Shown here: positions 1 to 64,000 of the stretch, one piece after another
Numbering within the stretch: the stretch's first letter is position 1
Layout of the letters: each line of letters opens with the position of its first letter
Assembly (NCBI GenBank): GCA_024235015.1
Contig: JACKNG010000001.1
Span: 77,934 to 141,933, forward strand
Length of the DNA stretch: 64,000 nucleotides
Reading direction: 5' to 3'
Source: Gammaproteobacteria bacterium
Lineage (GTDB): Bacteria > Pseudomonadota > Gammaproteobacteria > Ga0077536
Translations under genes and position numbers: made by a program
Notes under the pieces: model-generated
What the model was told of the DNA's origin: nothing
The model's database searches: none
The model's input: the letters and a program-made list of their open reading frames with translations, nothing else

Positions 1-330
1 CCTCGACGACGAAGCGGTAGTGGGCGTCGGTTGCTGCTTCGATCGCGGCCAGGCCGACCTTGTCGCGGGTGGCGCCGCGCAGGGCGGTGAGCCACGATTC
101 CCCGATCGCGCGGATGAGGAACGCGAACAGGCCGCCCTTGTTGCCGAAGCGGTAGCTGGCCAGCCCGCGGCTATAGCCGGCGCGTTCGCCGACGTCCTTG
201 AGCGTGGTGCCGCTGCTGCCGCGCTCGCAGATCAGGGCGACGGCGGCATCGAGCATGCGGGCGTCAGACAGCGCGGTGCGCTCGGCCTGGGTACGGCGTT
301 CGACTTCGCTGACGGCGCTGGATTGCATGA
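1..330 (-). CDS. TetR/AcrR family transcriptional regulator (partial; C-terminus beyond window edge)
   Basis: Reverse-strand translation from the ATG at 330 gives MQSSAVSEVERRTQAERTALSDARMLDAAVALICERGSSGTTLKDVGERAGYSRGLASYRFGNKGGLF..., a typical TetR N-terminal HTH. It is not in the ORF track because it runs off the window; read manually. Confidence 0.6.
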
Positions 331-353
331 CCCGGCAGTATGCAGGCCATCAT

Positions 354-374
354 ACTTGTTTGCAACAAGCAAGT
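354..374. promoter_or_regulatory. Imperfect palindrome ACTTGtttgcaacaagCAAGT in the TetR/GGDEF-EAL divergent intergenic region; candidate TetR operator
   Basis: Outer 5-bp inverted arms ACTTG/CAAGT around a palindromic TTGCAA core, 25 bp upstream of the TetR start codon. Coordinates approximate. Confidence 0.3.
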
Positions 375-444
375 GACTGTCCATGTCCAAGGCGCTGCGG
401 CTTGACCCTCATGAAGGGGAAAACCCCTGGTACGCACGCTGCGC

Positions 445-3400
445 TTGCGTGCAGCGCCGCATTTTCTGGTAGCTTGGACCCGTCCCACGTTTTCGAGTCC
501 GTCGTCGATGTCCGCCTCCAGAATCCTGCCCGGCGTGCTCACCCTGCTCGCCCTGGGGGCCTGTCTCGCGCTGTCCTGGATGGCCGAGGTCATCATCGTC
601 GAGCAGGCCCGCCGGCACGAGCGCGAGCATGTCGCCGACCAGCTCGACGCCCTGCGCCTGCGCATCGAGAAGCTGGTTGCCCGGGATATCTACTCCATCC
701 GCGGCCTCGCCACCTACGTCGAGGCGCGTCCGGGTCTCGACGCCGACGAGTTCGACGCCTTCGCGGCGCGCCTGGTCGACGCCGACTCGGCCATCCGTCA
801 CGTCGCCGCCGCACCGGACCTGGTGATTCGCTACGTCTACCCGCGCGAGGGCAACGAAGCGGCGCTCGGTTTTGCCTATCACGACGACGCCCTGCAGCAG
901 GCCGCCGCGGAACGCGCGGCCCGCAGCGACGACATTGTCGTCGCCGGACCGCTGGAACTGGTCCAGGGCGGCAGCGCTTTCGTCGCCCGCACGGCGGTGT
1001 GGACCCACGATGCCGCCGGCGCCGCCCGCCTGTGGGGACTGGTGGCGGTCATCATCGACAGCGGGCGCTTCTATGCCGCGGCCGGCCTGCTCGACGACGC
1101 GGCGCCGCTCGAAGTCGCGCTGCGCGGGCGCGATGCCACCGGTGCCGAGGGCCCGGCGTTCTTCGGCGATGCCAGCCTGTTCGAGCAGGACGTGGTTACC
1201 GGCTTCGCCGCGCTGCCGGTCGGTGGTTGGCAGATCGCGGCACGCCCGCGCCAGGGTTGGACGGCAGCGCACGCCGCCCCGGTGTGGTTGCCGCGCGCGT
1301 TCGGTGCCGGTGCCATGGTCCTGGTCGTGGCCTTCGCCGCCTTCCACGATCGTTTTCGCCGCGACCGCGCCGCGGCCGACCGCGCGGTGCACGAATCGCA
1401 GACCGACTTCCGCCTGCTGTTCGAGAACGTCAACGACGCCATCTTCATCCGCGACACGCCCAGCGGGCGCGTGATCGACGCCAACGTGCAGGCGGCCCGT
1501 TACCTCGGCTATCCCCGCGAGGCGCTGATCGGCATGTGCGTGTCGGACATCTATGCGACCGGCGACGACGGCGAACTCGAGCGCATCACCGCCCGGATCA
1601 AGAACCACGGTTCGGCCGTGTTCCAGGCCCGGCATCGCCGTGCCGACGGCAGCCTGGCCACGGTCGAAGTCTCCGCGCGTCGCGTGCAGCGCCCGGCCAG
1701 CGACGTCATCATCTCGGTGGTGCGCGACGTCACCGAGCGTGAGAGCGCCGCCGCCGCCCTGCGCCGCAGCCAGCAGGACCTGGTCAACTCGATCGAATCG
1801 ATCAGCGAAGGGTTTGCGCTGTGGGATCGCGACGACTGCCTGCAGGTCTACAACCGGCGCATGCTGGAGCTGTCGCCGCACCTCGAACCCTGCCTGGCGG
1901 TCGGCGTGCGCTTCGTCGACATGGTTGCCTATACCTATGACCAGGGCATCGTCAGCCATGAAATGCCGCGCGAGGACTGGATCGCCGCACGCCTGCGCCA
2001 GCATCGCGAACCAGGCGAACCGCTCGAGATCCTGAGCGAGACCGGCCGCTACCTGCGCATCTCCGAGCACCGTACCCCGGACGGCTACATCGTCGGCATC
2101 TACACCGACATCACCGCCATCAAGCAGGCCGAGGAGCACATCCGCTACCGGGCCTACTTCGACATGCTCACGGATCTGCCCAACCGCGAGAACTTCATGT
2201 CCCAGCTCGAGGCCACGGTGCGGCTGGCGCAGCGCAACCGCACCCTCTCGGCGCTGCTCTTCGTCGATCTCGACCGCTTCAAGAACGTCAACGACACCCT
2301 CGGCCACCAGACCGGTGACCTCTTGTTGCAGGAAGCCGCACGGCGCATCTGCCACAGCGTGCGCAATTCCGACATCGTGGCGCGCTTCGGCGGCGACGAG
2401 TTCGCCGTCATCCTGCGCGACATCGCCGAGACCAACGACGCCGCGCGCATCGCCGAGACCATCATCGGGCGCCTCGCCGAGGGCTACGTACTCGACGAGC
2501 AGGTGCTGTACTGCGGCGCCAGCATCGGCATCACGGTCTGTCCGAGCGACAGCGTCGAGCCGGAAGTCCTGCTGCGCAATGCGGACATGGCCATGTACCA
2601 GGCCAAGGCACTGGGTCGTAACACCTTCCGCTTCTTCACCGCGTCGATGACGGCACGCGCCGAGCAATTCGTGGCCCTGGAGAAGGATCTGCGCCGCTCC
2701 ATCGGCAGCGACGAGTTCGAACTCCACTACCAGCCGGTCATCCGCCTCGACGACGGCGCCCTGGGTGGCGCCGAGGCCCTGCTGCGCTGGCACCACCCCG
2801 AGCGCGGCACGGTCTCGCCGGCCGAGTTCATCCCGGTTGCCGAAGAGACCCGCCTCATCGTCGAGCTCGGCGCCTGGGTCCTGGAACGGGCCTGCCGCGA
2901 AATGCTCGAGTGGGTGGGGCCGAACGGCGCCCTGCCCCACCTTGCCCTGAACGTCTCCAGCCGCCAGCTGTGGGGTGGTTTCGATGGCGATTTCGTCCGC
3001 GGCGTGTTGAACGCGACGGGTTTCCCGGGAGAGCACCTCAAGTTCGAGATGACCGAGTCGCTGCTGATCGAGGACGACGAACGGGCCTCGGCCATCCTCG
3101 GCGATTTCCGCGACCTCGGCATCGGCATCTCGATCGACGATTTCGGTACCGGCTACTCGGCCCTCGGCTACCTGCGCCGCTTCCCCGTCACCACGCTCAA
3201 GATCGATCGCAGCTTCGTGCGCGACATCGAGGTCGACCGCAGCGACGCCAGCCTGGTCGAATCGATCATCGCCATGGCCCGGGCGCTGGGCATCGACGTC
3301 GTCGCCGAAGGGGTGGAGACGGCGGGCCAGGCGGCGATGTTGCGCGCCATGGGCTGCCAGTACGCGCAGGGCTTCCTGTTCGGGCGACCACAGCCGCGCG

Positions 3401-3453
3401 CCCGCTTCGCGGCCGATTTCGTCACCACCACGGACCGCCGGGCTGGCGGTTGA
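445..3453 (+). CDS. Membrane-anchored CHASE-PAS-PAS-GGDEF-EAL cyclic-di-GMP signalling protein
   Basis: 1002-aa ORF. N-terminal hydrophobic segment (LTLLALGACLALSW) and a second TM (WLPRAFGAGAMVLVVAFAAF) flank a CHASE-like periplasmic region, followed by PAS repeats, an intact RFGGDEF motif, and EAL motifs (EALLRW, DDFGTG). The more likely start is the ATG at 508 (MSASRILPGVL). Confidence 0.85.
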   Translation: MRAAPHFLVAWTRPTFSSPSSMSASRILPGVLTLLALGACLALSWMAEVIIVEQARRHEREHVADQLDALRLRIEKLVARDIYSIRGLATYVEARPGLDADEFDAFAARLVDADSAIRHVAAAPDLVIRYVYPREGNEAALGFAYHDDALQQAAAERAARSDDIVVAGPLELVQGGSAFVARTAVWTHDAAGAARLWGLVAVIIDSGRFYAAAGLLDDAAPLEVALRGRDATGAEGPAFFGDASLFEQDVVTGFAALPVGGWQIAARPRQGWTAAHAAPVWLPRAFGAGAMVLVVAFAAFHDRFRRDRAAADRAVHESQTDFRLLFENVNDAIFIRDTPSGRVIDANVQAARYLGYPREALIGMCVSDIYATGDDGELERITARIKNHGSAVFQARHRRADGSLATVEVSARRVQRPASDVIISVVRDVTERESAAAALRRSQQDLVNSIESISEGFALWDRDDCLQVYNRRMLELSPHLEPCLAVGVRFVDMVAYTYDQGIVSHEMPREDWIAARLRQHREPGEPLEILSETGRYLRISEHRTPDGYIVGIYTDITAIKQAEEHIRYRAYFDMLTDLPNRENFMSQLEATVRLAQRNRTLSALLFVDLDRFKNVNDTLGHQTGDLLLQEAARRICHSVRNSDIVARFGGDEFAVILRDIAETNDAARIAETIIGRLAEGYVLDEQVLYCGASIGITVCPSDSVEPEVLLRNADMAMYQAKALGRNTFRFFTASMTARAEQFVALEKDLRRSIGSDEFELHYQPVIRLDDGALGGAEALLRWHHPERGTVSPAEFIPVAEETRLIVELGAWVLERACREMLEWVGPNGALPHLALNVSSRQLWGGFDGDFVRGVLNATGFPGEHLKFEMTESLLIEDDERASAILGDFRDLGIGISIDDFGTGYSALGYLRRFPVTTLKIDRSFVRDIEVDRSDASLVESIIAMARALGIDVVAEGVETAGQAAMLRAMGCQYAQGFLFGRPQPRARFAADFVTTTDRRAGG

Positions 3454-3493
3454 GGCACGGTCGGGCCGGGCGCGCTGCGGGCTGCGGCGGCGC

Positions 3494-4351
3494 TCAGCGC
3501 GCGCCGACGCGGACCAGGCCCTCCTGGGCCACGGACACCACCAGCCGTCCGGCGGCATCGTAGAAGCTGCCGCGCGCCAGCCCGCGCGCACCGGCCGAAC
3601 TCACGCCTTCGCAGACGTAGAGCAACCAGTCGTCCATGCGGAAAGGCCGGTGGAACCACATCGCATGGTCGAGGCTGGCGAGGAAGATGTTCTCGTCGGT
3701 GGGGCGCACGCCCTGCGGCATGAGCAGGGTCGTGATCAGGCCGTAGTCCGACAGGTAGGCGAGGATGGCGCGGTGCAGATCGGTGTCGTCGGGCAGGCGG
3801 TCGACGGTGCGCAGCCACACGCGGCGCAGCGGCGGCGTGCCCGGCGCGGTGTCACCGAAATAGGCATCGATGGGCCGGAACTCGAACGGCGCGGCGATGC
3901 TTGCGATGCGCTGGACCTTGGGCGAGGCACCCTCGAGGTTGAGCTGGTCGAAGGTCACGCGGGCAAGTTCGCCGGGCGGCGGCACCGCGGGCATGGCGCC
4001 CTGGTACTCGATGCCGTCCTCGCTTTTGTGGAAAGACGCTTCGAGGGTGAAGATCGGCCGGCCGTTCTGTACCGCGGTGACACGACGGGCAGAGAAGCTG
4101 CCGCCGTCGCGACTGCGATCGACCTCGTAGATCACGGGCCTGGCCGACAGCGCCTCGCGCAGGAAGTAGGCATGGATGGAATGCACCGCGCGCGCCTCGA
4201 CGGTCGACTGCGCGGCCTTGATCGCCTCGCCCAGCACCTTGCCGCCGTAGACCCGTGGCAGGTGGGTGTCGCTGATGGCGCCGCGGAACAGGTTGTCCTC
4301 GAGACGTTCGAGTTCGAGGGCGTTAACCAGGCGTTCGAGGGCGGCGTCCAC
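3494..4351 (-). CDS. tesB: Acyl-CoA thioesterase II
   Basis: Strong end-to-end similarity to E. coli TesB (LFRG..., SFSARRV.A.QNG.PIF, HSMWFHRP, RGEFY..G.LVASTVQEG). There is no in-frame ATG at the right length; a GTG at 4351 gives 285 aa matching TesB length and sits 8 bp after the panB stop. The track's 350-aa version has an implausible Ser/Thr/Arg-rich extension. Confidence 0.8.
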   Translation of the reverse strand: MDAALERLVNALELERLEDNLFRGAISDTHLPRVYGGKVLGEAIKAAQSTVEARAVHSIHAYFLREALSARPVIYEVDRSRDGGSFSARRVTAVQNGRPIFTLEASFHKSEDGIEYQGAMPAVPPPGELARVTFDQLNLEGASPKVQRIASIAAPFEFRPIDAYFGDTAPGTPPLRRVWLRTVDRLPDDTDLHRAILAYLSDYGLITTLLMPQGVRPTDENIFLASLDHAMWFHRPFRMDDWLLYVCEGVSSAGARGLARGSFYDAAGRLVVSVAQEGLVRVGAR

Positions 4352-4358
4352 GGCGTTC

Positions 4359-5177
4359 TCAGCGGAAGGCGTATTCGTCGCTTGGGAAGGTGCCGCCGCG
4401 GACCTCGTTGACGTAGGTCTCGAGCGCGCCGTGGATCGAGCCTTCCTGCTCCATGTAGTTCTTCGAGAAGCGGGTGCGCTTGCCGGGGAAGATGTCGAGC
4501 ACGTCGTAGAGGACGAGGATCTGGCCGTCGACGTGGGGGCCGGCACCGATACCGATGACCGGCACCCCGGCGGCAGCGGTGATGTCGGCGGCGAGGTCGA
4601 TGGGCACGCATTCCAGCAGCAGCACGTCGGCGCCGGCCTCTTCCAGCGCGCGGGCGTCGTCCTTCATCTTCTGCGCCGCCTTTGCTTCGCGGCCCTGTAC
4701 GCGGTAGCCGCCGAACTTGTGGATGGCCTGCGGGGTGAGGCCGAGGTGGGCGCACACCGGCACGCCGCACTCGGTGAGGCGCGCGACCATGTCGATTTCG
4801 AGCTCACCCCATTCGAGTTTGACGATCTCCGCCCCGCCCTCCTTCATCAGGCGCGCGGCGTTGCGCAGGCAGTCGGCCGGCGACGAGTAGCTCATGAACG
4901 GCATGTCGGCCATGATCATCGCGCGCCGCGTGCCGCGCGCGACCATCTGGGTGTGGTACACGATGTGGTCGACGGTGACCGGGATGGTGGTGGCCTGACC
5001 CTGCACCACCATGCCGAGCGAATCGCCGACCAGGATGAAGTCGATGCCGACGCGGTCGAGGGCATGGGCGAAGGCGGCGTCGTAGGCCGTCATGCTCGCG
5101 ATCTTCTCGCCGCGCTCCTTCATCAGGCGCAGGGTACGCACCGTGACCTTGTCCGCCATGTCCTGCTGTGCGCTCAT
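4359..5177 (-). CDS. panB: 3-methyl-2-oxobutanoate hydroxymethyltransferase (ketopantoate hydroxymethyltransferase)
   Basis: 272 aa, collinear with E. coli PanB: TAYD..FA, LVGDSLGM..QG...PVT, AHLGLTPQ, GGY.VQGR, VLECVP, IPVIGIGAG...DGQILV. Confidence 0.9.
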   Translation of the reverse strand: MSAQQDMADKVTVRTLRLMKERGEKIASMTAYDAAFAHALDRVGIDFILVGDSLGMVVQGQATTIPVTVDHIVYHTQMVARGTRRAMIMADMPFMSYSSPADCLRNAARLMKEGGAEIVKLEWGELEIDMVARLTECGVPVCAHLGLTPQAIHKFGGYRVQGREAKAAQKMKDDARALEEAGADVLLLECVPIDLAADITAAAGVPVIGIGAGPHVDGQILVLYDVLDIFPGKRTRFSKNYMEQEGSIHGALETYVNEVRGGTFPSDEYAFR

Positions 5178-5201
5178 AAGGTGCCTCCTCCGGCGCGCCG
5201 C

Positions 5202-5612
5202 TCAGCGCGCTGCGCGTCTGCGTTCGATGCCCTGCACGAAGCGGGCGAGATCGACCGGCGCACGCTCGTGCCAGCCGTCGCCGATGGTTTCATGCTCGTC
5301 GTGGGCCTCGCAAGCGAAGCGCACGTGGCGCGCGCCGACCTCGACCACGCGGGCAGTGGCGGTGACCCGCTCGCCGACCGGGGTGGCGGCAAGGTGGCGG
5401 ACGTCGACCCGCGTGCCGACCGAGACCCAGCCCGCCGGCAGCAGCGCGGCGATGGCATCGGCCGCGGCCATTTCCATCAGCAGGATCATCTGTGGCGTGG
5501 CGTAGACCGCCGGCAGGCCGGCATAGGCATGTTGCACGGTGAGCTCGTGGGTGACCTCGATGCTGCGCGTCGCGCTGGCGCCCAGCGCGACCAGGCTGGC
5601 GAGGTCGATCAT
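5202..5612 (-). CDS. Hotdog-fold acyl-CoA thioesterase (PaaI/FlK-like)
   Basis: 136-aa C-terminal portion of the 5202..6773 ORF starting MIDLASLVALGASATRSIEVTHELTVQHAYAG..., with 4HBT/FlK-like hotdog thioesterase features. The start overlaps the dehalogenase stop (ATGA). Confidence 0.65.
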   Translation of the reverse strand: MIDLASLVALGASATRSIEVTHELTVQHAYAGLPAVYATPQMILLMEMAAADAIAALLPAGWVSVGTRVDVRHLAATPVGERVTATARVVEVGARHVRFACEAHDEHETIGDGWHERAPVDLARFVQGIERRRAAR

Positions 5613-6490
5613 GCGCCGCTGAATGCAGCAATCCAGTCGCGCAGGGCGGCGACGATCTCGGCCGGCGAATCCTCCTGGATGAAATGCAGGCCCTTGACCG
5701 TCACCTCGGTCGTGTTGGGCCAGGCGCGCGCGACCTCGGCCGGGGGGCCGTTCATGATCATGCCGGGGTCCGCACTGATGAACAGCTTGGGGATGGACGA
5801 CTGCGCCAGGTAGTCGGCGTAGTTCTCGACCACGTCGACGACGTCGGCCGGTTCGCCACCGAGCGGGATCTGGCGCGGCCAGGTCAGGGTCGGGCGACGG
5901 CCCTCGCCGGGTTCCAGGAAGGGCGCCCGGTAGGCCGCCATCTCCTCGTCGCTCAGCGTGCGCAGGATCGACGCCGGCAGCACGCGTTCGACGAACACGT
6001 TCTTCTCCAGCACCACGGTCTCGCCAGCCGGCGAGCGGAAAGTCTGGAACATCTCGCGCGCCGAGTCGGGCCACTCGTCCCAGCTCAGCGGCTTGACGAT
6101 GCCTTCCATGTGGGCGACGGCCGCAGCGGCTCCCGGGTGGGTCGCGATCCAGTCGAAGCCGAGCGCGCTGCCCCAGTCGTGGATGACGAAGACGACATCG
6201 CGTTCGACACCGAGTGCAGCCAGCGCACCCTGCCAGTAGCGCCGTTGCTCGGCGAAGGTGTAGCGCTCGGGACCGGAGTCCGGCAGCTTGTCCGAGTCGC
6301 CCATGCCGATGAGGTCGATGGCGATGCAGCGGCCGAGGTCGGCGAGCTGCGGCAGGATGTTGCGCCACAGGTAAGAGGAGGTCGGGTTGCCGTGCTGGAA
6401 CACGATCGGACGTCCCTGCCCCATCTCGACGTAGGCCATGCGGCGGCCTTCGACCTCGACGTATTGCTTCTTGTTCGACCAGTCGTTCAT
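5609..6490 (-). CDS. Haloalkane dehalogenase (DhaA-type alpha/beta hydrolase)
   Basis: 293 aa, collinear with Rhodococcus DhaA: HGNPTSSYLWRNI, IHDWGSALGF (nucleophile Asp), PFL.P, GEPA..V, GLHFIQED (His). Confidence 0.85.
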   Translation of the reverse strand: MNDWSNKKQYVEVEGRRMAYVEMGQGRPIVFQHGNPTSSYLWRNILPQLADLGRCIAIDLIGMGDSDKLPDSGPERYTFAEQRRYWQGALAALGVERDVVFVIHDWGSALGFDWIATHPGAAAAVAHMEGIVKPLSWDEWPDSAREMFQTFRSPAGETVVLEKNVFVERVLPASILRTLSDEEMAAYRAPFLEPGEGRRPTLTWPRQIPLGGEPADVVDVVENYADYLAQSSIPKLFISADPGMIMNGPPAEVARAWPNTTEVTVKGLHFIQEDSPAEIVAALRDWIAAFSGA

Positions 6491-6514
6491 GGGCGGTCTC
6501 CTCGCGGATGGGGC

Positions 6515-7405
6515 TCAGCGCGCGGCGCCGAGCTTGTCGAGTTGCGCAGCCAGGGCGACGATGCGTTCCGCCTGCACCAGGTGCGGGCGGTCGATCATCT
6601 TGCCGTCGAGCTGCAGGGTACCGGCATCGGGATTGCTGGCGAAGGCTTCGATCACGGCGCGTGCGTGGGCGAGCTCCTCGGCCGAGGGCGAGAACGCGGC
6701 GTTGATGACCTCGACCTGGGCCGGGTGGATGGCGATCTTGCCGGTGAAGCCATCGCGCCGTGCCTCGTCGCACACCACCTTAAGACGATCGGTGTCGCGG
6801 AAATCGGCCATCACGGTGTCGATGGCCTGCACGCCGGCGGCGTGGGCGCCGAACAGGCACAGCGAGCGCACCAGCTGGTAGGGGCTGGTCCATTCCTTGT
6901 CCGGGCGCAGGTTGGTGCTGGCACCGACCGCGGCGCCGAGATCCTCCGCGCCCCAGGTCATGCCGGCCAGGCGCGGGGTGTCGAAACGGTAGTCGCCGAG
7001 GGTGAACACCGCGGCGGCGGTCTCGGTCGCCACCGGCAGCAGGGCGATGGCCCCGGCCGGCAGGGCGTGTTCGGCCTCGAGCACGTCGATGTAGTGCGAG
7101 ACCGTGCGGAGATCTTCCGGGCCGTTGGCCTTGGGCACGACGATGCCATCGGGTGCGGCCGGCACCACGGCGGCGATGTCGTGCAGGGTGAGGCCCGAGT
7201 CGAGCGGGTTGACGCGCACGTAGAAGCGGACACCGGCTGCGCGCTCGCCGCGCAGGAAGTCAGCGACCATGCCGCGCGCGGTCGGCTTGCGCGTCGCGGC
7301 GACCGAATCCTCGAGGTCGAGGATCACGCAGTCGGCGCCGATCCCCGACGCCTTGGTCATCTTCTTGTCGCTGTCGCCCGGGGCGAAGAGGAGTGAGCGC
7401 AACAT
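6515..7405 (-). CDS. CitE-like acyl-CoA lyase (HpcH/HpaI aldolase family; citryl-/citramalyl-/malyl-CoA lyase beta-subunit type)
   Basis: Real start [19 protein letters not shown]... is at the ATG at 7405 (296 aa); the 105-aa upstream extension in the track is Arg-rich junk. CitE family hallmarks are present. It overlaps the upstream MaoC stop by 1 nt (ATGA). Confidence 0.8.
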   Translation of the reverse strand: MLRSLLFAPGDSDKKMTKASGIGADCVILDLEDSVAATRKPTARGMVADFLRGERAAGVRFYVRVNPLDSGLTLHDIAAVVPAAPDGIVVPKANGPEDLRTVSHYIDVLEAEHALPAGAIALLPVATETAAAVFTLGDYRFDTPRLAGMTWGAEDLGAAVGASTNLRPDKEWTSPYQLVRSLCLFGAHAAGVQAIDTVMADFRDTDRLKVVCDEARRDGFTGKIAIHPAQVEVINAAFSPSAEELAHARAVIEAFASNPDAGTLQLDGKMIDRPHLVQAERIVALAAQLDKLGAAR

Positions 7406-7860
7406 CAGGTCGGCTTCCTCAGCATCAGTCCCGAGCGCTTGCACACGGCGACCAGCTCGTCCTTCTGGTTGTAGGCGCGGTGCTCGAAGATGACGATGCC
7501 GTTCTGCGGCCGCGACTTGCTCTCGCGCAGCTCCATCACCTCCGACTCGACGCGGATGGTGTCGCCGTGGAACAACGGGCGCGGAAAGCGCACCTCGTCC
7601 CAGCCGAGGTTGGCGACGGTGGTGCCGAGGGTGGTCTCGTGCACGCTGATGCCGACCATCAGCGCCAGGGTGAAGCCCGAGTTGACGATACGCTGGCCGA
7701 ACTCGGTCTCGTTCCTGCAATACTCCTCGTCGAGGTGCAGCCGCGCCGGGTTGTGCGTCATCGCCGTGAACAGGACGTTGTCGGTCTCGGTCAGGGTGCG
7801 GCGGATCGGGTGATGGAAAATCTGCCCGACGCTGAATTCTTCGAAGTAAAGGCCTGCCAT
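7405..7860 (-). CDS. MaoC-like (R)-specific enoyl-CoA hydratase/dehydratase
   Basis: 151 aa from [15 protein letters not shown]..., a single hotdog MaoC dehydratase domain, with a GGAGG RBS upstream of the ATG at 7860. Confidence 0.8.
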
Positions 7861-7911
7861 GTTTCCTCCCGTGTGCGCTGCTGGCCGTGAAAGCGAGGCG
7901 GCATTATAGGG

Positions 7912-7964
7912 AAATCGGGGACAGACCACGGTTTCCGCCGGAAACCGTGGTCTGTCCCCGATTT
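7912..7964. repeat. Perfect ~26-bp-arm palindrome AAATCGGGGACAGACCACGGTTTCCG-c-CGGAAACCGTGGTCTGTCCCCGATTT (REP-like, GGGGACAG-headed)
   Basis: Read directly from the sequence in the 147-bp gap between the acyl-CoA synthetase stop and the MaoC start; a near-perfect hairpin with a 1-nt centre. Coordinates ±2. Confidence 0.7.
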
Positions 7965-8007
7965 TTCCTTCGATGCGAACCTGGTGCCGGTTCGCGGCCC
8001 GCGGTCG

Positions 8008-9522
8008 TCAAGCGCCGAACAACGTCGCGTAGCGCTCGCGCAACAGGTTCTTCTGTACCTTGCCCATGGTGTTGCGCGGCAGTTCGTCGAGCACCAGCAC
8101 GCGCTTGGGCACCTTGAACGTGGCCAGCTGGCCGCGCAGGCAGGCAATCACGGCCTGCTCGTCGACCGTCGTCGTGGTCACGACCGCCGCGACCACGGCT
8201 TCGCCGAAATCGGCATGCGGGACGCCGAACACGGCCGCTTCGCCGATGCCGTCGAGGGCTTCGAGTTCGCGTTCGATCTCCTTCGGATAGACGTTGAGCC
8301 CGCCCGAGATGACCATGTCCTTGCTGCGCCCGACGATGAACAGGTAGCCGTCGGCATCGAGGTAGCCCTGGTCGCCGGTGTCGAACCAACCGCCGGCGTC
8401 GAAGGCCTTGGCAGTCGCCTCGGGCAGCCGCCAGTAGCCGGGGAAGACGTTCGGCCCGCGGACCTCGATGTCGCCGATGTCGCCACTCGCGCAGACCTGC
8501 CGTTGAGCGTCGACCACGCGCACTTCCACCCCCGCCAGCGGCGGGCCGACCGAGGCCGGCTTGCGCTCCCCGAGCAGCGGGTTGGAGGTGTTGATGCCGG
8601 TCTCGGTCATGCCGTAACGCTCGAGGATGACGTGCCCGGTGCGTTCGACGAATTCGTGGAAGGTGGCCTCGGACAATGGCGCCGAGCCGGAGATGAACAG
8701 GCGCATGGAAGCGCAGTCGGCGGCACCGAAGCCGGGCAGCGCGAGCAGCCGGGTGTAATAGGTCGGCACCCCGGCCATCAGGGTGGCGCCGGCCAGCGTG
8801 TCTCGCACGGCCGCGGCGTCGAAACGCGGCAGGAAGCGCAGGGTCAGGCCGGCCAGCAGGGCCGGCCCGAGGGTGATGAACAGGCCGTGAACGTGGAACA
8901 CCGGCAGGGCGTGGACGAGCACGTCGTCAGCGTGGAAGCCCCAGGCTTCGCGCAGCGCGCAGGCATTGGCGTAGAGGTTGCCGTGGGTGATGCGGATGCC
9001 CTTGGGCGTGCCGGTGGTGCCCGAGGAATAGAGCAGCGCGGCATCGTCGTCGGCGGCGCGGCTGACGGTGGCGAAGGCCTCGGCGGCAGCGCTGCAGGCG
9101 GCGGCGAAGCCGCCCGCCCCGGCCGCGTCCATGTCGAGCCGCTGCGCGCTGCTGCCGGCCGCGTCGCAGGCGGCCGCCACCCGCGCGGCCAGGGCCGGGT
9201 CGCAGATCACCAGGCGCGAGCCGGCATCGCCGATGAAGAAGGCCAGTTCACGCTCGGTGTAGCCGGTATTGAGCGGATGGAAGACCAGCCCTGCACGCAG
9301 GCAGCCGAGGTAGAGCCAGAGGTAGCGCGGCGACTTCTCGGCGACGACCGACACGCGGTCCCCGGGGGCGAGGCCGAGGGCGCCGAGGGCATTGGCCGCG
9401 CGCGCCGTCTCGCGTTCGGCATCGGCGTAGCTGACCCGGCTGCCGTCCGGCAGTTCGAGCAGGGTGCGGGCGGGGTCGAAGGCGGCGGTGAAGCGCGCGT
9501 AGAGATTGGCGTTGGTCGTCAT
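8008..9522 (-). CDS. AMP-dependent acyl-CoA synthetase/ligase (MatB/long-chain-fatty-acid-CoA ligase-like)
   Basis: 504 aa with the AMP-binding motif YSSGTTGTPKG, TGD, and a C-terminal GKVQK lysine motif. Confidence 0.85.
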   Translation of the reverse strand: MTTNANLYARFTAAFDPARTLLELPDGSRVSYADAERETARAANALGALGLAPGDRVSVVAEKSPRYLWLYLGCLRAGLVFHPLNTGYTERELAFFIGDAGSRLVICDPALAARVAAACDAAGSSAQRLDMDAAGAGGFAAACSAAAEAFATVSRAADDDAALLYSSGTTGTPKGIRITHGNLYANACALREAWGFHADDVLVHALPVFHVHGLFITLGPALLAGLTLRFLPRFDAAAVRDTLAGATLMAGVPTYYTRLLALPGFGAADCASMRLFISGSAPLSEATFHEFVERTGHVILERYGMTETGINTSNPLLGERKPASVGPPLAGVEVRVVDAQRQVCASGDIGDIEVRGPNVFPGYWRLPEATAKAFDAGGWFDTGDQGYLDADGYLFIVGRSKDMVISGGLNVYPKEIERELEALDGIGEAAVFGVPHADFGEAVVAAVVTTTTVDEQAVIACLRGQLATFKVPKRVLVLDELPRNTMGKVQKNLLRERYATLFGA

Positions 9523-9571
9523 GGCCTGATTGAGCGCCCCGGCCGCCAGGCGACCGGGGCCGTGGGGCGGT

Positions 9572-10717
9572 TTACAGGGAACGCGAGATCAGCTCTTTCA
9601 TGATCTCGTTCGAGCCGCCGTAGATCATCTGCACGCGGCTGTCGGCGAAGTAATGCGCCACGGGGTATTCCATCATGTAGCCGTAACCGCCGTGCAACTG
9701 CAGGCATTCGTGGGCGGCTTCGAACTGCTTCTGGGTGCACCACCACTTGGCCATCGAGGCCGTCTCGGTATCGAGTTCGCCGACCTGGAGCTGGCTGATG
9801 CAGTGATCGACGAACACCCGCGCGATACGCGCCTCGGTGGCCAGTTCGGCCAAGGTGAACTTGGTGTTCTGGAAATCGAGCAGGCGCTGGCCGAAGGCCT
9901 TGCGCTCCTTCGTGTAGCCGACCGTCTCGGCGATCACGGCCTCCATCGCGGCGACGGCCATGACGGCGATGATGAGCCGTTCGCGCGGCAACTGCGCCAT
10001 GAGCTGGAAGAAGCCCTGGCCCTCGACGCCACCCAGCACGTTCTCCACCGGGATGCGGCAGTCGTCGAAGAACAGCTCACAGGTGTCCTGGCCCTTCATG
10101 CCGATCTTCTTCAGCGGCTTGTTGCGGCGGAAACCCTCCAGGCCCTCGACTTCGCACATCAGCAGCGAAATGCCCTTGGCGCGCTCCTCGGGGTTGGTCT
10201 TGCACACCACGCACACGAGGTTGGCATTCCAGCCGTTGGTGATGAAGGTCTTCGAACCGTTCAGCACGTAGGTGTCGCCGTCGCGCACGGCGCGTGTCTT
10301 CACCGCCTGCAGGTCGGAGCCGGTGCCGGGCTCGGTCATGGCGATGGAAGTGATGATCTCGCCCGTCGCCATGCCCGGCAGCCAGCGCTGCTTCTGTTCC
10401 TCGGTGCCGTAGCGCACCAGGTAGTGGGCGACGATGCTCTGGATGCCGTTGCCGAAACTCGTGATGCAGGCGCGCGCGCATTCCTCGTAGGTGATGGCGT
10501 CGAAACCGAAATCACCGCCGCCGCCGCCGTACTCGGTCGGCACGTCGGGGCACAGGATGCCGACCTCGCCGGCCTTGCGCCAGGCCTCGGGTTCGGGGTG
10601 GCCCTGTTCGATCCAGCGCTCGCGCTGCGGGACGAACTCGCTGTCGAAGAACTTGCGCACGGCGTCGCGGAAGATCTCGTGGTCTTCCGTCATCCAGGCA
10701 GAACGGTGCGGATTCAT
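9572..10717 (-). CDS. Acyl-CoA dehydrogenase
   Basis: 381 aa with ACAD N/M/C domains (TEPGTGSD, GSKTFITNG, YGGSNEI...). An alternative start is the ATG at 10693. Confidence 0.9.
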   Translation of the reverse strand: MNPHRSAWMTEDHEIFRDAVRKFFDSEFVPQRERWIEQGHPEPEAWRKAGEVGILCPDVPTEYGGGGGDFGFDAITYEECARACITSFGNGIQSIVAHYLVRYGTEEQKQRWLPGMATGEIITSIAMTEPGTGSDLQAVKTRAVRDGDTYVLNGSKTFITNGWNANLVCVVCKTNPEERAKGISLLMCEVEGLEGFRRNKPLKKIGMKGQDTCELFFDDCRIPVENVLGGVEGQGFFQLMAQLPRERLIIAVMAVAAMEAVIAETVGYTKERKAFGQRLLDFQNTKFTLAELATEARIARVFVDHCISQLQVGELDTETASMAKWWCTQKQFEAAHECLQLHGGYGYMMEYPVAHYFADSRVQMIYGGSNEIMKELISRSL

Positions 10718-10771
10718 GGCTCGGTTGCGGTCTCGTGGTGGTGGTCGGTGAGGACGGGCGCCAGGGTCGGA

Positions 10772-11971
10772 TCAGGAATGCAGGCCCAGCACCGACACGC
10801 TGGCGACGTTGCGGAAGGGGTGGCCGCCGAGATTGTGGGTCAGGCCCAGCGACGGGCTCGCCAGCTGGCGTTCGCCGGCGCGGCCGAGCAGCTGCAGGTA
10901 CATCTCGTAGGCCATGCGCAGGCCGCTGGCGCCGATCGGGTGGCCGAAGCACTTGAGCCCGCCGTCGATCTGGCACGGCACCGCGCCGTCGCGGTCGAAC
11001 TCGCCGTCGAGCACGGCCTTGATCGCGCCGCCGGGCTCGCACAGGCCGAGATCTTCCATCACCACCAGCTCGGTGACCGAGAAGCAGTCGTGGACCTCGG
11101 TCATGTCGAGTTCCTTGCGCGGGTCCTTGATGCCGGCCTCCTTGTAGGCGCGCTCGGCGGCGATGCGCGTGGTCAACAGGTAGCTGCCGTCCCAGGCGTT
11201 GTTCGACATCTCGAGGCCGTTGGACGGCGCGAGCTGCATGGCCTTGACGGTGACGAAGTCCTTGTAGCCCATCTCGCGCGCTTTCTCGACGCTGGTGACG
11301 ATGGCGCAGGCCGCGCCGTCGCTCACGCCGCAGCAGTCGTAGAGGCCGAGCGGTGCGGCGATCATGGGCGCGTTGATGGCCTGGTCCTCGGTGATGGTGC
11401 GGCGCAGGTGGGCCTTCGGATTGAGCGCACCGTTGGCGTGGCTCTTGACCGAGATGTGGGCCATGGCGCGCTTGAGATCCTTCGGGTCGCACTTGTGGCG
11501 CGCCTGGTAGGCGCTGGCGAGCTGGGCGAAGGCGCCGGGAGCGGTCGCGTTGGGCAGCCAGAGATCGTCGAACGAGCCCTTGGTGCGTTCCGGCAGGCCG
11601 GCATAGCCGGTGTCCTTGAGCTTCTCCACGCCGAGCGCGAGGGCCACGTCGCAGGCGCCGGCGGCGACCGCGTAGACCGCGCCGCGCAGCGCCTCGGTGC
11701 CGGTCGCGCACATGTTCTCGACCCGCGTCACCGGGATGTTCGGCAGGCGCAACGCCATCGACAGCGGCAGGGCCGACTTGCCGGCACTCTGTTCCTGGAA
11801 GAACAGGCCCAGCCAGGCCATCTCGATGGCCGAGCGCTCGATGCCGGCATCGCCCAGGGCCTCGGTGAAGGCCTCGACGATGAGTTCCTCCGGGCCGCAG
11901 TCCCAGCGTTCGCCGAACTGCGTGCAACCCATGCCGATGATGGCAACCTTGTCTTTGATTCCTGTGGCCAT
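10772..11971 (-). CDS. SCP-x/nonspecific-lipid-transfer-type thiolase (thiolase-like, DUF35-partner type)
   Basis: 399 aa with the thiolase fold (VENMCATGTEALR..., CFGHPIGASG...), typical of the thiolase subunits that pair with DUF35 proteins. Confidence 0.8.
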   Translation of the reverse strand: MATGIKDKVAIIGMGCTQFGERWDCGPEELIVEAFTEALGDAGIERSAIEMAWLGLFFQEQSAGKSALPLSMALRLPNIPVTRVENMCATGTEALRGAVYAVAAGACDVALALGVEKLKDTGYAGLPERTKGSFDDLWLPNATAPGAFAQLASAYQARHKCDPKDLKRAMAHISVKSHANGALNPKAHLRRTITEDQAINAPMIAAPLGLYDCCGVSDGAACAIVTSVEKAREMGYKDFVTVKAMQLAPSNGLEMSNNAWDGSYLLTTRIAAERAYKEAGIKDPRKELDMTEVHDCFSVTELVVMEDLGLCEPGGAIKAVLDGEFDRDGAVPCQIDGGLKCFGHPIGASGLRMAYEMYLQLLGRAGERQLASPSLGLTHNLGGHPFRNVASVSVLGLHS

Positions 11972-12138
11972 GGTCTGCCTCCTTAGCAGGCTGCTGAAAA
12001 ACTACTGCGGCGATCGTGGGCGGCGTTGCGCGCTCGCCTGCGGTCCTCATTCATCAACATAAACGCCGGTCCTCGTCTCGCGCGCGCCTTGCCCACGGCT
12101 TTCCTCGCGACGTTTTTCACCGGCCTGTGCGAGTTTCG

Positions 12139-13581
12139 TCAATCGCCGTCGACCGGGAGCGGCGCCGGTTTCCAGAAGTAACGGCGGAAGTGCCGCTTGG
12201 TGTCGTAGTCCTTGACCCGGAACACCAGGCGCACGGGGTCGCCGACCTTGATCTGTCCGGCGCCGAAATCGGTGAACTCGAGCATCACGTTGGCGCCGTC
12301 GGGGAACTCGACGTTGCCGTAGATGTAGGGCGGCGACGGCGTGTAGGCGAGCCAGTCCTCGGTGAAGGACTTCACCCGCCCGGTCAGGGCGGCGAGGCTC
12401 TCGGGGGTCTGCGATTCCGCCGCGCCGCATTTCACGCACACCAGCGCGCGCGGGAACTGCAGGGTGTTGCACTCGCGGCAGCGCCCGCCGCGCATCGCCG
12501 TGATGTCGCGGCGCTTGCGGTAGTAGGCCGACAGGGCGGTGCGGTTGTCGCGCTCGGAGCGCAACCCGAAGTCGATCGAAATCTGGTTGCGCAGCGAGAG
12601 GAACTGGGTGTAGTTGGCCAGCGGCCGGCGCTGCGCGAGGGCGCGGCCGGCGCCGCGGCCGGCCCGTACCAGAGCCAGCGCCGGAGTCGTGCGCAGGATG
12701 ATGGCATCCGCACCCTGGCCGAAGCCGATGACCAGCACGTACTGGTCGGGGCCCGCGTTGTCGAGCACGCTGGCCAGCATGAGCAGCGGATGGGGGACGC
12801 CGGTGTCGCCGCAGTTGGCCGTGAGCGGGTCGGCGAAGCGCTTGGGGTCGATGCCGAGGGGCTTGGCCAGCGCGCGGGCGACGCCGGTCGAGCCGTGCAG
12901 GACGACGTGGTCGATGTCGCCGACCTGGATGCCGGCGCCGGCAGCGGCCTGCTCGACGACGTCGGGCACGATCTTGAGGTAGCCCTCCTCGCGCACCCAG
13001 CGCTCTTCCAGCGCGTAGTCGAAATCGGTGTCGGTCGCCCGGTACTGGTCGACCATGTCCTCGTGCACGGAGGCCGCGGCGAGGAACTCCGCCACCGGCT
13101 TGCCTTCGCCGATGAGCAGCGCCGCGGCGCCGTGACCGTAGAGCATCTCCTGGCTGCTGCCGGGGCGGGTCTCGCGGGTGTCGGCAGCGACCAGCAGGGT
13201 GGTGTCGTGGCCATGGCCGCGGGCGGCGCGGGCCAGCGCGCTGGTGGCCGCGCGGCGGCTGCCGGCGAGATCCTCGGTCAGCACCTCGTGGTCGAGGTCG
13301 AGGGCATCGGCGACGACGCCGCTGTTGGAGCGATCGGCGAAGGGCAAGGTGGTCGAAGCCAGGCTGACCTGGCCGACCGGGCCGTCGACCCCGGCCAGGC
13401 AGTCACGCGCGGCCTCGACGGCCAGCGTGATGCTGTCCTCGTCCCAGTTGGCGACGGCGCGCTCGCCCGCGGCCAGGCCGCGCACGCCGGGGACGGCCCA
13501 GCCGACGGCGTCGAGGATCGCGCTGCGCGCGAGTCGCAGGTGGGGAACGTAGGCGCCGAAAGATAGGATGCCGTAAGTCAT
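12139..13581 (-). CDS. HMG-CoA synthase-like (thiolase-superfamily) protein fused to a C-terminal DUF35 Zn-ribbon/OB-fold domain
   Basis: 480 aa. The N-terminal ~340 aa resemble archaeal-type HMG-CoA synthase (GILSFGAYVPHLRL..., CGDTG). The C-terminal portion carries CRECNTLQFPRALVCVKCG (Zn ribbon) followed by an OB-fold-like region (GRVKSFTEDW...GDPVRLVFR). Confidence 0.7.
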   Translation of the reverse strand: MTYGILSFGAYVPHLRLARSAILDAVGWAVPGVRGLAAGERAVANWDEDSITLAVEAARDCLAGVDGPVGQVSLASTTLPFADRSNSGVVADALDLDHEVLTEDLAGSRRAATSALARAARGHGHDTTLLVAADTRETRPGSSQEMLYGHGAAALLIGEGKPVAEFLAAASVHEDMVDQYRATDTDFDYALEERWVREEGYLKIVPDVVEQAAAGAGIQVGDIDHVVLHGSTGVARALAKPLGIDPKRFADPLTANCGDTGVPHPLLMLASVLDNAGPDQYVLVIGFGQGADAIILRTTPALALVRAGRGAGRALAQRRPLANYTQFLSLRNQISIDFGLRSERDNRTALSAYYRKRRDITAMRGGRCRECNTLQFPRALVCVKCGAAESQTPESLAALTGRVKSFTEDWLAYTPSPPYIYGNVEFPDGANVMLEFTDFGAGQIKVGDPVRLVFRVKDYDTKRHFRRYFWKPAPLPVDGD

Positions 13582-13663
13582 CAGACCTCTTCTCGTGTGA
13601 AATGGTGTGCCGCAGGCAGCACGGCGATTCTAAGGGAATTGGCCGGCGACCGTCGCCGCCGGC

Positions 13664-14851
13664 TCATACCGCGCCGGCTGCGCGCAGGGCAGCGACTGCC
13701 GCGGCGTCGTAGCCGAGTTCGGCGAGGATGGCGTCGGTGTGCTCTCCCACCGTGGGCGCGCGCCGATGCGGCGGCGCATGGCCGGACATGGCGACCGGGA
13801 AGCGTGCCACGGGGGGCGCGGTGCCCGCGATGTCGGGATATTCGAGCGGGCGCAGGAAGCCCATCGCGGCGGCCTGCGGGTGGGTGACGGCCTGGTCGAG
13901 ATCGAGCACCGGTCCGGCCGGCACGCCGGCCGCGGCGAGGGCGTCGAGAACTTCCTCGGTGGTGCGGCTGCGGCACCAGTCGGCGACGTGGCCGCAGATC
14001 TCGTCGCGGTGGTCGCCGCGCAGGCCGTCGCTGGCGAACGCCGGGCGGTCGGCCCAGTCGACGTCCCCGATGAGACCGGCGAGGCGCCTGAACAGGCCGT
14101 TGCCGACCACGTGGGTCAGCACGTGGCCGTCGCGTGTCTCGAAGATGTCGGTCGGCGCGCTGGTCTGGCCGCGGTTGCCGCTCGGTACGCGGTTGACCGC
14201 GAGCACGGCCTGCTCGATGAGCGCGGCGTTGAAGAAGGTCAGCGAGGTGCCGAGCAGCGAGGCCTGCACGTGCTGGCCCCGGCCCGTGTCGCGCTTCTGG
14301 TAGAGCGCGGCGAGCGTAGCGAAGGCGCCGAGCGCGGCGGTGCCGAAATCGGCGAACGGGGTCGCGCTCTTGGCCGGCTGGCCGGGCTGCCCGGACATGA
14401 AGGCCGAGCCGGACATGGCCTGGCCGATGCCGTCGAAACCGCCGCGGTCACGCCACGGGCCTTCGTGGCCGAAACCGGTCTGGGTGGTGAGGATGATGTC
14501 GGGCTTGATGGCGGTGAGCGTGGCGTAGTCGAGGCCGGCGCGGACCAGCGCCTTGGGCGGCATGTTGGCGATGACGACGTCGGCCCGCTCGATCAGGCGG
14601 CGCTTGATGTCCGCCGCCTCGGCATGCTTGACGTCGAGCGTCATGCCGCGCTTGTTGCAGCCGGTTTCGAGGTAGACCGCGCTCGCCGTGGGACTGACCG
14701 TGCCGACGAAGCGGTCCTCGCTGCCACCCGGCTTCTCGATGCGGATGACGTCGGCGCCGAGGTAGGCGAGCAGCGCGGCGCAGTAGGGGCCGGCGATGTA
14801 GCGCGAGAAATCGAGCACGCGTACGCCGGCCAGGATGGCGTTGTCGGACAT
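13664..14851 (-). CDS. CoA transferase family III (CaiB/BaiF-type)
   Basis: Real start MSDNAILAGVRVLDFSRYIAGPYCAALLAYLGADVIRIEKPGG at the ATG at 14851 with a GGAGG RBS; 395 aa. The 20-aa extension in the track is not supported. Confidence 0.85.
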   Translation of the reverse strand: MSDNAILAGVRVLDFSRYIAGPYCAALLAYLGADVIRIEKPGGSEDRFVGTVSPTASAVYLETGCNKRGMTLDVKHAEAADIKRRLIERADVVIANMPPKALVRAGLDYATLTAIKPDIILTTQTGFGHEGPWRDRGGFDGIGQAMSGSAFMSGQPGQPAKSATPFADFGTAALGAFATLAALYQKRDTGRGQHVQASLLGTSLTFFNAALIEQAVLAVNRVPSGNRGQTSAPTDIFETRDGHVLTHVVGNGLFRRLAGLIGDVDWADRPAFASDGLRGDHRDEICGHVADWCRSRTTEEVLDALAAAGVPAGPVLDLDQAVTHPQAAAMGFLRPLEYPDIAGTAPPVARFPVAMSGHAPPHRRAPTVGEHTDAILAELGYDAAAVAALRAAGAV

Positions 14852-15034
14852 GGTTCCCCTCCTCCCCGTTGACAGGCTCGCCGCGCTGTCCGTCAGCGGC
14901 GGCCGCGGCATTGTCGCAATTCCGCCCGTTCTTGACGATGCAGTGGCGGAGCCTGGCCCGGGAGCACCGGCGGGCGTGTGCTAGGGTCGGGGTCCGACTC
15001 ACCGCGCCGAGCGCATCGGCGAGGAACAGCAGTG

Positions 15035-15553
15035 ATGATGAAATTCACCCACGGCGAACGTGCGACCGCCGCGGTGGCCGCACGCCGCCTGTGCCTGGGG
15101 GCCGTGGTGGGCCTGCTGCCGGCGGCCGGCCCGGTCGACGCGGCCTCGGTCTTCCGCTACGTCGACGACGCCGGCGTCACCGAGTACGCCGCCGACCCCC
15201 CGGCCGATGGACGCGACTACCAAGTGGTCGAGGTCGATGCCGAGTTACCCGACGCGGCCGTGCTCGCGGCCCAGCGGCGCCGCGATGCCCTGTTGTCAGG
15301 GGCCGCGACGGTCGAGGACGAGCTGGCGGCGGACAAGCGCGAGCGCGCACAGGCCGTGCAGGCCGCGCGGGCCGAGCTCGCCGCCGCGCGCAAGAAGCTG
15401 CGCGAGGCGCAGGCGGTGAAGGATGGCGACTGGCAGAACCTGGCCAACGGCCGGCGGCATCTCCAGCCGGCCTACTTCGACCGCGTCGCGGCCGCGCGGG
15501 CGGCCGAACGCGCCGCGCGCGACGCGCTGGCCGTAGCCCGCCGGGCGCACTGA
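15035..15553 (+). CDS. DUF4124 domain-containing secreted protein
   Basis: Start MMKFTHGERATAAVAARRLCLGAVVGLLPAAG (signal peptide) with a GAGGAA RBS 9 nt upstream. The VFRYVDDAGVTEYAADPP motif is characteristic of DUF4124; the C-terminal region is Ala/Arg-rich coiled-coil-like. Confidence 0.6.
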   Translation: MMKFTHGERATAAVAARRLCLGAVVGLLPAAGPVDAASVFRYVDDAGVTEYAADPPADGRDYQVVEVDAELPDAAVLAAQRRRDALLSGAATVEDELAADKRERAQAVQAARAELAAARKKLREAQAVKDGDWQNLANGRRHLQPAYFDRVAAARAAERAARDALAVARRAH

Positions 15554-15569
15554 GGCGGGCGGCGCCCGG

Positions 15570-16115
15570 CTACAGCCCCGCGGGGCGCTTCTGCAGCTTG
15601 CGTTGCAGGGTGCGTCGATGCAGGCCGAGCTTGCGCGCGGCGTCGGAGACGTTGCCCTTGCAGGCGATCAGGGTCTTCTGGATGTGTTCCCACTCGAGGT
15701 GTTGCAACGAGGTCGGCTCGCTCGGTACGGCCGCCTGCGGGTCGGGCCCGGGCGCGCCGAAGGCGGCGATGATCTCGTCGGCGTCGGCCGGCTTGGTGAG
15801 GTACTGCACGGCGCCGAGCTTGATGGCATGGACGGCGGTGGCGATGCTCGCGAAGCCGGTCAGCACGACGATGCGCAGCGCCGGGTCGATGGCGCGCAGG
15901 GGCTCGATCAGTTGCAGGCCCGAATCCTGTTCCAGGCGCAGGTCGAGGACGACGTAGGCCGGCGGCGTGGCGCGGGCCGCGACGAGGGCGGACGTCCCAT
16001 CGGCGGCGGTCGTAACCGCGTAGCCGCGCCGCGTCAGCGCCGCGGCCAGCACCTCGCGGAAGGCCTGGTCGTCGTCGATGATCAGGCAGCGCGGCGCGCT
16101 GGCGGTGGCCGTCAT
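15570..16115 (-). CDS. regA: Fis-type response regulator of the RegA/PrrA/ActR/RoxR family
   Basis: 181 aa from MTATASAPRCLIIDDDQAFREVL..., with a receiver domain (D at LVLDLRL) plus a C-terminal Fis-type HTH (GNVSDAARKLGLHRRTLQRKLQK). The ATG at 16115 overlaps the kinase stop (ATGA). The long upstream extension in the track is a wrong-frame continuation. Confidence 0.85.
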   Translation of the reverse strand: MTATASAPRCLIIDDDQAFREVLAAALTRRGYAVTTAADGTSALVAARATPPAYVVLDLRLEQDSGLQLIEPLRAIDPALRIVVLTGFASIATAVHAIKLGAVQYLTKPADADEIIAAFGAPGPDPQAAVPSEPTSLQHLEWEHIQKTLIACKGNVSDAARKLGLHRRTLQRKLQKRPAGL

Positions 16116-17365
16116 GTCGGCGACAGGGGCGCGATGGGGATGGCGATGCGGGCCAGGGTGCCGTGCGGCGGCCGCGCTTCGAGGGCCAGGCTGCCGCCGA
16201 GGCGCTCGACGATGGTGCGCGCCAGCAGCAGGCCGATGCCGAGACCGTCCTGCTTGGTGCTGACGGCCTCGCGGCCGAGGCGCGCGCCGAGCGCGGCGTC
16301 GATCCCCGGGCCGTCGTCGCCGACCGTGAGTGACAGCTCGGCGGCCGACCAGCGGCTCTCGATGTCGACCCGCGAGGCGGCCGCCTGGGCGGCATTGTCG
16401 AGCACGTTGACGATGGCCTGGGTGAGCACGCGGTCGACGACGATGCCGGGTGGTGGCGTGCTGCCGCGGTGCACATAGGCGACTTCGACTTCGGGGTGGC
16501 GGGCGCGCCAGTCGCGCACCACGCCGGCGACGAAGTCGTCGACGGCGACCGCCTCCCCGGCACTCGCCGGGCCGGCGCCGGCGACGTCGGCCATGCGCGC
16601 GAGAATTGCCTTGCAGCGCGCAATCTGCGCACGCAGGGTGGCGGCCTGAGCGCGCAGTTCGGCGCTGTCGGCGCCGTGCTCGATCTCGCCGGCGAGCACG
16701 GCCATGGTCGACAACGGCGTACCGAGTTCGTGCGCCGTGCCGGCGGCGAGGGTGCCGAGGGCGAGGAATCGCTCGCTCGCCAGCGCCTCTTCGCGCAGGG
16801 TCGCGAGTTCGTGATCGCGGCGGCGCAGGTGGCCGGCGAGCGCGGCGACGAACAGCGCCACCGAGACCGCGCTGAGCATGAAGCCGTACCACATGCCCCA
16901 CACGTGCAGGCTGAACGAGCCGGCCTGGTGATGGCCCTCGAGCGGCGGCGCCGGCACCAGCATGAGGCCCGTGTAGCAGGCCACGGCGATCACCGCCACC
17001 GCGGCCGTGGCGGGCCGTGGCAGGGCCGCCGCGGCGAACACGATCGGCAGCAGGAACAGCGAGATGAAGGGGTTGAAGGCACCGCCGGTGAAATAGACCA
17101 GGGCCGAGAGCGCGGCGAGATCCGCCAACAGCTGGGCGAGGTAGCCGCGCGCCGGGTGCACGCCCATGCCGGGTGTGCCCACCCACCAGGAGAACGCGGT
17201 GAACAGCGCCAGCACGACCAGCACGAGGTTGATCGCGGGCCATGGCAGGTGCGCGGCGAAGACCCCGTCCATGACCAGCAGGGCGAGGTATTGGCCGCCG
17301 ATCACGACCAGGCGGATCAGCAGCAGGTAGCGCAGGATGTGGTCGATGGGGGTGCGGTTGGGCAT
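16112..17365 (-). CDS. regB: Redox-sensing sensor histidine kinase of the RegB/PrrB/ActS/RoxS family
   Basis: 417 aa from MPNRTPIDHILRY... (alternative ATG at 17404). Multi-TM N-terminus with the quinone-binding heptad GGAFNPF (GGXXNPF), H-box TAHELGTPLS, conserved redox-box cysteine in QIARCKAILARM, and an HATPase domain. Confidence 0.85.
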   Translation of the reverse strand: MPNRTPIDHILRYLLLIRLVVIGGQYLALLVMDGVFAAHLPWPAINLVLVVLALFTAFSWWVGTPGMGVHPARGYLAQLLADLAALSALVYFTGGAFNPFISLFLLPIVFAAAALPRPATAAVAVIAVACYTGLMLVPAPPLEGHHQAGSFSLHVWGMWYGFMLSAVSVALFVAALAGHLRRRDHELATLREEALASERFLALGTLAAGTAHELGTPLSTMAVLAGEIEHGADSAELRAQAATLRAQIARCKAILARMADVAGAGPASAGEAVAVDDFVAGVVRDWRARHPEVEVAYVHRGSTPPPGIVVDRVLTQAIVNVLDNAAQAAASRVDIESRWSAAELSLTVGDDGPGIDAALGARLGREAVSTKQDGLGIGLLLARTIVERLGGSLALEARPPHGTLARIAIPIAPLSPT

Positions 17366-17449
17366 CGCGGTGGACGCTCGGCGCAGGGCCGCGGGCACGG
17401 CCATCCTAACCGCAGCACCGCCGCGGTGGAATCGGTGCCGCGACCGGGT

Positions 17450-17464
17450 GCGACGAAATGTCGC
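17450..17464. promoter_or_regulatory. Candidate RegA/PrrA-type box GCGAC-N5-GTCGC in the regB / cytochrome c divergent intergenic region
   Basis: The sequence tGCGACgaaatGTCGCag matches the GCGNC-N5-GNCGC PrrA/RegA consensus; additional GCGAC half-sites lie nearby. Coordinates ±1. Confidence 0.35.
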
Positions 17465-17596
17465 AGCTGGCGACCCTTGGGCAGAACGCCCGTCGGCCCC
17501 ATGTCTGAGGGCAATCAAGGCACGTCGTCGCCCGGCGTGCTCCGATAGCAACGACTGCCAGCCCCATGCCGGTGGTACGCACAGAGGAGATTGCCG

Positions 17597-18055
17597 ATGA
17601 CCAATAAGCTGCTCGTCATTCCCGCCGCACTCGCAGCCGGCCTGGCCGTGACCCCGGCACTGGCGGTTCACGAACCGCGCGTCGAGCCCGAGCATCCCGC
17701 GCCCGAGTACGCCGTCGAGTGTCCCGAGGGCACTGCGGACGCCGGCGCCTGCAAGGTCGACCAGCTCACCTACGACGGCTGGAAGACCTTCAAGATCGAA
17801 TGCCAGCAATGTCACGGCGGCGGCGCCATGGGCAGCACTTTCGCGCCCAACCTGATGGTGCGGTTCAACGAGGACGGGGTCGATTACGGCCGCTTCCTCT
17901 ACGTCATGAACCACGGTTACACCGGGCACACGGGGGCCATGCCGTCGATGGAGAAGAATCCGCGCGTGCAGAAGAACAAGGACGCGCTCTACGCCTATCT
18001 CAAGGCGCGCGCGGATGGTCGCCTGCCGAACGGGCGGCCGCCGAAGCCGGAGTGA
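17597..18055 (+). CDS. Periplasmic mono-haem c-type cytochrome
   Basis: Signal peptide MTNKLLVIPAALAAGLAVTPALA plus a CQQCHG haem-binding motif (CXXCH). The ATG at 17597 is preceded by a GAGGAG RBS at 7-nt spacing; the track starts at an upstream TTG at 17591. Confidence 0.75.
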   Translation: MTNKLLVIPAALAAGLAVTPALAVHEPRVEPEHPAPEYAVECPEGTADAGACKVDQLTYDGWKTFKIECQQCHGGGAMGSTFAPNLMVRFNEDGVDYGRFLYVMNHGYTGHTGAMPSMEKNPRVQKNKDALYAYLKARADGRLPNGRPPKPE

Positions 18056-18082
18056 GGCGCTGCTCGGCTGGGGTGCGGGAAC

Positions 18083-18107
18083 GGGGACAGTTAGGAAAAC
18101 TGTCCCC
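18083..18107. repeat. Palindrome GGGGACAGTT-aggaa-AACTGTCCCC (REP-like, GGGGACAG family) in the convergent intergenic region
   Basis: 10-bp perfect arms with a 5-nt loop, 28 bp after the cytochrome c stop. Confidence 0.65.
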
Positions 18108-18163
18108 ACCTTGGTGGTCTGATCGGTGCGGTCTGTTGACTGCCACCGCGGCGCCTCAGACGC

Positions 18164-18188
18164 GGGGAAGGTTTTCCTAACCGTCCCC
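18164..18188. repeat. Second, near-inverted copy GGGGAAGGTT-ttcct-AACCGTCCCC of the same palindromic repeat
   Basis: It is the reverse complement of the 18083 copy with 3 mismatches, the loop being the exact reverse complement. The two hairpins sit 56 bp apart between the convergent cytochrome c and MBL genes and likely act as a bidirectional terminator. Confidence 0.6.
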
Positions 18189-18238
18189 CTCTCCGGCAAC
18201 CGGAAGCAATCGAAGCCCCCGACCCGCTCCAATCTATC

Positions 18239-19111
18239 TCAGACGTCGAACTTGTACGTGTCCCCGTCTCGCACCAGGCGACCCGCCGTGGGACCGGCGA
18301 AGTGCGTGCCGATGATCAAGGTCGGCGTGTCGGCATACTCCTTGAATACGCGGCGGCGGGTAGCCACGGCGGCGTCGTTGTCGACGTCGAAGGGGCTGAC
18401 CAGGCCGGCATCCCAGAACTGGATCGGGTGATGGATGAAGTCGCCCGTGATCATGGCCGTCTCGCCCTTCGACTCGATCAGCACCGAGCAATGCCCCGGG
18501 GTGTGCCCGGGCGTCGGGATCAGGCGCACGTTGGTGCAGACGTCGCCCGGGCCGTCGATGGGCTTGGCGAGTCCCGCGTCGAGGATGGGCTGGATGGAGT
18601 CCGCCCACACCCGGTTCTGGATGTCGATGAAGTCCTCGCCGCTGTCCTTTGGCAGGTTGCCCCAGAACTCCTGGTCGCCCTTGCCCCACAGGTAGGACGC
18701 GTTGGGGAAGGTCGGCACCCACTTGCCATCCTTCTTGTAGGTGTTCCAGCCGACGTGGTCGAGGTGCAGGTGGGTGCACAGGACGTAGTCGATCTCCTCG
18801 GTCTTGAAGCCGGCCGCCTTGAAATCGTCCATGAAGCTCGTCTGCAGCATGTGCATGACTTCGAACGGGTTGCGGTCGCGCTCGTTACCGATGCAGGTGT
18901 CGACGACGAGCTTGTTGTTCGGCGTTTCGATGACCAGCATGTGGATGCTCAGGCTCAGCGCGCCTTCCGGGGTGACGAAGTGCGGGAACAGCCACGGCAC
19001 CTGCTTGACCACGTCGGGCGTGGCGGCCGGGATGACGTCGGAGAATTCCGGGTACTCGATTTCGCGGATGCGCGTGATGGTGCAATCGCCGATTTTCCAC
19101 TTCAGATTCAT
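18239..19111 (-). CDS. MBL-fold metallo-hydrolase (AHL-lactonase-like)
   Basis: 290 aa with the HLHLDHVG zinc-binding motif and downstream H and D ligands (TPGHTPGH, GDFIHH). Confidence 0.8.
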   Translation of the reverse strand: MNLKWKIGDCTITRIREIEYPEFSDVIPAATPDVVKQVPWLFPHFVTPEGALSLSIHMLVIETPNNKLVVDTCIGNERDRNPFEVMHMLQTSFMDDFKAAGFKTEEIDYVLCTHLHLDHVGWNTYKKDGKWVPTFPNASYLWGKGDQEFWGNLPKDSGEDFIDIQNRVWADSIQPILDAGLAKPIDGPGDVCTNVRLIPTPGHTPGHCSVLIESKGETAMITGDFIHHPIQFWDAGLVSPFDVDNDAAVATRRRVFKEYADTPTLIIGTHFAGPTAGRLVRDGDTYKFDV

Positions 19112-19141
19112 GCGTTGTTTCTCCCCTGAGTTTGACGCTGT

Positions 19142-20182
19142 TTACAGGATGTTTTCCGCGACGACGCGCAACTCGTCTGCGCTGTTCGCCGAGATGACCA
19201 TGGTGCCGACCTCCCCGCGCGCGCCGGCGGCCTTCCAGCGCGCGAGCTGCTCCTTGATGTGCGCTTCCGGGCCGACCAGGCAGACTTCGTCGACGTAGGC
19301 ATCGGGTACCGCGGCGGCGGCTTCGTCCTTCTTGCCGGCGAGGTAGAGATCCTGGATCTCGACCGCCGCCGCCTCGTAGCCGAGGCGCTTGGTGTAGTCA
19401 TTGTAGAAATTCTTCTCGCGCGCACCCATGCCGCCGATGTAGAGCGCGAGGTGATGCTTCATCTGCTCGCGGCACTTGGCGATGTCCGGCCCCATGGCCA
19501 TGCGCACGAACGGCGCGAAATCGAAATCGGCCCGCGTACGGCCGTCGTTGGCCTTGGCGATGCCGGCATCGATGGCCGGCGCGAAGACGTCGGCGCGATC
19601 GGGGTTGGCCCAGATCATGAAGCAGCCATTGGCGATCTCGGCAGCGAGTTCGACGCCCTTCTGGGTCGCGACGCCGGTGTAGATCGGGATGTCCGGGTTG
19701 CCGTGCAGGATGCTCTTCAGCGGCTTGCCCAGGCCCATGCTGCCCGGGCCCTTGTACGGGATCTGGTAGTGCTCGCCCTCGTGGGTGAGCGGCGCTTCAC
19801 GCTTGAAGATCTTGCGCATGATCGAGATGTACTCGCGGGTACGCAGCAGCGGTTTGCCATAGGGCTGGCCGTACCAGCCTTCGATGACCTGCGGACCGGA
19901 CGGCCCGATGCCGAGCAGGAAGCGCCCGCCGGAGAGCTGGTCGAGGGTCATCGCGGTCATCGCGGTCATCGACGGGGTGCGCGCGGCCATCTGCATGATG
20001 GCGGTGCCGGCGCGGATCTTCGTCGTCTGCGCCAGCACCCAGGCCACCGGGGTGACGGCGTCCGAGCCCCAGGCCTCGGCGCTCCACGCCGAGTCGTAGC
20101 CGAGCGCTTCCGCTGCCTTGATGAGATCCATCGGGATTTTCACGTGTGCGCCCGAGTAGCCGAAGACCATGCCGAGTTTCAT
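19142..20182 (-). CDS. LLM-class (luciferase-like) oxidoreductase of the F420-dependent type
   Basis: 346 aa from [19 protein letters not shown]...; the 32-aa extension in the track is unsupported. It is a paralogue (~55% identity by eye) of the 47378..48418 gene. Confidence 0.8.
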
Positions 20183-20439
20183 CGTCGCTCCTGGTGTGGT
20201 GAGCCGTGCGTTGGAGGTCGGGAGGATAGTCGAGCCGCGCCGGCTTGGCGACACGTCGGCGCGTCGCCCGTCGATCACGCGCCGTGCACACCATCGCCCT
20301 GGCCGCGCCGCACGCGGGCAATCTGCCCGGCACCGAGCGGGTGCCGCGCCCTGTCGGTGGCGCGGTCGCGCTCGCTAGCGTGTGGTCCCTGCTGTGCCAC
20401 GCATTCGTGGCCAGCGCTCTTATCCGGGAGACACGCCGC

Positions 20440-21696
20440 ATGCGCCACCACCAGCACGACCACGATTCCACCGACGCGCCCGTCGATGCGCAGACACCGC
20501 CGGATCACCGGCCCGGCAGCGTGTCGCGGCGCGACGTCCTGCGCGGGCTCGCCGCGCTCGGTCTGAGCGGGCCCGCGGCCCTCGCCGCCCTGCGCAGCGG
20601 CGACGCCGCCGCCGACCACGCCCTGCTCGACCGCGGCGAATTCGAAGCGGGTTTCGCACGCCTGCTCGACGCGGCGCCGCTCGCCGGTCTCGCCCGCCAC
20701 CAGACCTTCGAGATCCTGCCGGCCGACCTGCCGTGGAAGCCGCTCGAGGTCGAGCTGCGCGCCGGCCAGGCCGCGACCGTGCTGCTCAGCGGACGCTGGT
20801 GGCTGGTGGAGGATCTCGACGTGTGGGTCGAACCCGGGCTCGCCTTCTTCGCCCGTGTCGGCGAGCGCAATCCGGTCTACAACCCGCAGAAGAACACCGG
20901 CACCTTCACCGCCGCCCACGGCGGCCGCGTCGCGGTCGCGCGTGCCATCGGCGAGTGGGCCGACAGCCGGGCCGAGACGGTCGCCACGCCGGCGGAAGTC
21001 TACACGGCGGCGAAAGGTGCGATTCGCGGCGTGCTGCTGGTGTGGGACGGCGACCCGCTGAGCGGTCTCGAAGCACTGCGCCAGCGTGGCGACGTCGGCG
21101 GGCTGGTCGCTGCCGAGATCACCCGTTTGCGCACCGAACCACCCCCGCCGGCCGGCTGGCAGCCGATGTACGTGACCGGCAACGCGGGCATCTACTCGAC
21201 CTGCGCGCCGGGGCAGATCTGCTGCCACAGTCACAAGAATGCCTGCCTGCTGACCCGCGACGTCGACCTGCCGCTGGCCGCGGGCGCGCGGCTCGACTGG
21301 CGCTGGGCGGTCGAGGAATTACCCTCGGCGCGTGCCGAAGACGCGCTGCTCGCCCACGACTATCTCTCCATCGCGGTCGAGTTCGACGATGGCCAGGATC
21401 TCACTTACATGTGGAGCGTCGACCTGCCGGTCGGCCACGTCTTCCGCTGCCCGATCCCGAGCTGGCAGGCCATCGAGACGCACATGGTGGTGCGCTCGGG
21501 GCGGCAGGAACTCGGTCGCTGGCTGGCCGAATCGCGCGACGTTCACGCCGACTACCACGCCCACATCGGCGGTCCGGCGACGCGCATCGTCAAGGTCTGG
21601 CTGATCGCGCTGTCGTTCTTCCAGCGCGGTACCGGGCGGGCGCGCTATGCCGACATCGTGGTCAGCAGCGATGGTGCCGAGCGGCACCTGAGCTGA
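20440..21696 (+). CDS. Tat-secreted uncharacterized conserved protein (paralogue A of a two-member in-window family)
   Basis: Start MRHHQHDHDSTDAPVDAQTPPDHRPGSVSRRDVLRGLAALGLSG carries a twin-arginine motif and follows a GGGAGA RBS. About 350 aa are collinear with the 37272..38339 protein (for example PPPPAGWQPMYVTGNAGIYSTCAPGQICCHSH, LDWRWAVEELPSARAED, LAHDYLSIAVEFDDGQDLTYMWS). No confidently assignable domain; it is possibly DUF3047-like. Confidence 0.6.
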   Translation: MRHHQHDHDSTDAPVDAQTPPDHRPGSVSRRDVLRGLAALGLSGPAALAALRSGDAAADHALLDRGEFEAGFARLLDAAPLAGLARHQTFEILPADLPWKPLEVELRAGQAATVLLSGRWWLVEDLDVWVEPGLAFFARVGERNPVYNPQKNTGTFTAAHGGRVAVARAIGEWADSRAETVATPAEVYTAAKGAIRGVLLVWDGDPLSGLEALRQRGDVGGLVAAEITRLRTEPPPPAGWQPMYVTGNAGIYSTCAPGQICCHSHKNACLLTRDVDLPLAAGARLDWRWAVEELPSARAEDALLAHDYLSIAVEFDDGQDLTYMWSVDLPVGHVFRCPIPSWQAIETHMVVRSGRQELGRWLAESRDVHADYHAHIGGPATRIVKVWLIALSFFQRGTGRARYADIVVSSDGAERHLS

Positions 21697-21752
21697 CGCT
21701 GGGCGCCCTCCGGCCGGGGGCGGTCCAGCCCCGGCCGGTGCGGCGTTCCGCC

Positions 21753-22775
21753 TCAGCGGACCTCGTCGAGGATCTCGCCGAAGGCCTCCACGACTTCGAG
21801 ACATTCGGTCCGCGAGGGATAGGGCTGGCCGGGGTTGACCGGGTTACGCGTGCGGATGCACAGCCAGTCGGGATTGACCTTCTCCTTCATCTCGCCGAGG
21901 CGGTCGATCCATTTCTGCCGGTTGCCGAGGCACAGGAACATGTTCTCGATCTGGTCGAGCATGTCGGTCGCCTCGGCGTCGGGTGACAGGCCCTTCTCGG
22001 CGTAGAAGCTCCACTCGCGGACCCAGCGGTGACCGTGCTTTTGGCGCACCCCGGGGTCGTCGGACAACCAGCCCTCGAAGCCGATGGTGATCTGGAAATC
22101 GTCCTTGTTCCGCGCCGCGGCGCGCTCGCGCATGGACTGCGCGGCCGGGGCCAGTTCGTCCAGCGCCGGCGGGAACCACAGGCACCAGCCCTCGTAGTTC
22201 AGCGCGCGCTCCATGGCCTTGGGCGCGAATGCGCCGATCCAGATCGGCGGACGCGGTTTCTGGTAGGGATGCGGCAGCAGGCGCACCCCTTCGTAATGGT
22301 AGAACTCGCCGGCGTAGTTGAACTCGTCCTCGGTCCAGGCGCCGACGATGCAGTCCATGACTTCCTCGAAGCGCTTGCCGCGCTTGTCGAAAGGCACACC
22401 GAAGCAACGGAAATAGTCCTCGTGGTAGCCGACGCCGGCGCCGAAGACCAGCCGCCCGCGCGACAGGTTGTCGACCGCGGCGAGGCTCTCGGCGAGATGG
22501 ATGGGGTGGTGAAAGGTCGGCTGGATGACGGTCGAGGCGAGCTGCACCCGCTCGGTCACCGCCGCCAGCACCGCCAGCAGCGACGTCGCGTTCGGCCACC
22601 AGGTCTCCGGGCGCTGATGCCGCTCGGGGATCCAGAGGCCATCGAAACCGACCTTCTCCGCCAGTCTGGCCTCGGCGATACAGTGATCCATGGCGTCGGC
22701 GACCGCGTCGGGGGCGGGCGTTTCCACCTGGTCGTAGACGCCGAAATGGGTGTCGGGCATGAAGGCGATCTTCAT
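21753..22775 (-). CDS. LLM-class flavin-dependent oxidoreductase
   Basis: 340 aa from MKIAFMPDTHFGVYDQVE... with the luciferase-like TIM-barrel signature; RBS before the ATG at 22775. The 189-aa extension in the track is junk. Confidence 0.8.
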   Translation of the reverse strand: MKIAFMPDTHFGVYDQVETPAPDAVADAMDHCIAEARLAEKVGFDGLWIPERHQRPETWWPNATSLLAVLAAVTERVQLASTVIQPTFHHPIHLAESLAAVDNLSRGRLVFGAGVGYHEDYFRCFGVPFDKRGKRFEEVMDCIVGAWTEDEFNYAGEFYHYEGVRLLPHPYQKPRPPIWIGAFAPKAMERALNYEGWCLWFPPALDELAPAAQSMRERAAARNKDDFQITIGFEGWLSDDPGVRQKHGHRWVREWSFYAEKGLSPDAEATDMLDQIENMFLCLGNRQKWIDRLGEMKEKVNPDWLCIRTRNPVNPGQPYPSRTECLEVVEAFGEILDEVR

Positions 22776-22902
22776 CGTCGGTTCTCCGCGGACTGTGGGC
22801 GACGGGCGGATGGCGGCAGGCTGGTCGCGCCGCCACGCTCTGCGCGGCACGTTAGCCGCGCAACGCCGGGCGCACAAGGCAGCGGCCTGCCGGCCGGCGG
22901 GA

Positions 22903-23421
22903 TCAGTCCGAGGCGGCCCGCGCCGCGCCGTGACGGGCGGCGAGGATGGAGTGCAGGCGCGCGCTGCCGGGGGCGAACTGGTAGCGCTGCGGGAAGGCCC
23001 GCCAGGCGCGTGCCCAGGCCGCGGCGCGGCTTCCTTCGCCGACCGGCAGGTCGACGCTGTCGAAGCCGCAGCCGACGAGTTGCTGCGCCTGGTCGGGCAT
23101 GAGTGGCCCGCGCGCGCGAAGTTCGCCGGCGAAACCGGCGCACCGCAGTGCATGACCGACGGAGAAGCCGCGGCCATCGCCGACGTCGGCGAAGCCGACT
23201 TCGACCAGCCCGAGTCGCGGTAACCAGTCCAGCAGGCCGTCGACCAGCGGCGGGGTCTCGAGCGCGACGCCGAGCGGCCGCGGCCAGGCCGTCGTAGCCA
23301 TCGCGGCAGGCAGGGCCGTCGCCGGCACGATGACGTGGCCAAGATCTTCTACAGCGTCGGGCCAGTCGACGAGCCGGCGCCAGGAGTCGGCGCCGAGGCG
23401 GCCCTCAACGATCAAGGGCAC
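22903..23421 (-). CDS. DUF934 protein (sulfite-reductase-associated)
   Basis: A GTG start at 23421 with a GGGAGG RBS gives MPLIVEGRLGADSWRRL... (172 aa). It overlaps the cysI stop by 17 nt; the gene order cysI-DUF934 is conserved in pseudomonads. Confidence 0.65.
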   Translation of the reverse strand: MPLIVEGRLGADSWRRLVDWPDAVEDLGHVIVPATALPAAMATTAWPRPLGVALETPPLVDGLLDWLPRLGLVEVGFADVGDGRGFSVGHALRCAGFAGELRARGPLMPDQAQQLVGCGFDSVDLPVGEGSRAAAWARAWRAFPQRYQFAPGSARLHSILAARHGAARAASD

Positions 23422-25066
23422 GGCAGGCCTCCCGGAACGCGTCGACGCCGAGCCGCCGCACGGTATCGAGGAAGTGCTCGCCACGACGGCGCTCACGCCG
23501 GTAGTGGGCGACAAGTTCGTCGATCGCCTCGAGCGCGGTCTCGGCCTCCACGGCACGGCCGAGACGCTCACCGATCGCCGCGTCGTCCCCGGCAGCGCCG
23601 CCGAGGGTGAGCTGGTAGTACTCGCGGCCGCCCTTCTCCACGCCGAGGATGCCGATGTTGGCGGCGTGGTGGTGGGCGCAGGCATTGACGCAGCCCGAGA
23701 TGCGGATCGCGAGCGGACCGATGTCGCCGGCTTCCCGCTCGTCGTCGAAACGCGCGGCGAGGCGTCGCGCGAGCGGGATCGAGCGGGCGTTGGCGAGGTT
23801 GCAGTAGTCGAGCCCGGGGCAGGCGACGACGTCGCTCGCGCAGTCGAGGTTCGCCCGGGCCAGCCCGCGCGCGACCAGCGCCTGCCACAGCGCGGCCAGG
23901 TCGCAGCGTCTCACGTGCGGCAACACCACGTTCTGCGTGTGCGTGACGCGCAGCTCGCCGGCCGAGTAGCGCCCGACGAGATCGGCGAGCAGGCGCATGT
24001 CGTCAGCGCTCGCGTCGCCCGGTGCGGCGCCCGGCTGCTTGAGGGTCACGACGACGATGGCGTGGGTGTCGAGGCGGTGGCGCAGGACGTTACGGCGCAG
24101 CCAGCGCCGGTGCGCCGCGTCGTCGGCGATCTGAATCCCGACGTCGCCGGTGTTCGCACTTGCGTGGAACACCGCGGGCGGCAGCGCGAAAGCCGCCGCG
24201 ATGCGCTCGAGCTCGGCGCCGACGAGGGCGAACCGATCGCGCGGGGTGGCGGCGAACTCGCGTTCGACCTCGGCACGGAACGCTTCGAGGCCGAGCGCCT
24301 GGACGAGGATCTTGATGCGCGCCTTGTACTTGTTGTCGCGCCGCCCGTGCAGGTTGTACACGCGCAGGATCGCTTCGAGGTAGGGCAGCAACTGCTCGAG
24401 CTCGAGGCCGGGGTGGAGGGGCTCGGCGATGACCGGCGTACGGCCCTGCCCGCCGCCGACACTGACGGCATAACGCGGCTCACCGTCGGCGCCGGCGACG
24501 ATACGCACGGCGAGATCGTGGAACTGCAGCGCGGCGCGGTCGGCAGCGGCGCCGCTCAGCGCGAGCTTGAACTTGCGCGGCAGGAAAGCGAATTCCGGGT
24601 GCAGGGTCGACCACTGGCGCAGCAGCTCGGCGAGCGGGCGCGGGTCGCGGTACTCGTCCGCGGCGACCCCAGCGTAAGCGTCGCAGGTGATGTTGCGGAT
24701 GCAATTGCCGGAGGTCTGGATGGCGTGCATGTCGAGCGCCGCGAGGTCGGCGAGCAGGTCCGGCACGCGCTCGAGTTCCAGCCAGTTGAACTGGACGTTC
24801 TGGCGCGTGGTGAAGTGACCGTAGCCGCGGTCGTAGCGCTCGGCGATGGTGGCGAGACCCGCCAGCTGGCGTGCGCTCAGGGTGCCGTAGGGGATGGCGA
24901 CCCGCAGCATGTAGGCATGGCGCTGGCGATAGAGCCCGTTCTGCAGGCGCAGCGGTGCGAACTCCTCCTCGCTCAGGTAGCCCGCGAGGTAGCGCGCGAC
25001 CTGGTCGCGGAACTGGCCGACGCGTTCGTTGATCAGGGCACGGTCGAAATCGTCGTAGCGGTACAT
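23405..25066 (-). CDS. cysI: Sulfite reductase (NADPH/ferredoxin) hemoprotein beta-component
   Basis: 553 aa with a MYRYDDFDRALINERV... N-terminus and nitrite/sulfite reductase 4Fe-4S/sirohaem motifs (CPGLDYC, CVNACAHH). Confidence 0.85.
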   Translation of the reverse strand: MYRYDDFDRALINERVGQFRDQVARYLAGYLSEEEFAPLRLQNGLYRQRHAYMLRVAIPYGTLSARQLAGLATIAERYDRGYGHFTTRQNVQFNWLELERVPDLLADLAALDMHAIQTSGNCIRNITCDAYAGVAADEYRDPRPLAELLRQWSTLHPEFAFLPRKFKLALSGAAADRAALQFHDLAVRIVAGADGEPRYAVSVGGGQGRTPVIAEPLHPGLELEQLLPYLEAILRVYNLHGRRDNKYKARIKILVQALGLEAFRAEVEREFAATPRDRFALVGAELERIAAAFALPPAVFHASANTGDVGIQIADDAAHRRWLRRNVLRHRLDTHAIVVVTLKQPGAAPGDASADDMRLLADLVGRYSAGELRVTHTQNVVLPHVRRCDLAALWQALVARGLARANLDCASDVVACPGLDYCNLANARSIPLARRLAARFDDEREAGDIGPLAIRISGCVNACAHHHAANIGILGVEKGGREYYQLTLGGAAGDDAAIGERLGRAVEAETALEAIDELVAHYRRERRRGEHFLDTVRRLGVDAFREACRALDR

Positions 25067-25067
25067 G

Positions 25068-26474
25068 TCACACCGCCACGGCGTCGGGCAGGCTGGCCGT
25101 GGTCACGGCCGCCGCGTCACGCGGATGCAGGCCGAGCAGGATCACGGCGGGCCCGCTCGGCGCATGCCGGCGCAGGGTGCTCGTCAGCGTGGCCAGGGTG
25201 CAGGCCTGCACGCGCTCGCCGGCTTGCCCGACGGCCTCGACGATGGTCACCGGGGTGTTCGCATGGGCGCCGTGCAGGAGCAGCCGGCCCTGTACGAAGT
25301 GCGCTGCGCGCACCCCCATGTAGATGGCCGCCACCGCGCCCGCACGGGCCAGCCGGCGCCAGTCCTGCTCGGCATAGCCGCGGGTGTCGTGGCCGCTGAC
25401 GATGGCGAGCGCGCTGTTGCGCCCGCGCCGGGTGAGCGAGGCGCCGATGCGTGCAGCCGCGGCGGCAGCCGCGGTGATGCCGGGGACGACTTCGTAGTCC
25501 ACGCCTGCCGCCACCAGGGCGTCGAGCTCCTCGTCGGCGCGGCCGAAGACCATCGGGTCGCCTGATTTCAGCCTGACCACCTGCAGGCCGGCCCGGGCCT
25601 CACGGATCAGGCGTTCGTTGATGGACCGTTGCGCCGGGCTCGGCAGCCCGGCGCGCTTGCCGACGTCGACGATGCGTGCGTCGCGCCGCGCGAGGTCGAG
25701 GATGCGGCGGTCGACGAGGCCGTCGATGAGTACCACGTCGGCCTGTTCGAGCCGGGCGCGGGCGCGTTCGGTGAGCAGCTCGGGATCGCCCGGCCCGGCG
25801 CCGACCAGGCTCACCCTGCCCCGCGCGGCGAACATTACCGCGGCGCCGTCGCGACGCAGCGCGTCGTGCAGCAGGCGCCGGGCCTGTTCCGCACCCTGAT
25901 CCCGGAGCAGGCGGGCGCCGTCGTGGGCGAACAGCCGTGCCCAGAAACGCCGCCGTGCGGCCGGCGCGAGCGTGCTGCGCACCACCGGCCGCAGCGCGCC
26001 GGCGAGACGGGCCAGCGCAGCGGTCTCGGGCCCGAGCAGTTTCTCGATGCGCGACTTGAGGTGCCGGACCAGGGTCGGCGCTGCACCCTCGCTGCCGATG
26101 GCGACCACGACCGGGGCACGATCGACGATGGCCGGCGAGACGAAATCGGACGCCGCCGCGTCGTCGACGGTGTTGCACAGGACGCCGAGCCGTGTGCAGC
26201 GCGCGCGCAGTCCTCGCTGTGCGGGGAGCGCGGCACCGGCCAGGTAGACCAGGCGCGAACGCTGCAGCGCGTCGTCGTCGGGCAGGCCTGCGTGCAGGGC
26301 GATGCGCCCGTCGCACGCCAGCGCCACGAGCTCGCGGTCGGCCTGCGCGGTGTAGACCACGAGCTGCGCCGGAGTCTTGAGCAGGTGATGCAGCTTGGCG
26401 TGCAGCGGCACGCCCGCGCCGACCAGGCAGACTCGTGCATCGCGCAGGTCGAGGTAGATGGGGAGGTAGTTCAT
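25068..26474 (-). CDS. cysG: Siroheme synthase (precorrin-2 dehydrogenase/ferrochelatase + uroporphyrinogen-III C-methyltransferase)
   Basis: 468 aa from MNYLPIYLDLRDARVCLVGAGV (Rossmann), with a C-terminal SAM methyltransferase domain (VSLVGAGPGDPELLT...). The start at 26474 has a GGGAGG RBS; the upstream extension in the track is not supported. Confidence 0.85.
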   Translation of the reverse strand: MNYLPIYLDLRDARVCLVGAGVPLHAKLHHLLKTPAQLVVYTAQADRELVALACDGRIALHAGLPDDDALQRSRLVYLAGAALPAQRGLRARCTRLGVLCNTVDDAAASDFVSPAIVDRAPVVVAIGSEGAAPTLVRHLKSRIEKLLGPETAALARLAGALRPVVRSTLAPAARRRFWARLFAHDGARLLRDQGAEQARRLLHDALRRDGAAVMFAARGRVSLVGAGPGDPELLTERARARLEQADVVLIDGLVDRRILDLARRDARIVDVGKRAGLPSPAQRSINERLIREARAGLQVVRLKSGDPMVFGRADEELDALVAAGVDYEVVPGITAAAAAAARIGASLTRRGRNSALAIVSGHDTRGYAEQDWRRLARAGAVAAIYMGVRAAHFVQGRLLLHGAHANTPVTIVEAVGQAGERVQACTLATLTSTLRRHAPSGPAVILLGLHPRDAAAVTTASLPDAVAV

Positions 26475-26494
26475 GCGGTTGGCTCGTGTCGAGG

Positions 26495-27142
26495 TCACTG
26501 TTGCTGTTGCAGCCCGCACTCGAGTGTGCTGCCGGGCTTGGTCGGGTCGACGTAATCGTGGTTGTCCGGCAGCGCGTGGCGGGCCAGGTAGCCTGCGACG
26601 TCGGCGTCCGTCCACTCGAACAGCGGCGCCAGGCGGGTCACCCCGCCATAACCGCGCGAGCGGATGCCCAGAGTGTCGCGGTAGGCGGTCTGGCCGCGGC
26701 GGATGCCGGTCAGCCACAGGTCGGGGTGCAGTTCGTCGAAGGCGCGACGGAAGGGTTCGAGCTTGAAGTCCTCGACGAAACGTTCGAACGTCGCCTCACC
26801 GGGGCGCGGGGGGGGGCCGTGCAGCGCCACCCAGCGCGCCGGGCTGACGCGTGGCATGCAGGTTTTCAGCGCAAGGCCCAGGCGGGCTTCGAGCGCCGCG
26901 GCGTAGCGGTAGGTGGTCGTGGTGTTGTAACCGGTGTCGACCCAGATCACCGGGATTCCCCGGCGCACGCGCTGCACGAGGTGCAACAACGCCACCGCGC
27001 CGGGACGGAAGTTGGTGGTCAGAACGGGCCGCCGGGCGTGTTCGAGGGCGGCGCGGACGAGGGCCAGCGCAGTGCGCTCGCGGGTGTCGCCGGTGATGGC
27101 CGGCGGCCTGGCCGGAGATGGATGATCGAGGGTGCCCTGCAT
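26495..27142 (-). CDS. cysH: Phosphoadenosine phosphosulfate (PAPS) reductase
   Basis: 215 aa, PAPS reductase family with a C-terminal ECGLQ motif (the ECGLH catalytic-Cys region) and no Fe-S Cys cluster, so the PAPS rather than the APS type. Confidence 0.8.
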   Translation of the reverse strand: MQGTLDHPSPARPPAITGDTRERTALALVRAALEHARRPVLTTNFRPGAVALLHLVQRVRRGIPVIWVDTGYNTTTTYRYAAALEARLGLALKTCMPRVSPARWVALHGPPPRPGEATFERFVEDFKLEPFRRAFDELHPDLWLTGIRRGQTAYRDTLGIRSRGYGGVTRLAPLFEWTDADVAGYLARHALPDNHDYVDPTKPGSTLECGLQQQQ

Positions 27143-27180
27143 GGCGGCTGACCTGACTGCTATCGCAATGGCCGTGCATC

Positions 27181-27250
27181 CTGCCCATCGAGTTTAATTC
27201 CGTAAAAGAATATTAAAAAATATATTTATTCCATAAAGTCGATAACGACG
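27181..27250. promoter_or_regulatory. Sharply AT-rich segment inside the 369-bp divergent intergenic region (cysH operon and acx-like operon promoters)
   Basis: ttaattccgtaaaagaatattaaaaaatatatttattccataaagtcgataa (~20% GC in a 68% GC genome), followed by the palindrome GACGCGCC-N8-GGCGCGTC at ~27245. Confidence 0.5.
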
Positions 27251-27511
27251 CGCCTTGCCCGTGGCGCGTCACGCCGGTCGCGGCGTTGTCAGGGGCGCCG
27301 TCACTACCCGCCCCGGGGTGCCGTGCGCATACCGGTGCACGTGCTTTCGATGGCCCGCGTGAACGCCGGCGCAGGCGCGTGACCGGGCGGGGTTTGCCCG
27401 CGGCTGGCCAAGTTGCCTTTTATCAGGCGAGTCCCTAGGCTTGCGGCGGTTCGACGGCGTACGTCGCGGCGGCAAAGAGGTCCGTCCCGCGACCCTTGAG
27501 GGAGGACATCC

Positions 27512-29758
27512 ATGGCCACGATTGCCCGCGAAGCGGTACCCCACGATCCGGCCCGGCGCGAGCAGCGCCAGCCGACCCTGCGCGAGATGATCGCCGAACG
27601 CGACCGGCTCACCGCCGAGACCGGGCACTACTACGGCGTCACCGAACTCAGCCTGCGCGACTCCGATCCGATCCGTTACGAACGCTTCTACTCCAAGCTG
27701 CATGCCGCGGTGCTGGCGGCACGCGAATCGGCACGCTTCGTCGCCGCCTCGCCGGGTTCGCGCGAGATGGGCGAATGCCTGTGGGGCATCGCGACCCCCG
27801 AGGGCGACACCCTGGCCGTGTCGCTCGGCTTCCTCTCCCACACCGTGATCTTCCCGACCTCGATCCGCTACATGGCGGACAACGATTACGACGTCAATGA
27901 CGGCATCGAGGACGGTGACGTCTACGCCGTGTCCGACGGCCTCACCGGCGGCGTGCCGCACCCCGGCGATTTCTATTCCTTCGTGCCGATCTGCATCGAC
28001 GGCGAGATCGTCGCCTGGGCCATCGGTATCAACCACCTGATGGAGAACGGCGCGCCGGTGGCGGGGTCCTGGGCGACCTTCTCGGTCGACACCTTCATGG
28101 ACGGCCTGGTCTGCCCGCCCATGCGCACCGGGCGCAAGCTCAAGCAGGAATCCTGGTGGAAGGCGATCTGGGAGCGGCGCACGCGCGCGGCGACCATGAA
28201 CATCCTCGACGACAAGATGCGCCTGGCCGGCTGCGCGATGATCCTCAAGGCCACGCACGAGCTCATCGACGAGTTCGGCATCGAGTACTACAAACGCGCC
28301 ATCCGCGAGGTCATCGAGGAATCGCGCCGCATGGTCGTCGACAACATGCGCGCGACCCTGGTGCCCGGCACCTACAACGGCTGTGCCTTCCGCCTGGTCA
28401 AGTACGAAGGCCTGCAGAACGTCTGGTCGCATGCCAACAAGAACACCCTCATCCACGTGCGCGGCAGCGTCGAGCCGAACGAGAACGGCCTGCTGCTCGA
28501 TGCCGAGGGCAGCTCCAGGTGGGGCTACCACTCCTACAATGCGACCCCGGGCGGCGTCGACTGCGCGGTGTTCCTCGGCATGATCAATTCCTTCTCGCAC
28601 AACACCAAGGTCACCGCCGGCATCGATCTCGCCGTACAGCGCAACTACCCCAAGGGCAGCATCTACAACCCGGACAACGAGTACACCTCGAACGCCAACC
28701 TGTGGGCGCAGACGGTGGCCCTGAACAGCATCGGCTTCGGCGCCGTCAACCGCGCCATGTTCGCCCGCGGCTACCTCGAGGAGGTCTTCACCGTCGACGG
28801 CAACTGGGGCGCTTTCCAGGGCGCCGGCACCACCGCGGATGGCACCAACTACGGCTTCACCAACTTCGAATGGCTGGGCGGCACCGGGCGCGGCGCGTGG
28901 TGCTACAAGGACGGCGAGCCGCTGGTGTGGGCGGCGTGGTCGCAGATGGCGACGATCGGCGACGCCGAGGAATTCGAGTCGACCGTGCCGCCACTGTTCT
29001 ACCTTGGGCGCAAGCTGCTGCCGGGCTACTTCGGCTACGGCAGGTACCGCGGCGGGCCGGGCAACTCGGCCGTGCACTGGTGCGTGCAGCCGGGGCGCCA
29101 CGTCGCCCTCACGCGGCCCAACGGTGGCCTCTCGTGCACGCCCTCGGTCGGCATCGGCATGAGCGGCGCCTACCCCGGGCCGGGCAGTTTCATGATCTCG
29201 GCGCGCGGAACCAACCTCGATGACCTCATCGCCGAGGGCGAGACGCCGCGCGATGCGCGCGAATTGCTGGCGCAGGTCGAGGCCGGCGCGCTGAAGGTCA
29301 AGAACCTCGAGATCTGGAAGACCGACTGCCCCGAACTCGCACTCAAGGACAACGACCTGTTCGTCGATGCCGCCGGCTCCTCGGGCGGCTGGGGCGATCC
29401 GCTCGAACGCGACCCGCGGCTGGTCATCGCCGACCTCGACAGCGGCATTTGCCCGGACTACGAGTTCGTCAGCAACATGCACGGCGTGGTCGCCCACCGC
29501 CACGACGACGGCCACTGGGAACTCGACGAGGATGCGACGCGGGCCAAGCGCGCCCTGCTGCGCGAAGCACGGCTGGAGGAGTCGATGCCGGTCGAGAACT
29601 GGTGGCTGGCCGAGCGCGCACGCGTCGAGCGGCGCGACTTCGCGCCCGAGGTCAACGAGATGTACGCGCAGAGCCTGTCGTTCGCCAAGTTCCGCACCGA
29701 GTTCACCCGTTTCTGGCAGTTGCCGGGTGATTTTTCCTTCGGCGAAGCGGAGGTCTGA
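27512..29758 (+). CDS. Acetone carboxylase alpha-subunit-like protein (hydantoinase B/oxoprolinase family)
   Basis: 748 aa, collinear with AcxB (GHYYGVTELSLRDSDPIRYERFYSKLHAAVLAARESA, GYLEEV...). RBS GAGGGAGGA before the ATG. Confidence 0.85.
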   Translation: MATIAREAVPHDPARREQRQPTLREMIAERDRLTAETGHYYGVTELSLRDSDPIRYERFYSKLHAAVLAARESARFVAASPGSREMGECLWGIATPEGDTLAVSLGFLSHTVIFPTSIRYMADNDYDVNDGIEDGDVYAVSDGLTGGVPHPGDFYSFVPICIDGEIVAWAIGINHLMENGAPVAGSWATFSVDTFMDGLVCPPMRTGRKLKQESWWKAIWERRTRAATMNILDDKMRLAGCAMILKATHELIDEFGIEYYKRAIREVIEESRRMVVDNMRATLVPGTYNGCAFRLVKYEGLQNVWSHANKNTLIHVRGSVEPNENGLLLDAEGSSRWGYHSYNATPGGVDCAVFLGMINSFSHNTKVTAGIDLAVQRNYPKGSIYNPDNEYTSNANLWAQTVALNSIGFGAVNRAMFARGYLEEVFTVDGNWGAFQGAGTTADGTNYGFTNFEWLGGTGRGAWCYKDGEPLVWAAWSQMATIGDAEEFESTVPPLFYLGRKLLPGYFGYGRYRGGPGNSAVHWCVQPGRHVALTRPNGGLSCTPSVGIGMSGAYPGPGSFMISARGTNLDDLIAEGETPRDARELLAQVEAGALKVKNLEIWKTDCPELALKDNDLFVDAAGSSGGWGDPLERDPRLVIADLDSGICPDYEFVSNMHGVVAHRHDDGHWELDEDATRAKRALLREARLEESMPVENWWLAERARVERRDFAPEVNEMYAQSLSFAKFRTEFTRFWQLPGDFSFGEAEV

Positions 29759-29761
29759 GCG

Positions 29762-30334
29762 ATGAGCGAGGAATTCAGCGTCAGCCGCGATCTCATCCGC
29801 CAGCTCGTCGAGGGCACCATCGACGACGACAACACCGAGCGGCTGCTCAAGCTGCCGCGCAAGGACAAGGATCGCTTCCTCAACTACATCGCCGTGCTGC
29901 AGGAACGTGTGCCGTGGGACGATCGCATCCTGCTGCGCCTGGGCGACAAGCTCTACGTGGTGTCGAAAGGCGCCGGGCGGCGCGAGACCCAGTGCGAGTG
30001 CGGTCACAGCTTCGGCGACTACCGTGAGAACTGGAAGCTGAAGTGCCGCATCCGCGTGCGTGACACCTTGGAGCGTATGGCCGAGGTCTACGATCCCGCC
30101 CCGGCCGTGCCCGAGGCGGGCTGGCAGGAAATCCGCGAATTCTTCTGCCCCGGCTGCGCCACCCAGCACGCGGTCGAAGTGGTCGCGCCGGGTTACCCGG
30201 TGGTATTCGAACTGCTGCCGGATCTCGATCGCTTCTACCGCGATTACCTCGGCCAACCGCTCGCGGACGAAGCCGGGGACTGGTACGAGGACCGCTCGGC
30301 GCAGGTGACGGCGCACTGGAAACAAGCCGGCTGA
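29762..30334 (+). CDS. Acetone carboxylase gamma-subunit-like protein (AcxC-like Zn-ribbon subunit)
   Basis: 190 aa with IAVLQERVPWDD, CECGHSF..NWKL..RVRD, and IREFFCPGC, matching AcxC blocks; starts 4 nt after the alpha-like stop. Confidence 0.8.
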   Translation: MSEEFSVSRDLIRQLVEGTIDDDNTERLLKLPRKDKDRFLNYIAVLQERVPWDDRILLRLGDKLYVVSKGAGRRETQCECGHSFGDYRENWKLKCRIRVRDTLERMAEVYDPAPAVPEAGWQEIREFFCPGCATQHAVEVVAPGYPVVFELLPDLDRFYRDYLGQPLADEAGDWYEDRSAQVTAHWKQAG

Positions 30335-30384
30335 GTACGCGGCGCGGTCGGGACGCCGGCCTAACAAACCGGGACGGAGCTAAG

Positions 30385-30450
30385 GGGGACAGTATACTTT
30401 CGCACGCGCTGTGGGCCGGCCCGTGCGCCGGGCGAAAGTATACTGTCCCC
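30385..30450. repeat. Long hairpin GGGGACAGTATACTTTCGC-N28-GCGAAAGTATACTGTCCCC (GGGGACAG palindrome family) between the acxC-like and acxA-like genes
   Basis: 19-bp perfect arms with an internal AT-rich GTATAC core; the spacer is itself partly palindromic (CGCACG...CGTGCG, GGGCCGGCCC). Confidence 0.7.
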
Positions 30451-30541
30451 ATTCCCGCTACCCGTCCCCGCCCGACGCACAGACGACGACGCGCTGCCGC
30501 ACCTGCGGTGGCGAGCAGAATTTCTTCGAGGGGAGACATCC

Positions 30542-32728
30542 ATGAGCACGAGCTCCGAGCACGTCGGCGCCGAGCGCGACCTGATCCTGGCGCTCGACGC
30601 CGGCGGCACCATGACCGACGCCATCCTGGTCAAGCCCGATGGCACCTTCACCGTCGGCAAGTCGATCAGCCGGCGTGAAGACCAGGCGTTGAGCTACTAC
30701 GAGTCGGTCGCCGACGCCGCGCAGATGATCGGTCTCGATGCCGAGACCGTGCACCGCCGCTGTGCCGCGGACATCTACTGCGGCACCGGCATGCTGAACA
30801 GCGTGCTGACCGGCGACGGGCGCAAGGTCGGGCTGGTCGTCACGCGCGGCTTCGAGGACATCACCGTCATGGAAGGCGGTCTCACCTACCTCGGCCAGAG
30901 CCAGGCCGAGGGCCTGCACCAGCAATTGCACCGCCACACCCGGCAGCTGGTCGATCCGCGCAACGTGGTCAGCGTCAGCGAGCGCATGGGCGGCGGATGC
31001 TACCAGGGCAACATCCACCTGCCGGCCGGGCACACGCTCATCCCGGTCAACGAGCGCCAGGTGCGCGAGGGCGTCAACAAGCTGCTCGACCAGGGCTGCG
31101 AGGTCATCGGCATCCTCTTCATCTACTCCTTCGTCGATCCGCGCCACGAGCACCAGGCGCGCGACATCGCGCGGCAGGAGATCGCGAAACGCGGGGTCGA
31201 GGTGCCAGTGGTGTGTTCGGCCGACGTCGCGCCGGTGGCGAAGGAGAACAACCGCCTGAAGAGCCTGCTCTTCCAATGCTTCGCTGCCGAACAGGTGCGC
31301 GAATCCCTGCTCGACGTCGAGCGGCGCGCGCGCGGTCTCGGCTTCAGCGGCCGCCTGCTGACCCTGTTGTCCTACGGCGGCGCGGTGAACATGGAATACC
31401 CGCGCCTCTACGAGACCATGATCTCGGGGCCCATCGGCGGCCTCATCGGCGCCCAGTTCGTCGCCAGCCAGCTCGGCCTCGACAACGTCGTCACCGCCGA
31501 CATGGGCGGCACCAGCTTCGATGTCGGCCTGCTCGTCGACGGCCGCATGGGCATCGCGCGCAGCGCCGACATCGCCGGCCACCGTCTCGCCCTGCCCATG
31601 GTCGAACTCGACTCGGTCGGCAGCGGCGCGGGCTCGGTGGTGTGGGTCGACGAGTACAAGCGCCTGCACGTCGGGCCGGACTCGGCCGGCGCCCGGGTCG
31701 GCATCTGCCACGAGTTCGATCGCCTCACCGTCACCGACATCAACGTCGCGCTCGGCTACGTCGACCCCGACTACTTCCTCGGCGGCCATATCAAGCTCGA
31801 TCGCGAACGTGCCCTGGCCGCGCTCAAGGAAGCCGTCGCCGACCCGCTCGGCCTCGACGTCTACGAGGCCGGTGCCGGCGTGCTCGCCATCGTCAACGCC
31901 GAGATGAACGACCTGCTGCGTACCATGGTCGCGGCCAAGGGTTACGACACGCGCGACTTCACCCTGCTCTACTACGGCGGCGCCGGCCCGGTGCACATGT
32001 ACGGTTTCGCCGAGGGTATTCCCTTCAAGGACGTCATCACCCTGCCGTGGGCGGCCGGCTTCTCGGCCTTCGGCGCGGCCTGCGCCGAGTACATGCATCG
32101 CTACGACCGCGGCCTGCGCGTGCTGGTGCCGGCCAGGGCCGATACAGCCGAACTCGCGGCGACGGCGACCGAGGTCGATCGCGCCTGGCGCGAACTCGAA
32201 GCGGAAGCCCGCGCCGAGATGGCGGCCGAAGGCATTGACCCGGACAAGGTGCGCTTCCGCTACGGCGTCGCCATGCGCTACATCGGCCAGATCGAGAGTT
32301 TCGATACCGCCCTCGCCAGTGGCGACATGCGCGGCCCCGAGGACATCCGCGCCATGGTCGAGGCCTTCGAGACGATGTACTCCAAGGTCTATCCCGAGGG
32401 CGCCAAGTTCAGCGGCGCCGGCTACTCGCTGACCGAGGTCAGCATCGAGGCGATCGCGCCCAAGCCGCAGCCGCGCCTGGCGCGCCATGCGCTGGCCGGC
32501 AGTGAACCCGCCGCCCAGGCACGGGTCGGTACGCGCGAGGTCTACCACCAGGATGCCTGGGTGACGTTCGCCGTCTACGAGATGAAGGAGCTCACCGCCG
32601 GCAATGTCGTGCACGGGCCGGCCATCATCCGCGATCCCATGACGACGGTGGTCGTCCCGCCCGGCCACGAGATGGCCTTCGACGAACACCTGATCCTGCA
32701 CTACCGCGCCAGCGCGGCCACGCACTGA
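30542..32728 (+). CDS. Acetone carboxylase beta-subunit-like protein (hydantoinase A/oxoprolinase family)
   Basis: 728 aa, collinear with AcxA (LALDAGGTMTD, ISGPIGGLIGA, DMGGTSFDV, ELDSVGSGAGS...). Confidence 0.85.
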   Translation: MSTSSEHVGAERDLILALDAGGTMTDAILVKPDGTFTVGKSISRREDQALSYYESVADAAQMIGLDAETVHRRCAADIYCGTGMLNSVLTGDGRKVGLVVTRGFEDITVMEGGLTYLGQSQAEGLHQQLHRHTRQLVDPRNVVSVSERMGGGCYQGNIHLPAGHTLIPVNERQVREGVNKLLDQGCEVIGILFIYSFVDPRHEHQARDIARQEIAKRGVEVPVVCSADVAPVAKENNRLKSLLFQCFAAEQVRESLLDVERRARGLGFSGRLLTLLSYGGAVNMEYPRLYETMISGPIGGLIGAQFVASQLGLDNVVTADMGGTSFDVGLLVDGRMGIARSADIAGHRLALPMVELDSVGSGAGSVVWVDEYKRLHVGPDSAGARVGICHEFDRLTVTDINVALGYVDPDYFLGGHIKLDRERALAALKEAVADPLGLDVYEAGAGVLAIVNAEMNDLLRTMVAAKGYDTRDFTLLYYGGAGPVHMYGFAEGIPFKDVITLPWAAGFSAFGAACAEYMHRYDRGLRVLVPARADTAELAATATEVDRAWRELEAEARAEMAAEGIDPDKVRFRYGVAMRYIGQIESFDTALASGDMRGPEDIRAMVEAFETMYSKVYPEGAKFSGAGYSLTEVSIEAIAPKPQPRLARHALAGSEPAAQARVGTREVYHQDAWVTFAVYEMKELTAGNVVHGPAIIRDPMTTVVVPPGHEMAFDEHLILHYRASAATH

Positions 32729-32738
32729 GGAAAACAAC

Positions 32739-33599
32739 ATGAAACTCGTGACCTTCACCGAGGGCGGCCACACGCGCCCCGGACGCGTCGACGGCGACAG
32801 CGTCGTCGACCTCGGCGACGCCGGCCTGCCGGGCGAGATGAGTGCCCTGCTCGCCGCCGGCGCCGCTGCGCTGGCCAGGGCCGCGGCCGCCGATGGTGCC
32901 CGCTTTGCACTCGATACGGTGACCCTGGAAGCCCCGATCCTGCGCCCGCCCAAGATCCTCGCCGTCGGCCTCAACTATCGCGATCACATCGAGGAAACCG
33001 GTCTCGACACGCCCAAGGTACCGATGATCTTCAACAAGCAGTCGACTGCCGCGCACGGACCCTATGCGCCGTTTCACCTGCCGCGGGTCTCGACCAAGCT
33101 CGACTACGAGGGCGAACTCGGCATGGTCATCGGGCGACGCTGCCGCCACGTGCCGGCGGCGCGGGCGCGCGAGGTGATCGCCGGTTACACGGTGTGCAAC
33201 GACGTCAGCGTGCGCGACTGGCAGATGCGCTCGCAGACCTTCATCATGGGCAAGTCCTTCGACACCCACTGTCCCTTCGGGCCGTGGATCACCACCGCCG
33301 ACGAGGTGCCCGACCCGCACGCGCTGGACCTGAAGACCTGGGTCAACGGCGAGCTGCGCCAGGATTCCAACACCCGCCACCTGGTGTTCGACTGCTTCGC
33401 CCTGGTCGAGCACCTCACGACCGCCTTCACCCTCGAGCCCGGCGACCTCATTCTCACCGGCACGCCGAGCGGGGTCGGCATCGGCTTCGAGCCCAAGCGC
33501 TTCCTCGCCGCCGGCGATCACGTGAAGGTCGAAATCCAGGGCCTGGGTTTCATCGCCAACGAAGTCGTGGCCGAGCCCGACTCGACCACGCTGATCTGA
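32739..33599 (+). CDS. Fumarylacetoacetate hydrolase (FAH) family protein
   Basis: 286 aa with the FAH fold signature (GLNYRDH, YEGELGMVIG, GTPSGVG). Confidence 0.85.
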   Translation: MKLVTFTEGGHTRPGRVDGDSVVDLGDAGLPGEMSALLAAGAAALARAAAADGARFALDTVTLEAPILRPPKILAVGLNYRDHIEETGLDTPKVPMIFNKQSTAAHGPYAPFHLPRVSTKLDYEGELGMVIGRRCRHVPAARAREVIAGYTVCNDVSVRDWQMRSQTFIMGKSFDTHCPFGPWITTADEVPDPHALDLKTWVNGELRQDSNTRHLVFDCFALVEHLTTAFTLEPGDLILTGTPSGVGIGFEPKRFLAAGDHVKVEIQGLGFIANEVVAEPDSTTLI

Positions 33600-33613
33600 C
33601 GGGGGCGCAAGCC

Positions 33614-34603
33614 ATGACGACGATGATGAAAGCCTGGCAGTTCGAACGCTACGGGCGCTACGACGAGGTCCTCGAGTGGGTCGACCGGCCGCTGCCCGAG
33701 CCTGGCCCGAACGAGGCGCGCGTGCGCACCCGGGCGGTGTCGCTCAACTTTCCCGATCTCCTCATCACCCAGGGCCTGTACCAGGCGCGGGCGCCGCTGC
33801 CGGCGGTATCCGGCGTCGAAGGCGTCGGTATCGTCGAGGCGGTCGGTCCCGGCAGCCCGTTCGAGGTCGGCCAGCGGGTGGTCTCGTTCAACAACCTCGC
33901 CGGCATGCTGGCGGACTGCTTCATCGCCCACAACGCGACCTCGTGGGCGGTGCCGGACCACGTCAGTGACAGCCAGGCGGCTGCGCTCAGCACCACCTAC
34001 GGCACCTCCTACTACGCGCTCGTGCACCGCGCCCACATCCAGCCCGGCGAGACCCTGCTCGTGGCCGGTGCCGCGGGTGGCGTCGGCCTCGCCGCGGTCC
34101 AGCTCGGCAAGGTTTTCGGCGCGCGCGTCATCGCCGCCGCGGGTAGCGCCGAGAAACTCGCCGTGTGTCGCGACAACGGTGCCGACGAGCTCATCAACTA
34201 CCAGGAAGAAGACATCGTCGAACGGGTCAAGGCACTGACCGATGGCCGCGGCGCCGACGTCATCTACGACCCGGTGGGCGCGGATCTGTTCGACCAGATG
34301 AAACGCTGCATCGCCTGGGAAGGCCGCATGCTGGTGATCGGTTTCGCCGGCGGGCGCATCCCCACCATCGAGTGCAACCGCATGCTGCTGAAGAACATGG
34401 CCGTGGTCGGCCTGGCCTGGGGCCCGTGCGTCGAGCGCAACCCGGCCCAGGGCGCTGCTTGCCAGCAGCATCTCTACGACCTGTTACGGGTCGGCGCGAT
34501 CGACCCGGTCATCTACCGCACCCTGCCTTTCGCCGAAGTGCGCGAAGGCATGCGCCTGATGGAGAGCCGCGCACTCTACGGCAAGATCGTCATCGAACGC
34601 TGA
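33614..34603 (+). CDS. NADPH:quinone oxidoreductase / zinc-independent MDR-family alcohol dehydrogenase
   Basis: Start MTTMMKAWQF at the ATG at 33614; GAAGGVG Rossmann motif; 329 aa. Confidence 0.85.
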   Translation: MTTMMKAWQFERYGRYDEVLEWVDRPLPEPGPNEARVRTRAVSLNFPDLLITQGLYQARAPLPAVSGVEGVGIVEAVGPGSPFEVGQRVVSFNNLAGMLADCFIAHNATSWAVPDHVSDSQAAALSTTYGTSYYALVHRAHIQPGETLLVAGAAGGVGLAAVQLGKVFGARVIAAAGSAEKLAVCRDNGADELINYQEEDIVERVKALTDGRGADVIYDPVGADLFDQMKRCIAWEGRMLVIGFAGGRIPTIECNRMLLKNMAVVGLAWGPCVERNPAQGAACQQHLYDLLRVGAIDPVIYRTLPFAEVREGMRLMESRALYGKIVIER

Positions 34604-35121
34604 ACGCGTGGGCGCGCCGCGGTGGTGCGCCGCACAATCCGGCTGCCCGGAGACGGCGACGAAATCGTTGCGAGCCGGGCCGTACGCGGTCTATGCTTGG
34701 GCTGCGCGCGCAAGGCGCGATTTCTTTAGACGAGGACTCGAACAACAGCAGCACACGCGGGTGGTGCAGCGCCCCGGGGGCAGAACCGCGCAACGGCGCG
34801 CTCACCCCGGACGACGCCGATGCCCCCCCGGTCCGCAGCGCCAGGTCTTCGTTTCCCATCGCACGAGTTTCCCAGGATCCGTTCGCTTGTTTCCGCACCC
34901 GAGATCGCGCCAGCCGCACGACCCCTACCGGGCGTTCGTGGCGAGCTCTTCGCGGCGTGTCCGGGTGAGATCTGTTCCGTGCCATCGAATTGTCTCTAGC
35001 CGCATGGCCTCGTCCAGCGCCATGCCTTCCGTACTTCGCTACCTGTTCCGGTCCGTGTCACCGCCGTCAGTCGCGGCCCGGGGAGTCAGTCGCGACGGCG
35101 CGTTTCCAGAGGCAATCACGC

Positions 35122-35388
35122 ATGGATATATATGTCGGTAACCTGTCCTACGCAATGACCGCGGAAGAATTGCGCGAGGCTTTCGAGCAACACGGCGAGG
35201 TCACGAACGCCAAGGTGATCATGGATCGTGACACCGGTCGTTCGAAAGGCTTCGGCTTCGTCGAGATGCCGAACCAGGCGGAGGGCGAAGCGGCGATCGC
35301 CGAGTTGAACGGCGCCATGCTCAAGGGCCGCACGGCGCGGGTCAACGAGGCGCGTCCGCGCGACAACGATCGCCCGCCCCGGCGCTGA
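35122..35388 (+). CDS. RRM-type RNA-binding protein (RNP-1/RNP-2; glycine-rich-RBP-like)
   Basis: 88 aa from MDIYVGNLSYAMTAEELREAF... with KGFGFVEM (RNP-1) and IYVGNL (RNP-2). The track start at 34990 adds an unsupported 44-aa extension. Confidence 0.8.
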   Translation: MDIYVGNLSYAMTAEELREAFEQHGEVTNAKVIMDRDTGRSKGFGFVEMPNQAEGEAAIAELNGAMLKGRTARVNEARPRDNDRPPRR

Positions 35389-35442
35389 AGGCGGCGCCCG
35401 TCGCGGCGCGTTGACGCGGAATCCGGCGGATCCCCGCGGCGT

Positions 35443-36369
35443 TCAGTTCTCGATGACGGGCTTGACCTCCTCGATGATGCGCCGGGTCTGCTCGACGGTG
35501 TCCTGCTCGCCGGCGGCGATCGGGAAGAGCACGAACTTCGAGGCGCCGGCGTCGATGTAGCGGCGCAGGCGATCGATCACGTCCGCGCTGCTGCCGATGC
35601 AGAACAGCGGGTCGAGGTCGAGCGTTTCGCCGATGCCGGTGCGCTTGACGAAGGGCGAGTTGACCACGGCGTCGTCGTCGCGGCTGCCGATGCGGTAGGC
35701 CAGCGACGTGCCGTAGTGGTCGTCGTCGATGTGGCGGCCGAGCCGCGCGGCCTCGGCCTTGATCCCGGCGATCACCGTGCGCACGTCGTCGGGCGAGGCG
35801 ATGCCGCCGATCCAGCCGGTGCCGAGACGCGCGGTGCGCTTGATTGCGGCCTGGCTGTTTCCGCCGATCCACAGCGGCAAGGGCTGCTGCACGGGGCGTG
35901 GCGCAATGGTCGCATCGCGGTACTGGAAGTACTTGCCCTCGTAGGTCACCTTCTCCTCGCGCCACAGACGGTCGATGAGTTCGAACATCTCGTTGGCGAT
36001 CGAACCGCGATGGTCCGAACTGCGCCCGGTCGCGCCCCACTCCGCCGCCTTCGGGTAACCGACACCGAACATCGGCAGCAGGCGCCCGTTGGACAGGTAG
36101 TCGATGGTCGCGCACTGCTTGGCCAGCACCAGCGGGTCGCGCAACGGCGCGACGATCGCGTTCATGCCGAACTTGATGCGTTCGGTGCAACCGGCCAGGG
36201 CGGCCAGCGCCGACAGCGATTCGAGGTAGTTGTCAGTCGAGATCAGGCGGTCGGACTGCCACACCGAGTCGACCCCGGCACGTTCGAGCATCTCCACCCA
36301 GCGGAAATAGCCGCGGCCATCCTCGAAGGGGTAATTGACGAGGCCGAAGCCGATCCGGATTTTCAGCAT
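35443..36369 (-). CDS. LLM-class (F420/FMN-dependent) oxidoreductase
   Basis: 308 aa from MLKIRIGFGLVNYPFEDG... The 148-aa Arg/Ala-rich extension in the track is not supported. Confidence 0.75.
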   Translation of the reverse strand: MLKIRIGFGLVNYPFEDGRGYFRWVEMLERAGVDSVWQSDRLISTDNYLESLSALAALAGCTERIKFGMNAIVAPLRDPLVLAKQCATIDYLSNGRLLPMFGVGYPKAAEWGATGRSSDHRGSIANEMFELIDRLWREEKVTYEGKYFQYRDATIAPRPVQQPLPLWIGGNSQAAIKRTARLGTGWIGGIASPDDVRTVIAGIKAEAARLGRHIDDDHYGTSLAYRIGSRDDDAVVNSPFVKRTGIGETLDLDPLFCIGSSADVIDRLRRYIDAGASKFVLFPIAAGEQDTVEQTRRIIEEVKPVIEN

Positions 36370-36386
36370 GGCGGCGCCCCCCGGGC

Positions 36387-37151
36387 TCACATTTCCATCG
36401 GTAGCTTGAAATGCGCGCGCAGGACGCGCTCGCGGTGTTCCATCAACAACGGCGTCAGCGCTGCTTTCACCTCGGGCGCGAGGAGTTCGAACATGGCGCG
36501 GAAACCCTCGGCGACCGGCACGTCCTCCGGCGGCGGCAGGAGGTAGATGGTCGAGAACGCGGCCCAGTAGAAATCGACCGCGGTGAGGGTGTCGCCGACG
36601 AAGTAGGCGCAGCCGCGCGCCCGCTGCGCCTCGAGTTCGGCATGCAGCAATTGCAGCGTTTCGACCTGGCGGCGATCGGCGAGCGCGACATCGCTTTCGT
36701 TGTAGTTGTACTTGCGCGCCATGCTGAGCACCGGCGCCGGCGGCTGGCCCGATTCCATCGCCGGGCGGAACAGTGACAGACGCCGGTTCCAGCCGAGACC
36801 GAGCGGGCCACACATCTCGTAGGCGAGGCCGAGTGCCCGCGCGCGATCGGCGCGTTTCTCCGGCAGCAGGCGCTTGTTGGGGGCGAGACGCTCGAGGAGG
36901 AAGAGGATGTCGTCCCAGCGATTGAGCGGCGGCTCGTCGTTCCAGGCCACCACCGGGCCGCTGTTGATGCCGGCCCAGGCCACCAGTGCCACGTTGTCAC
37001 CGCCCGGCATCTGCGCGCCGCAGGCGAAGTCGAGGCCCTTGTATTCCATCATCGCCTTGGCCGCCTGGCCCCACGGGCTCGGCGTGCCGGCGACGAGGAC
37101 GAGGCGCAGGCCGTCGCGCTTGATCAGGTCTTCGATGGCGATGAATTCCAT
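36387..37151 (-). CDS. Glutathione S-transferase family protein
   Basis: 254 aa from MEFIAIEDLIKRDGLRLVLVAGTPSPWG... with GST N- and C-terminal domains; GGAGGG RBS before the ATG at 37151. The 737-aa track ORF is mostly wrong-frame read-through. Confidence 0.8.
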   Translation of the reverse strand: MEFIAIEDLIKRDGLRLVLVAGTPSPWGQAAKAMMEYKGLDFACGAQMPGGDNVALVAWAGINSGPVVAWNDEPPLNRWDDILFLLERLAPNKRLLPEKRADRARALGLAYEMCGPLGLGWNRRLSLFRPAMESGQPPAPVLSMARKYNYNESDVALADRRQVETLQLLHAELEAQRARGCAYFVGDTLTAVDFYWAAFSTIYLLPPPEDVPVAEGFRAMFELLAPEVKAALTPLLMEHRERVLRAHFKLPMEM

Positions 37152-37271
37152 GGTCCCTCCCCGGGCTTGCTGACAGGTCGTGCTCGAACAGCCGCACGAG
37201 CGGGCCGTATCGAGTGCGCTATCGTACGATGCCGGGCGCAGGGCCGCGACCGTGCGGCGCGAGAGCGAGCG

Positions 37272-38339
37272 ATGAACGATACGATCGAACGACTGTGGGC
37301 GGCACTCGTCGAACACCGCGAGGGCCGCGCCTGGCGCAGCGCGCGCTGTACGCTGGCCGGCAATCGGCGCCCGTGGCAGGGCACCGGCCTGCGGCTCGCG
37401 CAGGGCCAGGCCTACTCGATCCTCGCCGACGGCCGTGTGCACTGGTCTGAGCGCCATCCCCATCTGCACGGCGGACCGGGCTTTCATCTCTACGCGCGGG
37501 TCAGCCCCGGCGGACGCCTGGTCAACGTCACCCGCACGAGCGGCAGTTTCGTCGCCGATGTCGCGGGCGAACTCGAACTCGGCATCTATCTCGGCATGTG
37601 GCGCGATGACTACGGCGGCCTCGATACCCCCGACAGTGCCTACGCCCGCCTGCGCGGCGATATCGACGTCGTCGTGCTGGCCTGGCCGGGCGCGGCCGTG
37701 CGCGGACTGGCCACCCTCGCCGCGGAACTCGACGATCCCCTGCTCCAGGTCGAGGCTGCGCGCGCCGCCGCGCCGGTGGCGCCGCCGCGCGGCTGGGATT
37801 ACCTCGTCGAAACCGGCACCAGCGACATCTGGCAAGCCTGTGACGAGCAGGCGCCGCGCATCTGCCTGCACGCCGTCGACGACCAGGGCATCATCCGCAA
37901 GCCGCTCGACTTCGAACTGCAGCCCGGCACGCAACTCCAGTGGCGCTGGCGACTGGACGAGCATCCGAGCCGTGCGCCCGAGGACAGCAGGCTCGCCCAC
38001 GACTACGTCTCGATCGCGCTCGAGTTCGACGACGGCCGCGATCTCACCTGGCTGTGGAGCAGCTGCCTGCCGGTCGAGACCTGGTTCGCCTGCCCGGTCA
38101 AGGCCTGGAGCGCGCGCGAGACCCACTACGTCGTACGCAGCGGTCTGCAACGCCGTGGCACCTGGGTGAGCGAGCAGCGCGACGTCCACGCCGACGTCGC
38201 GCGTGCCCTGGGTACGGTGCCCTGCCGCATCGTGGCCTGCTGGCTGATCGCCGTGGCGAGCTTCCAGCACGGCACCGCGCGGGCGGCCTTCGAGGACATC
38301 GTCCTGGCTGCTGGCACCACTCGCCAGGTCGTGCTGTAA
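37272..38339 (+). CDS. Cytoplasmic uncharacterized conserved protein (paralogue B of the 20440..21696 protein)
   Basis: 355 aa from MNDTIERLWAALVEHREG with no signal peptide, collinear with paralogue A (RPWQGTGLRLAQGQAYSILADGRV, PPRGWDYLVETGTSDIWQACDEQAPRICLH, LQWRWRLDEHPSRAPEDS, LAHDYVSIALEFDDGRDLTWLWS, RDVHAD). Confidence 0.6.
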   Translation: MNDTIERLWAALVEHREGRAWRSARCTLAGNRRPWQGTGLRLAQGQAYSILADGRVHWSERHPHLHGGPGFHLYARVSPGGRLVNVTRTSGSFVADVAGELELGIYLGMWRDDYGGLDTPDSAYARLRGDIDVVVLAWPGAAVRGLATLAAELDDPLLQVEAARAAAPVAPPRGWDYLVETGTSDIWQACDEQAPRICLHAVDDQGIIRKPLDFELQPGTQLQWRWRLDEHPSRAPEDSRLAHDYVSIALEFDDGRDLTWLWSSCLPVETWFACPVKAWSARETHYVVRSGLQRRGTWVSEQRDVHADVARALGTVPCRIVACWLIAVASFQHGTARAAFEDIVLAAGTTRQVVL

Positions 38340-38346
38340 GTCCGGC

Positions 38347-38844
38347 TCAGGCGAGATCCAGCACGTAACGCCGTTCTTCGACCTCGCTGCCCCATTGCCG
38401 CCCGCGGCGCGTTTCGGCCAGGGCGAAGCCGGCCCGCTCATACAGGTGTCGCGCCGGCTCGAGGCCGGCGAAGGTCCACAGCCACACACCGGGGTAGCGC
38501 CGCGCGCGGCAGAAGGCGACGGCCGCATCGAGCAGGCGCCCGCCCCAGCCCTGGCCGCGCAGCGCGGTGCCGGCGACGAACCAGCGCAGGTGTGCGCCAT
38601 CGACCTCGGCGTCTGCGCCGTCGATGGTCAGGCTGGCTGCGACGACATCGTCCAGCAGGACCACCCAGGTGCAATCACGGGCCGCATCGTAGCGCCGCGC
38701 GAAGTCCGCGAGCCCGGCCGCGACGCCGTCGCGGAAGACGTCGCCGAAATCCCAGACCGCGCGGTAATAGGCATCGTGCAACGCGACGATGTGTGAGACG
38801 CGCCGCGCGTCGAGACCGGTTTCGACGCGTGGCGTCGTGCTCAT
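38347..38844 (-). CDS. GNAT family N-acetyltransferase
   Basis: 165 aa with an acetyl-CoA-binding motif region (RGQGWGGRLLDAAVAFCRA). Confidence 0.75.
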   Translation of the reverse strand: MSTTPRVETGLDARRVSHIVALHDAYYRAVWDFGDVFRDGVAAGLADFARRYDAARDCTWVVLLDDVVAASLTIDGADAEVDGAHLRWFVAGTALRGQGWGGRLLDAAVAFCRARRYPGVWLWTFAGLEPARHLYERAGFALAETRRGRQWGSEVEERRYVLDLA

Positions 38845-38883
38845 GCGCGCCGCTGCGCCGCCGGCGGGCGGCCCGGCACGGGG

Positions 38884-39348
38884 TCAGTAGGGACTCTGAC
38901 CGGGGCGAAGACCGCTTGCATGTGCCTTCTCGATGGCGTCGAGGAACAAGGCGTAGAAGTCGATCAGCATCGCGTCGACCTGCGCGGCAGCGAGACCGTG
39001 CTCGGTGTAATGACCCTCCCAGGTGACCACGGTGCCACCGTCCGACGCATCGGCGAAGCGCACCACGGCGACGTAGTCGCGCATCGGCAACGGGTAGCTC
39101 TCGACGATGGAATAGACGATGGCCTGTTCGGGCAGGGCCAGGTCGAGGCGCTCGATGATCTGCCCCTCGACGCCGAGTTCCGGCTTGAAGCGGGCGAAGC
39201 GGCGGGCGCCGACGTGGCTGCCTTCGCAGCTGAATTCGCTCAGGTTGCCGGGCGGATGCAGGTACTGCAGGGCGTCGAAATCGGCCAGCCAGGCCCAGCA
39301 GTAGCTGCGCGGTGCGCTGAGCGTGCGTTCGAGTATGGCGACGGGCAT
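38884..39348 (-). CDS. SRPBCC-family (Bet v1-like/polyketide-cyclase-like) protein
   Basis: 154 aa from MPVAILERTLSAPRSYCWAWLADFDALQYLHP; GAGGAG RBS before the ATG at 39348. Confidence 0.6.
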   Translation of the reverse strand: MPVAILERTLSAPRSYCWAWLADFDALQYLHPPGNLSEFSCEGSHVGARRFARFKPELGVEGQIIERLDLALPEQAIVYSIVESYPLPMRDYVAVVRFADASDGGTVVTWEGHYTEHGLAAAQVDAMLIDFYALFLDAIEKAHASGLRPGQSPY

Positions 39349-39391
39349 GCGTTGTTCTCCTCGGTCGTGCAACGATGGACGGGCGAGCCGC

Positions 39392-39715
39392 TCAGGGATG
39401 CGGCCCCCACGGCGCCGGGTTGAGCAACTGCACTTCCTGGTCGCGCAGCAACGGGCGGATCTGCAGGGCAAAGGGTTTGAACCCTTCGTCGGCGAACAGC
39501 CGCGCCCAGAACGCGCGCCGCTCGGCATCGTCCTCGAAGCGCCACAGGTGGACGAGTTGGTGCAGGGTGCCGGTATCGCTGACGAAGTAGCCGACGCAGT
39601 TCCTGGCGAAGCCGCCCGCTTCGAGCGCGGGCCAGCCGATCTCGGCATAGAGTTTCTGGGCTTCGGCCATCTTGCCGACGGTGACGGTATAGGTGCGCTT
39701 CTCGTACAGGGCCAT
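39392..39715 (-). CDS. NIPSNAP family protein
   Basis: 107 aa from MALYEKRTYTVTVGKMAEAQKLYAE... (dimeric alpha+beta barrel, NIPSNAP-like); GGGGAGG RBS before the ATG at 39715. Confidence 0.7.
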   Translation of the reverse strand: MALYEKRTYTVTVGKMAEAQKLYAEIGWPALEAGGFARNCVGYFVSDTGTLHQLVHLWRFEDDAERRAFWARLFADEGFKPFALQIRPLLRDQEVQLLNPAPWGPHP

Positions 39716-39904
39716 GACGTGCCTCCCCAACGTGCATGAATGTGGCTGCCGGGCTGGCGAACTGGCCCTGCCCGGCGCGAGGCCTGATTGTAAGGCGGCC
39801 CGCGATGGGATGTGAGGTCCCCGCGCGGGTCGTGGCCGGTCGCCGTCCCGATCCACGCGCCGTATACTCCGGCGCGCCCGAGTATCACGAGGAGAACGGT
39901 CATC

Positions 39905-40552
39905 ATGCTCGCCATGGGGCGCGTCCACGACATCAGCGTCACCCTCGGTCGAGAATCGATCGACTACCCGGGTGATACCCCCTATGCCCGCTCGCTGTTG
40001 ATGGCGGCGCCGCAGGATTTCTGCACCCTGTCACGTGTCGAGATGTCCGCCCATAGCGGGACCCATATCGACGTGCCCAGTCACTTCGAGGACGGTGGGC
40101 GGAGCCTGACCGATTACGCCGCGGCGGACTTCGTCTTCCCGGCGCTGGTCATCGAGATTGCCGACACGGAGTGCGTGCGCGCCGATGCGCTCGCCGGCGC
40201 CGACGTGCGGGCCGGTGACGCGGTGTTGTTCAAGACGGCCAATTCGCGCGACGGCCGCGTGCGCAGCGGCGTGTTCAGCGAGGATTTCGTCTACGTCGCG
40301 CCGGACGCCGCCGCCTGGCTGCGCGAGCGTGGCGCGCGGCTGGTCGGCATCGACTACATCACCATCGAGGGTTATGCCAACCGCGGCTTCGACAGCCACC
40401 ACATCGTGCTCGGCGCGGGCATGATCGTGCTCGAATCGGTCGATCTCGGCGCGGTCGCGCCGGGCCGCTACACCCTGTTCTGCCTGCCGCTCAAGATGGC
40501 TGGCGCCGAGGCCTCGCCGGTGCGCGCGATCCTGGTCGAGGACCCCGCCTGA
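39905..40552 (+). CDS. Cyclase family protein (kynurenine-formamidase-like)
   Basis: 215 aa with the HSGTHIDVPSHF metal-binding motif; GAGGAG RBS before the ATG at 39905. Confidence 0.8.
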   Translation: MLAMGRVHDISVTLGRESIDYPGDTPYARSLLMAAPQDFCTLSRVEMSAHSGTHIDVPSHFEDGGRSLTDYAAADFVFPALVIEIADTECVRADALAGADVRAGDAVLFKTANSRDGRVRSGVFSEDFVYVAPDAAAWLRERGARLVGIDYITIEGYANRGFDSHHIVLGAGMIVLESVDLGAVAPGRYTLFCLPLKMAGAEASPVRAILVEDPA

Positions 40553-40610
40553 GCGGGGCGCGGTGCCGGCGACGGCGGGCAGGCGCCGGCCCGCCCACCG
40601 TCGCCGCGCT

Positions 40611-41045
40611 TCAGCGCGGTTCGGCCATGCGCAGCACCACGCGCAGGTGCTGGTACTTCCACTCGCCGTCGACCTTCACGTAATCGTCGTCGTAGCGCAG
40701 CGTCATCCAGATCTTCTCGCCGGTCTCGGCGTTGTCCCACGGCCCCATGATGTACCAGATGCCGGTGGCGCGATTGCCGTCGACGGTGATGACCGGGTTC
40801 ATCATGTTGTGCTGTGAGAACGAGAACATCTTCTGGAATTTCTTGAACAGCTCGCGGATGGCGGCATGGCCCTGGGCCTGGCCGAAATCGGGGCTCTCCC
40901 AGATGCCGTCCTCGGCGAACACCGAGGCGATGGTGTCCGGGTTGTGCATGTCGTCGCAGATGTGCGAGTAGCGGGCCTTGAGTTGCTTGATGGCCTCGAT
41001 GTCTTCGAGGCGGGTGATGCGCTTTTCCAGATCCTGCATGTCCAC
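40611..41045 (-). CDS. NTF2-like/SnoaL-like domain protein
   Basis: 144 aa from MDMQDLEKRITRLEDIEAIKQLKARYSHICDD..., a nuclear-transport-factor-2 fold family. Confidence 0.6.
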   Translation of the reverse strand: MDMQDLEKRITRLEDIEAIKQLKARYSHICDDMHNPDTIASVFAEDGIWESPDFGQAQGHAAIRELFKKFQKMFSFSQHNMMNPVITVDGNRATGIWYIMGPWDNAETGEKIWMTLRYDDDYVKVDGEWKYQHLRVVLRMAEPR

Positions 41046-41142
41046 GGCGTTCCTCCCCTGCGTGGTGGTGAATGAGCGAGCGCCCTAGGATGCGCGATGC
41101 GCGGTGCCCGGCACAAGGCGCCCGCCGGCCGTGTGGCCGCCC

Positions 41143-41580
41143 TCAGGCACCGACCGCCATCATGGTCGTGACCATGTGCAGGATGTGGCGCCCCTCCCCT
41201 TCACCCTCGGCGTAGACGTCGGCTTCGCACACCGACAGGGTACGGCCGGCGCGCAGCACGCGGCCGCTGGCGCGCAGGCGCTCACCGACCCCGGGGGCGA
41301 GGAAATTGACCTTGTACTCGACCGTGACGATGTGCTGATCGATGGCGACCAGGGTCTCGGCGGCATAGCCGGCGGCGCTGTCGGCGAGTGCGGTAGCCAC
41401 CGTGCCGTGGACCTGGCCCTGCGGCTGCAGGAGGTCGGCGCGCAGCGGCATCTCGATGACCACGTGCCCGGCTTCGACGAGCGTGGCGTGGGCGCCGAGC
41501 ACGCTGCTGATGAAGGGCTGGTCGCGCAGGGCCTGGTGGACGCGCTCGACGTAGCCGTCGAAACGGGGCTGGAAGCGCAT
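41143..41580 (-). CDS. PaaI-family hotdog thioesterase
   Basis: 145 aa from MRFQPRFDGYVERVHQALRDQPFISSVLGA... with the HGG.. motif region (QVHGTVATALADSAAG); GGAGGT RBS. Confidence 0.75.
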   Translation of the reverse strand: MRFQPRFDGYVERVHQALRDQPFISSVLGAHATLVEAGHVVIEMPLRADLLQPQGQVHGTVATALADSAAGYAAETLVAIDQHIVTVEYKVNFLAPGVGERLRASGRVLRAGRTLSVCEADVYAEGEGEGRHILHMVTTMMAVGA

Positions 41581-41605
41581 GCGGGTTACCTCCGTGCGGT
41601 CTGGT

Positions 41606-42664
41606 TCAGGCGAGGATGGCGTCGAGCGCGGCGACGAGTTCGCGGCACTCGTCCTCGGTGCCGATGGTGATGCGCAGGAAGTCGGCAATGCGTGGCCTGG
41701 CGAAGTGCCGCACCAGCACGCCGCGCTCGCGCAGGGCCGCCTGCAGCGCCGCGCCGGCGTACGCGGGGTGGCGGGCGAAGAGGAAGTTGGCTTGTGAAGG
41801 CAGCACCTCGAAACCGCGCGCGGCGAGCGCCCCGGCGAGCCGTTCGCGACTGGCCACGATGCGCTCGCAGGTCTGTTCGAACCACGCCTGGTCGCGCAGG
41901 GCGGCTTCGGCCGCGGCCAGGGCGACGCGGTCGAGCGGATAGGAGTTGAAGCAGCCCTTGACCGTCTCCAGCGCGGCGACCAGGTTGGCGTCGCCGAGGG
42001 CGAAGCCGACGCGCAGCCCGGCCAGCGCACGCGACTTGGAGAAAGTCTGCACGACGAGCAGGTTGGGATGGCGGGCGATCAGCGGCACCGCGCTGGCCGC
42101 GCCGAAATCGACGTAGGCCTCGTCCACCACCACGACGACGTCGGGATGGGCGGCGAGCAAGCGTTCGATGTCGGCGAGCGCGAGGCCGCGCCCGGTCGGG
42201 GCATTGGGGTTGGGCAGGATGATGCCGCCGTTGGGCCGCGCATAATCGTCGACCTCGACCTGGAAATCCGCGCCGAGCGGCACGCTTTCGTAGGCGATGC
42301 CGTAGAGCGCGCAGTAGACCGGGTAGAAGCTGTAGGTGATGTCCGGGAACAGCAGCGGCCGCGACTGCTTGAGCAGGCCGAGGAAGGCATGCGCAAGGAC
42401 CTCGTCCGAACCGTTGCCGAGAAACACCTCCGCCGGTTCGCGGCCGTAGTGCGCGGCGATCGCGGCCTTCAGGTGGCTGCCGTCCGGATCGGGGTAGAGC
42501 CTGAGGTCGGCCGTGGCCTGGGCGCGTACCGCCTCCAGCGCCGCCGGCGACGGCGGGTACGGACACTCGTTGGTGTTCAGTTTGATCACCCGGCCGCCCT
42601 TGGGTTGTTCGCCCGGCACGTAGGGCGCGAGGCCGCGGATGGATGCGCTCCAGTACTTGTTCAT
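41606..42664 (-). CDS. hisC: Histidinol-phosphate aminotransferase
   Basis: 352 aa, class-II aminotransferase ([27 protein letters not shown] with the PLP lysine). Confidence 0.85.
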
Positions 42665-42725
42665 GGGGGCGGATTGTACGGGATGCTCCGCACCAGTGAG
42701 CGCGCCGTGCCTGATTGCGCGCGCC

Positions 42726-43130
42726 TCAGTCGCCGCGGCTCAGCTGGGCCAGGTCGCCGGCGTGATCCTCCCAGTTGTGGCCATCGAAGGGGCGGATGTC
42801 GACCACCGTGGGCGCTTCGTCGAGACACCGCAGGTTGACGTCGATGCCGTCGGGGTTCGAGCGTGGTACGTAGAAGGCCTTGATGCCGCAGGTGCGGCAG
42901 AAGGTATGCCGGGCAATGCCGGTATTGAAGGTGTAGGTGGCGAGTGCGTCCGCGCCGGCGCGCAGGTGGAAGCGCGTGGCCGGGACGATGAGATGGAGGA
43001 AGCCGCTCATGCGGCAGATCGAGCAGTTGCAGTCGACGACCTCGAGTTGCTCCGGCGCCTCGACCTCGAAGCGCACCGCGCGGCAATGACAGCCGCCGGC
43101 GTAACGCCGCAGCCCGGCAGCCGATGTCAT
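42726..43130 (-). CDS. GFA-family protein (glutathione-dependent formaldehyde-activating-enzyme/CENP-V fold)
   Basis: 134 aa from [23 protein letters not shown]... with a Cys-rich Zn site (CHC, CNCSIC, CRTCG). Confidence 0.75.
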
Positions 43131-43519
43131 GCCGGCGGGCGCCCGGAAGAAGCCTGTTCGCGCCGGTCGAAAGCGGCGTCGGCGAGGTCGCGACGGCGGC
43201 CGAGGTACCAGGCGTCGGCGATGCCGCCCAGCCACAGCGCCAGCAGGGCGAAGGTCGGCCAGCGCGCCTGGGCATGGGCTGCCGCCGAGCGCTGGTCGAT
43301 GAGGGTGGTGAGCGCGGTGACGTCAGCCGGCACGGCGCCGGATTGGATCTCGGCGCTGAGTTCGAGCGCGGTGCTCACCGCGACGGAGAGGATGAACCAG
43401 GTGGCGATGCCTGCGCCGATCACGAGCAGCAGGCCGCGCAACCGGCGCCGCAGGTAGAGCTGGCCGAGCCCCGGAAACACCAGCCCCGACAGCAGCGCGG
43501 CCTTGGTCGCTGCCTTCAC
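43127..43519 (-). CDS. Small hypothetical membrane protein
   Basis: 130 aa with two predicted TM segments (GLGQLYL... ILSVAVSTAL; WPTFALLALWLGGIADAWYL). Overlaps the GFA start by 4 nt. Confidence 0.45.
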   Translation of the reverse strand: MKAATKAALLSGLVFPGLGQLYLRRRLRGLLLVIGAGIATWFILSVAVSTALELSAEIQSGAVPADVTALTTLIDQRSAAAHAQARWPTFALLALWLGGIADAWYLGRRRDLADAAFDRREQASSGRPPA

Positions 43520-43781
43520 CGGGAGTGCCCTGCCGGATGGCGGATGGGAGGCAGCGGGCGTGAAGGCATGGCGCGATCACCGGCCGCACGCGGTGCGCCG
43601 GCGGGGCGATAGCGCGTAGTGTGAGCAATTGGGCAGTGTTGCATGGTCGTCGGCGTCGTACGCGATTGTTGTCGACTGCCCGCTTTGGCAGACTCCGGAC
43701 GGCCGCGCCGGCGGGCGGTGCCCGTACGGTGCGGCGTTGGAAACGACAATAGCAAATGGAACATCCAGGAGGGTGAACAGC

Positions 43782-44453
43782 ATGATGGGAGAATTCCCAA
43801 TCGCTCGCGCCGGTGCCGGCGCTGCCATGGTCCTGGCCGGTGCGCTGGCCTGCACGGCCGCCCAGGCCACTTACGTCGCCGAGGTCGAGGCCAATGACGG
43901 TTTCGCCACGGCCCAGGTTCTCGACGGCAACTTCTCGCTCGACTTCGACGCCGACATCGGCGACCTGTCCGGCGCCAATACCTCGACCAGCTTGGCCCAC
44001 GCCTCGGTGCGCGCCACGGGCAACGACAGCGTGGACATCTACCGCTTCACGGTCAATGCGCCCGGCAGCCGGGTGATCCTCGACATCGACTACGGCGCGC
44101 CCGGCTTCGACAGCGCGCTGTGGCTGTTCAGCGCGGCCGACCTGGTCAACGAGCTCCGCAACGACTGGGATACCACGGCCACCGCCGGCGCGGGCGGTTC
44201 GGTGGCCAACCTCGGCGGCGGCCTGTCCGACGATTCCTTCATCGAAGAGGTCGTCGCCAGCGCCGGTGTCTACTACGCCCTGGTCGGCCGCCAGGCCAGC
44301 GGGGTCCCGGGCTACGACGTGGTACCGGTGGGTGCCTCCTACGTCCTGCACGTCTCGGTCGACCAGGCCGAAGTGCTGCCGTCGCCAGCGGTGTTGCCGC
44401 TCTTCGCCACGGGCCTGCTGGGCTTCGCCTGGTCGCGCCGTCCCGGCGCCTGA
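43782..44453 (+). CDS. Secreted protein with PPC-like domain and variant PEP-CTERM sorting tail
   Basis: Start MMGEFPIARAGAGAAMVLAGALA (signal) after an AGGAGGG RBS. The C-terminus VLPSPAVLPLFATGLLGFAWSRRPGA resembles PEP-CTERM (P-S/E-P + TM + RR). Confidence 0.6.
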   Translation: MMGEFPIARAGAGAAMVLAGALACTAAQATYVAEVEANDGFATAQVLDGNFSLDFDADIGDLSGANTSTSLAHASVRATGNDSVDIYRFTVNAPGSRVILDIDYGAPGFDSALWLFSAADLVNELRNDWDTTATAGAGGSVANLGGGLSDDSFIEEVVASAGVYYALVGRQASGVPGYDVVPVGASYVLHVSVDQAEVLPSPAVLPLFATGLLGFAWSRRPGA

Positions 44454-44629
44454 GCCGCCCCCGCCCGGGCCATGCCGGTGCGCGTGGCCCGGTGCTTCCA
44501 CGCCGGCCGACCCGGTCGGCGTGACGTCTCTACCAAGGGCCGTTGCGACCTGCCCTCGCCGCCCGCCCGGGGTGCTTCCCGGCAGCGGCTGTCACGCGTG
44601 CCGATCGCCGCACAGGCCCGGCGCCAAGC

Positions 44630-45031
44630 TCAGCCGTCCGCTTCCGGCGCGTGGCACACGATACCGATCTTGTTGCCGTCGGGGTCACGTACGTAGGCGC
44701 CGTAGTAATCGGGATGGTAGTGCGGCCGCAGCCCGGGCGCGCCGTCGTCGCGGCCGCCGTGGGCCAGCGCCGCGGCATGGGCAGCGCGCACGACGGCACG
44801 GCTGGCGGCGTCGAAGGCGACCATCTGGCCGTTGCCGGGCTGGTGCGCGTGGCCGTCGAACGGACGCGCGATGACGAACAGCGGGCGGCCGCCGCCCGCA
44901 GTCTGCCAGCCGGCCCAGGGGCGCGCCGGGTCGCAGAAACGCTGCTCGAGGCCGAGGCTCGCCAGTACCGGTGCGTAGAAGCGGAGTGCGCGTTCGAAAT
45001 CGCTCACCCCGAAGAAGACGTGGGAGAACAT
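44630..45031 (-). CDS. VOC-family (glyoxalase/bleomycin-resistance/dioxygenase-like) protein
   Basis: 133 aa from MFSHVFFGVSDFERALRFYAPVL... with the VOC beta-alpha-beta-beta-beta fold. Confidence 0.75.
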   Translation of the reverse strand: MFSHVFFGVSDFERALRFYAPVLASLGLEQRFCDPARPWAGWQTAGGGRPLFVIARPFDGHAHQPGNGQMVAFDAASRAVVRAAHAAALAHGGRDDGAPGLRPHYHPDYYGAYVRDPDGNKIGIVCHAPEADG

Positions 45032-45263
45032 GGCGGGCTTCCTCGCTTGGCGACGGGATGGTGCGGCACTGGACCTGCCGAGGGCGGGACGCGGTGCGAC
45101 CCCGCACAGTTTAATGCGGCTGCAGGCCCGGGCGCGGCGCGGGCATCGCGCCGGCCCCGGCCGGCGGCACCGCGGTGGGTCGTCGGCGCTGCGACACTTT
45201 GTCGCATTCCGGTCGGCTGCCGTGGCCCCTATTCTTGGCCCCGGTCGAACGGGGGAACTCGAG

Positions 45264-46298
45264 ATGTCGATGCGATTGTCTGGTTGGTGCCTGGTGTTGT
45301 GCGGCGCGCTCGCCTGCGCCGGTGCCGAGGCCTGCGACTATTGCCTGCTCTCGCAAGGGATCTCACCGCTCGACACCATCGACGGCCGCGGCCTGCGCCT
45401 GGTCCAGCGCTACACCGAGCTCGACCGCGTCTATGCCGGCAGCCGCGAACTCGACAACCCGGGTGCGCGCGAGACCTACCACACCACGGAACTCAGCGGA
45501 TTCTGGTCGGCGCGTCCATGGTTGACCGTGATGGCCGTGCTGCCCTTCCGCGTGACCGCGGTCGATGGTCATCTCGAACACCACGGCGGTCACCACCACG
45601 CGGACGCGGACGACCACGAAGATCACGATCACCACGACGAGGAGAGCGTCGTCGACCCGGCCGTACGCGCGGTCGAGGACCAGCACGGCGGGGATGGTGG
45701 CCTCGGTGACGTCTCGCTGCTGGCCCGCGCGCGGGTTTTCCAGCGCCACACCCTGGACAGCACGACCACCCTCGCGCTGCTGGCCGGGGTCAGGTTGCCC
45801 ACCGGCAACACCGACGGTCGCGCCGACGACGGCGCTTACCTCGACGCCCACCTCCAGCTTGGCAGTGGCGCGACCGACGGCCTGTTCGGTGCCGCCTTCC
45901 AGCACGTCAGGGGACGCTGGGCGCTCAACGGCAACGTCCTCGGCGCCCTGCGCGGCCAGGGCGAAGCCGGCGCCCACGACTACGACTACGGCGATTCTCT
46001 GAACTACGACCTCACCGTGCGTTACCGTGTAAGCCCGGCGACGCTCGGTGGCGGGCCACGGCGCTGGTTCCTGTCCTGCGGCCTGGGGGGCGAGGTCCGC
46101 GGCAAGGAGATCGAGGCCGGCAGCCGTATCGACGATTCCGGCGGGCACGTGCTGTTCGTGCAACCCGGCCTGCAGCTCGGCGTCGGTGCGCGCTGGACTT
46201 TCGAAGTGGGCGCCCAGGTGCCCGTCCACCACGACCTCGCCGGCACCCAGCTCGGCGAGGATCTCAAGGTGTTCGGTGCACTCAACGTGCTGCTTTGA
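45264..46298 (+). CDS. Outer-membrane beta-barrel protein (MetA-pathway-of-phenol-degradation-like 'transporter' family) with a His-rich segment
   Basis: Start MSMRLSGWCLVLCGALACAGA (signal); HHGGHHHADADDHEDHDHHDEE His/Asp-rich stretch; C-terminal terminal-F-like beta-barrel ending FGALNVLL. Confidence 0.55.
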   Translation: MSMRLSGWCLVLCGALACAGAEACDYCLLSQGISPLDTIDGRGLRLVQRYTELDRVYAGSRELDNPGARETYHTTELSGFWSARPWLTVMAVLPFRVTAVDGHLEHHGGHHHADADDHEDHDHHDEESVVDPAVRAVEDQHGGDGGLGDVSLLARARVFQRHTLDSTTTLALLAGVRLPTGNTDGRADDGAYLDAHLQLGSGATDGLFGAAFQHVRGRWALNGNVLGALRGQGEAGAHDYDYGDSLNYDLTVRYRVSPATLGGGPRRWFLSCGLGGEVRGKEIEAGSRIDDSGGHVLFVQPGLQLGVGARWTFEVGAQVPVHHDLAGTQLGEDLKVFGALNVLL

Positions 46299-46807
46299 AG
46301 CACCGTGCGGCCATCCTGTTACTGTGCCTGCTGGCGGCGGCGCCCGCCGCGGCGCGCGACGCGCTGCGCCTGGACCGCTTGAGTGACGCCGTGCCGCCCT
46401 TCACGCTCGAGCCCGCCCTGGGCGATGGGCCGGCGCTCGAGCTCGACGATCTCGCCGGGCGCACCGTGTTGCTGCACTTCTGGGCGACGTGGTGCGGACC
46501 CTGCCGCGAAGAGTTGCCGGCCCTGCAGGCGCTCGCCGACCGTCTCGAGGCGACCCGCTTCGCGCTCGTGCTGGTCGCCATCGACGATACCGCCACGGGC
46601 GCCGAGGTAGCGCGCTTCGCCGCCGATCTCGGCGTTACCGTGCCGGTCTACCTGGCGCGGACTAGCACGGTGAGCGATCGCTACTGGCGCTGGGGTGTGC
46701 CGGTGAGTTACCTCGTCGACCCTGCCGGCGGCTTCGTCGGCCGCGCACTCGGGCCGCGCGCCTGGAACGCGCCGGCGAGCATCGCGGCGCTGCGCGCGAT
46801 CGAGTGA
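46295..46807 (+). CDS. TlpA-family thiol:disulfide oxidoreductase (thioredoxin fold)
   Basis: Signal peptide MKHRAAILLLCLLAAAPAAA; WCGPC active site. A TTG start overlaps the upstream stop (TTGA). Confidence 0.7.
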   Translation: MKHRAAILLLCLLAAAPAAARDALRLDRLSDAVPPFTLEPALGDGPALELDDLAGRTVLLHFWATWCGPCREELPALQALADRLEATRFALVLVAIDDTATGAEVARFAADLGVTVPVYLARTSTVSDRYWRWGVPVSYLVDPAGGFVGRALGPRAWNAPASIAALRAIE

Positions 46808-46828
46808 GCGCCGAACGCCGCGGGCTGC

Positions 46829-47314
46829 TCAGGCTGTTACGCGGGTGAGGACGAAGATCGGGATCTCGCGCGTCGTCTTGGCCTGGTAGGCACGGTACGG
46901 CGGGTAGAGGTTGGCCATCATCTCCCACAGGCGCGTGCGCTCGGCACCGGTGGCCAGGCTGGCCTCCGCCGCGAAGACCTCGGCGCCCACCTGCAGCTCG
47001 ACCCGCGGCTGCGCGCGCAGGTTGAAATACCACGCCGGGTGGGTGTCGGCGCCACCCTTGGAGCCGACGATGACGTAGCGCTCACCGTCCTCGCCGTACA
47101 GCAGCGGGTGGGTCACGACCTGGCCCGAGCGCCGCCCGACCGTGGTCAACAGCAGGCAGGGCAAGGGGCCGTCGCCGCCGAAGGCGGTGGCGTCCCACAG
47201 GTGGCCGCGCGCGCCGCCGCTCTCGCGGTATTCGCGCAGGTGTTGCTGGATCCAGTCCGGTACCGCGCCCTGGGCCAGGGTGGCGACGGCGTCGTCGGCG
47301 GGGTCGTTGCTCAT
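46829..47314 (-). CDS. Deazaflavin(F420)-dependent nitroreductase-family oxidoreductase (DUF385/PNPOx-like)
   Basis: 161 aa with the DUF385 hallmark HPAWYFNLRAQPRVELQVG and split-barrel fold motifs. Confidence 0.75.
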   Translation of the reverse strand: MSNDPADDAVATLAQGAVPDWIQQHLREYRESGGARGHLWDATAFGGDGPLPCLLLTTVGRRSGQVVTHPLLYGEDGERYVIVGSKGGADTHPAWYFNLRAQPRVELQVGAEVFAAEASLATGAERTRLWEMMANLYPPYRAYQAKTTREIPIFVLTRVTA

Positions 47315-47377
47315 GTCGGGATCTCCGTGCGGGGGCGCCGGCGGACCGGCGCGGTGATGGGGATGCGGGGTCTAGTT

Positions 47378-48418
47378 TCAGGCGTGGTGGCGGGCGGCCT
47401 CGGCGATCACTTCCACCGCCTCGTCCTGCTGGGTGCGCACGGCCAGGGTCGTCGCGCCCGAATCGGTCCAGGCGCGGAAACGCTCGATGATGCGCGCCTT
47501 CGGACCGACCAGGCTCTTGTGGTCCACCCATTCGTCGGGCACGGCCGCCGCCGCCTCGTCCTTGCGACCGGCGAGAAAGAGTTCCTGGATGCGCTCGGCG
47601 GCCGCGCCGTAGCCGCGCCGGGTCATGAGATCCTTGTGGTAGTTCTTGCCCCGTGCGCCCATGCCGCCCACGTAGAGCGCGACCTCGGGCTTCAGCGCGG
47701 CGAGCGCTGCGCCGACGTCGTCGGCGACCTGCACGTGGCAGTTGGCGACGATGTCGAATCCGGCCAGCGACTTGCCGCCGCCGGCGCGACGGAAGCCCTC
47801 CTCCAGCCACGGCCGGTACTCGGGCAGCGAACCCGGCACGAAGCCGAGCGGCAGCCAGCCGTCGGCGATCTCGGCGGTCAGGCGAACGGAGGCGGCGTTG
47901 CCGGTGCCGAGGTAGATGGGAATGGCCGGGTTCATGTGCAGGATGGACTTGAGCGGCTTGGCCAGGCCGGCCGCGCCGGGGCCCTGGTAAGGCAGGGAGA
48001 TCTCCTCGCCGGCATGCGTCACCGGCGCTTCGCGCGCCCAGATCTTGCGGATGATGGCGACGTAGTCCCGGAGCCGGTAATACGGCCGTCCCCACGGCTC
48101 GCCGTACCAGCCCTCGACGATCTGCGGCCCGGACACGCCGATGCCGAGCAGCATGCGGCCGCCGCCGCCCATGGCGTCGATGGTGCCCGCGGTCATCGCC
48201 GCGTTGGCGGCGGTCCGTGCGGCGAGTTGGATGACCCCGGAACCGAGCTTGATGCGTTGGGTGACGGCGGCGAGGTAGGCCAGCGGCGAGAGCGCGTCCG
48301 AGCCATAGGCCTCGGCCGTCCACACCGAGTCGTAACCGAGCGCTTCGGCGCGCTGGACGCGGGCGACCGGTAGCGCCATGCGGGCGCCGGAATAACCGAT
48401 GGCGAGGGCGAGTTTCAT
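47378..48418 (-). CDS. LLM-class F420-dependent-type oxidoreductase (paralogue of 19142..20182)
   Basis: 346 aa from MKLALAIGYSGARMALP..., collinear with the 19142 gene ([41 protein letters not shown]). Confidence 0.8.
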   Translation of the reverse strand: MKLALAIGYSGARMALPVARVQRAEALGYDSVWTAEAYGSDALSPLAYLAAVTQRIKLGSGVIQLAARTAANAAMTAGTIDAMGGGGRMLLGIGVSGPQIVEGWYGEPWGRPYYRLRDYVAIIRKIWAREAPVTHAGEEISLPYQGPGAAGLAKPLKSILHMNPAIPIYLGTGNAASVRLTAEIADGWLPLGFVPGSLPEYRPWLEEGFRRAGGGKSLAGFDIVANCHVQVADDVGAALAALKPEVALYVGGMGARGKNYHKDLMTRRGYGAAAERIQELFLAGRKDEAAAAVPDEWVDHKSLVGPKARIIERFRAWTDSGATTLAVRTQQDEAVEVIAEAARHHA

Positions 48419-48667
48419 GCTGCGCTTCCGGGACTGGCGATGCCGGCAGGATAACGGAGGTTCGGCGGAGTCGTAAGGCCGGTGGCGGCCGGCGCCCGGT
48501 GGTTTCAGACACCGCCGGGCAGGCCGTCGATCCCGGGGCGATGGCGCGGGCGATGGTGTCTGACACCGCCAGGCATGTGCTTGATTTCGTGCCGGGCGGG
48601 CCCGTTAACGCGAAGCGTGCGCCATCCGGGCTATGCTTGGCACCGCTTGCCGACACGAGACCTGGCC

Positions 48668-49969
48668 ATGGGGCTGAGCCTGGATACCCTCGACATCCAT
48701 CACCCGGACGACTATGCCGCGCACGGTTTCCCCTGGGCCGCGTGGGACTTGTTGCGGCGCGAAGCGCCGGTGTTCTACTACGAGCGCGACGACATCGAGC
48801 CGTTCTGGGCGGTGACCCGTTACGACGACGTCATGACGGTGTCCAACCACCCTGACGTCTTCATCAACGGCGGGCCGCGTCTGCGCCTGGCGCTCAAGGG
48901 GCAGCCCGAGATCGCCCGCGCCGGGCTCGATCGCTTCGGCGCGGCACGCGGCTGGGACCCGGACGAGCCACCGGACCTGGTGTTCATGGACAATCCGCGC
49001 CACCGGCGCATGCGTCGCCTGGCCAGCTGGGCCTTCACCCAGGGCGCGATGCGGCGCATGCAGCAGCATTTCCAGGCCCTGGCCGAGGACTTCACCCGCG
49101 ATTTCATGGCCGATCTCAAAGCCGCCGCGGCGCGTGGCGAGAGTCGCGATCTCGTCCAGGGCCTCGCGGCCAAGCTGCCGCTCGCCGCCATCGGCGAGAT
49201 CCTCGGCCTGCCGCCGGGCGACTGGCAGCGCGTGCTGGTGTGGTCGAACGCCCTGCTCGGCGAGTTCGCGCCGGGCTACCGCCACCCGGGCGAGAGCCGC
49301 GGCGCGGCCGGCTATCGCAGCATGGACGAGTTCCGCGGTTACCTCGAAGCCCTGGTGCAGGAAAGCCGTGCCGCGGGCGCCGCACGCGGCGGCTTCATCG
49401 ATCACCTGGTGCACACCCCGGTCCACGGTGCCCTGCTCAGCGACCAGCAGCTCATCGGTTACCTCTTCCTGCTCGTCGCTGCCGGCAACGACACCACGCG
49501 CAACGCCTTCAGCGGCGGCGTGGCCGCGCTCCTGGAGCATCCCGAACAGCTGGCCCGGCTGCAGGCCGAGCCGGCCCTGCTGCCGGACGCCGTGGAGGAA
49601 ATCCTGCGCTGGACGTCGCCGGTCGGCAGCTTCCTGCGTACGGTGACGCGTGATTTCGTCCTCAATGGCGTGACCCTGCGCGAAGCCGATACCGTCGGCG
49701 TGTTCTATCCCTCCGCCAACCGCGACGAGCGTGTGTTCGCCAATCCCTACCGCTTCGACATCACGCGTCGGCCCAACCCACACCTGACCTTCGGTTTCGG
49801 CGCCCATTTCTGCCTCGGCACCAACCTCGCGCGGGCCGAGTTGGCGGCGAGCCTGGCGGCCCTGCTACCCCACCTGCATCGCCTGGAACGGGCCGGGCCG
49901 GGCGAACGCATGGCGCAGACCCACGTGCTCGGCTACTCCCACTTGCCAATGCGGCTGCGCGCGGGCTGA
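48668..49969 (+). CDS. Cytochrome P450
   Basis: 433 aa from MGLSLDTLDIHHPDDY... with the FGFGAHFCLG haem-thiolate loop, EEILRW (EXXR) and AGNDTT I-helix. Confidence 0.9.
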   Translation: MGLSLDTLDIHHPDDYAAHGFPWAAWDLLRREAPVFYYERDDIEPFWAVTRYDDVMTVSNHPDVFINGGPRLRLALKGQPEIARAGLDRFGAARGWDPDEPPDLVFMDNPRHRRMRRLASWAFTQGAMRRMQQHFQALAEDFTRDFMADLKAAAARGESRDLVQGLAAKLPLAAIGEILGLPPGDWQRVLVWSNALLGEFAPGYRHPGESRGAAGYRSMDEFRGYLEALVQESRAAGAARGGFIDHLVHTPVHGALLSDQQLIGYLFLLVAAGNDTTRNAFSGGVAALLEHPEQLARLQAEPALLPDAVEEILRWTSPVGSFLRTVTRDFVLNGVTLREADTVGVFYPSANRDERVFANPYRFDITRRPNPHLTFGFGAHFCLGTNLARAELAASLAALLPHLHRLERAGPGERMAQTHVLGYSHLPMRLRAG

Positions 49970-50158
49970 CCATCGCGGCGCACTCAGTATCGGGATTCAA
50001 TGCCTAAAGAGCGGCTCTTTGACATTTGTTTTCTTTACCCGGGATTCCGGCCGGGCTCCAATGGCGTGACATGCGACCGGCGTCGCGGGCTGCGGGTGCG
50101 GCATTCGAACACGCCATCGCCGGCAGGCAAATCCAATAACAAGGCGGGAGACCTGATC

Positions 50159-50926
50159 ATGAAAAAACAAAACATTCTCGCGCACTCCGGCGCGCCGACC
50201 AGGCGTGCGGGCTTGCTCGCGGCGACCCTGCTGCTCGCTCTCGGAAGTGGCGGTGCGCAAGCCGGCCTGATCACGTTGAGCGGCGCTGGCCTGCTCGGCC
50301 AGGCGGGCGTCGTGCAGCCGAACGGAAACTGGACCGTGGCTGGCAGCTCGATCCAGCATGCCCTCAACAACGGTGGCAACCTCGTGTTGCTGCGCTGGGA
50401 CAACGTGTTCGGCGCCAACCTGTTCAGCGGTGGCGGTGAAGTCAAGGTCCGACTGGACATGACCAGCCTGAGCGGTGACCAGGATCCCATGATCGCGCTC
50501 GCGGATTCCTCGCAGTTGATCGGTGCCGGCGCATTTGATCAGGTCCATGCCTTCACGGGTACCGGTAGCCACAACGGGTCTACCTTCACTTATGACCTGC
50601 AGACCGGTAGCGGTCCCAACGTCGCGTTGAACAACTTCATCCTCGAAGGGGTGTTCACCATCGCCGCCAGCGGCCAGACGACGGTGCGTTCGAATGTCAC
50701 CCAGGGTGCCAACAATGCGACGCTGGTCGAGAGCGACAGCGTCTCGTTCGATCTCAGCCAGCCGCTGTCGCTGCTGTTCCTCGGCCAATCCAGCAGCGAG
50801 AGCTATCAGATCAACAGCATCACCCTGGAAGGCGACATGATCGGTGCCGCGGTGCCGGAGCCGGCCACGGCGCTGTTGCTCTCGTTGGGTGGCCTGTTGG
50901 GGCTGACCCGGCGTCGCGCTGCCTGA
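50159..50926 (+). CDS. PEP-CTERM sorting-domain secreted protein
   Basis: Signal MKKQNILAHSGAPTRRAGLLAATLLLALGSGGAQA. The C-terminus AAVPEPATALLLSLGGLLGLTRRRAA is a canonical VPEP + TM + RRR. Confidence 0.75.
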   Translation: MKKQNILAHSGAPTRRAGLLAATLLLALGSGGAQAGLITLSGAGLLGQAGVVQPNGNWTVAGSSIQHALNNGGNLVLLRWDNVFGANLFSGGGEVKVRLDMTSLSGDQDPMIALADSSQLIGAGAFDQVHAFTGTGSHNGSTFTYDLQTGSGPNVALNNFILEGVFTIAASGQTTVRSNVTQGANNATLVESDSVSFDLSQPLSLLFLGQSSSESYQINSITLEGDMIGAAVPEPATALLLSLGGLLGLTRRRAA

Positions 50927-51011
50927 GCGCATAAGCCCGCCTTTCCCGGATTTGCGGCACCGGCCGGGGGATCTCCGGTCGGGCGCCGCAATCCCCGCCT
51001 GCTTCCCCTGG

Positions 51012-51034
51012 ACTCGATACCACCCGGGTATCGA
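51012..51034. terminator. Hairpin CTCGATAC-cacccgg-GTATCGAG between convergent genes (candidate bidirectional terminator)
   Basis: 8-bp perfect stem with a 7-nt loop, 85 bp after the PEP-CTERM gene stop and 20 bp before the NtaA-like gene stop; no U-tract. Confidence 0.3.
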
Positions 51035-51053
51035 GCGTTCGCCGGTCCGCGGC

Positions 51054-52463
51054 TCAACCCGCGGACTTCTGCACCCCGTCGACGGCGGCCGGCGCCAACG
51101 AGACCCGGCGCGCCGGGTGATCGTCGGCGATCCGCGCGTTGCCCTCGCCCGCATAGAGTTCGCGCAGGGTCGTGCGGCGTTCCGGGTAGGCCGTGCGCAT
51201 GCGCCCGCGGCGCTGCAGTTCGGGTACGACGAGGTCGACGAAGTCGCGCAGGGAGCCCGGCTGGTCGACCGGGATGAGGTTGAAGCCGTCCACCCGGCCT
51301 TCGTCCACCCAGCGCTCGAGTTCGTCGGCGACCTGGGTCGGCGAGCCGCAGATCACGGGGCACACCGAGCTCAGCTTCATGTAGTCGCACATGTCGGCGA
51401 AGGTCCAGTCGCGCTCGGGATCGATGTCGCCGAAGAAGGCGGCGAGGTGCTGCATGCCGTTGGAGGCGAAGGCACCGAGGGTGTCCTCCGGCTGGTACCC
51501 CTTCAGATCGATGCCGGTCCAACCGCCGAACAGCGCCAGCGCGCCCTCCACCGCGGCGTATTCCTTGCACCGCTCGAGCTTGAGCCGCGCCTCGGCCTCG
51601 GTCTCCGCCACCACCACGCCGATACCCTGCATGAGCTTCATGCTGCCGGCGGCGCGGCCGGCGCGGGCTTCCAGTTCACGCACCAGCTTCTCGCCGTCGC
51701 GCGCCCGCGCCAGGTTCTGGAACACCACGAACTGCGCCTCGGCGTGCTTGGTGGCGAACTCGTAGCCGCGCGGCGACTGGCCGGCCTGGACCAGGAACGG
51801 CGTGCGCTGGCGCGTGGGCGTGCACATGTGCGGCCCGGCGACCTGGTAGTGCGGCCCCTGGTGATCGATCAGATGCACCCGCGAGGGGTCGACCAGGCTG
51901 TCGTTGGCGACGTCGTAGACCAGGGCGTCCTCCTCCCACGACAGCTCCCACAGCTTGTAGCAGACCTCCATGTATTCTTCGGCGCGGTCGTAGCGCGCGT
52001 CGTGCTCGAGGATTTCGCCCAGCCCGTTGCGGCAGGCGCTGTCGAGGTAGGAGGTGACGATGTTCCAGCCGATGCGCCCGCGGGTGAAGTGATCGAGCGA
52101 GGAGAACAGCTTGGCGGTCAGGAACGGCGCGAAGTAGGTCGTGCTGTAGGTGACGATGAAGCCGAGATGACGCGTCTCGTGGGCGAGCAGGGGCAGCAAT
52201 ACCGTGGGGTCGTTGCCGGGCAGCTGGATCCCGTGACGGATGCCGGCCTCCATGCTGCCGCCATAGACGTCGTAGCCGCCGTGGACGTCGGCGAAGAACA
52301 GCGAGTCGAAGCAACCCCGTTCGGCCGTGCGGGCGAGTTCGATCCAGAAATCCGGGTCGTTGAAGCCGGGCACCGAGCGGTCCCGCGGGTTCTTCCACTG
52401 CCCCTCCGACTGCGGTGTCGGACAGCATTGCGAGAATGCGTTGATGAGCATCTGTTGCGCCAT
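51054..52463 (-). CDS. LLM-class FMN-dependent monooxygenase (NtaA/SnaA/DszA family)
   Basis: 469 aa from MAQQMLINAFSQCCPTPQSEGQWKNP..., a nitrilotriacetate-monooxygenase-component-A-type bacterial luciferase fold. Confidence 0.85.
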   Translation of the reverse strand: MAQQMLINAFSQCCPTPQSEGQWKNPRDRSVPGFNDPDFWIELARTAERGCFDSLFFADVHGGYDVYGGSMEAGIRHGIQLPGNDPTVLLPLLAHETRHLGFIVTYSTTYFAPFLTAKLFSSLDHFTRGRIGWNIVTSYLDSACRNGLGEILEHDARYDRAEEYMEVCYKLWELSWEEDALVYDVANDSLVDPSRVHLIDHQGPHYQVAGPHMCTPTRQRTPFLVQAGQSPRGYEFATKHAEAQFVVFQNLARARDGEKLVRELEARAGRAAGSMKLMQGIGVVVAETEAEARLKLERCKEYAAVEGALALFGGWTGIDLKGYQPEDTLGAFASNGMQHLAAFFGDIDPERDWTFADMCDYMKLSSVCPVICGSPTQVADELERWVDEGRVDGFNLIPVDQPGSLRDFVDLVVPELQRRGRMRTAYPERRTTLRELYAGEGNARIADDHPARRVSLAPAAVDGVQKSAG

Positions 52464-52539
52464 GAGCGTGACCTCCCCTCGCGACCGTCATGGTGATCCG
52501 CGGGCGTCGACGGCGTGGCGCCGGCGCCCGCGGGGCATC

Positions 52540-52610
52540 GTTCAACTTTAGTTAATTGATATAAATATCACAAGTATTGATTCATCGGTCATGAAAAGCG
52601 AAGACGTGGC
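52540..52610. promoter_or_regulatory. AT-rich promoter/operator region upstream of the NtaA-like monooxygenase gene with two small palindromes (TGATAT-aa-ATATCA; TTCAT-cggtc-ATGAA)
   Basis: caactttagttaattgatataaatatcacaagtattgattcatcggtcatgaaaagc, which lies between the monooxygenase start and the TetR stop. These are candidate TetR operators. Confidence 0.4.
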
Positions 52611-52636
52611 GCGGCTGCAGGGTGTCGGTGTACACG

Positions 52637-53266
52637 TCACCGTTTGCTCCCGGCGCCGCCCGGCAGGTCCTGGTGCAGGGCCATGTACAGGGTCTGGCGG
52701 ATGAAGCGGTTGATCTCGCGCTTGTCTCGCCACATGAAATGCAGCTGGGTGATGGTGATGCCGCTCGACAGGATCAGGCGTGCGGCGTCGGTCGCGTTGG
52801 TCGAACGGGCGATGTCGCCCTGCTTCTGGCCACGGCGGATCGACGAGGCCATCATCTCGACGATGCGGTTGTGGTAGTCGAGAAAAGAGTCCCAGATGCC
52901 GTCCTCGTTGCGCACCGCCGTGCACCATTCCAGCCACACCTGTGCATATTGCGGCTCGTCCTTGATCGATTCCGAGTAGGCCTTGACGTGCCCCTCGAGG
53001 GCTGCGAGGGGTGGGATCTCGGGCCGGTGCCAGTAGGCGGCGAGTTCGAGGTAGACGCGCTTGACCTCCTCGACCGTGCTCTTGACCAGCGCCGTGCGGT
53101 TTTCGAAGTAGGAGAAGACCGTCGGCACCGAGACGCCGCATTCGCGGGCGACACCGGCATGGGTGAGGCGGCCGAGGCCGACGTTGGCGGCCTCGGCGAT
53201 GGCACCACGCAACAGTTGCGCGCGGCGCTCGGCCTGGGACAGTCTCTGGCGGGGCTTGTGCGGCAC
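52637..53266 (-). CDS. TetR/AcrR family transcriptional regulator
   Basis: HTH RLTHAGVARECGVSVPTVFSYFENRTAL. There is no in-frame ATG at a sensible position; the GTG at 53266 (MPHKPRQRLSQAERRAQLL...) is the best guess and the start is uncertain. The long N-terminal extension in the track is Arg-rich junk. Confidence 0.6.
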   Translation of the reverse strand: MPHKPRQRLSQAERRAQLLRGAIAEAANVGLGRLTHAGVARECGVSVPTVFSYFENRTALVKSTVEEVKRVYLELAAYWHRPEIPPLAALEGHVKAYSESIKDEPQYAQVWLEWCTAVRNEDGIWDSFLDYHNRIVEMMASSIRRGQKQGDIARSTNATDAARLILSSGITITQLHFMWRDKREINRFIRQTLYMALHQDLPGGAGSKR

Positions 53267-53719
53267 GTCGGTCGGCGAGAGGAGCGTCAGCGGTGGATGC
53301 GCGGGCCTGGCGGTGAGGGGCGACGTCGCGATCCTACCACCGGCCCGCGCCGCGGCGCGCCGCTTGCGCGTGGAACGGGCGCCGTTCAGTTCACCACGTT
53401 GCGCGGTACGCCGGCGACGAAGGCCTCGACGTTGCCGAGCAACTGCCCGGCCAACGCGGCCGGGGTGTGATCGCTGGCGAAGCCTGCCGCGGTGAGGTCG
53501 CGCCGCAGGGCCCGGCACAGGGCCCGGCGTCGCCTGGCGGTACGACACCGCGGGGATTGACGGCCGGCGTCGGGCGCGCCATCGTCACGCCTCGTTTCCG
53601 ACGGGAGCGACCATGCGCGCCGCCCTGCCCGACAGTCAGCGCCTCGCGGCCCGCCCGCGCGGCGGCCAGCACGGCACGCGCCGCTGGCTGGCAGCGTGCC
53701 GGCGACGGTTGGCGGTGAC

Positions 53720-54676
53720 ATGACGCCGCGCCATCGCGCCGTCCCGCCGGCCGCCCTCCAGCCCCGCGGGCGCTACCTCGAGGACAAGCGCAGCTTCGTC
53801 GACACCAGCGACGGCGACGGCGTCAGCGTGAGCCTGCGCACGGCCGTCGCGCCGGCGCGGGGCGTGCCCTATCGCTTCGAACACCCGCTCGTCTGTCTCA
53901 CCAACGTCGGCGCCATCCGTTTCAGCACCGCCAGCGGCGCGAGTACGCGCCACGCCGCCGGCGACATCCTGTTGATCCCGGCCGGCGAGCCGGTCTTCAC
54001 GGACTACCTCGCGCCGAGCGCCGCGGCGCCGCTCGCCTGCACCACGCTGGAGCTCGACAACGCGCTGGTTACGGCGGTCGCCGACCGGCTCGGCGCGGCC
54101 TGGCCGGATGGCGAGCGCTATGCCGCGCTCTATACCGTCGAATCGATCGGCGAGTTCGTCGACGAGGCGACCCGCGTCTGCATCCGCCAGCTCGACCAGC
54201 TGCTGCGTACCGGGTTCCCCGTCGCGCACCGCGAGCACCTGGTCGAGCTCGCCTCGGCGCAACTCGTCACCCTGCTGCTGCAATCGAACGCGCGCGAGGC
54301 GCTGCTCGCGCGGCGCGGCGCCGTGGGCGATGCCTCGCGCCTCGGCGGGCTCGTGGCCTACATCGCGGCGAACCTCGCGGGCGATCTCGACGTCACCGCC
54401 CTCGCCGCCCGCTGCTACATGAGCGTGGCCACCTTCCATCGCCACTTCGTGCGCCGCTTCGGCTGTCCACCGGCCCGTTTCGTACTCGATGCGCGGCTGC
54501 GCGAGGCCGCGCGGCGCCTGCGCGCCGACCCTGCCGTCGCCGTCGCCGAGGTGGCGCGGGCCACGGGGTTCGGCAGCGCCGCCCACTTCAGCACCATGTT
54601 CCGGCGGCGGTTCCGCATGAGTCCGCGCGCCTGGCGCGCGGCGGCGCGGCCGGCCGGCGGAGTTGCGGATTCCTAG
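53720..54676 (+). CDS. AraC-family transcriptional regulator (cupin-like N-domain + AraC HTH)
   Basis: C-terminal HTH_AraC (YMSVATFHRHFVRRFGCPPARFV...ATGFGSAAHFSTMFRRRFRMSP). Start taken at MTPRHRAV at 53720; the track start at 53696 is also possible. Confidence 0.75.
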   Translation: MTPRHRAVPPAALQPRGRYLEDKRSFVDTSDGDGVSVSLRTAVAPARGVPYRFEHPLVCLTNVGAIRFSTASGASTRHAAGDILLIPAGEPVFTDYLAPSAAAPLACTTLELDNALVTAVADRLGAAWPDGERYAALYTVESIGEFVDEATRVCIRQLDQLLRTGFPVAHREHLVELASAQLVTLLLQSNAREALLARRGAVGDASRLGGLVAYIAANLAGDLDVTALAARCYMSVATFHRHFVRRFGCPPARFVLDARLREAARRLRADPAVAVAEVARATGFGSAAHFSTMFRRRFRMSPRAWRAAARPAGGVADS

Positions 54677-54816
54677 CAGAGACTTGCGTCGCCGGGGCAA
54701 GTTCGCGGCGCGAGCTTGACGAGCACTGCGGCCCTGCCTTTCGATGGCCGGCGGTACCGCGCCCGCGGCGCACGCCGCATGCGGCCGGTACGGAAGAGCA
54801 CTACGGGAGGTGGAGG

Positions 54817-55575
54817 ATGTCGACGACTGCCAATCGCGTGGCCCTGCCGACGGGCGCCGAAGGGATCTTCGTGCGCGCACTGCGCCTGGTCTTCGCCGTC
54901 GCCTGCGTGGCCTACGCGGTGATGGCTTTCGATTATTTCATCGGCTACACCAGCGGCCGCGAAGGCCTGTGGTTGCGCCTGTTCACGGCCCTGACCTCGC
55001 CCGAGCACGGCCTCGGCGCGGGTTCGGTCCATGTCGAGCAGGCCGCGCCCTACCGGGCCGGGCTGCCCTTCATGCTGATGCACACCATGATGGGCGCGCT
55101 CTGCCTCGCCGTGGGGCCGTTCCAGTTCTCCGCCGCCGTGCGCCGTCGGTATCCCTACGCCCACCGCGCGATGGGCCGCGTCTACCTCGTCTCCGCCGTG
55201 ATGAGCATGATCGGCGGGCTGCTCTATCTCGGCACGACGTCGTTCGCCGAGGTCTACGCCGGCAAGCCGTTCGCGCTCGCGCTGACCGGGCTCGACCTCA
55301 TGGTGCTGTTCTCGGCCTGGCTCGCCTACGCGGCGATCCGCCGCCGCGAGGTGCGCCGGCACCAGGCCTGGATGGCGTTCAACTTCGGCCTCATCCTGGC
55401 GACCCCGGCGCTGCGCCTGTTCTGGATCCTGTTCGGCTGGTTCGCGCCCGGCCTCGACCAGGAGCAGGCCAACATGGCCATCACCACCTTCCTCCTGCCG
55501 CTGTGCCTGTTCGCGACCCTGGCCTGGATGAGCCTGCAGTACCCGCGCCGGCGCGCGGCCGGGGCGGCGTCGTGA
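54817..55575 (+). CDS. Hypothetical polytopic membrane protein
   Basis: 252 aa with ~6 predicted TM helices and no recognisable catalytic motif. Confidence 0.5.
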   Translation: MSTTANRVALPTGAEGIFVRALRLVFAVACVAYAVMAFDYFIGYTSGREGLWLRLFTALTSPEHGLGAGSVHVEQAAPYRAGLPFMLMHTMMGALCLAVGPFQFSAAVRRRYPYAHRAMGRVYLVSAVMSMIGGLLYLGTTSFAEVYAGKPFALALTGLDLMVLFSAWLAYAAIRRREVRRHQAWMAFNFGLILATPALRLFWILFGWFAPGLDQEQANMAITTFLLPLCLFATLAWMSLQYPRRRAAGAAS

Positions 55576-56210
55576 GCACGGCCGGCGGCTGGGCGCGCGC
55601 GGCCGCGCTCGTTCTCGCCGTGCTGGTGCTCGACCAGGCGGTCGGACGCTTCGTCCTCGGCCATGACCTGCTCGGCGGGCTCAGGGATGCCGCGCAGGCG
55701 GCCGCCGGGCTCGCCCGCTTCCAGGCCGCCTGGCCGTTCGCGTTGCTCCAGGTCGCCGCCGCCGCGGCCGCGGCCTGGTGGGGGCCGGCGGCGGTTCGGC
55801 GTGCGCTCGACGCGGGCCGGGTGTCGCCGCCCTTCCTCGCCGCCTGCGCGGTGTCCGCCGTGACGGCCGTCGTGCTCGCCGAGCCGGGCGAACTCGGCGG
55901 GCGCGACCTGGTGGCCTACGCCTGGGGCATGGGGCTGCTGTGGCTGGGCGCGCTCGGCATGGCGCTATGGGCCGCGCGACGCGGCATCGCGCCCGCGGTG
56001 CGCGACTGGACGGCCTACAGCTACGCCGTGGCCCTGGTGCCGCTCACCGCCCTGCCGAGCATCCCGTTGTGGGCGGCGCTGATAGGCATGTCCGGCGACG
56101 AGGCGGCCGTCTCCGCGTTCACCCTCTCGGCCGCCTTCCACGTGCTGGTTGCGCACTACTGGATCTTCGAGCGGCTGGACGCGCGCCCGCGACCACCTGC
56201 CGCCGCTTGA
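55572..56210 (+). CDS. Hypothetical membrane protein (GTG start overlapping upstream stop)
   Basis: Tail of the 54744..56210 frame from VSTAGGWARAAALVLAVLVLDQ...; hydrophobic segments consistent with 5-6 TM helices; GTGA overlap with the upstream gene. Confidence 0.4.
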   Translation: MSTAGGWARAAALVLAVLVLDQAVGRFVLGHDLLGGLRDAAQAAAGLARFQAAWPFALLQVAAAAAAAWWGPAAVRRALDAGRVSPPFLAACAVSAVTAVVLAEPGELGGRDLVAYAWGMGLLWLGALGMALWAARRGIAPAVRDWTAYSYAVALVPLTALPSIPLWAALIGMSGDEAAVSAFTLSAAFHVLVAHYWIFERLDARPRPPAAA

Positions 56211-56377
56211 CGGGCCGCCGAGCGCGATCGAATTGCGGACGAATGGCGCGTCGCCCCCGGCTCCGTCACCCCCCACCACCCGCGCGTCACTCCGGCGCCC
56301 GCTGCGCCCCGGTGCGGCCATGCACCGAGCGACGATCGCCGCCGTTGCCGGGGCGCCATCGCCACCCCGTGCGCGGC

Positions 56378-57772
56378 TCAGAGCACCGGTCGCCGCAGGT
56401 GCCAGTCGGTGCGCTGCTGGTAGGCGGCGCCGGCGGCGACCAGGCGGTCCTCCTCGAAATGCCGCCCGACCAGTTGAAACACGATCGGCAGGCCTTCGGC
56501 GTTGCTCCCGTTCGGCATGATCACGCCCGGGTGGCCGGAGAGGTTGAACGGGCAGGTGAAGCGATGGAAGCCGGCGATCATGTCGTCGTCGACCTCGGCC
56601 ATGCGGGCACAGGTCGGCACCGGGAAACCGAGCACCGGCAGGGCCAGCGCATCGACGGTGGTGAAGAGCGCGTTCAGGCGGCCCCGGAAATCCTCGCGCC
56701 TGAGCAGCAGTTGCTGGTACTCGCAGCCGCTCATGCGGTTGCCGAGTTCGAGCAGCTGCGTCAGCGCCGGGCCGTAGGCGTCGCGCCGCGCCGGGAAGGT
56801 GTCGCGGTGGGCGAGCGCCGTCTGCACCGCGCACACGCCGAACCAGTCCCAGATCATGTCGGTAACGTCGGGCACGCGGACCTCGCGTACCGTGGCCCCG
56901 GCCGCGGCGAGTTCGGCGACGGCCGCATCGAGCGCCGTCGCCGTCTCGCGATCGGCGCCGGCGGCGATCCAGGCCGTGTCGATGCCGAGGACCAGCCCCT
57001 CGCAGCCGCGCGCGACGGCGGCGGCGAAGTCCGGTACCGGGCGCTGGGCGGCGGTCGGGTCGCGCGGGTCGGGCCCGGCGATGACGCCGAGCACGGCCGC
57101 GGCATCGGCAACGGAGCGTGCGAACGTGCCGACGTGGTCGAGCGTGGCGGCGAGTTCGAACACGCCGTGGCGCGACACCCGGCCCCAGCTCGGCTTGATC
57201 GCGCTCGCGCCGTTGGCCGCGGCCGGCAGCTTGATCGAACCGCCGGTCTCCGAGCCGATCGCCGCGACGCAGAGGCCGCCGACGGTAGCCACCCCGCTGC
57301 CGCTCGACGAGGCACCCGACCAGTGCGCAGCCGACCACGGGTTGCGCGGCGCCGGGAACGGCGGGCGGTGCTCGGCGTAGACGCCCTCGGTCAGGGCGAG
57401 CTTGGCGGTGAGGATGGCGCCGGCGGCTTCGAGGTGTTCGACCACGGTGGCGTCGGTGCGCGCGATGCGCTCGCGGTGGATGCCCATGCCGGCCGTGGTC
57501 GGCAGGCCGCTGACGTCGAGGATGTCCTTGATGGCGATGGGCACGCCGGCCAGTGGTCCGACACGCTCGCCGCGCGCGATGCGGGCGTCGAGCGCGGCGG
57601 CCTGGGCGCGGGCGCGCTCGCGCATGTCGGTGATGATGGCGCCGAGCGCGGGCTCGCGGCGGTCGACCTCGGCGAGTTGGGCCTCGAGCACCGCGCCGGC
57701 GGTGAGTTCGCCGGCGGCGACGCGACGCGCGAGGCCGGTGACGGTGTACGCTTCTGGGCCTGCTGGGGACAT
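56378..57772 (-). CDS. Amidase (amidase-signature family)
   Basis: 464 aa from MSPAGPEAYTV... with the AS signature GGSSSGSGVATVGGLCVAAIGSETGGSIKLPA (Ser-cisSer-Lys triad region); CAGGAG RBS. Confidence 0.85.
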   Translation of the reverse strand: MSPAGPEAYTVTGLARRVAAGELTAGAVLEAQLAEVDRREPALGAIITDMRERARAQAAALDARIARGERVGPLAGVPIAIKDILDVSGLPTTAGMGIHRERIARTDATVVEHLEAAGAILTAKLALTEGVYAEHRPPFPAPRNPWSAAHWSGASSSGSGVATVGGLCVAAIGSETGGSIKLPAAANGASAIKPSWGRVSRHGVFELAATLDHVGTFARSVADAAAVLGVIAGPDPRDPTAAQRPVPDFAAAVARGCEGLVLGIDTAWIAAGADRETATALDAAVAELAAAGATVREVRVPDVTDMIWDWFGVCAVQTALAHRDTFPARRDAYGPALTQLLELGNRMSGCEYQQLLLRREDFRGRLNALFTTVDALALPVLGFPVPTCARMAEVDDDMIAGFHRFTCPFNLSGHPGVIMPNGSNAEGLPIVFQLVGRHFEEDRLVAAGAAYQQRTDWHLRRPVL

Positions 57773-57845
57773 CGTCGGGGCTCCTGGGCGTGGAACGGGG
57801 GTGTGAACCGGCGCCAGGGTCCGGCCGGCACGGGAGGATGGCAGC

Positions 57846-58874
57846 ATGAATGAGAAAACGGGCGAGCGCGAGGGCGTGCCGGCGGACTACCCGGGGCGCA
57901 TCGTCGACTTCGGCGGGCGGGCGTCGCACATGGTCATCGCCCTGCTCGGCGTGCAGAGCACGGCTGAAGCGCAGCACGCCGCTTTCATGGACACCATGCG
58001 CGGACTCGCGCGCGAGGCACACGGCCCGGCACGGCTCGAAGCCGGCCGTCATGGTGGCAAAGTGGGTGTGCCGACGACGCTGGCCGTGGCCTACTGGACG
58101 GATCGCCAACGGGCGGATGACTGGTGGCGGAGCGGCGCGGTCTCCCGCTGGTGGCAGGGCCTGGCTTGCGACGGCGAGGCCGGTTGGTTCTGCGAGCGCA
58201 TGGCCATCCCCGAGGCGCGCTTCAACTATGCCGCCGGTACCGAGGATCGCCACGGTTCGGCCGCCACCCTGCCGCTCGCGCCGTGCAAGATCTTCGGCTA
58301 CTGGGGCGCCTACCGCGATCGGCTGCCGGCGTCGGCCGCCGATCCCTTCGAGAGCCCGCTGGCCGAGCCGCCCGCGCCGCGCGACCCGGTGACGCGAGGC
58401 CGCCGTCTCGCCGTTCGCATCCCCGACAACCTCTGCTACATCCGCGAGGGCCAGGGCTGGGCCGACTGCGGCGCGGAGGAACGCGCGGTGTGGAACGAGC
58501 AGATGAAGGACAAGGTCGACACCTGGGTGGGCCGCCTCGCCGCCGACCCGGTGGCGACCGGCTGCCTGGCCTTGCGCGACATCGCCGAGTTCGACGCCCT
58601 CACCGGCGCACCGCTCGAACGTCGTTCGCAACTCGCCTTCCTGCTCTCGCTCGGGCACATCGAACGCGCGGCGCGGACCGACCCCGCCCACCTCGCCGTA
58701 CATGGTGCCTTCGCGCAGATGTACCGGGAGCCGCGCTTCACGCCGCGCATGCACGTGTGGGTGGAGGTGGGGATCCTGAAGGAAGACGAGTTCGCGGCCG
58801 AGTACGTCAACTGTCACCCCGGGACGGGCTTGCTGCCGTTCTTCACGGCCACGCCGGTTTCGGAGCGTGGCTGA
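57846..58874 (+). CDS. Aldoxime dehydratase (haem-dependent Oxd family)
   Basis: 342 aa, collinear with Pseudomonas OxdA (GYWGAYRDRLPASAAD vs GYWGSMRDRFPISQTD; IREGQGWADCGAEERAVW; EYVNCHPGTGLL). Confidence 0.85.
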   Translation: MNEKTGEREGVPADYPGRIVDFGGRASHMVIALLGVQSTAEAQHAAFMDTMRGLAREAHGPARLEAGRHGGKVGVPTTLAVAYWTDRQRADDWWRSGAVSRWWQGLACDGEAGWFCERMAIPEARFNYAAGTEDRHGSAATLPLAPCKIFGYWGAYRDRLPASAADPFESPLAEPPAPRDPVTRGRRLAVRIPDNLCYIREGQGWADCGAEERAVWNEQMKDKVDTWVGRLAADPVATGCLALRDIAEFDALTGAPLERRSQLAFLLSLGHIERAARTDPAHLAVHGAFAQMYREPRFTPRMHVWVEVGILKEDEFAAEYVNCHPGTGLLPFFTATPVSERG

Positions 58875-59097
58875 ATCCTGGTGCGCGACGGGCAGCACTT
58901 ACCGGCAGCCTCGCCGGGAGAGTGAACCAGCAATACGCGCGGCTCAGGTGCTCCCTGCTCGCCCAGCCTGTTTGCAGATCGCCGCGTATACCGTGGGACG
59001 CAAGGCAAGACCTCACGCCGATGTTCGTTTTCATTCCTTGCGGGCACGACCATGCGCCCCGTGGAACCGGTTCGTTCCCCGCGGTATCTAAGCCGGC

Positions 59098-60351
59098 CTA
59101 CTTGCGCACGAGCGAGCGCACTTTCGAAGAGACGATGACTTCACCCTCCCGCACGTAGGCGCGGTGATTGGCCTCGGTGCGTGCCGGGTCGTAACGATAA
59201 TTCACCATCACGCCCCAGGCGTTCTGCAGGCCGACCGGCGATGGGTCGGCGTCAGCGTGGATGTCGTACAGCTCGGCACCGTTCGAGAGGTGAAAATTGG
59301 CGACCGGATCATGCGCCCAGCCGTTACTGCGCTTGGCGCCGGTCAGGTACCGCGCCGCGAGCTTGCGCGCCGCTTCCTTGCCGGGGGGCGAACCGTCCGT
59401 GCCCGCGATGTCGCCGAGCAACTCGTGGTTGCGCTCGGCACTGTCGACATAGCGCCGCAGCCCGGGTACCGGCGACAAGGTGACGTAGGTCGTCAATCCC
59501 GGGAGCTCGTCGTTCAGGTTGGCGACGACCTGCTTGATGAGGAAATTCCCGAACGAGATGCCCTTGAGCCCTGCGTGGCAGTTCGAGATGGAATAGAACA
59601 CCGCCACCTTTGCATCGACCGGATCCAGCGACTCGCGTTCAGCAGCAATGATGGCGCCGATACTCGCCGGGATGCGCTTCATCAGCGCGATCTCGACGAA
59701 GATCAGCGGCTCGTCTCCCATGGCCGGGTGAAAGAACCCGAACAGCCTGCGATCCGGATCGGCGACACGCTGGCGCAGATCGTCCCATCCGGCGATTTCA
59801 TGCACGGCCTCGTACTCGATGATTTTCTCCAGTACGGCCGCTGGCGTGGACCAGTCGATGCGCCGCAGTTCGAGGAAGCCGCGATTGAACCAGGAGGAAA
59901 AAACGTGCTGAAAATCGTTGTCCAGGCCACTCAGGCCGGGCGCCTGTTGCAGGTTGCCCAGGAGCTTCTCGCGCATGCGGACCAGGCGCGCCGTCGCGCC
60001 CGGAACGCGATTCAGCGTACGCAGTAAAGCCAGGCTGCGGGGTTCGGCGGCGTAGTGGAGGCGCCGGGTCGCGTCGGCATCACCCGCGCGCCAATCCGAG
60101 ATCGCCTGGCTCAACGAGGTCTCGTCGGCCCCGAACCTGTCCGCGACCTGCTCGAAGAACGCCGCTTGGTCGGCGGCAGCGGCTGCTTCGAAGCGGTCGA
60201 GAATGTCGCGCGCGAGCACGAGCCCCGCGGCTTCACTCCGCTCTTCGATGAGCGTGCGGCAGGCGTCGGCAATCGAGGAATCGCTGTCGACCGACCAGGG
60301 CATGCTCGAAACGCGACGAAGGATGTCGCTCAGGAAGCTCCGGCTCAGCAT
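59098..60351 (-). CDS. Malonyl-CoA decarboxylase family protein
   Basis: 417 aa with MCD family blocks (FFHPAMGDEPLIFVEIAL, FYSISNCHAGLKGISFGNFLIKQVV, LSPVPG). Confidence 0.8.
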   Translation of the reverse strand: MLSRSFLSDILRRVSSMPWSVDSDSSIADACRTLIEERSEAAGLVLARDILDRFEAAAAADQAAFFEQVADRFGADETSLSQAISDWRAGDADATRRLHYAAEPRSLALLRTLNRVPGATARLVRMREKLLGNLQQAPGLSGLDNDFQHVFSSWFNRGFLELRRIDWSTPAAVLEKIIEYEAVHEIAGWDDLRQRVADPDRRLFGFFHPAMGDEPLIFVEIALMKRIPASIGAIIAAERESLDPVDAKVAVFYSISNCHAGLKGISFGNFLIKQVVANLNDELPGLTTYVTLSPVPGLRRYVDSAERNHELLGDIAGTDGSPPGKEAARKLAARYLTGAKRSNGWAHDPVANFHLSNGAELYDIHADADPSPVGLQNAWGVMVNYRYDPARTEANHRAYVREGEVIVSSKVRSLVRK

Positions 60352-60427
60352 GTTTCAAATCCCCTGTTGATGCCTGCCAACCGCGAAATTCCGGACGTCC
60401 ACATTCCCCGTGCCGTCGCGGCAAAGC

Positions 60428-60937
60428 TCAATGCATGCCAGCGCGTGTGAACTGCACCGCGACGGCGCAAAGATACAGGCCTATTCCAAATATCGAATGG
60501 GACATCAAAGTCTTGAGCCGGGCGACGGTGGGATTCGGCGTGTTCGAAGAGGCCACGCCCATTCCGAAACAAGGCTGCATGACGAAAAAAGGGAAGACCA
60601 TCGTGGCGAGGCCGAACAGCAGCGCAGGCAGAACCGATGGCCGAGCCAGCCATGCACCGGACATCAACACGACCAGCGCAAGGCCATAGACCCCACCGAT
60701 CGCGTAATGCGCCGCCCAGCCCACGGCACATTCGTGCGGCCTCGATTCCGCCCCGGCGATGCTCGTGTGCACGAAGCGGCCACTCGGCATGTGGCAGAAC
60801 CAGCGCCCGACGATGCACCAGTTCGTCGGCGCGATTCCCACGGTGAATTTCAACGTGATGGCCCAGAGATCCAGGACCGCTGTCGCACCCAGGCCTACCA
60901 GGAGCGCCACCCCGAAGGGCTCGGTATCGATGGTCAT
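60428..60937 (-). CDS. DUF2938-like small membrane protein
   Basis: 169 aa with 4 predicted TM segments; GC (~60%) already lower than the bulk of the window. Confidence 0.5.
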   Translation of the reverse strand: MTIDTEPFGVALLVGLGATAVLDLWAITLKFTVGIAPTNWCIVGRWFCHMPSGRFVHTSIAGAESRPHECAVGWAAHYAIGGVYGLALVVLMSGAWLARPSVLPALLFGLATMVFPFFVMQPCFGMGVASSNTPNPTVARLKTLMSHSIFGIGLYLCAVAVQFTRAGMH

Positions 60938-60985
60938 GCTCGCGACCCCGGTTACGATTTGTAGCGTCGGATTCTAGCGTGAGAT

Positions 60986-61766
60986 GGTGTCAGGTTTATT
61001 TTTCGTTCAAGCCCCGGCCGGTTCCCGGCCTGCCGGGACCGAGCGCGCTCATCCGCCTTCCCAGTTTCTCCTCGATCGCCATCCGGAACCGCCTGCCGCC
61101 GGTCAACTGGTTTCGCCTAACCGCGGTGCGCACGGCCTCGTCCGTCTCGGGGCATGCCGCCGTTCTGACGAAAGCCACGTAGTTCGATAGGTCGTCGTCC
61201 GTCCCATGGGCGAGAGGTAACAGCGGCAGGGCATGCACGTCTGCCTTCGTCATTCCTGAGCGGACACTGAAACTCGACCACGGATAATCTTCCGGGGCCG
61301 CCACCATGCCGGCGCGCACCGGGTTCATTTCGATATAACGGCAGCAGGCCCAGAGATAGTCGTCGCGATCCACGAGAGAGCACTTGAAACGACCTTCCCA
61401 AAGGGTGCCGCTACGACGTTCGAGGCGATTCACGTAACGCGTTTGCCGCGCGGCTACCACGCGCATGAGTTCGGAGAGTGCATCGGGCTCGTCGTGCGGT
61501 TCGAGCAGCAGGTGGACATGGTTTGTCATCAGGCACCAGGCGTACAACCCGACTCCCCGCACCTGCATCTGTTCTATGAGGTTGTCGACGTAGTACGCAT
61601 AGTCCGCGTCGGCAGCGAAAACCGGTTTACGGTCATGCCCTCGGTGGACGACGTGATGCGGGAAGCCGGTGAGAAAGGCGCGTGGGTATCTCGGCATCTT
61701 GGAACCTCCTTGTTCCTTGATGAGTCATGGTGCCGGGTGGCTTAGTGGGAAAATAAACCTGACACC
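60986..61766. mobile_element. REP-associated tyrosine transposase (RAYT) unit bounded by perfect 17-bp inverted repeats GGTGTCAGGTTTATTTT / AAAATAAACCTGACACC
   Basis: Left inverted repeat at 60986..61002 and right at 61750..61766, read directly from the sequence; they flank the Y1-transposase gene. Coordinates ±1. Confidence 0.7.
60996..61697 (-). CDS. REP-associated tyrosine transposase (IS200/IS605 TnpA-like Y1 transposase, RAYT class)
   Basis: 233 aa from MPRYPRAFLTGFPHHVVHRGHDRKPVF..LMTNHVHLLLEP (HuH motif), with the catalytic Tyr region YPWSS typical of RAYTs. Confidence 0.8.
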   Translation of the reverse strand: MPRYPRAFLTGFPHHVVHRGHDRKPVFAADADYAYYVDNLIEQMQVRGVGLYAWCLMTNHVHLLLEPHDEPDALSELMRVVAARQTRYVNRLERRSGTLWEGRFKCSLVDRDDYLWACCRYIEMNPVRAGMVAAPEDYPWSSFSVRSGMTKADVHALPLLPLAHGTDDDLSNYVAFVRTAACPETDEAVRTAVRRNQLTGGRRFRMAIEEKLGRRMSALGPGRPGTGRGLNEK

Positions 61767-61787
61767 TTTTCTCTTGAGGCCTCAGAT

Positions 61788-62234
61788 TCACGCGACGATA
61801 CCGGTGTCGAATTCCTCGAAAACACCGTTATTGCAGCGTAGGCAAGTCCGCCCGACCATATTCTTAACGGAGAAAATGGCGGAAGCGCTGCACTTCGGGC
61901 ATTTCAATTCGTCGCGATTCAGGTCTAGGCCTGTCATATTCCCGCAAGCTTCACAGAAGCAGTCTGAAAGGAACCCGGTTCGCTTATCAAACGCCTCTTT
62001 TATTCGCGCTCGACGCGCCTTTCGATCCGAGGACCACCACCATTTTTGACCTGCGTTGAGATCGGCGAGTTCTTCTTTAGAGAATCCAAGCACTTGCGCG
62101 ACGTATTCTAATTCGCCGGGATGCGGGCAAATCTGTCGTTCCCCCAAACTCGTTGCCACATAGAACATCCCGCCCCAACCGGACGCGAGCCGCAACGCGC
62201 AGTTAGCGCACCGAATTTCGCGGATTCTCGGCAT
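61788..62234 (-). CDS. Hypothetical Cys-rich (multi-CxxC, Zn-ribbon-like) protein in the low-GC islet
   Basis: 148 aa with CANC...CPHP, CFCEAC, CPKC and CLRC; ~50% GC; a hairpin TGAGGCCTCA sits right after the stop. Confidence 0.5.
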   Translation of the reverse strand: MPRIREIRCANCALRLASGWGGMFYVATSLGERQICPHPGELEYVAQVLGFSKEELADLNAGQKWWWSSDRKARRARIKEAFDKRTGFLSDCFCEACGNMTGLDLNRDELKCPKCSASAIFSVKNMVGRTCLRCNNGVFEEFDTGIVA

Positions 62235-62239
62235 GCCGA

Positions 62240-62704
62240 TTAGGTGTTTCGTCTGTACGGGATATTGAAGACTCTCGCCAGTCCCACGTGCTCTACGGGC
62301 CGCGACTCTTGACGTTCTGATTGGCGTTGAAGCTCGTTCTTGTTTATAGCGTCCTCGATGCCGAATTTGAACATATCAATCGTGACTTGCTCAAAGAGGT
62401 CGCCCATATCGGAACTCTCTTCTCGGATACCTCGGAGCTGACTTACTACGGCGGGCAGATGCTTAACAGCGGACACTACGTGGGGCATGTGCCGACTATA
62501 GGTCTCGACGAGGGCGCCTTGGGATCTCGCCGGAAAAATGTCCTTTAGGTCAGTTAGACCACCGAAATCCTGCTGGGCTGACTTGATTGCGAAGTAATAA
62601 ATGTTGGCAATGGTGTTGACCAATTCTTCCGACAGGTCGGACGTATCGCCGAATCCGTCTCGGATAGCGGCGCGGACGCTCTCTTTGAACTTCGTTGCCG
62701 TCAT
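62240..62704 (-). CDS. Hypothetical protein in the low-GC islet
   Basis: 154 aa from MTATKFKESVRAAIRDGFGDTSDLSEELV...; AGGTGG RBS; stops 5 nt before the next gene start. Confidence 0.5.
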   Translation of the reverse strand: MTATKFKESVRAAIRDGFGDTSDLSEELVNTIANIYYFAIKSAQQDFGGLTDLKDIFPARSQGALVETYSRHMPHVVSAVKHLPAVVSQLRGIREESSDMGDLFEQVTIDMFKFGIEDAINKNELQRQSERQESRPVEHVGLARVFNIPYRRNT

Positions 62705-62722
62705 CGACGTACCACCTGAGGC

Positions 62723-62791
62723 CTAACGCCACAATGAGCCGCACTTGACGGCGACGACTGGAGCGGCAGCGAAAGGAGGAGCGGTCAAGTG
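62723..62791. repeat. Conserved upstream element, copy 1: CTAACGCC...GC(A)CTTGACGGCGAC...GGAGCGGCAGCG...GGAGCGGTCAAG
   Basis: ~70 bp homologous to 63561..63631. Contains the inverted pair CTTGAC...GTCAAG ~40 bp apart and sits ~45 bp upstream of the 62704 start codon. Confidence 0.6.
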
Positions 62792-62824
62792 TCGGCCTCG
62801 ATTGTGATGTTAGAAGGAGCTTTC

Positions 62825-63547
62825 TTACTTATCCACTGGAGGCCGCACCCGATCTAGGTATCGTGAAAGCGTTGGATTCACAACGACCTTCCCAGGTTCT
62901 TCGGAGCTTACTGATATTTGCAGGATGCCTTGTACTAGCGAATTGACTGACTTGAATGCGGCCAAAGCATCGTTCTGGATTTCGTCGATGTTCTCATCCC
63001 ATAAGTGGAAGTACTTCCTCCGCGTAGTGCGGAGATAAGTAAACGCTTCAACGTGATCTTCTGGAACGCGTTTTGTCACGGCAAGTATTCTGATCCGATG
63101 CTCTTGGCCGAGCTTTTCGAACGTGCGGCCGAAGAAAGCCCTCTCGACCTCTTCAGAGCGCTCTTCGGGGTTCTTCGAAAGAGGCTCCATCTCCCAGACA
63201 AGTTGGGCGAGCATTTCCGCGACATGTGCACAAAGCTCAATTGCGGCCAAAAACTCGCCTAAGCAATAGCACCGCTTCGCGGACTTAAAGGGAGCCAATA
63301 GCCGTTCGAATAGTTTCTCGGTATGTGGGAGAAACGGCAGGTATAGCTCCGGTGTGCTTAGTTCTGCATACCGTTCAAGCACTTCGATGGATAGAGCGGT
63401 TAAAGGCAATTCGAAGAACGACTCTGCCAACGCGTACTCATGAGACCTGCCGGGATCAATCTCCCCAGTGTGAACACGGCGAGGAAAATCGCTCCTGACC
63501 GGGACTCCCATGAAATTGAGCGTTACTTGGACCGTTCCATTGGCCAC
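62825..63547 (-). CDS. Hypothetical protein in the low-GC islet (GTG start)
   Basis: 240 aa; a GTG start follows a GAAGGAG RBS; no recognisable domain. Confidence 0.5.
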   Translation of the reverse strand: MANGTVQVTLNFMGVPVRSDFPRRVHTGEIDPGRSHEYALAESFFELPLTALSIEVLERYAELSTPELYLPFLPHTEKLFERLLAPFKSAKRCYCLGEFLAAIELCAHVAEMLAQLVWEMEPLSKNPEERSEEVERAFFGRTFEKLGQEHRIRILAVTKRVPEDHVEAFTYLRTTRRKYFHLWDENIDEIQNDALAAFKSVNSLVQGILQISVSSEEPGKVVVNPTLSRYLDRVRPPVDK

Positions 63548-63560
63548 GGATTAGCTCCTT

Positions 63561-63631
63561 CTAACGCCGCGTTAACCTGCGCTTGACGGCGACTGACCGG
63601 AGCGGCAGCGCAGGGAAGGAGCGGTCAAGCG
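63561..63631. repeat. Conserved upstream element, copy 2 (same element as 62723..62791)
   Basis: gcgCTTGACGGCGACtgaCCGGAGCGGCAGCGcagGGAaGGAGCGGTCAAGcg, at an equivalent distance upstream of the 63547 start. Confidence 0.6.
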
Positions 63632-63661
63632 TCAGGTTCAACGTTTTGTTGGGCGGCGTGT

Positions 63662-64000
63662 TCATTGATCTCGAATCTGCGAGGCCCTAATTTTCGACTC
63701 CAGATGCGGCTTCAATCTCTTTATCGTTTCCGACAGAGCGCCAATAAACCACGACGCAGCGAATGGAGAAATATAGATCTCGTCTATGAGCAGATTAACG
63801 TTTGTTCTAACGTGGCGTCCTTGGGACACATCGTAGGGTGGCGTGTAGCCAGGGTTCGAATTGGGGTTATGTAGGATAAAGAGCCTTAGCTCGTTTTCGT
63901 ATCTATAGAATTCCCGCTTGGTTGTGACCAACCGGTGCCGGCTGAGATCCGTTTCCGGAAGATAATCTCGATACTGAACTTCTCCGGCAAATATCGTTTC
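63662..64000 (-). CDS. Hypothetical protein in the low-GC islet, partial (open to the window edge)
   Basis: The track lists 63662..63931 (TTG start), but the frame stays open through 64000 (...ETIFAGEVQYRDYLPETDLSRHRLVTTKREFYRYENELRLFILHNPN...), so the gene probably starts beyond the window. Confidence 0.4.
   Translation of the reverse strand, partial: ETIFAGEVQYRDYLPETDLSRHRLVTTKREFYRYENELRLFILHNPNSNPGYTPPYDVSQGRHVRTNVNLLIDEIYISPFAASWFIGALSETIKRLKPHLESKIRASQIRDQ

Follow-up and report, generated by a model that had tools for sequence, protein, structure and literature searches.

An FAH-family hydrolase gene in the operon of an uncharacterised acetone carboxylase relative from uncultured Gammaproteobacteria

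Five genes lying head to tail at positions 27512-34603 of the window, the 64,000-nucleotide stretch of gammaproteobacterial DNA analysed here, form a real operon encoding an uncharacterised acetone carboxylase relative. They encode the three carboxylase subunits in the order α, γ and β, followed by an FAH-family hydrolase and a zinc-free MDR reductase (Table 1). Judged by sequence, the enzyme is not a canonical acetone carboxylase but a member of an uncharacterised clade of its own, and the presence of FAH in place of the usual CoA ligase points to an unstudied route for the breakdown of small ketones that uses ATP and bicarbonate.

Table 1. Features of the operon and its surroundings (positions in the window)
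Feature	Position	Strand	Details
Family III CoA-transferase gene	13664-14911		
MBL-fold lactonase-like gene	18239-19111	-	conserved island partner
LLM1	19142-20278	-	TIGR03559 class; conserved island partner
DUF3047 gene	between LLM1 and LLM2, within 18239-22802	+	
LLM2	21753-22802	-	conserved island partner
NirA/CysI-type sulfite reductase	23405-25066	-	upstream block
Sirohaem synthase	25068 to ~26480	-	upstream block
PAPS reductase (cysH)	26495-27142	-	upstream block
cysH-α spacer	27143-27511		369 nt; AT-rich stretch ~27190-27250
α subunit, AcxB-like, Hydantoinase_B	27512-29758	+	748 aa; PF02538, E 4.7e-55
γ subunit, AcxC-like	29762-30334	+	190 aa; PF08882 (Acetone_carb_G), E 1.2e-38
GC-rich palindrome in the γ-β spacer	30385-30450		66 nt; REP-like, without T-run
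β subunit, AcxA-like, Hydantoinase_A	30542-32728	+	728 aa; Hydant_A_N/Hydantoinase_A/Hydant_A_C
FAH-family protein, FAHD1/HpaG/Rv2993c type	32739-33599	+	286 aa; PF01557, E 3e-74
Zinc-free MDR reductase, Qor/PIG3-like	33614 (ATG) to 34603 (stop)	+	329 aa
Terminator-like stem-loop, then ATTTCTTT	34703-34719	+	consensus match only
RRM_1 RNA-binding protein	35122-35388	+	conserved downstream neighbour
LLM3	35443-36402	-	conserved downstream neighbour

The gaps between consecutive genes are 3 nt (α-γ), 207 nt (γ-β), 10 nt (β-FAH) and 14 nt (FAH-Qor), which agrees with an earlier sequence-only reading that placed both downstream partners within 15 bp, and this spacing suggests that all five genes are co-transcribed. 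The sole terminator-like site between the operon genes and the next gene stands after Qor and probably marks the end of the transcription unit, in a region where the number of matches to the terminator-like consensus is near chance. The start codon of α has the Shine-Dalgarno context GAGGGAGGACATCC-ATG, and the promoter is presumed to lie in the spacer towards cysH, in which neither a sigma-70 consensus nor a sigma-54 match was found. The claim that an AcxR-type regulator is missing holds for the whole 64 kb, where no GAFTGA-type sigma-54 activator is encoded, and no -24/-12 promoter match was found upstream of α. Between γ and β lies the hairpin of the GGGGACAG family that had been described there. 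It measures exactly 66 nt (GGGGACAGTATAC...GTATACTGTCCCC) and folds at -57 kcal/mol (z = -6.3 vs shuffles), and all six GGGGACAG octamers of the window fall within this palindrome and two others (7917-7959 and 18083-18107). In the closest relative, locus L089, the hairpin is kept at 7649-7713 with a single compensatory change, C-G to T-A; it was not found in the other relatives, and an Rfam search gave no family match. It is a lineage-specific palindrome of a small REP-like family and does not count among the conserved elements of the operon.

Pfam and PDB matches bear out the assignment of the subunits to AcxB, AcxC and AcxA, their order and their coordinates. The best solved relatives of α are the acetone carboxylase α subunits 5m45_A and 5svb_A (E 1e-105/1e-106, 32 % identity; also 32 % to the Aromatoleum aromaticum subunit), while γ is 47 % identical to Xanthobacter AcxC and β 38 % identical to Xanthobacter AcxA (E 1e-156). 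We compared α with the acetone carboxylase ligands Glu89/His150/Asp153/His175, using residue roles from PMC5543143 and PMC8453981, and found the corresponding E88, H150, D153 and H175 to be invariant in alignment A1 plus 32 clade sequences. The γ subunit has the Cys4 zinc site (CxC ... CxxC), and the ATP-binding motifs of β (DAGGTMTD, DMGGTSFD and GGAGP) are kept in 9/9 clade sequences. Both the Mn-binding and the nucleotide-binding residues are therefore conserved, and invariance across the clade covers the γ Cys4 site, the β P1/P2/adenosine motifs, the adenine-stacking Phe and the four α ligands. The inter-subunit switch pair of Xanthobacter, α-E85/β-N578, is replaced by α-R84/β-E585, both invariant, a charge-paired substitution.

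The first metal ligand is Glu in acetone carboxylase and Asp in lactamases (PMC8453981), and here it is Glu. Since this ligand and a γ subunit are present, the lactam substrate considered earlier is unlikely, and we rejected an identity with the ATP-dependent lactamases and hydantoinases CapAB, HyuAB and OplAB for the same two features and for low equivalog scores (CapA 372 vs 1000, CapB 43 vs 1000). It is very improbable that the complex is an ATP-dependent ring-opening hydrolase of lactamase or hydantoinase-like type instead of a carboxylase, even though such enzymes belong to the superfamily and have the His/Asp/His metal site in common (PMC8453981), caprolactamase subunits give weak NCBIfam matches, and loci L090 and L003 carry an Amidohydro_2 gene in the neighbouring slot. 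Among solved relatives, the PF08882 γ subunit matches only acetone carboxylase γ and acetophenone carboxylase β; the long α of 748 aa is, like its Glu ligand, as in acetone carboxylases, and it matches acetone carboxylase α at E 1e-105 vs 7e-12 for the caprolactamase β chain 6yra_B. Because Amidohydro_2 coexists with the carboxylase genes in L003, it does not replace them.

The clade to which α belongs is monophyletic in 100/100 bootstraps, with canonical Acx separate in 100/100, and about 30 representatives of 50 %-identity clusters lie nearer by score to the present enzyme than the canonical one does. The placement test puts the enzyme outside the clade of experimentally validated acetone carboxylases. 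The clade is widespread: some Firmicutes have it, and so do metagenomes from soil, freshwater and the sea. Every clade member examined has the order α-γ-β, whereas β-α-γ is retained by the nearest outgroups (P0241 as sister representative, and L010, L149 and L153 at greater distance), so that this order is a hallmark of the whole clade and not peculiar to the present locus. Clade members with an acetoacetyl-CoA-synthetase-like gene look like ordinary small-ketone carboxylases. Since they have the same gene order, it is uninformative about an unusual substrate, contrary to what had been read into it.

What follows β differs between two subclades. Where α is 70 % identical or more, β is followed by an FAH gene in 31/31 loci, often with overlapping β stop and FAH start codons, and Qor follows FAH in 23/28 loci of this subclade and is missing in 5/28; FAH is thus a strictly conserved neighbour and Qor a frequent one. 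Neither of the two outcomes that the earlier reading had named as refuting it, firm clustering inside the characterised acetone carboxylases and a lack of conservation of the FAH/Qor linkage in relatives, was observed. The four genes α-γ-β-FAH also stay together in unrelated contexts, namely in L009, with a GntR regulator, and in L086. An acetoacetyl-CoA-synthetase-like gene accompanies the operon in 17/21 loci whose α is 45-60 % identical, and none of the 21 has a linked FAH gene. The two genes are mutually exclusive beside the operon. Given that FAH occupies the slot held by the ligase gene in the sister subclade, it probably takes the carboxylation product instead of CoA activation.

The explanation that we favour, tentatively, is that the operon encodes a complete ATP- and bicarbonate-dependent, biotin-independent enzyme of acetone carboxylase type, with FAH handling its product in place of CoA activation. 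Homology predicts that β phosphorylates both bicarbonate and a small carbonyl compound that can enolise, that the intermediates come together at the Mn/Fe site of α and form a beta-keto acid there, and that γ is a structural zinc subunit. FAH would then act on this product, either cleaving a C-C bond hydrolytically or tautomerising a 1,3-dicarbonyl acid, and the reductase would contribute an accessory NAD(P)H-dependent step. The gene content, the motifs, the position of the clade and the synteny counts are direct results of this analysis; carboxylase activity, the order of the steps and co-transcription are inferred. To our knowledge, acetone/butanone and acetophenone are the only established substrate classes of ATP-dependent, biotin-independent ketone carboxylases.

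The hydrolase is a clear family member (PF01557, 249.6 bits vs a Pfam cut-off of 23.9; best solved relatives at only ~187 bits). Its sequence contains DYEGEL and CNDVSVRD, and an ExE + Asp metal motif, a Lys and His/Glu lid residues are visible, whose roles we take to be those in FAHD1. It scores below every NCBIfam equivalog cut-off, and 2,4-didehydro-3-deoxy-L-rhamnonate hydrolase (LRA6, 226 vs 500) and HpaG (C-terminal, 182 vs 276) were rejected as identities. Known hydrolases of FAHD type cleave 2,4-dioxo acids or decarboxylate oxaloacetate, while carboxylation of methyl ketones yields 3-oxo acids, and this difference counts against the favoured explanation, as do the small-substrate pocket described below, the loss of Qor in 5/28 loci and the occurrence of FAH-Qor without any carboxylase in the same conserved island of related genomes (L090-L092). 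In these genomes FAH has a substrate source independent of carboxylation, which weakens obligate coupling; the earlier proposal of carboxylation followed by FAH-type hydrolysis is therefore plausible but not obligate. No FAH-family enzyme is known to partner an ATP-dependent carboxylase, and no paper in the literature searched mentions the two together. The reductase matches ADH_N and ADH_zinc_N, with GVEG replacing GHE and the nucleotide motif AGAAGGVG, and is of the zeta-crystallin/Qor type (MDR fold without catalytic-zinc ligands, AxxGxxG NADPH motif). Its TIGR02824 score of 236.5 lies below the cut-off of 296.8, and for this reason we assign it to no subfamily; the zinc-free MDRs with solved structures that are related to it reduce C=C bonds, enones or quinones.

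The pocket of acetone carboxylase is narrowed by Trp/Phe residues (PMC8453981), and both subclades keep these or carry bulkier side chains (L108 to F, M187 to W), which favours a substrate as small as acetone over a diketone. Thirty-three positions discriminate the FAH-linked from the ligase-linked subclade, and these are enriched near metal and pocket residues (13/67 vs 20/229, Fisher p = 0.025). It is possible, if doubtful, that this is a second type of acetone/butanone carboxylase, with FAH and Qor as unrelated island genes and acetoacetate activated by enzymes encoded elsewhere. The small aromatic pocket residues, identical across both subclades, would fit, as would FAH-Qor without carboxylase in L090-L092, the acetoacetyl-CoA-synthetase-like gene, SDR and crotonase of sister-subclade operons, the MimR_N/GAF/sigma-54 regulator close to one of these, and the family III CoA-transferase gene of the window. 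However, the strict adjacency of FAH, with its overlapping codons and its persistence off the island, the mutual exclusion with the ligase gene and the clustering of subclade-specific substitutions near the active site argue against unrelated genes. It is rather unlikely that the FAH subclade carboxylates a small non-acetone carbonyl (e.g. a beta-diketone like acetylacetone, or a keto acid) and that FAH hydrolytically splits the resulting 1,3-dicarbonyl acid. If true, ATP-driven carboxylation would ready a molecule for C-C cleavage in a catabolic route that needs no CoA, and this route could converge with a second entry via the Amidohydro_2 enzyme of L003 and L090.

The reverse order of steps also seems unlikely: FAH would act first and hydrolyse a dioxo acid or beta-diketone, in which Qor may already have reduced a C=C bond, and the methyl ketone released along with a carboxylic acid would be salvaged by the carboxylase. 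All known FAH-type hydrolyses (EC 3.7.1.x) release a methyl-ketone fragment, which counts for this order, as do the activities of the solved zinc-free relatives of Qor, and it would account for FAH-Qor in genomes without carboxylase and for the small pocket. Yet this order gives no reason for the loss of the CoA ligase gene exactly where FAH appears, FAH sits after the carboxylase genes, and the data name no such substrate.

Luciferase-like oxidoreductase genes abound in a conserved island of uncultured Gammaproteobacteria to which the operon belongs as one module, and an LLM2 orthologue is directly divergent from α in at least 26 relatives. The divergent cysHGI genes noted earlier are present across an AT-rich spacer, but they are an insertion unique to this locus. 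The minus-strand block at 22778-27571, which carries these genes, has no counterpart in L089, where ~150 bp separate the LLM gene from α; no cysH homologue adjoins the operon in the other loci, and the 61 metagenome loci lack cysH.

These results clearly delimit a sister clade, by a gene order of its own and by two downstream partners that exclude each other. It offers a concrete starting point for testing new carboxylase chemistry and the incorporation of CO2 by heterotrophs among aquatic Gammaproteobacteria. Metagenome surveys should avoid labelling such genes 'acetone carboxylase'; a 2026 preprint (10.64898/2026.08.16.745133) has already flagged AcxB homologues that branch deeply and whose specificity is uncertain.

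Compared with acetone carboxylase AcxABC (EC 6.4.1.6; Xanthobacter autotrophicus and Aromatoleum aromaticum; PDB 5SVB, 5SVC, 5M45), the enzyme has the same three subunit types, the same Mn/Fe ligands (Glu, His, Asp, His), γ Cys4 zinc site and β ATP motifs, and most of the pocket-lining Trp/Phe, with an α of 748 instead of 776 aa. It differs in its separate clade, with only 32/38/47 % identity for α/β/γ (the two characterised acetone carboxylases are 68 % identical to each other; PMC10865871), in the order α-γ-β instead of β-α-γ (acxA-acxB-acxC), in the E85/N578 to R84/E585, L108 to Phe and M187 to Trp replacements, in its FAH partner, and in that no sigma-54-dependent activator like AcxR was found in the window and no -24/-12 promoter upstream of α. 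Acetophenone carboxylase ApcABCDE (PDB 5L9W) belongs to the same superfamily, with a γ-like small subunit and ATP-dependent activation of ketone and bicarbonate, but similarity is far weaker (α E 2.5e-33, γ E 6e-9), and the operon has a single HyuA-like gene, encoding neither the second HyuA-like subunit nor the ε subunit; this identity was rejected (NCBIfam equivalogs 121, 40 and 355 bits vs cut-offs of 1500, 250 and 1500). The hydrolase has the PF01557 fold in common with FAHD1/YisK/HpaG/LRA6-type enzymes (acylpyruvases, oxaloacetate decarboxylases and 2,4-diketo-3-deoxy-sugar-acid hydrolases). Also close are the ligase-linked α-γ-β operons of Cycloclasticus, Kyrpidia spormannii, Paenibacillus validus and marine metagenomes, which belong to the same, equally uncharacterised clade and share the rearranged order and the invariant catalytic and pocket residues (α 45-60 % identical), but carry an acetoacetyl-CoA-synthetase-like gene, with or without SDR and crotonase, and never FAH or Qor.

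The operon is real and well conserved. In the window it comprises five head-to-tail genes with high third-position GC, in a region of ~68 % G+C, which encode the carboxylase subunits alpha, gamma and beta (AcxB-, AcxC- and AcxA-like, respectively), an FAH-family hydrolase (FAH) and a zinc-free MDR reductase (Qor), with successive gaps of 3, 207, 10 and 14 nt. Every particular of the sequence-only reading (genes, gaps, hairpin, divergent cys genes, no activator) proved correct. The translation-initiation contexts of alpha (GAGGGAGGACATCC-ATG, 27495-27514) and beta (GAGGGGAGACATCC-ATG, 30525-30544) are near-identical, which would fit matched translation of both large subunits despite the 207-nt spacer.

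Coordinates of the operon, its flanking genes and related features in relatives
Feature	Sequence	Position	Strand	Size	Domain or remark
Alpha	window	27512-29758	+	748 aa	Hydantoinase_B, E 4.7e-55
Gamma	window	29762-30334	+	190 aa	Acetone_carb_G, E 1.2e-38
Beta	window	30542-32728	+	728 aa	Hydant_A_N / Hydantoinase_A / Hydant_A_C
FAH	window	32739-33599	+	286 aa	FAA_hydrolase, E 3e-74
Qor	window	33614-34603	+	329 aa	MDR reductase
Terminator-like stem-loop	window	34703-34719			3' of Qor
Luciferase-like (LLM) genes	window	19142-20278, 21753-22802, 35443-36402			three paralogues flanking operon; 'F420-dependent' class by NCBIfam
DUF3047 paralogues	window	20245-21696, 37167-38339			two, flanking operon
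RRM_1 RNA-binding protein gene	window	35122-35388		88 aa	after operon in most island-lineage relatives with downstream sequence
Amidohydro_2 (PF04909)	L090-L092	6583-7743			just upstream of FAH-Qor
Amidohydro_2 (PF04909)	L003	372-1523			just upstream of carboxylase genes

The order alpha-gamma-beta is not peculiar to this locus. We found it in every clade member with readable context, in a survey that covered Gammaproteobacteria, a Brachymonas MAG, Cycloclasticus, Paenibacillus validus, Kyrpidia spormannii and ~60 metagenome contigs. Beta-alpha-gamma is retained by P0241, the closest outgroup representative (42 %), and by remoter homologues at loci L010, L149 and L153, so that the rearrangement is a shared derived trait of the clade. 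One locus (L139) carries a second alpha-like gene fragment 3' of beta, at 5546-6103. A genome-collection scan with the alpha alignment gave at least ~9 usable clade loci, the matches listed being mostly generic HyuB at ~25 % identity. Among the matches listed in a scan of 1.8 billion representative proteins there were ~60 full-length Acx-alpha-like clusters, about 30 of which score closer to the window alpha than the canonical enzyme does. In a neighbour-joining tree (72 sequences, 718 columns, hydantoinase B outgroups), a simple distance method in which the Aromatoleum aromaticum alpha is the sole validated sequence, the window clade and the FAH-linked subclade within it were each monophyletic in 100/100 bootstraps, and so, separately, was the canonical group of the A. 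aromaticum alpha and three representatives. A 2026 preprint likewise describes deeper AcxB clades, of uncertain specificity (10.64898/2026.08.16.745133). Our literature searches returned no paper on acetone carboxylase together with fumarylacetoacetate hydrolase, on acetone-carboxylase-like enzymes or on a Cycloclasticus acetone carboxylase.

The window clade splits cleanly by partner gene. Among loci whose alpha shares at least 70 % identity with that of the window and for which enough downstream sequence is available, an FAH orthologue directly follows beta in 31/31, at a gap of 0-25 nt and commonly with stop/start overlap; Qor comes next in 23/28 loci of this subclade, being missing from L009, L086, L107, L118 and L126. 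At 45-60 % alpha identity no locus has a linked FAH gene, and 17/21 carry instead an acetoacetyl-CoA-synthetase-like gene (ACAS_N + AMP-binding), sometimes with SDR and crotonase genes too. The alpha-gamma-beta-FAH unit also occurs in unrelated contexts, beside a divergent GntR regulator in L009 and adjoining, in L086 (9585-13451), a DAO-family oxidase and a second HyuA/HyuB pair that resembles caprolactamase. Thirty-three positions, each conserved within its subclade, separate the two groups (for example F154 vs T, beside D153, W476 vs H and R377 vs S), and they are enriched within 5 residues of metal or pocket residues (13/67 vs 20/229 conserved positions, Fisher p = 0.025). A480, T481 and D484 are further residues specific to the window's subclade.

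The most economical reading is that the clade would consist of small-ketone carboxylases. In the ligase-linked subclade the beta-keto acid would be activated with CoA, following the classical route of acetone metabolism; among FAH-linked members, product handling may have been taken over by the FAH enzyme. For these members we favour carboxylation followed by FAH action, but only tentatively, for three reasons: FAH and Qor are also found where the carboxylase is missing, the pocket seems to be very small, and known FAHD-type enzymes act on 2,4-dioxo acids or oxaloacetate and not on simple 3-oxo acids. That FAH might act first, releasing a methyl ketone which is then carboxylated, we regard as unlikely.

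The independence of FAH and Qor is seen in a related lineage (L090-L092), where the pair (FAH 76 % identical) lacks any carboxylase and lies in the same island, in the order Amidohydro_2-FAH-Qor-CMD; FAH-Qor is thus the constant core and the carboxylase a module present or absent. Among solved structures, the Amidohydro_2 protein comes closest to a putative TIM-barrel hydrolase (4dzi) and to PtmU3, and we found no close characterised or informative relative. It is ruled out as a replacement for the carboxylase, since L003 holds both. That the enzyme is an ordinary acetone/butanone carboxylase of a second type, with neighbours unrelated to it, is rather unlikely: the separable core speaks for this alternative, the invariable FAH linkage of the subclade against it. 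The clade is widespread and biochemically uncharted, and its FAH/ligase dichotomy poses a sharp experimental question.

The 207-nt spacer between gamma and beta contains a 66-nt palindrome (30385-30450; -57 kcal/mol, z = -6.3) with GGGGACAG...CTGTCCCC ends. Two further palindromes of this kind lie elsewhere in the window, at 7917-7959 and 18083-18107 (plus 18164-18195), and all six octamer occurrences in the window fall within these three intergenic elements, which look like REP-type elements of this genome. The hairpin recurs in L089, the closest relative, where its stem differs by a single compensatory change (C-G to T-A), and is absent from all other loci compared; in the same spacer, other GC-rich relatives have unrelated stem-loops and AT-richer ones none. 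The lack of a T-run speaks against a terminator, and the lack of a matching Rfam family against a known RNA. We read it as a REP-like element, which would affect mRNA stability or processing at most.

No sigma-54 activator signature was found in any frame of the whole 64 kb, and no -24/-12 promoter match upstream of alpha, which together speak against sigma-54 control of the operon; nor did any Rfam family match the operon region. Upstream of the island, at 15570-18232, is a redox two-component system of the RegB/RegA (ActS/ActR) type, and a homologous kinase adjoins LLM genes in L002; this system could regulate the island. In Cycloclasticus (L088), a MimR_N/GAF/sigma-54 activator gene (1-894) stands ~9 kb upstream of the ligase-linked operon, so that a regulator gene of the sigma-54 family is close by in at least some members of the clade; that operon is directly 3' of an MMPL/DUF1302/DUF1329 uptake-type cluster.

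In the window lineage the island, which is conserved, runs MBL-fold lactonase-like gene, LLM1, divergent LLM2, alpha-gamma-beta-FAH-Qor, RRM and opposite-strand LLM3, with up to seven LLM genes within 17 kb in relatives (L090). The solved relatives of the LLM proteins, compared for an F420-dependent secondary-alcohol dehydrogenase role in ketone supply, are distant. A non-coding spacer of 518 nt (34604-35121), of equal length in L089, precedes the RRM_1 gene, and Rfam gave no match in this stretch. In at least 26 relatives LLM2 is the gene immediately upstream of alpha; in L089 (~85-87 % nucleotide identity to the window) the two are only ~150 bp apart. In the window, divergent genes for PAPS reductase, sirohaem synthase and a NirA/CysI-type sulfite reductase intervene; the stretch 22778-27571 (cysI-cysG-cysH and flanks) has no counterpart in L089, and no other locus has a cysH homologue beside the operon, the window standing alone among ~35 relatives. 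The sulfate-assimilation block looks like an insertion into the island. The non-canonical function proposed in the sequence-only reading is supported in part, by clade position and FAH linkage; gene order, hairpin and cysHGI are incidental or clade-generic cues.

For all three subunits the best solved relatives are the acetone carboxylases of Xanthobacter autotrophicus and A. aromaticum, at 32 % (alpha, E ~1e-105), 38 % (beta, ~1e-156) and 47 % identity (gamma, ~1e-50), with references rebuilt from PDB alignments (A. aromaticum alpha, Xanthobacter beta and gamma); those two enzymes share 68 % mutual identity (PMC10865871). Similarity to acetophenone carboxylase, caprolactamase and N-methylhydantoinase is far lower. 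The residues proposed for checking, the alpha metal-binding and beta nucleotide-binding ones, are kept in all clade sequences checked, among them beta's phosphate- and adenosine-binding motifs and adenine-stacking Phe, as are gamma's four zinc cysteines. The alpha metal ligands E88/H150/D153/H175 match E89/H150/D153/H175 of Xanthobacter (PMC5543143). Glu in first place is shared with acetone carboxylase, whereas lactamases and acetophenone carboxylase have Asp as the first ligand (PMC8453981); a lactamase-type hydrolase is very improbable. The Xanthobacter inter-subunit switch pair alpha-E85/beta-N578 is alpha-R84/beta-E585 here, with Arg and Glu invariant throughout the clade; this looks like a charge-paired substitution preserving the contact, and may be a salt-bridge version of the Xanthobacter allosteric contact. 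Among the residues that narrow the pocket of acetone carboxylase (W401, F456, W479, L108 and M187; PMC8453981), the window alpha retains the first three and replaces L108 by Phe and M187 by Trp. Everything in these comparisons points to a functional carboxylase with a small pocket.

Follow-up and report, generated by a model that had tools for sequence, protein, structure and literature searches.

Genes for RAYT-like proteins that lie between long terminal inverted repeats with no relation to GTAG REPs have been named TIRYTs, and the units in which they occur have been named TIRtrons (Di Nocera, De Gregorio and Rocco 2013, BMC Genomics 14:522; PMC3733652). The majority of TIRYT terminal repeats carry the sequence GGGGWSAS, the repeats may overlap the ends of the gene, and TIRtron repeats form moderately abundant families consisting of single copies, dimers and groups (PMC3733652). 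Twenty of 26 TIRYT examples fall in TnpA-Y1 subclass 2.1, which is characterized by a C-terminal extension and by having no REPs nearby (Quentin, Siguier, Chandler and Fichant 2018; PMC6006769). RAYT groups whose flanking 16-mers are just modestly repeated have been described by Bertels et al. (2017, PMC5581495), and Group 1, some members of which are found on plasmids, has the highest duplication rate among the RAYT groups at 6.2% (PMC5581495). The TnpA-REP protein processes single-stranded DNA hairpins and co-evolves with REPs (PMC8266576). Within the literature that was searched, the term TIRYT was not found outside PMC3733652 and PMC6006769, and searches for a biochemical study of a TIRYT, for the repeat sequence described here and for amplification of that repeat in Woeseiaceae-type MAGs found none.

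The locus considered here lies in a 64-kb stretch of DNA (referred to as the window) and consists of a Y1 transposase gene between two inverted repeats. A first-pass annotation of the window had taken this arrangement to be unusual for a RAYT-type protein, but it has already been published as the TIRtron/TIRYT arrangement (PMC3733652; PMC6006769). We estimate a probability of roughly 80% that the unit at 60986-61766 (61770 if the outer A-run is included) is a TIRtron, in which an intact TIRYT gene lies between its cognate repeats and operates by a mechanism proposed by analogy.

The transposase gene and its product

The TIRYT gene (60996-61697, minus strand) encodes a RAYT-like Y1/HUH tyrosine transposase of 233 aa. 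Its identification in the first-pass annotation as a Y1 transposase with the HUH motif HVHLL is borne out by the presence of NHVHLL in the open reading frame and by matches to Pfam Y1_Tnp (1.2e-9) and NCBIfam REP_Tyr_transpos (85.8 bits versus a cut-off of 80, residues 3-141). The histidines of the motif are H60 and H62, and Y121 is the candidate catalytic tyrosine. Among 44 aligned homologues these three residues, the last of which lies in an RYIEMNP helix, vary little or not at all, and the same is true of a C-terminal RNQLTG...F...GRR...GRP block; this conservation indicates that the gene is intact and under constraint. Homologues of about 230 aa number more than 7,700 among the matches listed.

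The closest fold to the window protein is that of E. coli TnpA-REP, which has 165 aa compared with 233 aa here, and the window protein has ~90 additional C-terminal residues. These last ~90 residues are predicted to form three helices and end in a basic tail with the sequence GRP. The helix-turn-helix similarity of the C-terminal extension that has been reported for subclass 2.1 (Bac_DnaA_C, HTH_23 and HTH_28) was not recovered in the window protein. GRP with basic neighbours (residues 221-224) is kept in nearly every clade of homologues, whatever the type of repeat tail. The sequence of the GRP tail resembles that of an AT-hook, and it might contact the A-run beside the repeat head.

The 5' untranslated region of the gene includes a hairpin, GGAAC-AAGGAG-GTTCC (61701-61716, minus strand), that lies 3 nt upstream of the ATG and carries the Shine-Dalgarno sequence in its loop. 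The hairpin is kept in loci L002 and L004, the stem is kept with a different loop (AGGGAG) in L017, and the first stem pair has undergone a compensatory change in L006 (TGAAC...GTTCA). It is not present in the Woeseiaceae-type relatives that were compared and is confined to the closest relatives, in which a ribosome-binding site placed in a loop may serve as a translational control element. A comparison of 60700-62000 with Rfam (E<=10) returned no match, and so a known RNA motif explains neither the 5' untranslated region nor the repeats.

The inverted repeat pair in the window

The 64-kb window has two exact copies of GGTGTCAGGTTTATTTT and no more, in inverted orientation at 60986-61002 (plus strand) and 61750-61766, and together they bracket the intact open reading frame, as expected from the earlier description of perfect 17-bp terminal inverted repeats around the Y1 gene. 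The same two copies are the only ones at up to 3 mismatches, compared with a chance expectation of 0.01 and with 0 of 100 shuffled sequences that reach two copies, and degenerate copies were not found in the window with a 21-nt query that included the A-run and allowed up to 5 mismatches. A chance inverted repeat can be dismissed as an explanation, given the expectation of 0.01 per window and the conservation of the repeat across dozens of loci.

The upstream (5') terminal inverted repeat (61750-61770, minus strand) reads AAAA-GGTGTCAGGTTTATTTT on the gene strand and is made up of the perfect 17-nt core (61750-61766) and an outer A-run (61767-61770), with 52 nt between its inner end and the ATG. 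The downstream (3') terminal inverted repeat (60986-61002, plus strand) encodes the last lysine and includes the TAA stop codon at 60996-60998, in agreement with the overlap of the left repeat and the gene stop seen in the first-pass annotation. The inverted pair can be extended, imperfectly, to 33 nt (60981-61013 and 61739-61771, 79% complementary), and the inner part of the 33-nt left arm (60981-61013) is coding and has degenerated. The head of the repeat is GGTGTCAG, which matches GGGGWSAS at seven of eight positions and has T for G at position 3.

A single repeat has no secondary structure as single-stranded DNA (0 to -1 kcal/mol, z about +0.6), from which it follows that the repeats are not REP palindromes, and no GT[AG]G-tagged palindrome was found in either flank of the 60986-61766 unit. 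The earlier distinction between terminal inverted repeats and REP hairpins is therefore upheld by unfolded single arms and the lack of a GTAG hairpin. No target-site duplication was found at the ends of the cassette, and promoter and terminator scans of the cassette found nothing at the repeats.

Repeats around homologous genes

Proteins encoded at related loci are 72-74% (L002/L003 and L004/L005), 58-59% (L006 and L017) and 53% (L008) identical to the window protein. The genes of L002-L006, L017 and L008 have unrelated neighbourhoods, and all of them are bracketed by a common motif with its head outward, so the inverted repeats are kept at homologous loci, the question on which the first-pass annotation had made its reading depend. 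In L006 both flanking repeats are the exact 17-mer. The upstream repeat is identical in sequence and polarity in L002, L004, L006, L069, L078, L124, L141 and L169, and in most relatives it is located 52-120 nt from the ATG. The downstream repeat extends over the stop codon in all five homologues examined (TAA or TAG within AAATAAACC / AAATAGACC). Flanking inverted repeats with a score of at least 13 were found at 64 of 80 assessable homologous loci, which came mostly from a metagenome scan and encode proteins 33-52% identical to the query, versus 1 of 80 when the downstream flank was shuffled. GGGGWSAS is present with at most one mismatch in 56 of these 64 locus repeats and is exact in 25. A relative in Pseudomonas aeruginosa has a perfect 32-nt repeat with an inner part, TTTTCCCTACTCTAAT, similar to that of the window repeat.

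The type of repeat follows the protein clade on a neighbour-joining tree, with GGTGYCRGGTTTATTT in the clade of the window protein, GGGGACAGATTTATTT, GGGGACAGACCACGTTT and GGGGCCAGGCTC in other clades and further types besides, and the outer A-run and G-rich head are common to all repeat clades. This co-diversification of repeat and protein argues for a specific protein-DNA recognition, since the repeat that each protein would recognize tracks the protein tree. The exact 17-mer flanks homologues that have merely 46-58% protein identity to the window protein, and judging from these comparisons the terminal repeats of the TIRYT family have diverged far less than its proteins.

These observations bear on whether the unit could be a classical REPtron, in which an ordinary RAYT gene is accompanied by REP hairpins that have decayed to an accidental inverted repeat. 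The match to the NCBIfam REP_Tyr_transpos equivalog above its cut-off and the closeness of the fold to E. coli TnpA-REP agree with such an origin, which nevertheless appears very improbable: neither end has a GT[AG]G-tagged palindrome, a repeat on its own does not fold, subclass 2.1 had no REPs in the work of Quentin et al. (PMC6006769), and a non-palindromic repeat that is exact across proteins 46-58% identical is not a decayed one.

Locus L008 (Chromatiales, CP070671.1) also has solo copies of a repeat variant at 577-593 and 3322-3338, at the ends of genes neighbouring the TIRtron; the genes that end in these solo repeats are a patatin gene and a dnstrm_HI1420 gene.

Dispersal of the 17-mer in other genomes

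Exact copies of the 17-mer were sought in one genome per species; at least 120 rows matched, those listed do not include the source genome, and the copy numbers are lower bounds. About half of the assemblies among the matches listed have single, chance-like matches and belong to unrelated phyla, and the remaining assemblies are MAGs of Woeseiaceae and other uncultured Gammaproteobacteria, each represented by many stretches. At least 11-30 copies of the exact 17-mer are present in each of eight MAGs among the matches listed. The first-pass annotation had made its reading depend on the 17-mer not being an abundant ordinary repeat; in other genomes it is one, with many dispersed copies to an assembly in MAGs of Woeseiaceae and other Gammaproteobacteria, most of them in clusters and in convergent pairs able to form hairpins. 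Neighbouring copies within 150 bp of each other are convergent (+-) in 63 cases and divergent (-+) in one, and the others are tandem, again among the matches listed. The convergent pairs have the form AAAAAGGTGTCAGGTTTATTTT-loop-AAAATAAACCTGACACCTTTTT, with stems of ~22 bp and a single-stranded DNA fold of -26 kcal/mol (z -10). Because it is dispersed and occurs mostly as convergent pairs able to form hairpins, the 17-mer is, to judge by its distribution, the REP-equivalent of its clade in Woeseiaceae and gammaproteobacterial MAGs. The lack of a third copy in 64 kb would be unlikely at the copy densities of the MAGs.

Most copies of the 17-mer elsewhere are gene-less. Six MAG stretches have an uninterrupted TIRYT gene, the product of which is 46-52% identical to the window protein, between a plus and a minus copy, and extra repeat copies are often stacked on each side of the TIRYT genes in the MAG stretches, as in a REPtron. 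One copy of the TIRYT gene per MAG was present in the sampled stretches. The gene-bearing unit and the short convergent pairs thus share one polarity, with the gene replacing the loop. In a seventh stretch, L171 (about 2844-4756), the homologue is split, with residues 1-118 and 115-218 encoded about 1.2 kb apart, which suggests that the gene was interrupted by an insertion.

The loops of 60 convergent pairs are mostly unrelated to each other, with only two recurring loop groups. They range from 2 to 52 nt, and 9 of the 60 are palindromic (pairs of L057-L176). Replication of whole pairs, as in REPINs, was considered and set aside when the test of loop similarity mostly failed, and with loops that are mostly unrelated the replicating unit is not clearly the pair. 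The loop sequences suggest that the replicating unit may be the monomer or, alternatively, that pairs may form around pre-existing hairpins. Some pair loops (e.g. in L087 and L065) resemble GC-rich terminator stems, as if the copies flank hairpins that were already there.

Thirty-four full copies have a tandem partial copy on the outer side, mostly 12-14 nt in length, that consists of variable flank, the A-run and the start of the head. Examples are found in L057-L176 (e.g. L065, L082, L083, L090 and L161) and in L002 (about 2890-2937), L008 (about 2705-2745) and L017 (about 1840-1942). The partial copy ends after nucleotide 6 or 7 of the head (GGTGTC^AGG) in 26 of the 34, and this fixed breakpoint suggests a joining site, possibly that of the enzyme. 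A phage-borne element was also considered as a source of the repeat and was rejected, as viral contigs with GGTGYCRGGTTTATTT amount to 39 singletons and no pairs, which equals background.

It could be argued that the repeats have no role in DNA mobility and are purely regulatory or structural, the upstream copy being an operator for autoregulation and the downstream copy an end-of-gene signal. Their positions relative to the gene are fixed, the downstream copy containing the stop codon and the upstream copy being separated from the ATG by 52-120 nt in most relatives; the three-helix C-terminus and basic GRP tail of the protein could bind double-stranded DNA; and the convergent pairs, with their A-run, stem and T-run, resemble bidirectional terminators. 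Such sites would leave unexplained the tens of gene-less copies per genome, the clusters, the 63:1 orientation bias, the partial head duplications with a fixed breakpoint and the occurrence of matching cassettes at two sites in one genome (see below), and no promoter-like or terminator-like site was found at the repeats. A purely regulatory function is for these reasons quite unlikely.

Other hairpins in the window

Three other hairpins in the window, all perfect or near-perfect, start with GGGGACAG, end with CTGTCCCC and have an exact GGGGWSAS head. The first, at 7917-7959, is the perfect hairpin GGGGACAGACCACGGTTTCC-GCC-GGAAACCGTGGTCTGTCCCC, which is formed by two convergent copies of a sister repeat type and folds as single-stranded DNA with -30 kcal/mol (z -10.8). 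One mismatch and one indel separate it from the TIRYT-flanking repeats of L225, L228, L233 and L239 (AAATCAGGGACAGACCACGTTTT). The second is a short hairpin at 18083-18107, GGGGACAGTT-AGGAA-AACTGTCCCC, with a GGGGWSAS head and a fold of -11.2 kcal/mol (z -5.3). The third is a long hairpin at 30385-30450, GGGGACAGTATACTTTCGC...GCGAAAGTATACTGTCCCC, which is located between the genes for hydantoinase B and hydantoinase A and has a fold of -30.6 kcal/mol (z -7.6). The first-pass annotation had judged the GGGGACAG palindromes of the window to be unrelated to the inverted repeats, a view at odds with the shared GGGGWSAS head and with the nearness of 7917-7959 to the repeats of a sister clade. Given that nearness to sister TIRYT repeats, the source genome probably has, or formerly had, a second TIRYT system outside the window.

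Genomic context and mobility of the cassette

The context genes of the window are ordinary chromosomal genes. CysI encoded in the window has an identical counterpart in MAG GCA_020425885.1, which is labelled Planctomycetes and has the protein on a contig of 1,965 bp, and the next relatives are 65% identical. The source lineage is uncultured and, because the next CysI relatives are so distant, poorly sampled, and the label is doubtful. There is no tnpB-like neighbour, and the open reading frames that adjoin the cassette are without family matches.

A low-GC islet (61788-64000) begins 22 nt beyond the upstream repeat, counted from its outer end, and runs past the end of the window; it has a GC content of 47-54% and four small open reading frames on the minus strand, the first of which encodes 148 aa with many CxxC pairs. 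The open reading frames of the islet (61788-63931) gave no convincing family in Pfam, PHROG or PADLOC.

With its sharp, repeat-bounded ends the cassette is indeed the discrete unit that the first-pass annotation had described. One possibility is that this cassette of ~0.8 kb is itself the mobile unit, an autonomous IS-like element of which the repeats are the ends. Such repeat-bounded units are found in unrelated contexts, as an element of this kind would be, and the GC content of the cassette is 61% versus 70% for the bulk of the window. The GC3 of the TIRYT gene (0.74), on the other hand, lies just below the values of its high-GC neighbours (0.77-0.82) and well above those of the islet (0.56-0.62), so that the gene looks neither like part of the islet nor freshly acquired with it.

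The clearest signs of movement come from P. aeruginosa NZ_CP116719.1 (L257), which has three TIRYT cassettes with 32-nt repeats. Two of these cassettes are ~99% identical exactly from repeat outer end to repeat outer end and have unrelated flanks, and the third is included in a shared duplication with a left junction that is exactly that repeat outer end. Mobility of the whole cassette at the window locus is plausible by analogy, because this relative has two nearly identical repeat-bounded copies. Homologues on plasmids are rare (22 of 72,556 records), and one is present on a mobilizable Iodobacter plasmid, which is also in keeping with an autonomous element, as would be, if the window protein belongs to RAYT Group 1, the duplication rate of 6.2% and the plasmid members of that group (PMC5581495). 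Several observations count against autonomy. The cassette is present as a single copy in the window and as one per MAG in the sampled stretches, the context of P0111 is identical in all samples, the window cassette has no target-site duplication at its ends, and most repeat copies in other genomes are gene-less. Taken together, these observations make an autonomous IS-like element unlikely, though less so than purely regulatory repeats.

The 24-kb P. aeruginosa record (L257, 1-24299) resembles a CdiA/polymorphic-toxin orphan array, in which eight solo repeat copies lie between toxin/immunity cassettes. One TIRYT cassette directly follows a truncated filamentous-haemagglutinin-like open reading frame, and CAT precedes all three cassettes.

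Proposed mechanism and significance

If the unit is a TIRtron as we propose, two copies of a cognate repeat of ~21 nt, (A)nGGTGTCAGGTTTATTTT, would bracket the TIRYT gene with their heads outward, and this repeat would fill the role that the REP has for classical RAYTs. Being non-palindromic, it would form a hairpin only through two paired inverted copies. By analogy with TnpA-REP and IS200/IS605, the inverted copies would pair on single-stranded DNA, for example on the lagging-strand template, the enzyme would recognize the conserved head (GGGGWSAS, here GGTGTCAG) where the stem begins, and the HUH/Tyr centre would cut and rejoin one strand. Short convergent pairs and clusters would spread in trans in permissive genomes, and the whole gene-bearing pair would be moved occasionally. 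Since the gene-flanking pair is the only one visible in the window, the TIRYT system looks quiescent or recently arrived in this genome.

The TIRtron arrangement and the GGGGWSAS head were already known, and the window locus is a textbook example of that arrangement. What the survey adds is the great size of the TIRYT family (more than 7,700 proteins among the matches listed), the strong conservation of its repeats and their co-diversification with the enzyme, and the amplification of one repeat type, which has reached many copies per genome in Gammaproteobacteria of marine sediments. The fixed breakpoint in the head (GGTGTC^AGG), the unrelated loops of the pairs and the repeat-bounded junctions in the toxin array of P. 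aeruginosa lead us to a further and tentative suggestion, for which we would claim a rather low probability, that TIRYT systems constitute a large second branch of RAYT/REP systems with a different substrate logic, in which the substrate is a non-palindromic monomer of ~21 nt and a Y1 core is combined with a C-terminal three-helix/GRP reader. If that suggestion is true, cutting would occur site-specifically within the head, and the enzyme would be a junction-maker or cassette shuffler and not a replicator in the style of REPINs. Defined pairs of repeat and enzyme, together with a predicted cut site, would permit a direct in vitro test.

Comparison with described systems

IS200/IS605 TnpA elements differ from the window unit in that the latter lacks subterminal hairpins and tnpB and has true terminal inverted repeats. 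IS200/IS605 elements also occur in multiple identical copies, whereas the window unit is single in 64 kb and TIRYT cassettes are usually single.

RAYT/REPtron/REPIN systems (Nunvar 2010; Bertels and Rainey 2011; Ton-Hoang 2012) share with the window unit a single-copy HUH/Tyr gene between inverted copies of a repeat, which for the window unit is dispersed in other genomes, the frequent occurrence of that repeat in convergent, hairpin-forming pairs and the co-diversification of protein and repeat. They differ in that the TIRYT monomer is non-palindromic and without the GT[AG]G tag, and in that the TIRYT protein has ~90 extra C-terminal residues. Whole doublets are conserved in REPIN populations, whereas the loops of the 17-mer pairs are mostly unrelated.

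The TnpA-Y1 proteins of subclass 2.1 (Quentin et al. 2018) resemble the window protein in their length, in the conserved extension that follows the HUH/Y core and in having no canonical REP nearby, and this subclass was equated with TIRYT by its authors. The TIRYT/TIRtron of Di Nocera et al. (2013) differs from the window unit in that the head of the window repeat, GGTGTCAG, agrees with GGGGWSAS at seven of eight positions and has T for G at position 3, and in that the host of the window unit is an uncultured, poorly sampled lineage. Both have a Y1 RAYT-like protein that is longer than classical RAYTs, non-GTAG terminal inverted repeats at similar distances from the gene, possible overlap of a repeat with the 3' end of the gene and, in some genomes, repeats that are present as single, dimeric and grouped copies.

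Follow-up and report, generated by a model that had tools for sequence, protein, structure and literature searches.

The right-hand end of the stretch of DNA analyzed here (64 kb in all, hereafter the window) raises the question of what a low-GC islet of four small genes, two of them preceded by copies of one repeated element, represents beside a RAYT gene. The original prediction regarded the four genes as a candidate novel defense or addiction module and the repeat as a shared operator or promoter. Our analysis shows that the repeat is an integron attC recombination site, and because it is, the four genes make up three independent cassettes rather than one module (Table). We place at roughly 93% the probability that a chromosomal integron gene-cassette array of an uncultured gammaproteobacterium has its distal end in the region from about 61774 to 64000 and presumably past it.

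Table. Coordinates of the genes, recombination sites and cassettes of the islet and of the adjoining RAYT unit (positions within the window)
Feature	Position	Strand	Description
Possible remnant of the cassette 3 attC (R''-side arm), far side of the RAYT unit	60963..60979	minus	CGCTAGAATCCGACGCT
RAYT unit	60986..61766	minus	Gene 60996-61697 between inverted repeats GGTGTCAGGTTTATTTT; NF047646, Y1_Tnp
Probable remnant of the cassette 3 attC (R'' flank)	61774..61786	minus	CTGAGGCCT-CAAG; 9/9, then CAAG
Cassette 3	61774..62726	minus	Two genes (g2, g1), own attC a remnant; starts at TTAGGCCTCAGGTGG, immediately past G of the R' box of attC-b
g1	61788..62234	minus	148 aa, multi-CxxC zinc-ribbon protein
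g2	62240..62704	minus	154 aa, orphan all-helical protein, invariant GDTSDLSEE-VNT motif
attC-b	62721..62815	minus	Recombination site of cassette 2; 95 nt, TTCTAAC (R'') ... GTTAGGC (R')
Cassette 2	62727..63564	minus	838 bp; g3 and attC-b; begins with TT of the R' box of attC-a and closes with G of that of attC-b
g3	62825..63547	minus	240 aa, HEPN-fold protein (putative RNase), N-terminal extension
attC-a	63559..63654	minus	Recombination site of cassette 1; 96 nt, GCCCAAC (R'') ... GTTAGAA (R')
Cassette 1, partial	63565..64000	minus	g4 and attC-a; leaves the window; ends at G of the attC-a R' box (63565)
g4	63662 to beyond 64000	minus	C-terminal part, at least 112 aa, of a DUF2971/PDC-S31-like protein; frame open at the window edge

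The compositional break that first drew attention to the islet is real. GC content is 0.69-0.79 between 54000 and 58800, 0.57-0.69 over the stretch with malonyl-CoA decarboxylase, DUF2938, and RAYT, and 0.50-0.55 from 61650 up to the right edge of the window, so that the drop amounts to about 0.72 to 0.50-0.55; foreign cassettes fit a GC content that is low relative to the host. The description of four co-directional open reading frames was likewise accurate (g1-g4, all on the minus strand), as was the observation that the final one, g4, leaves the window. The small protein reported to be studded with CxxC pairs is g1, which has four such pairs in its translation, and the gene adjoining the islet is indeed a RAYT, scoring 85.8 bits against NF047646 (cut-off 80) and matching Pfam Y1_Tnp (PF01797) with an E-value of 1e-9. 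Only 5 bp separate g2 and g1, with no copy of the repeat in between. The NCBI MAG of this uncultured gammaproteobacterium bears locus tags H6977_00660 and H6977_00665. Sequence searches of g1-g3 against Pfam, NCBIfam, PADLOC, and PHROG gave no significant match, the 64 kb window has no tRNAs, and no Rfam family was detected, either in an E-value scan of 60900-64000 or in a gathering scan of the whole window.

The feature that identifies the islet is the repeat. The inverted CTTGAC...GTCAAG pair noted previously does lie inside it, and the element as a whole measures 95-96 nt rather than ~70 bp. Two copies are present in the window, spaced 838-840 bp apart where none would be expected by chance, and no further copy occurs elsewhere in the 64 kb. 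Covariance model R1, built for this family, gave attC-a a minus-strand score of 101.8 bits (E 7e-28) versus 31.7 bits for the plus strand, and scored attC-b at 102.6 bits (E 4e-28) versus 23.3 bits, scores that are circular for the window because the R1 sites were picked with a pattern taken from it; independent support comes from anatomy, covariation, boundary complementarity, and IntI adjacency. Hairpin z-scores range from -2.9 to -3.9 overall and from -3.6 to -3.9 for attC-a, and the arms are unequal in both sites, with 18 nt on the R'' side versus 16 nt on the R' side in attC-a, and 19 nt versus 16 nt in attC-b. Both sites lie on one strand 838 bp apart, within the cluster rule of IntegronFinder, which asks for two or more attC sites in one orientation, separated by less than 4 kb (PMC4889954). 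The intact sites in the window number only two, the minimum for a CALIN, and this counts against the integron-array reading, as does the want of an intact attC in cassette 3.

The same core pattern was found in 62 stretches of GTDB genomes, mostly of Gammaproteobacteria, and its cultured carriers include Nitrococcus mobilis Nb-231, Halomonas stenophila CECT 7744, and Thiorhodococcus mannitoliphagus DSM 18266; a comparison of the attC with PLSDB plasmids gave no match. Copies are co-oriented, reach as many as 11 per 8 kb, and are typically spaced about 400-800 bp apart, with a median distance of 608 bp between consecutive crossover points. One of the loci fetched for comparison, L075, has 17 sites in 11.7 kb. 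Another, L029, was rejected as a family member, as its match to the pattern has no boxes and seems to have arisen by chance within other sequence. Among 122 family sites, 93-110 nt long (median 96), the ends conform to NNNYAAC in 118 and to GTTRNNN in 112, and AAC and GTT are invariant and paired in all 104 aligned sites. The consensus hairpin comprises 23 pairs, 12 of which show compensatory double changes, such as columns 15/87 (AU 44, UA 24, CG 22, GC 6) and 23/81 (CG 63, UA 24, GC 13). The R'' arm exceeds the R' arm by 2-3 nt in 96 of 102 sites; this asymmetry is what is expected from the extrahelical bases that give an attC its polarity. At two loci, L031 and L062, an integron integrase adjoins the array (TIGR02249, 494 and 471 bits, cut-off 265 bits), intI is divergent, and the top strand of every attC is directed away from it, with the same gene and attC polarity as in the window. 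A crude longest-ORF test, in which 40 cassettes were co-oriented with their attC and 19 were opposite, was counted against the integron-array reading. The centre of the element, CGCTGCCGCTCC, is almost invariant and common to several orders. Sequence conservation of this kind is unusual, since in most described attC sites it is the centre that varies, and it too counts against that reading.

Cassette boundaries provide a further constraint. A crossover at each G|TT makes the unit between two such points an independently mobile, normally promoterless gene, and the units of the window show the corresponding signature: the first 13 nt of cassette 2 (TTAGAAGGAGCT...) are perfectly complementary to the sequence leading into its own R'' box. 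We compared the 12 nt that follow the GTT of one site with the 12 nt that precede the AAC of the next, the latter taken as their reverse complement, and the window's own pair matched at 10 of 12 positions, with a 13-nt perfect inverted repeat. Across 64 consecutive pairs the mean match was 7.1, versus 4.5 when both sequences came from the same site and 4.1 for random pairs, and matches of at least 8/12 occurred in 58% of consecutive pairs, versus 5% and 3.6% in these two controls (Mann-Whitney p 8e-10 and 4e-17, respectively). Metagenome contigs that carry g2 break inside attC, as expected of a repeat, and outside the window all contigs with g2 or the RAYT measure no more than 4 kb and break in attC.

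If the elements function as attC sites do, the bottom strand of each, which is the window plus strand, would when single-stranded fold into an imperfect hairpin, and IntI would recognize the folded strand by its paired R''/R' boxes and by 2-3 extrahelical bases and would cut the top strand inside the R' box, at G|TT. Recombination between two attC sites yields an excised circular cassette, and recombination between attI and attC re-inserts it beside the integrase. The ribosome-binding site (RBS) of each cassette would sit just past the crossover point. IntI presumably acts, or formerly acted, on the array in the window. A search of the 64 kb window, which ends inside cassette 1, revealed no integron integrase or attI, and this counts against the array reading; intI, if present at all, would lie to its right. 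A complete integron, as opposed to a CALIN, has intI next to the array and divergent from the cassettes, together with attI and Pc.

These features have to be weighed against the proposal that the repeat is an operator or promoter that co-regulates g3 and g2 within a single autoregulated defense or addiction operon of four genes. The repeat stands 11-16 nt ahead of the g3 and g2 start codons and is about equally far from each RBS, and its TTGAC resembles a -35 hexamer. However, the constant RBS distance arises because cassette structure puts the RBS just after the G|TT crossover, and the coding strand has no sigma-70-like promoter in either copy. The claim that the repeat lies 5' of consecutive genes holds for g3 and g2, but it is equally 3' of g4 and g3, and in dozens of genomes it flanks unrelated ORFs. 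With variable positions that co-vary in a way that preserves the hairpin, and with g3 homologs that occur without g1, g2, or g4, a regulatory element governing one operon is an extremely improbable explanation. It is also very unlikely that the attC sites are real and the four genes nevertheless act jointly, as one defense system split over cassettes. Both g3 (HEPN) and g4 (PDC-S31-like) have defense-like affinities, and defense cassettes are reported to be abundant in integron arrays (bioRxiv 10.1101/2024.07.02.601686, 10.1101/2024.07.02.601719), but in the few cases found the genes do not co-occur: g3 homologs in the arrays of L075, L056, and L076 have entirely different neighbors, g2 homologs outside integrons are paired with an unrelated 149-aa gene, and g1 homologs elsewhere follow unrelated small genes. 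The four genes form three separately mobile cassettes, not the one module first proposed.

The RAYT that adjoins the islet suggests another origin for the repeats, as REP/REPIN elements mobilized by this RAYT, given that palindromic REP hairpins are RAYT substrates and that a second RAYT is found in the L076 integron array, beside the same HEPN cassette family. The sequences do not bear this out. The RAYT in the window is flanked by 33-nt inverted repeats of its own (60981-61013 and 61739-61771, exact over 17 nt) that are unrelated to the 95-96 nt element, are found nowhere else in the window, and are absent from the fetched attC arrays and other fetched loci except contigs of the same genome. 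These contigs are also the only fetched loci with the present attC family that have a RAYT, and the RAYT of L076 sits in an array with a different attC. The elements are 95 nt long, co-oriented, and gene-spaced, and they have AAC/GTT boxes together with the cassette-boundary complementarity specific to IntI recombination. The chance of a REP origin is close to nil.

With the repeats taken as attC sites, the position of the RAYT can be considered in terms of how the array ends. Given how cassette 3 begins, ...CCACCTGAGGCCTAAC would be expected directly behind the last stop codon, and 4 nt past the g1 stop the sequence reads CTGAGGCCT, a match at 9/9 positions, followed by CAAG in place of AAC. 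Beyond the RAYT unit, the segment CGCTAGAATCCGACGCT agrees at 15/17 positions with the attC consensus (positions 11-28) and lies in the same orientation. Its Smith-Waterman score of 24 lies between the 95th (21) and 99th (25) percentiles of the null, and on this sequence similarity its assignment to the cassette 3 attC is suggestive only. A search of the whole window with R1, with filters off and E <= 10, revealed no intact third attC, either past g1 or in the vicinity of the RAYT. It appears that the cassette 3 attC has decayed and is interrupted or replaced by the RAYT unit with its inverted repeats, so that this unit lies inside the remnant and marks the array end. The association of RAYT with attC consists of two anecdotal cases, the decayed terminal attC of the window and the L076 array, and a literature search for RAYT and integrons gave no pertinent paper among the highest-ranked titles and abstracts.

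The cassette proteins differ in how much can be said about them. The g3 protein has the alpha-helical fold of HEPN proteins and contains an Rx4H motif in which R176 and H181 are invariant in 35 homologs, and Rx4-6H is the HEPN catalytic motif (PMC3710099). A profile of g3 homologs compared with PDB sequences matched no chain, 3jrt included. Assignment of g3 to DUF3644, which is counted among the HEPN families (PMC3710099), was based on a weak PADLOC match reproduced by 1/35 family members, and it was rejected as an assignment; the match counts only as HEPN-consistent. Homologs of g3 occur between attC sites in L075 and L056, and the homolog in L076 is the first cassette, adjoins IntI (459 bits), and has its own attC of 66 nt (GCCTAAC...GTTAGAG). 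On a less probable reading, g3 would represent a new family of HEPN RNases spread in the form of an integron cassette, in L076 in the expressed first position beside IntI.

For g4, whose N-terminal half lies outside the window, the fragment gives a weak match to PDC-S31 (E 0.0016-0.0021) and a match to phrog_34615 (E 9e-8). Its full-length relatives, of 238-251 aa and 32-34% identity (L070:4027-4782 and L071:1910-2626), match PDC-S31 over their whole length, with E-values of 1e-11 and 2e-13, respectively; against Pfam DUF2971 (cut-off 22 bits), the L071 relative scores above the cut-off (23.3 bits) and the L070 relative below it (14.5 bits). The structure model of g2 is confident, yet it has no structural neighbor. 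The g1 protein has CxxC pairs at residues 9-12, 94-97, 112-115, and 131-134, plus C36/H38 and C92, and its Pfam matches to zinc ribbons are all sub-threshold. Homologs of g1 fall into 260 representative clusters (E <= 0.001) of mostly stand-alone proteins of 120-165 aa. We also considered g2 and g1 as a conserved pair, a notion that was rejected because the partner genes elsewhere are unrelated.

Horizontal acquisition of accessory DNA, part of the original prediction, is supported for the islet. Its supposed defense or toxin character survives for g3, by virtue of the HEPN fold and Rx4H motif, and for the PDC-S31 relatives of g4, but not in the form of a single four-gene system, and the statement that no known system could be recognized is wrong at the level of the locus, which is a classical integron cassette array. 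What the islet contains is three independently captured cassettes, open to shuffling by an integrase, instead of a four-gene system with its own regulator, and these cassettes are probably silent unless brought beside an integron promoter. Integron cassettes are reported to be a reservoir of compact defense and toxin genes (bioRxiv 10.1101/2024.07.02.601686, 10.1101/2024.07.02.601719), which makes g3 and g4 reasonable candidates for screening. What the cassette proteins do we infer from these resemblances. It is possible, although we consider it doubtful, that the cassettes, the PDC-S31-like g4 and the orphan pair g2 and g1 among them, have single- or two-gene anti-phage or toxin functions and, separately, that RAYT-type Y1 transposases target folded attC hairpins. 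The attC family itself, represented by 104 aligned sites in model R1, could aid array-finding in environmental Gammaproteobacteria.

Each component of the locus can be set beside a known system. Like the integron-cassette HEPN family (PDB 3jrt) and HEPN toxins such as HepT (PMC3710099), g3 is cassette-borne and combines a HEPN fold with an invariant Rx4H; unlike them, it carries about 75 additional residues at the N terminus, lacks a neighboring MNT antitoxin, and belongs to no Pfam family. PDC-S31, a candidate defense system of PADLOC, is matched by the full-length relatives of g4 and weakly by the g4 fragment itself, and DUF2971 is matched above threshold by one of the two relatives (L071). 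The neighboring gene passes the RAYT model and has flanking inverted repeats in the manner of RAYT/REP systems (IS200/IS605-like Y1 transposases), whereas here the RAYT lies outside the cassette system and its repeats are unrelated to attC. The window resembles a CALIN (PMC4889954) in having two or more attC sites of the same orientation within 4 kb and no intI in 64 kb, although that class requires intI to be absent nearby and the expected intI side is to the right of 64000, outside the window. The closest counterparts are the sedentary chromosomal integrons, such as the Vibrio cholerae superintegron with its VCR attC sites and those of Xanthomonas and Pseudomonas stutzeri, which likewise consist of co-oriented, short, mostly single-gene promoterless cassettes with highly similar attC sites, RYYYAAC/GTTRRRY boxes, and a GC content unlike that of the host. 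Their divergent IntI at one end is matched in relatives that carry the present attC family. The array in the window differs from them in its 95-96 nt attC with a near-invariant centre, in the RAYT at its end, and in that no integrase or attI was seen for it; in other respects the locus is an ordinary and well-known kind of mobile gene store with uncharacterized genes, which will be unsurprising to specialists.

The repeated element in the low-GC islet at the right end of the window, originally predicted to be a shared operator or promoter, is real and occurs twice, 838-840 bp apart, between g4 and g3 and between g3 and g2 of the islet's four genes (g1-g4), with no further copy in the rest of the 64-kb window. 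Both copies fold as a long imperfect hairpin (z-scores -2.9 to -3.9), and their outer stems differ in sequence with pairing retained. On the minus strand, the elements start with GCCCAAC and TTCTAAC and end with GTTAGAA and GTTAGGC, termini recognizable by sequence as the R'' (RYYYAAC) and R' (GTTRRRY) boxes of integron attC sites. Bases after the GTT of the first site pair with the lead-in to the AAC of the second as a 13-nt perfect inverted repeat, the expectation for a cassette inserted by crossover between the G and the TT. R1, a covariance model of the attC family, gives both sites ~102 bits on the minus strand versus 23-32 bits on the plus strand, and with filters off finds nothing else in the window; these scores are circular in part, since R1 goes back to a pattern derived from the window itself. 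Independent support for the attC reading comes from anatomy, covariation, boundary complementarity, and adjacency to an integron integrase (IntI).

A scan of the conserved core against one genome per GTDB species returned 62 stretches, mostly from Gammaproteobacteria MAGs; the three cultured carriers are Nitrococcus mobilis Nb-231, Halomonas stenophila CECT 7744, and Thiorhodococcus mannitoliphagus DSM 18266. Where the element recurs, it marks attC arrays, two of them with IntI (L031 and L062), and not an operator. Within arrays the copies (two mismatches allowed) are strictly co-oriented, with a typical spacing of 400-800 bp, a maximum density of 11 copies in 8 kb, and a median crossover-to-crossover distance of 608 bp. 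Family sites measure 93-110 nt (median 96, n = 122); 118 of the 122 start with NNNYAAC and 112 end with GTTRNNN. All 104 sites of alignment A1 carry the AAC and GTT triplets, paired with each other, and 12 of 23 consensus pairs show compensatory double changes. The R''-side arm exceeds the R'-side arm by 2-3 nt in 96/102 sites. Extrahelical bases give attC sites their polarity and cause such asymmetry, which assigns the role of attC top strand to the minus strand of the window, the one that encodes the genes. Boundary complementarity as seen in the window holds across the family: cassette starts match the lead-in to their own attC at a mean of 7.1 of 12 positions (controls 4.5 and 4.1), and 58% of pairs, versus 4%-5% in controls, agree at 8 or more of the 12 (p 8e-10 and 4e-17).

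The centre of these sites (CTTGACCGCTCC...CGCTGCCGCTCC...GTCGCCGTCAAG; A1 columns ~26-78) hardly varies among the several gammaproteobacterial orders that carry them, and the arms beside the R boxes vary and co-vary, the opposite of the usual attC picture of a variable centre. Some sites keep the centre and R' arm, but in place of the R''-side arm they have different sequences that recur, such as CCTAACC[AG]ACGGTGTCCACTTTT[TG]CGTAGGAACTC or GGAGGAGTCCATTTCATC, which may be variant arms or the termini of elements that insert into attC sites. Fourteen contigs with the gammaproteobacterial-type attC belong to a single "Planctomycetales" MAG, HKST-UBA24, and 13 of these are very short, at 0.5-1.2 kb; similar matches occur in MAGs of Thermotogae, Nitrospirota, Trueperaceae, and Alkalispirochaeta. 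The probable cause is mis-binning of integron fragments, and not genuine spread between phyla.

Coordinates of features in the window and in loci (L numbers) fetched from other genomes
Feature	Position	Strand	Description
g1	61788-62234	minus	148 aa, four CxxC pairs
g2	62240-62704	minus	154 aa
g3	62825-63547	minus	240 aa
g4	63662 to beyond 64000	minus	reaches past window edge
attC-a	63559-63654	minus	between g4 and g3
attC-b	62721-62815	minus	between g3 and g2
Cassette 1 (partial)	63565 to beyond 64000		g4 + attC-a
Cassette 2	62727-63564		838 bp; g3 + attC-b
Cassette 3	from 62726 leftwards		g2 + g1, 5 bp between them
RAYT unit	60986-61766		GGTGTCAGG…CCTGACACC, directly after CTGAGGCCT-CAAG
Second RAYT	L076:10928-11919		inverted-repeat-flanked
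L031 integrase	4640-5620		TIGR02249 494 bits, cut-off 265
L062 integrase			TIGR02249 471 bits, cut-off 265
Replaced R'' arms	L008 ~6640-6740; L028 ~2390-2490; L012; L019 ~2025-2053; L052 ~3572-3599
P0040 (g2 homologue) pair	L077:5307-6272; L078:508-1473; L079; L080
HKST-UBA24 contigs	L009, L012, L015, L017, L018, L022, L024, L026, L034, L037, L039, L041, L047, L066

GC content is 0.69-0.79 over 54000-58800, 0.57-0.69 across the malonyl-CoA decarboxylase gene, the DUF2938 gene, and the RAYT (REP-associated tyrosine transposase; 58800-61700), and 0.50-0.55 from 61650 to the window end. The reported low-GC islet is therefore present; the second interval is intermediate between a host level of roughly 0.72-0.79 and the cassettes, so composition changes in steps and not all at once. 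At least four small genes are indeed tightly packed on one strand, and g1-g3, described as lacking recognizable domains, have no significant match in Pfam, NCBIfam, PADLOC, or PHROG. Over the whole window, no tRNA gene is present and no Rfam family reaches its gathering threshold.

The element's constant distance from the RBS, correctly noted and the attraction of an operator or promoter, is accounted for by cassette structure, since each RBS comes directly behind the crossover. That regulatory reading fails because the element's coding strand carries no promoter-like site, unrelated genes are flanked in many genomes, and variation preserves the hairpin. A single four-gene system fails too: crossover points, by which cassette limits were set, divide the genes into three cassettes, and the families do not co-occur; the idea of one novel module thus falls. 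From the proposed acquired defence or addiction island, foreign accessory DNA and some defence- or toxin-like content survive.

The islet does abut a RAYT (NF047646 85.8 bits, cut-off 80), bracketed by its own 33-nt inverted repeats, a neighbour that could make the element its REP/REPIN. This fails because those repeats are unrelated to the element and unique, and because, contigs of the window's own genome aside, none of the fetched loci with this attC family has a RAYT; the sole other one found (L076) belongs to an array whose attC is of another kind. The most economical reading of the sequence would place the RAYT unit within a decayed terminal attC at the array end. Cassette 3 lacks an intact attC; CTGAGGCCT-CAAG begins 4 nt past the g1 stop codon, and CTGAGGCCT matches 9/9 the lead-in predicted from the cassette 3 start (…CTGAGGCCT-AAC). 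Beyond the unit, a 17-mer identical at 15/17 positions to the R''-side arm of the attC consensus (null percentile ~97th-99th) is only suggestive as a remnant of that site. The L076 RAYT (NF047646 84.7 bits; 42% identity to the window RAYT; its own inverted repeats unrelated) lies two genes from IntI, directly after a g3-family cassette; together with the window this gives two integron arrays with a RAYT beside the same cassette family.

Functions of the cassette proteins are predicted from fold and profile. The g4 fragment matches PDC-S31 weakly and phrog_34615 at E 9e-8; for two full-length relatives (32%-34% identity) the PDC-S31 matches reach E 1e-11 to 2e-13, and one of the two also passes the DUF2971 threshold. 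The relative closest to g4 (65% identity) comes from a Halofilum MAG; it has only 129 aa where full-length members have ~240-250, and the stretch around it is poor in genes, with two weak attC-like matches. Exact NCBI protein records exist for g2 and g3 (H6977_00660 and 00665), and none was found for g4 (63662-64000), which may be a truncated gene or carry a pseudogene annotation. g2 is nearly an orphan (seven homologues), and a structural search with its confident helical model found no neighbours. In every case an unrelated 149-aa gene comes next after its homologue P0040; upstream of this pair is csrA in L077 (recX-alaS-csrA) and L080, and after it comes a LysR-type regulator gene in L078 and L079. 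No attC of the window family surrounds the pair in these four loci, so the g2 family travels outside integrons too. The g1 family comprises small zinc-ribbon proteins (~260 representative clusters) with no Pfam family. Partners of g2 and g1 homologues elsewhere are mutually unrelated, so the g2-g1 pairing is not demonstrably a conserved module.

All 35 g3 homologues (40%-66% identity) are hypothetical. The AlphaFold2 model is confident (pLDDT 92.8, pTM 0.90), and R176 and H181, invariant among homologues, form an Rx4-6H motif, the defining HEPN RNase active site (PMC3710099). Homologues lie between attCs in L075 (17 attCs in 11.7 kb) and L056, and in L076 as the first cassette beside IntI (459 bits), with a 66-nt attC from a different family. 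g3 represents an unnamed HEPN-fold family with predicted RNase function; its homologue profile has no sequence match among PDB chains, which sets it apart from 3jrt, the "integron cassette HEPN" family already described. The locus merits attention for this uncharacterized family and for the RAYT apparently lodged in a terminal attC. It is otherwise an integron cassette array, a well-known kind, whose status as complete integron or CALIN (attC cluster lacking an integron integrase; definitions in PMC4889954) depends on intI right of the window. In L031 and L062, attC top strands are directed away from a divergently transcribed intI, the layout of a canonical integron, and gene/attC polarity is the same as in the window.
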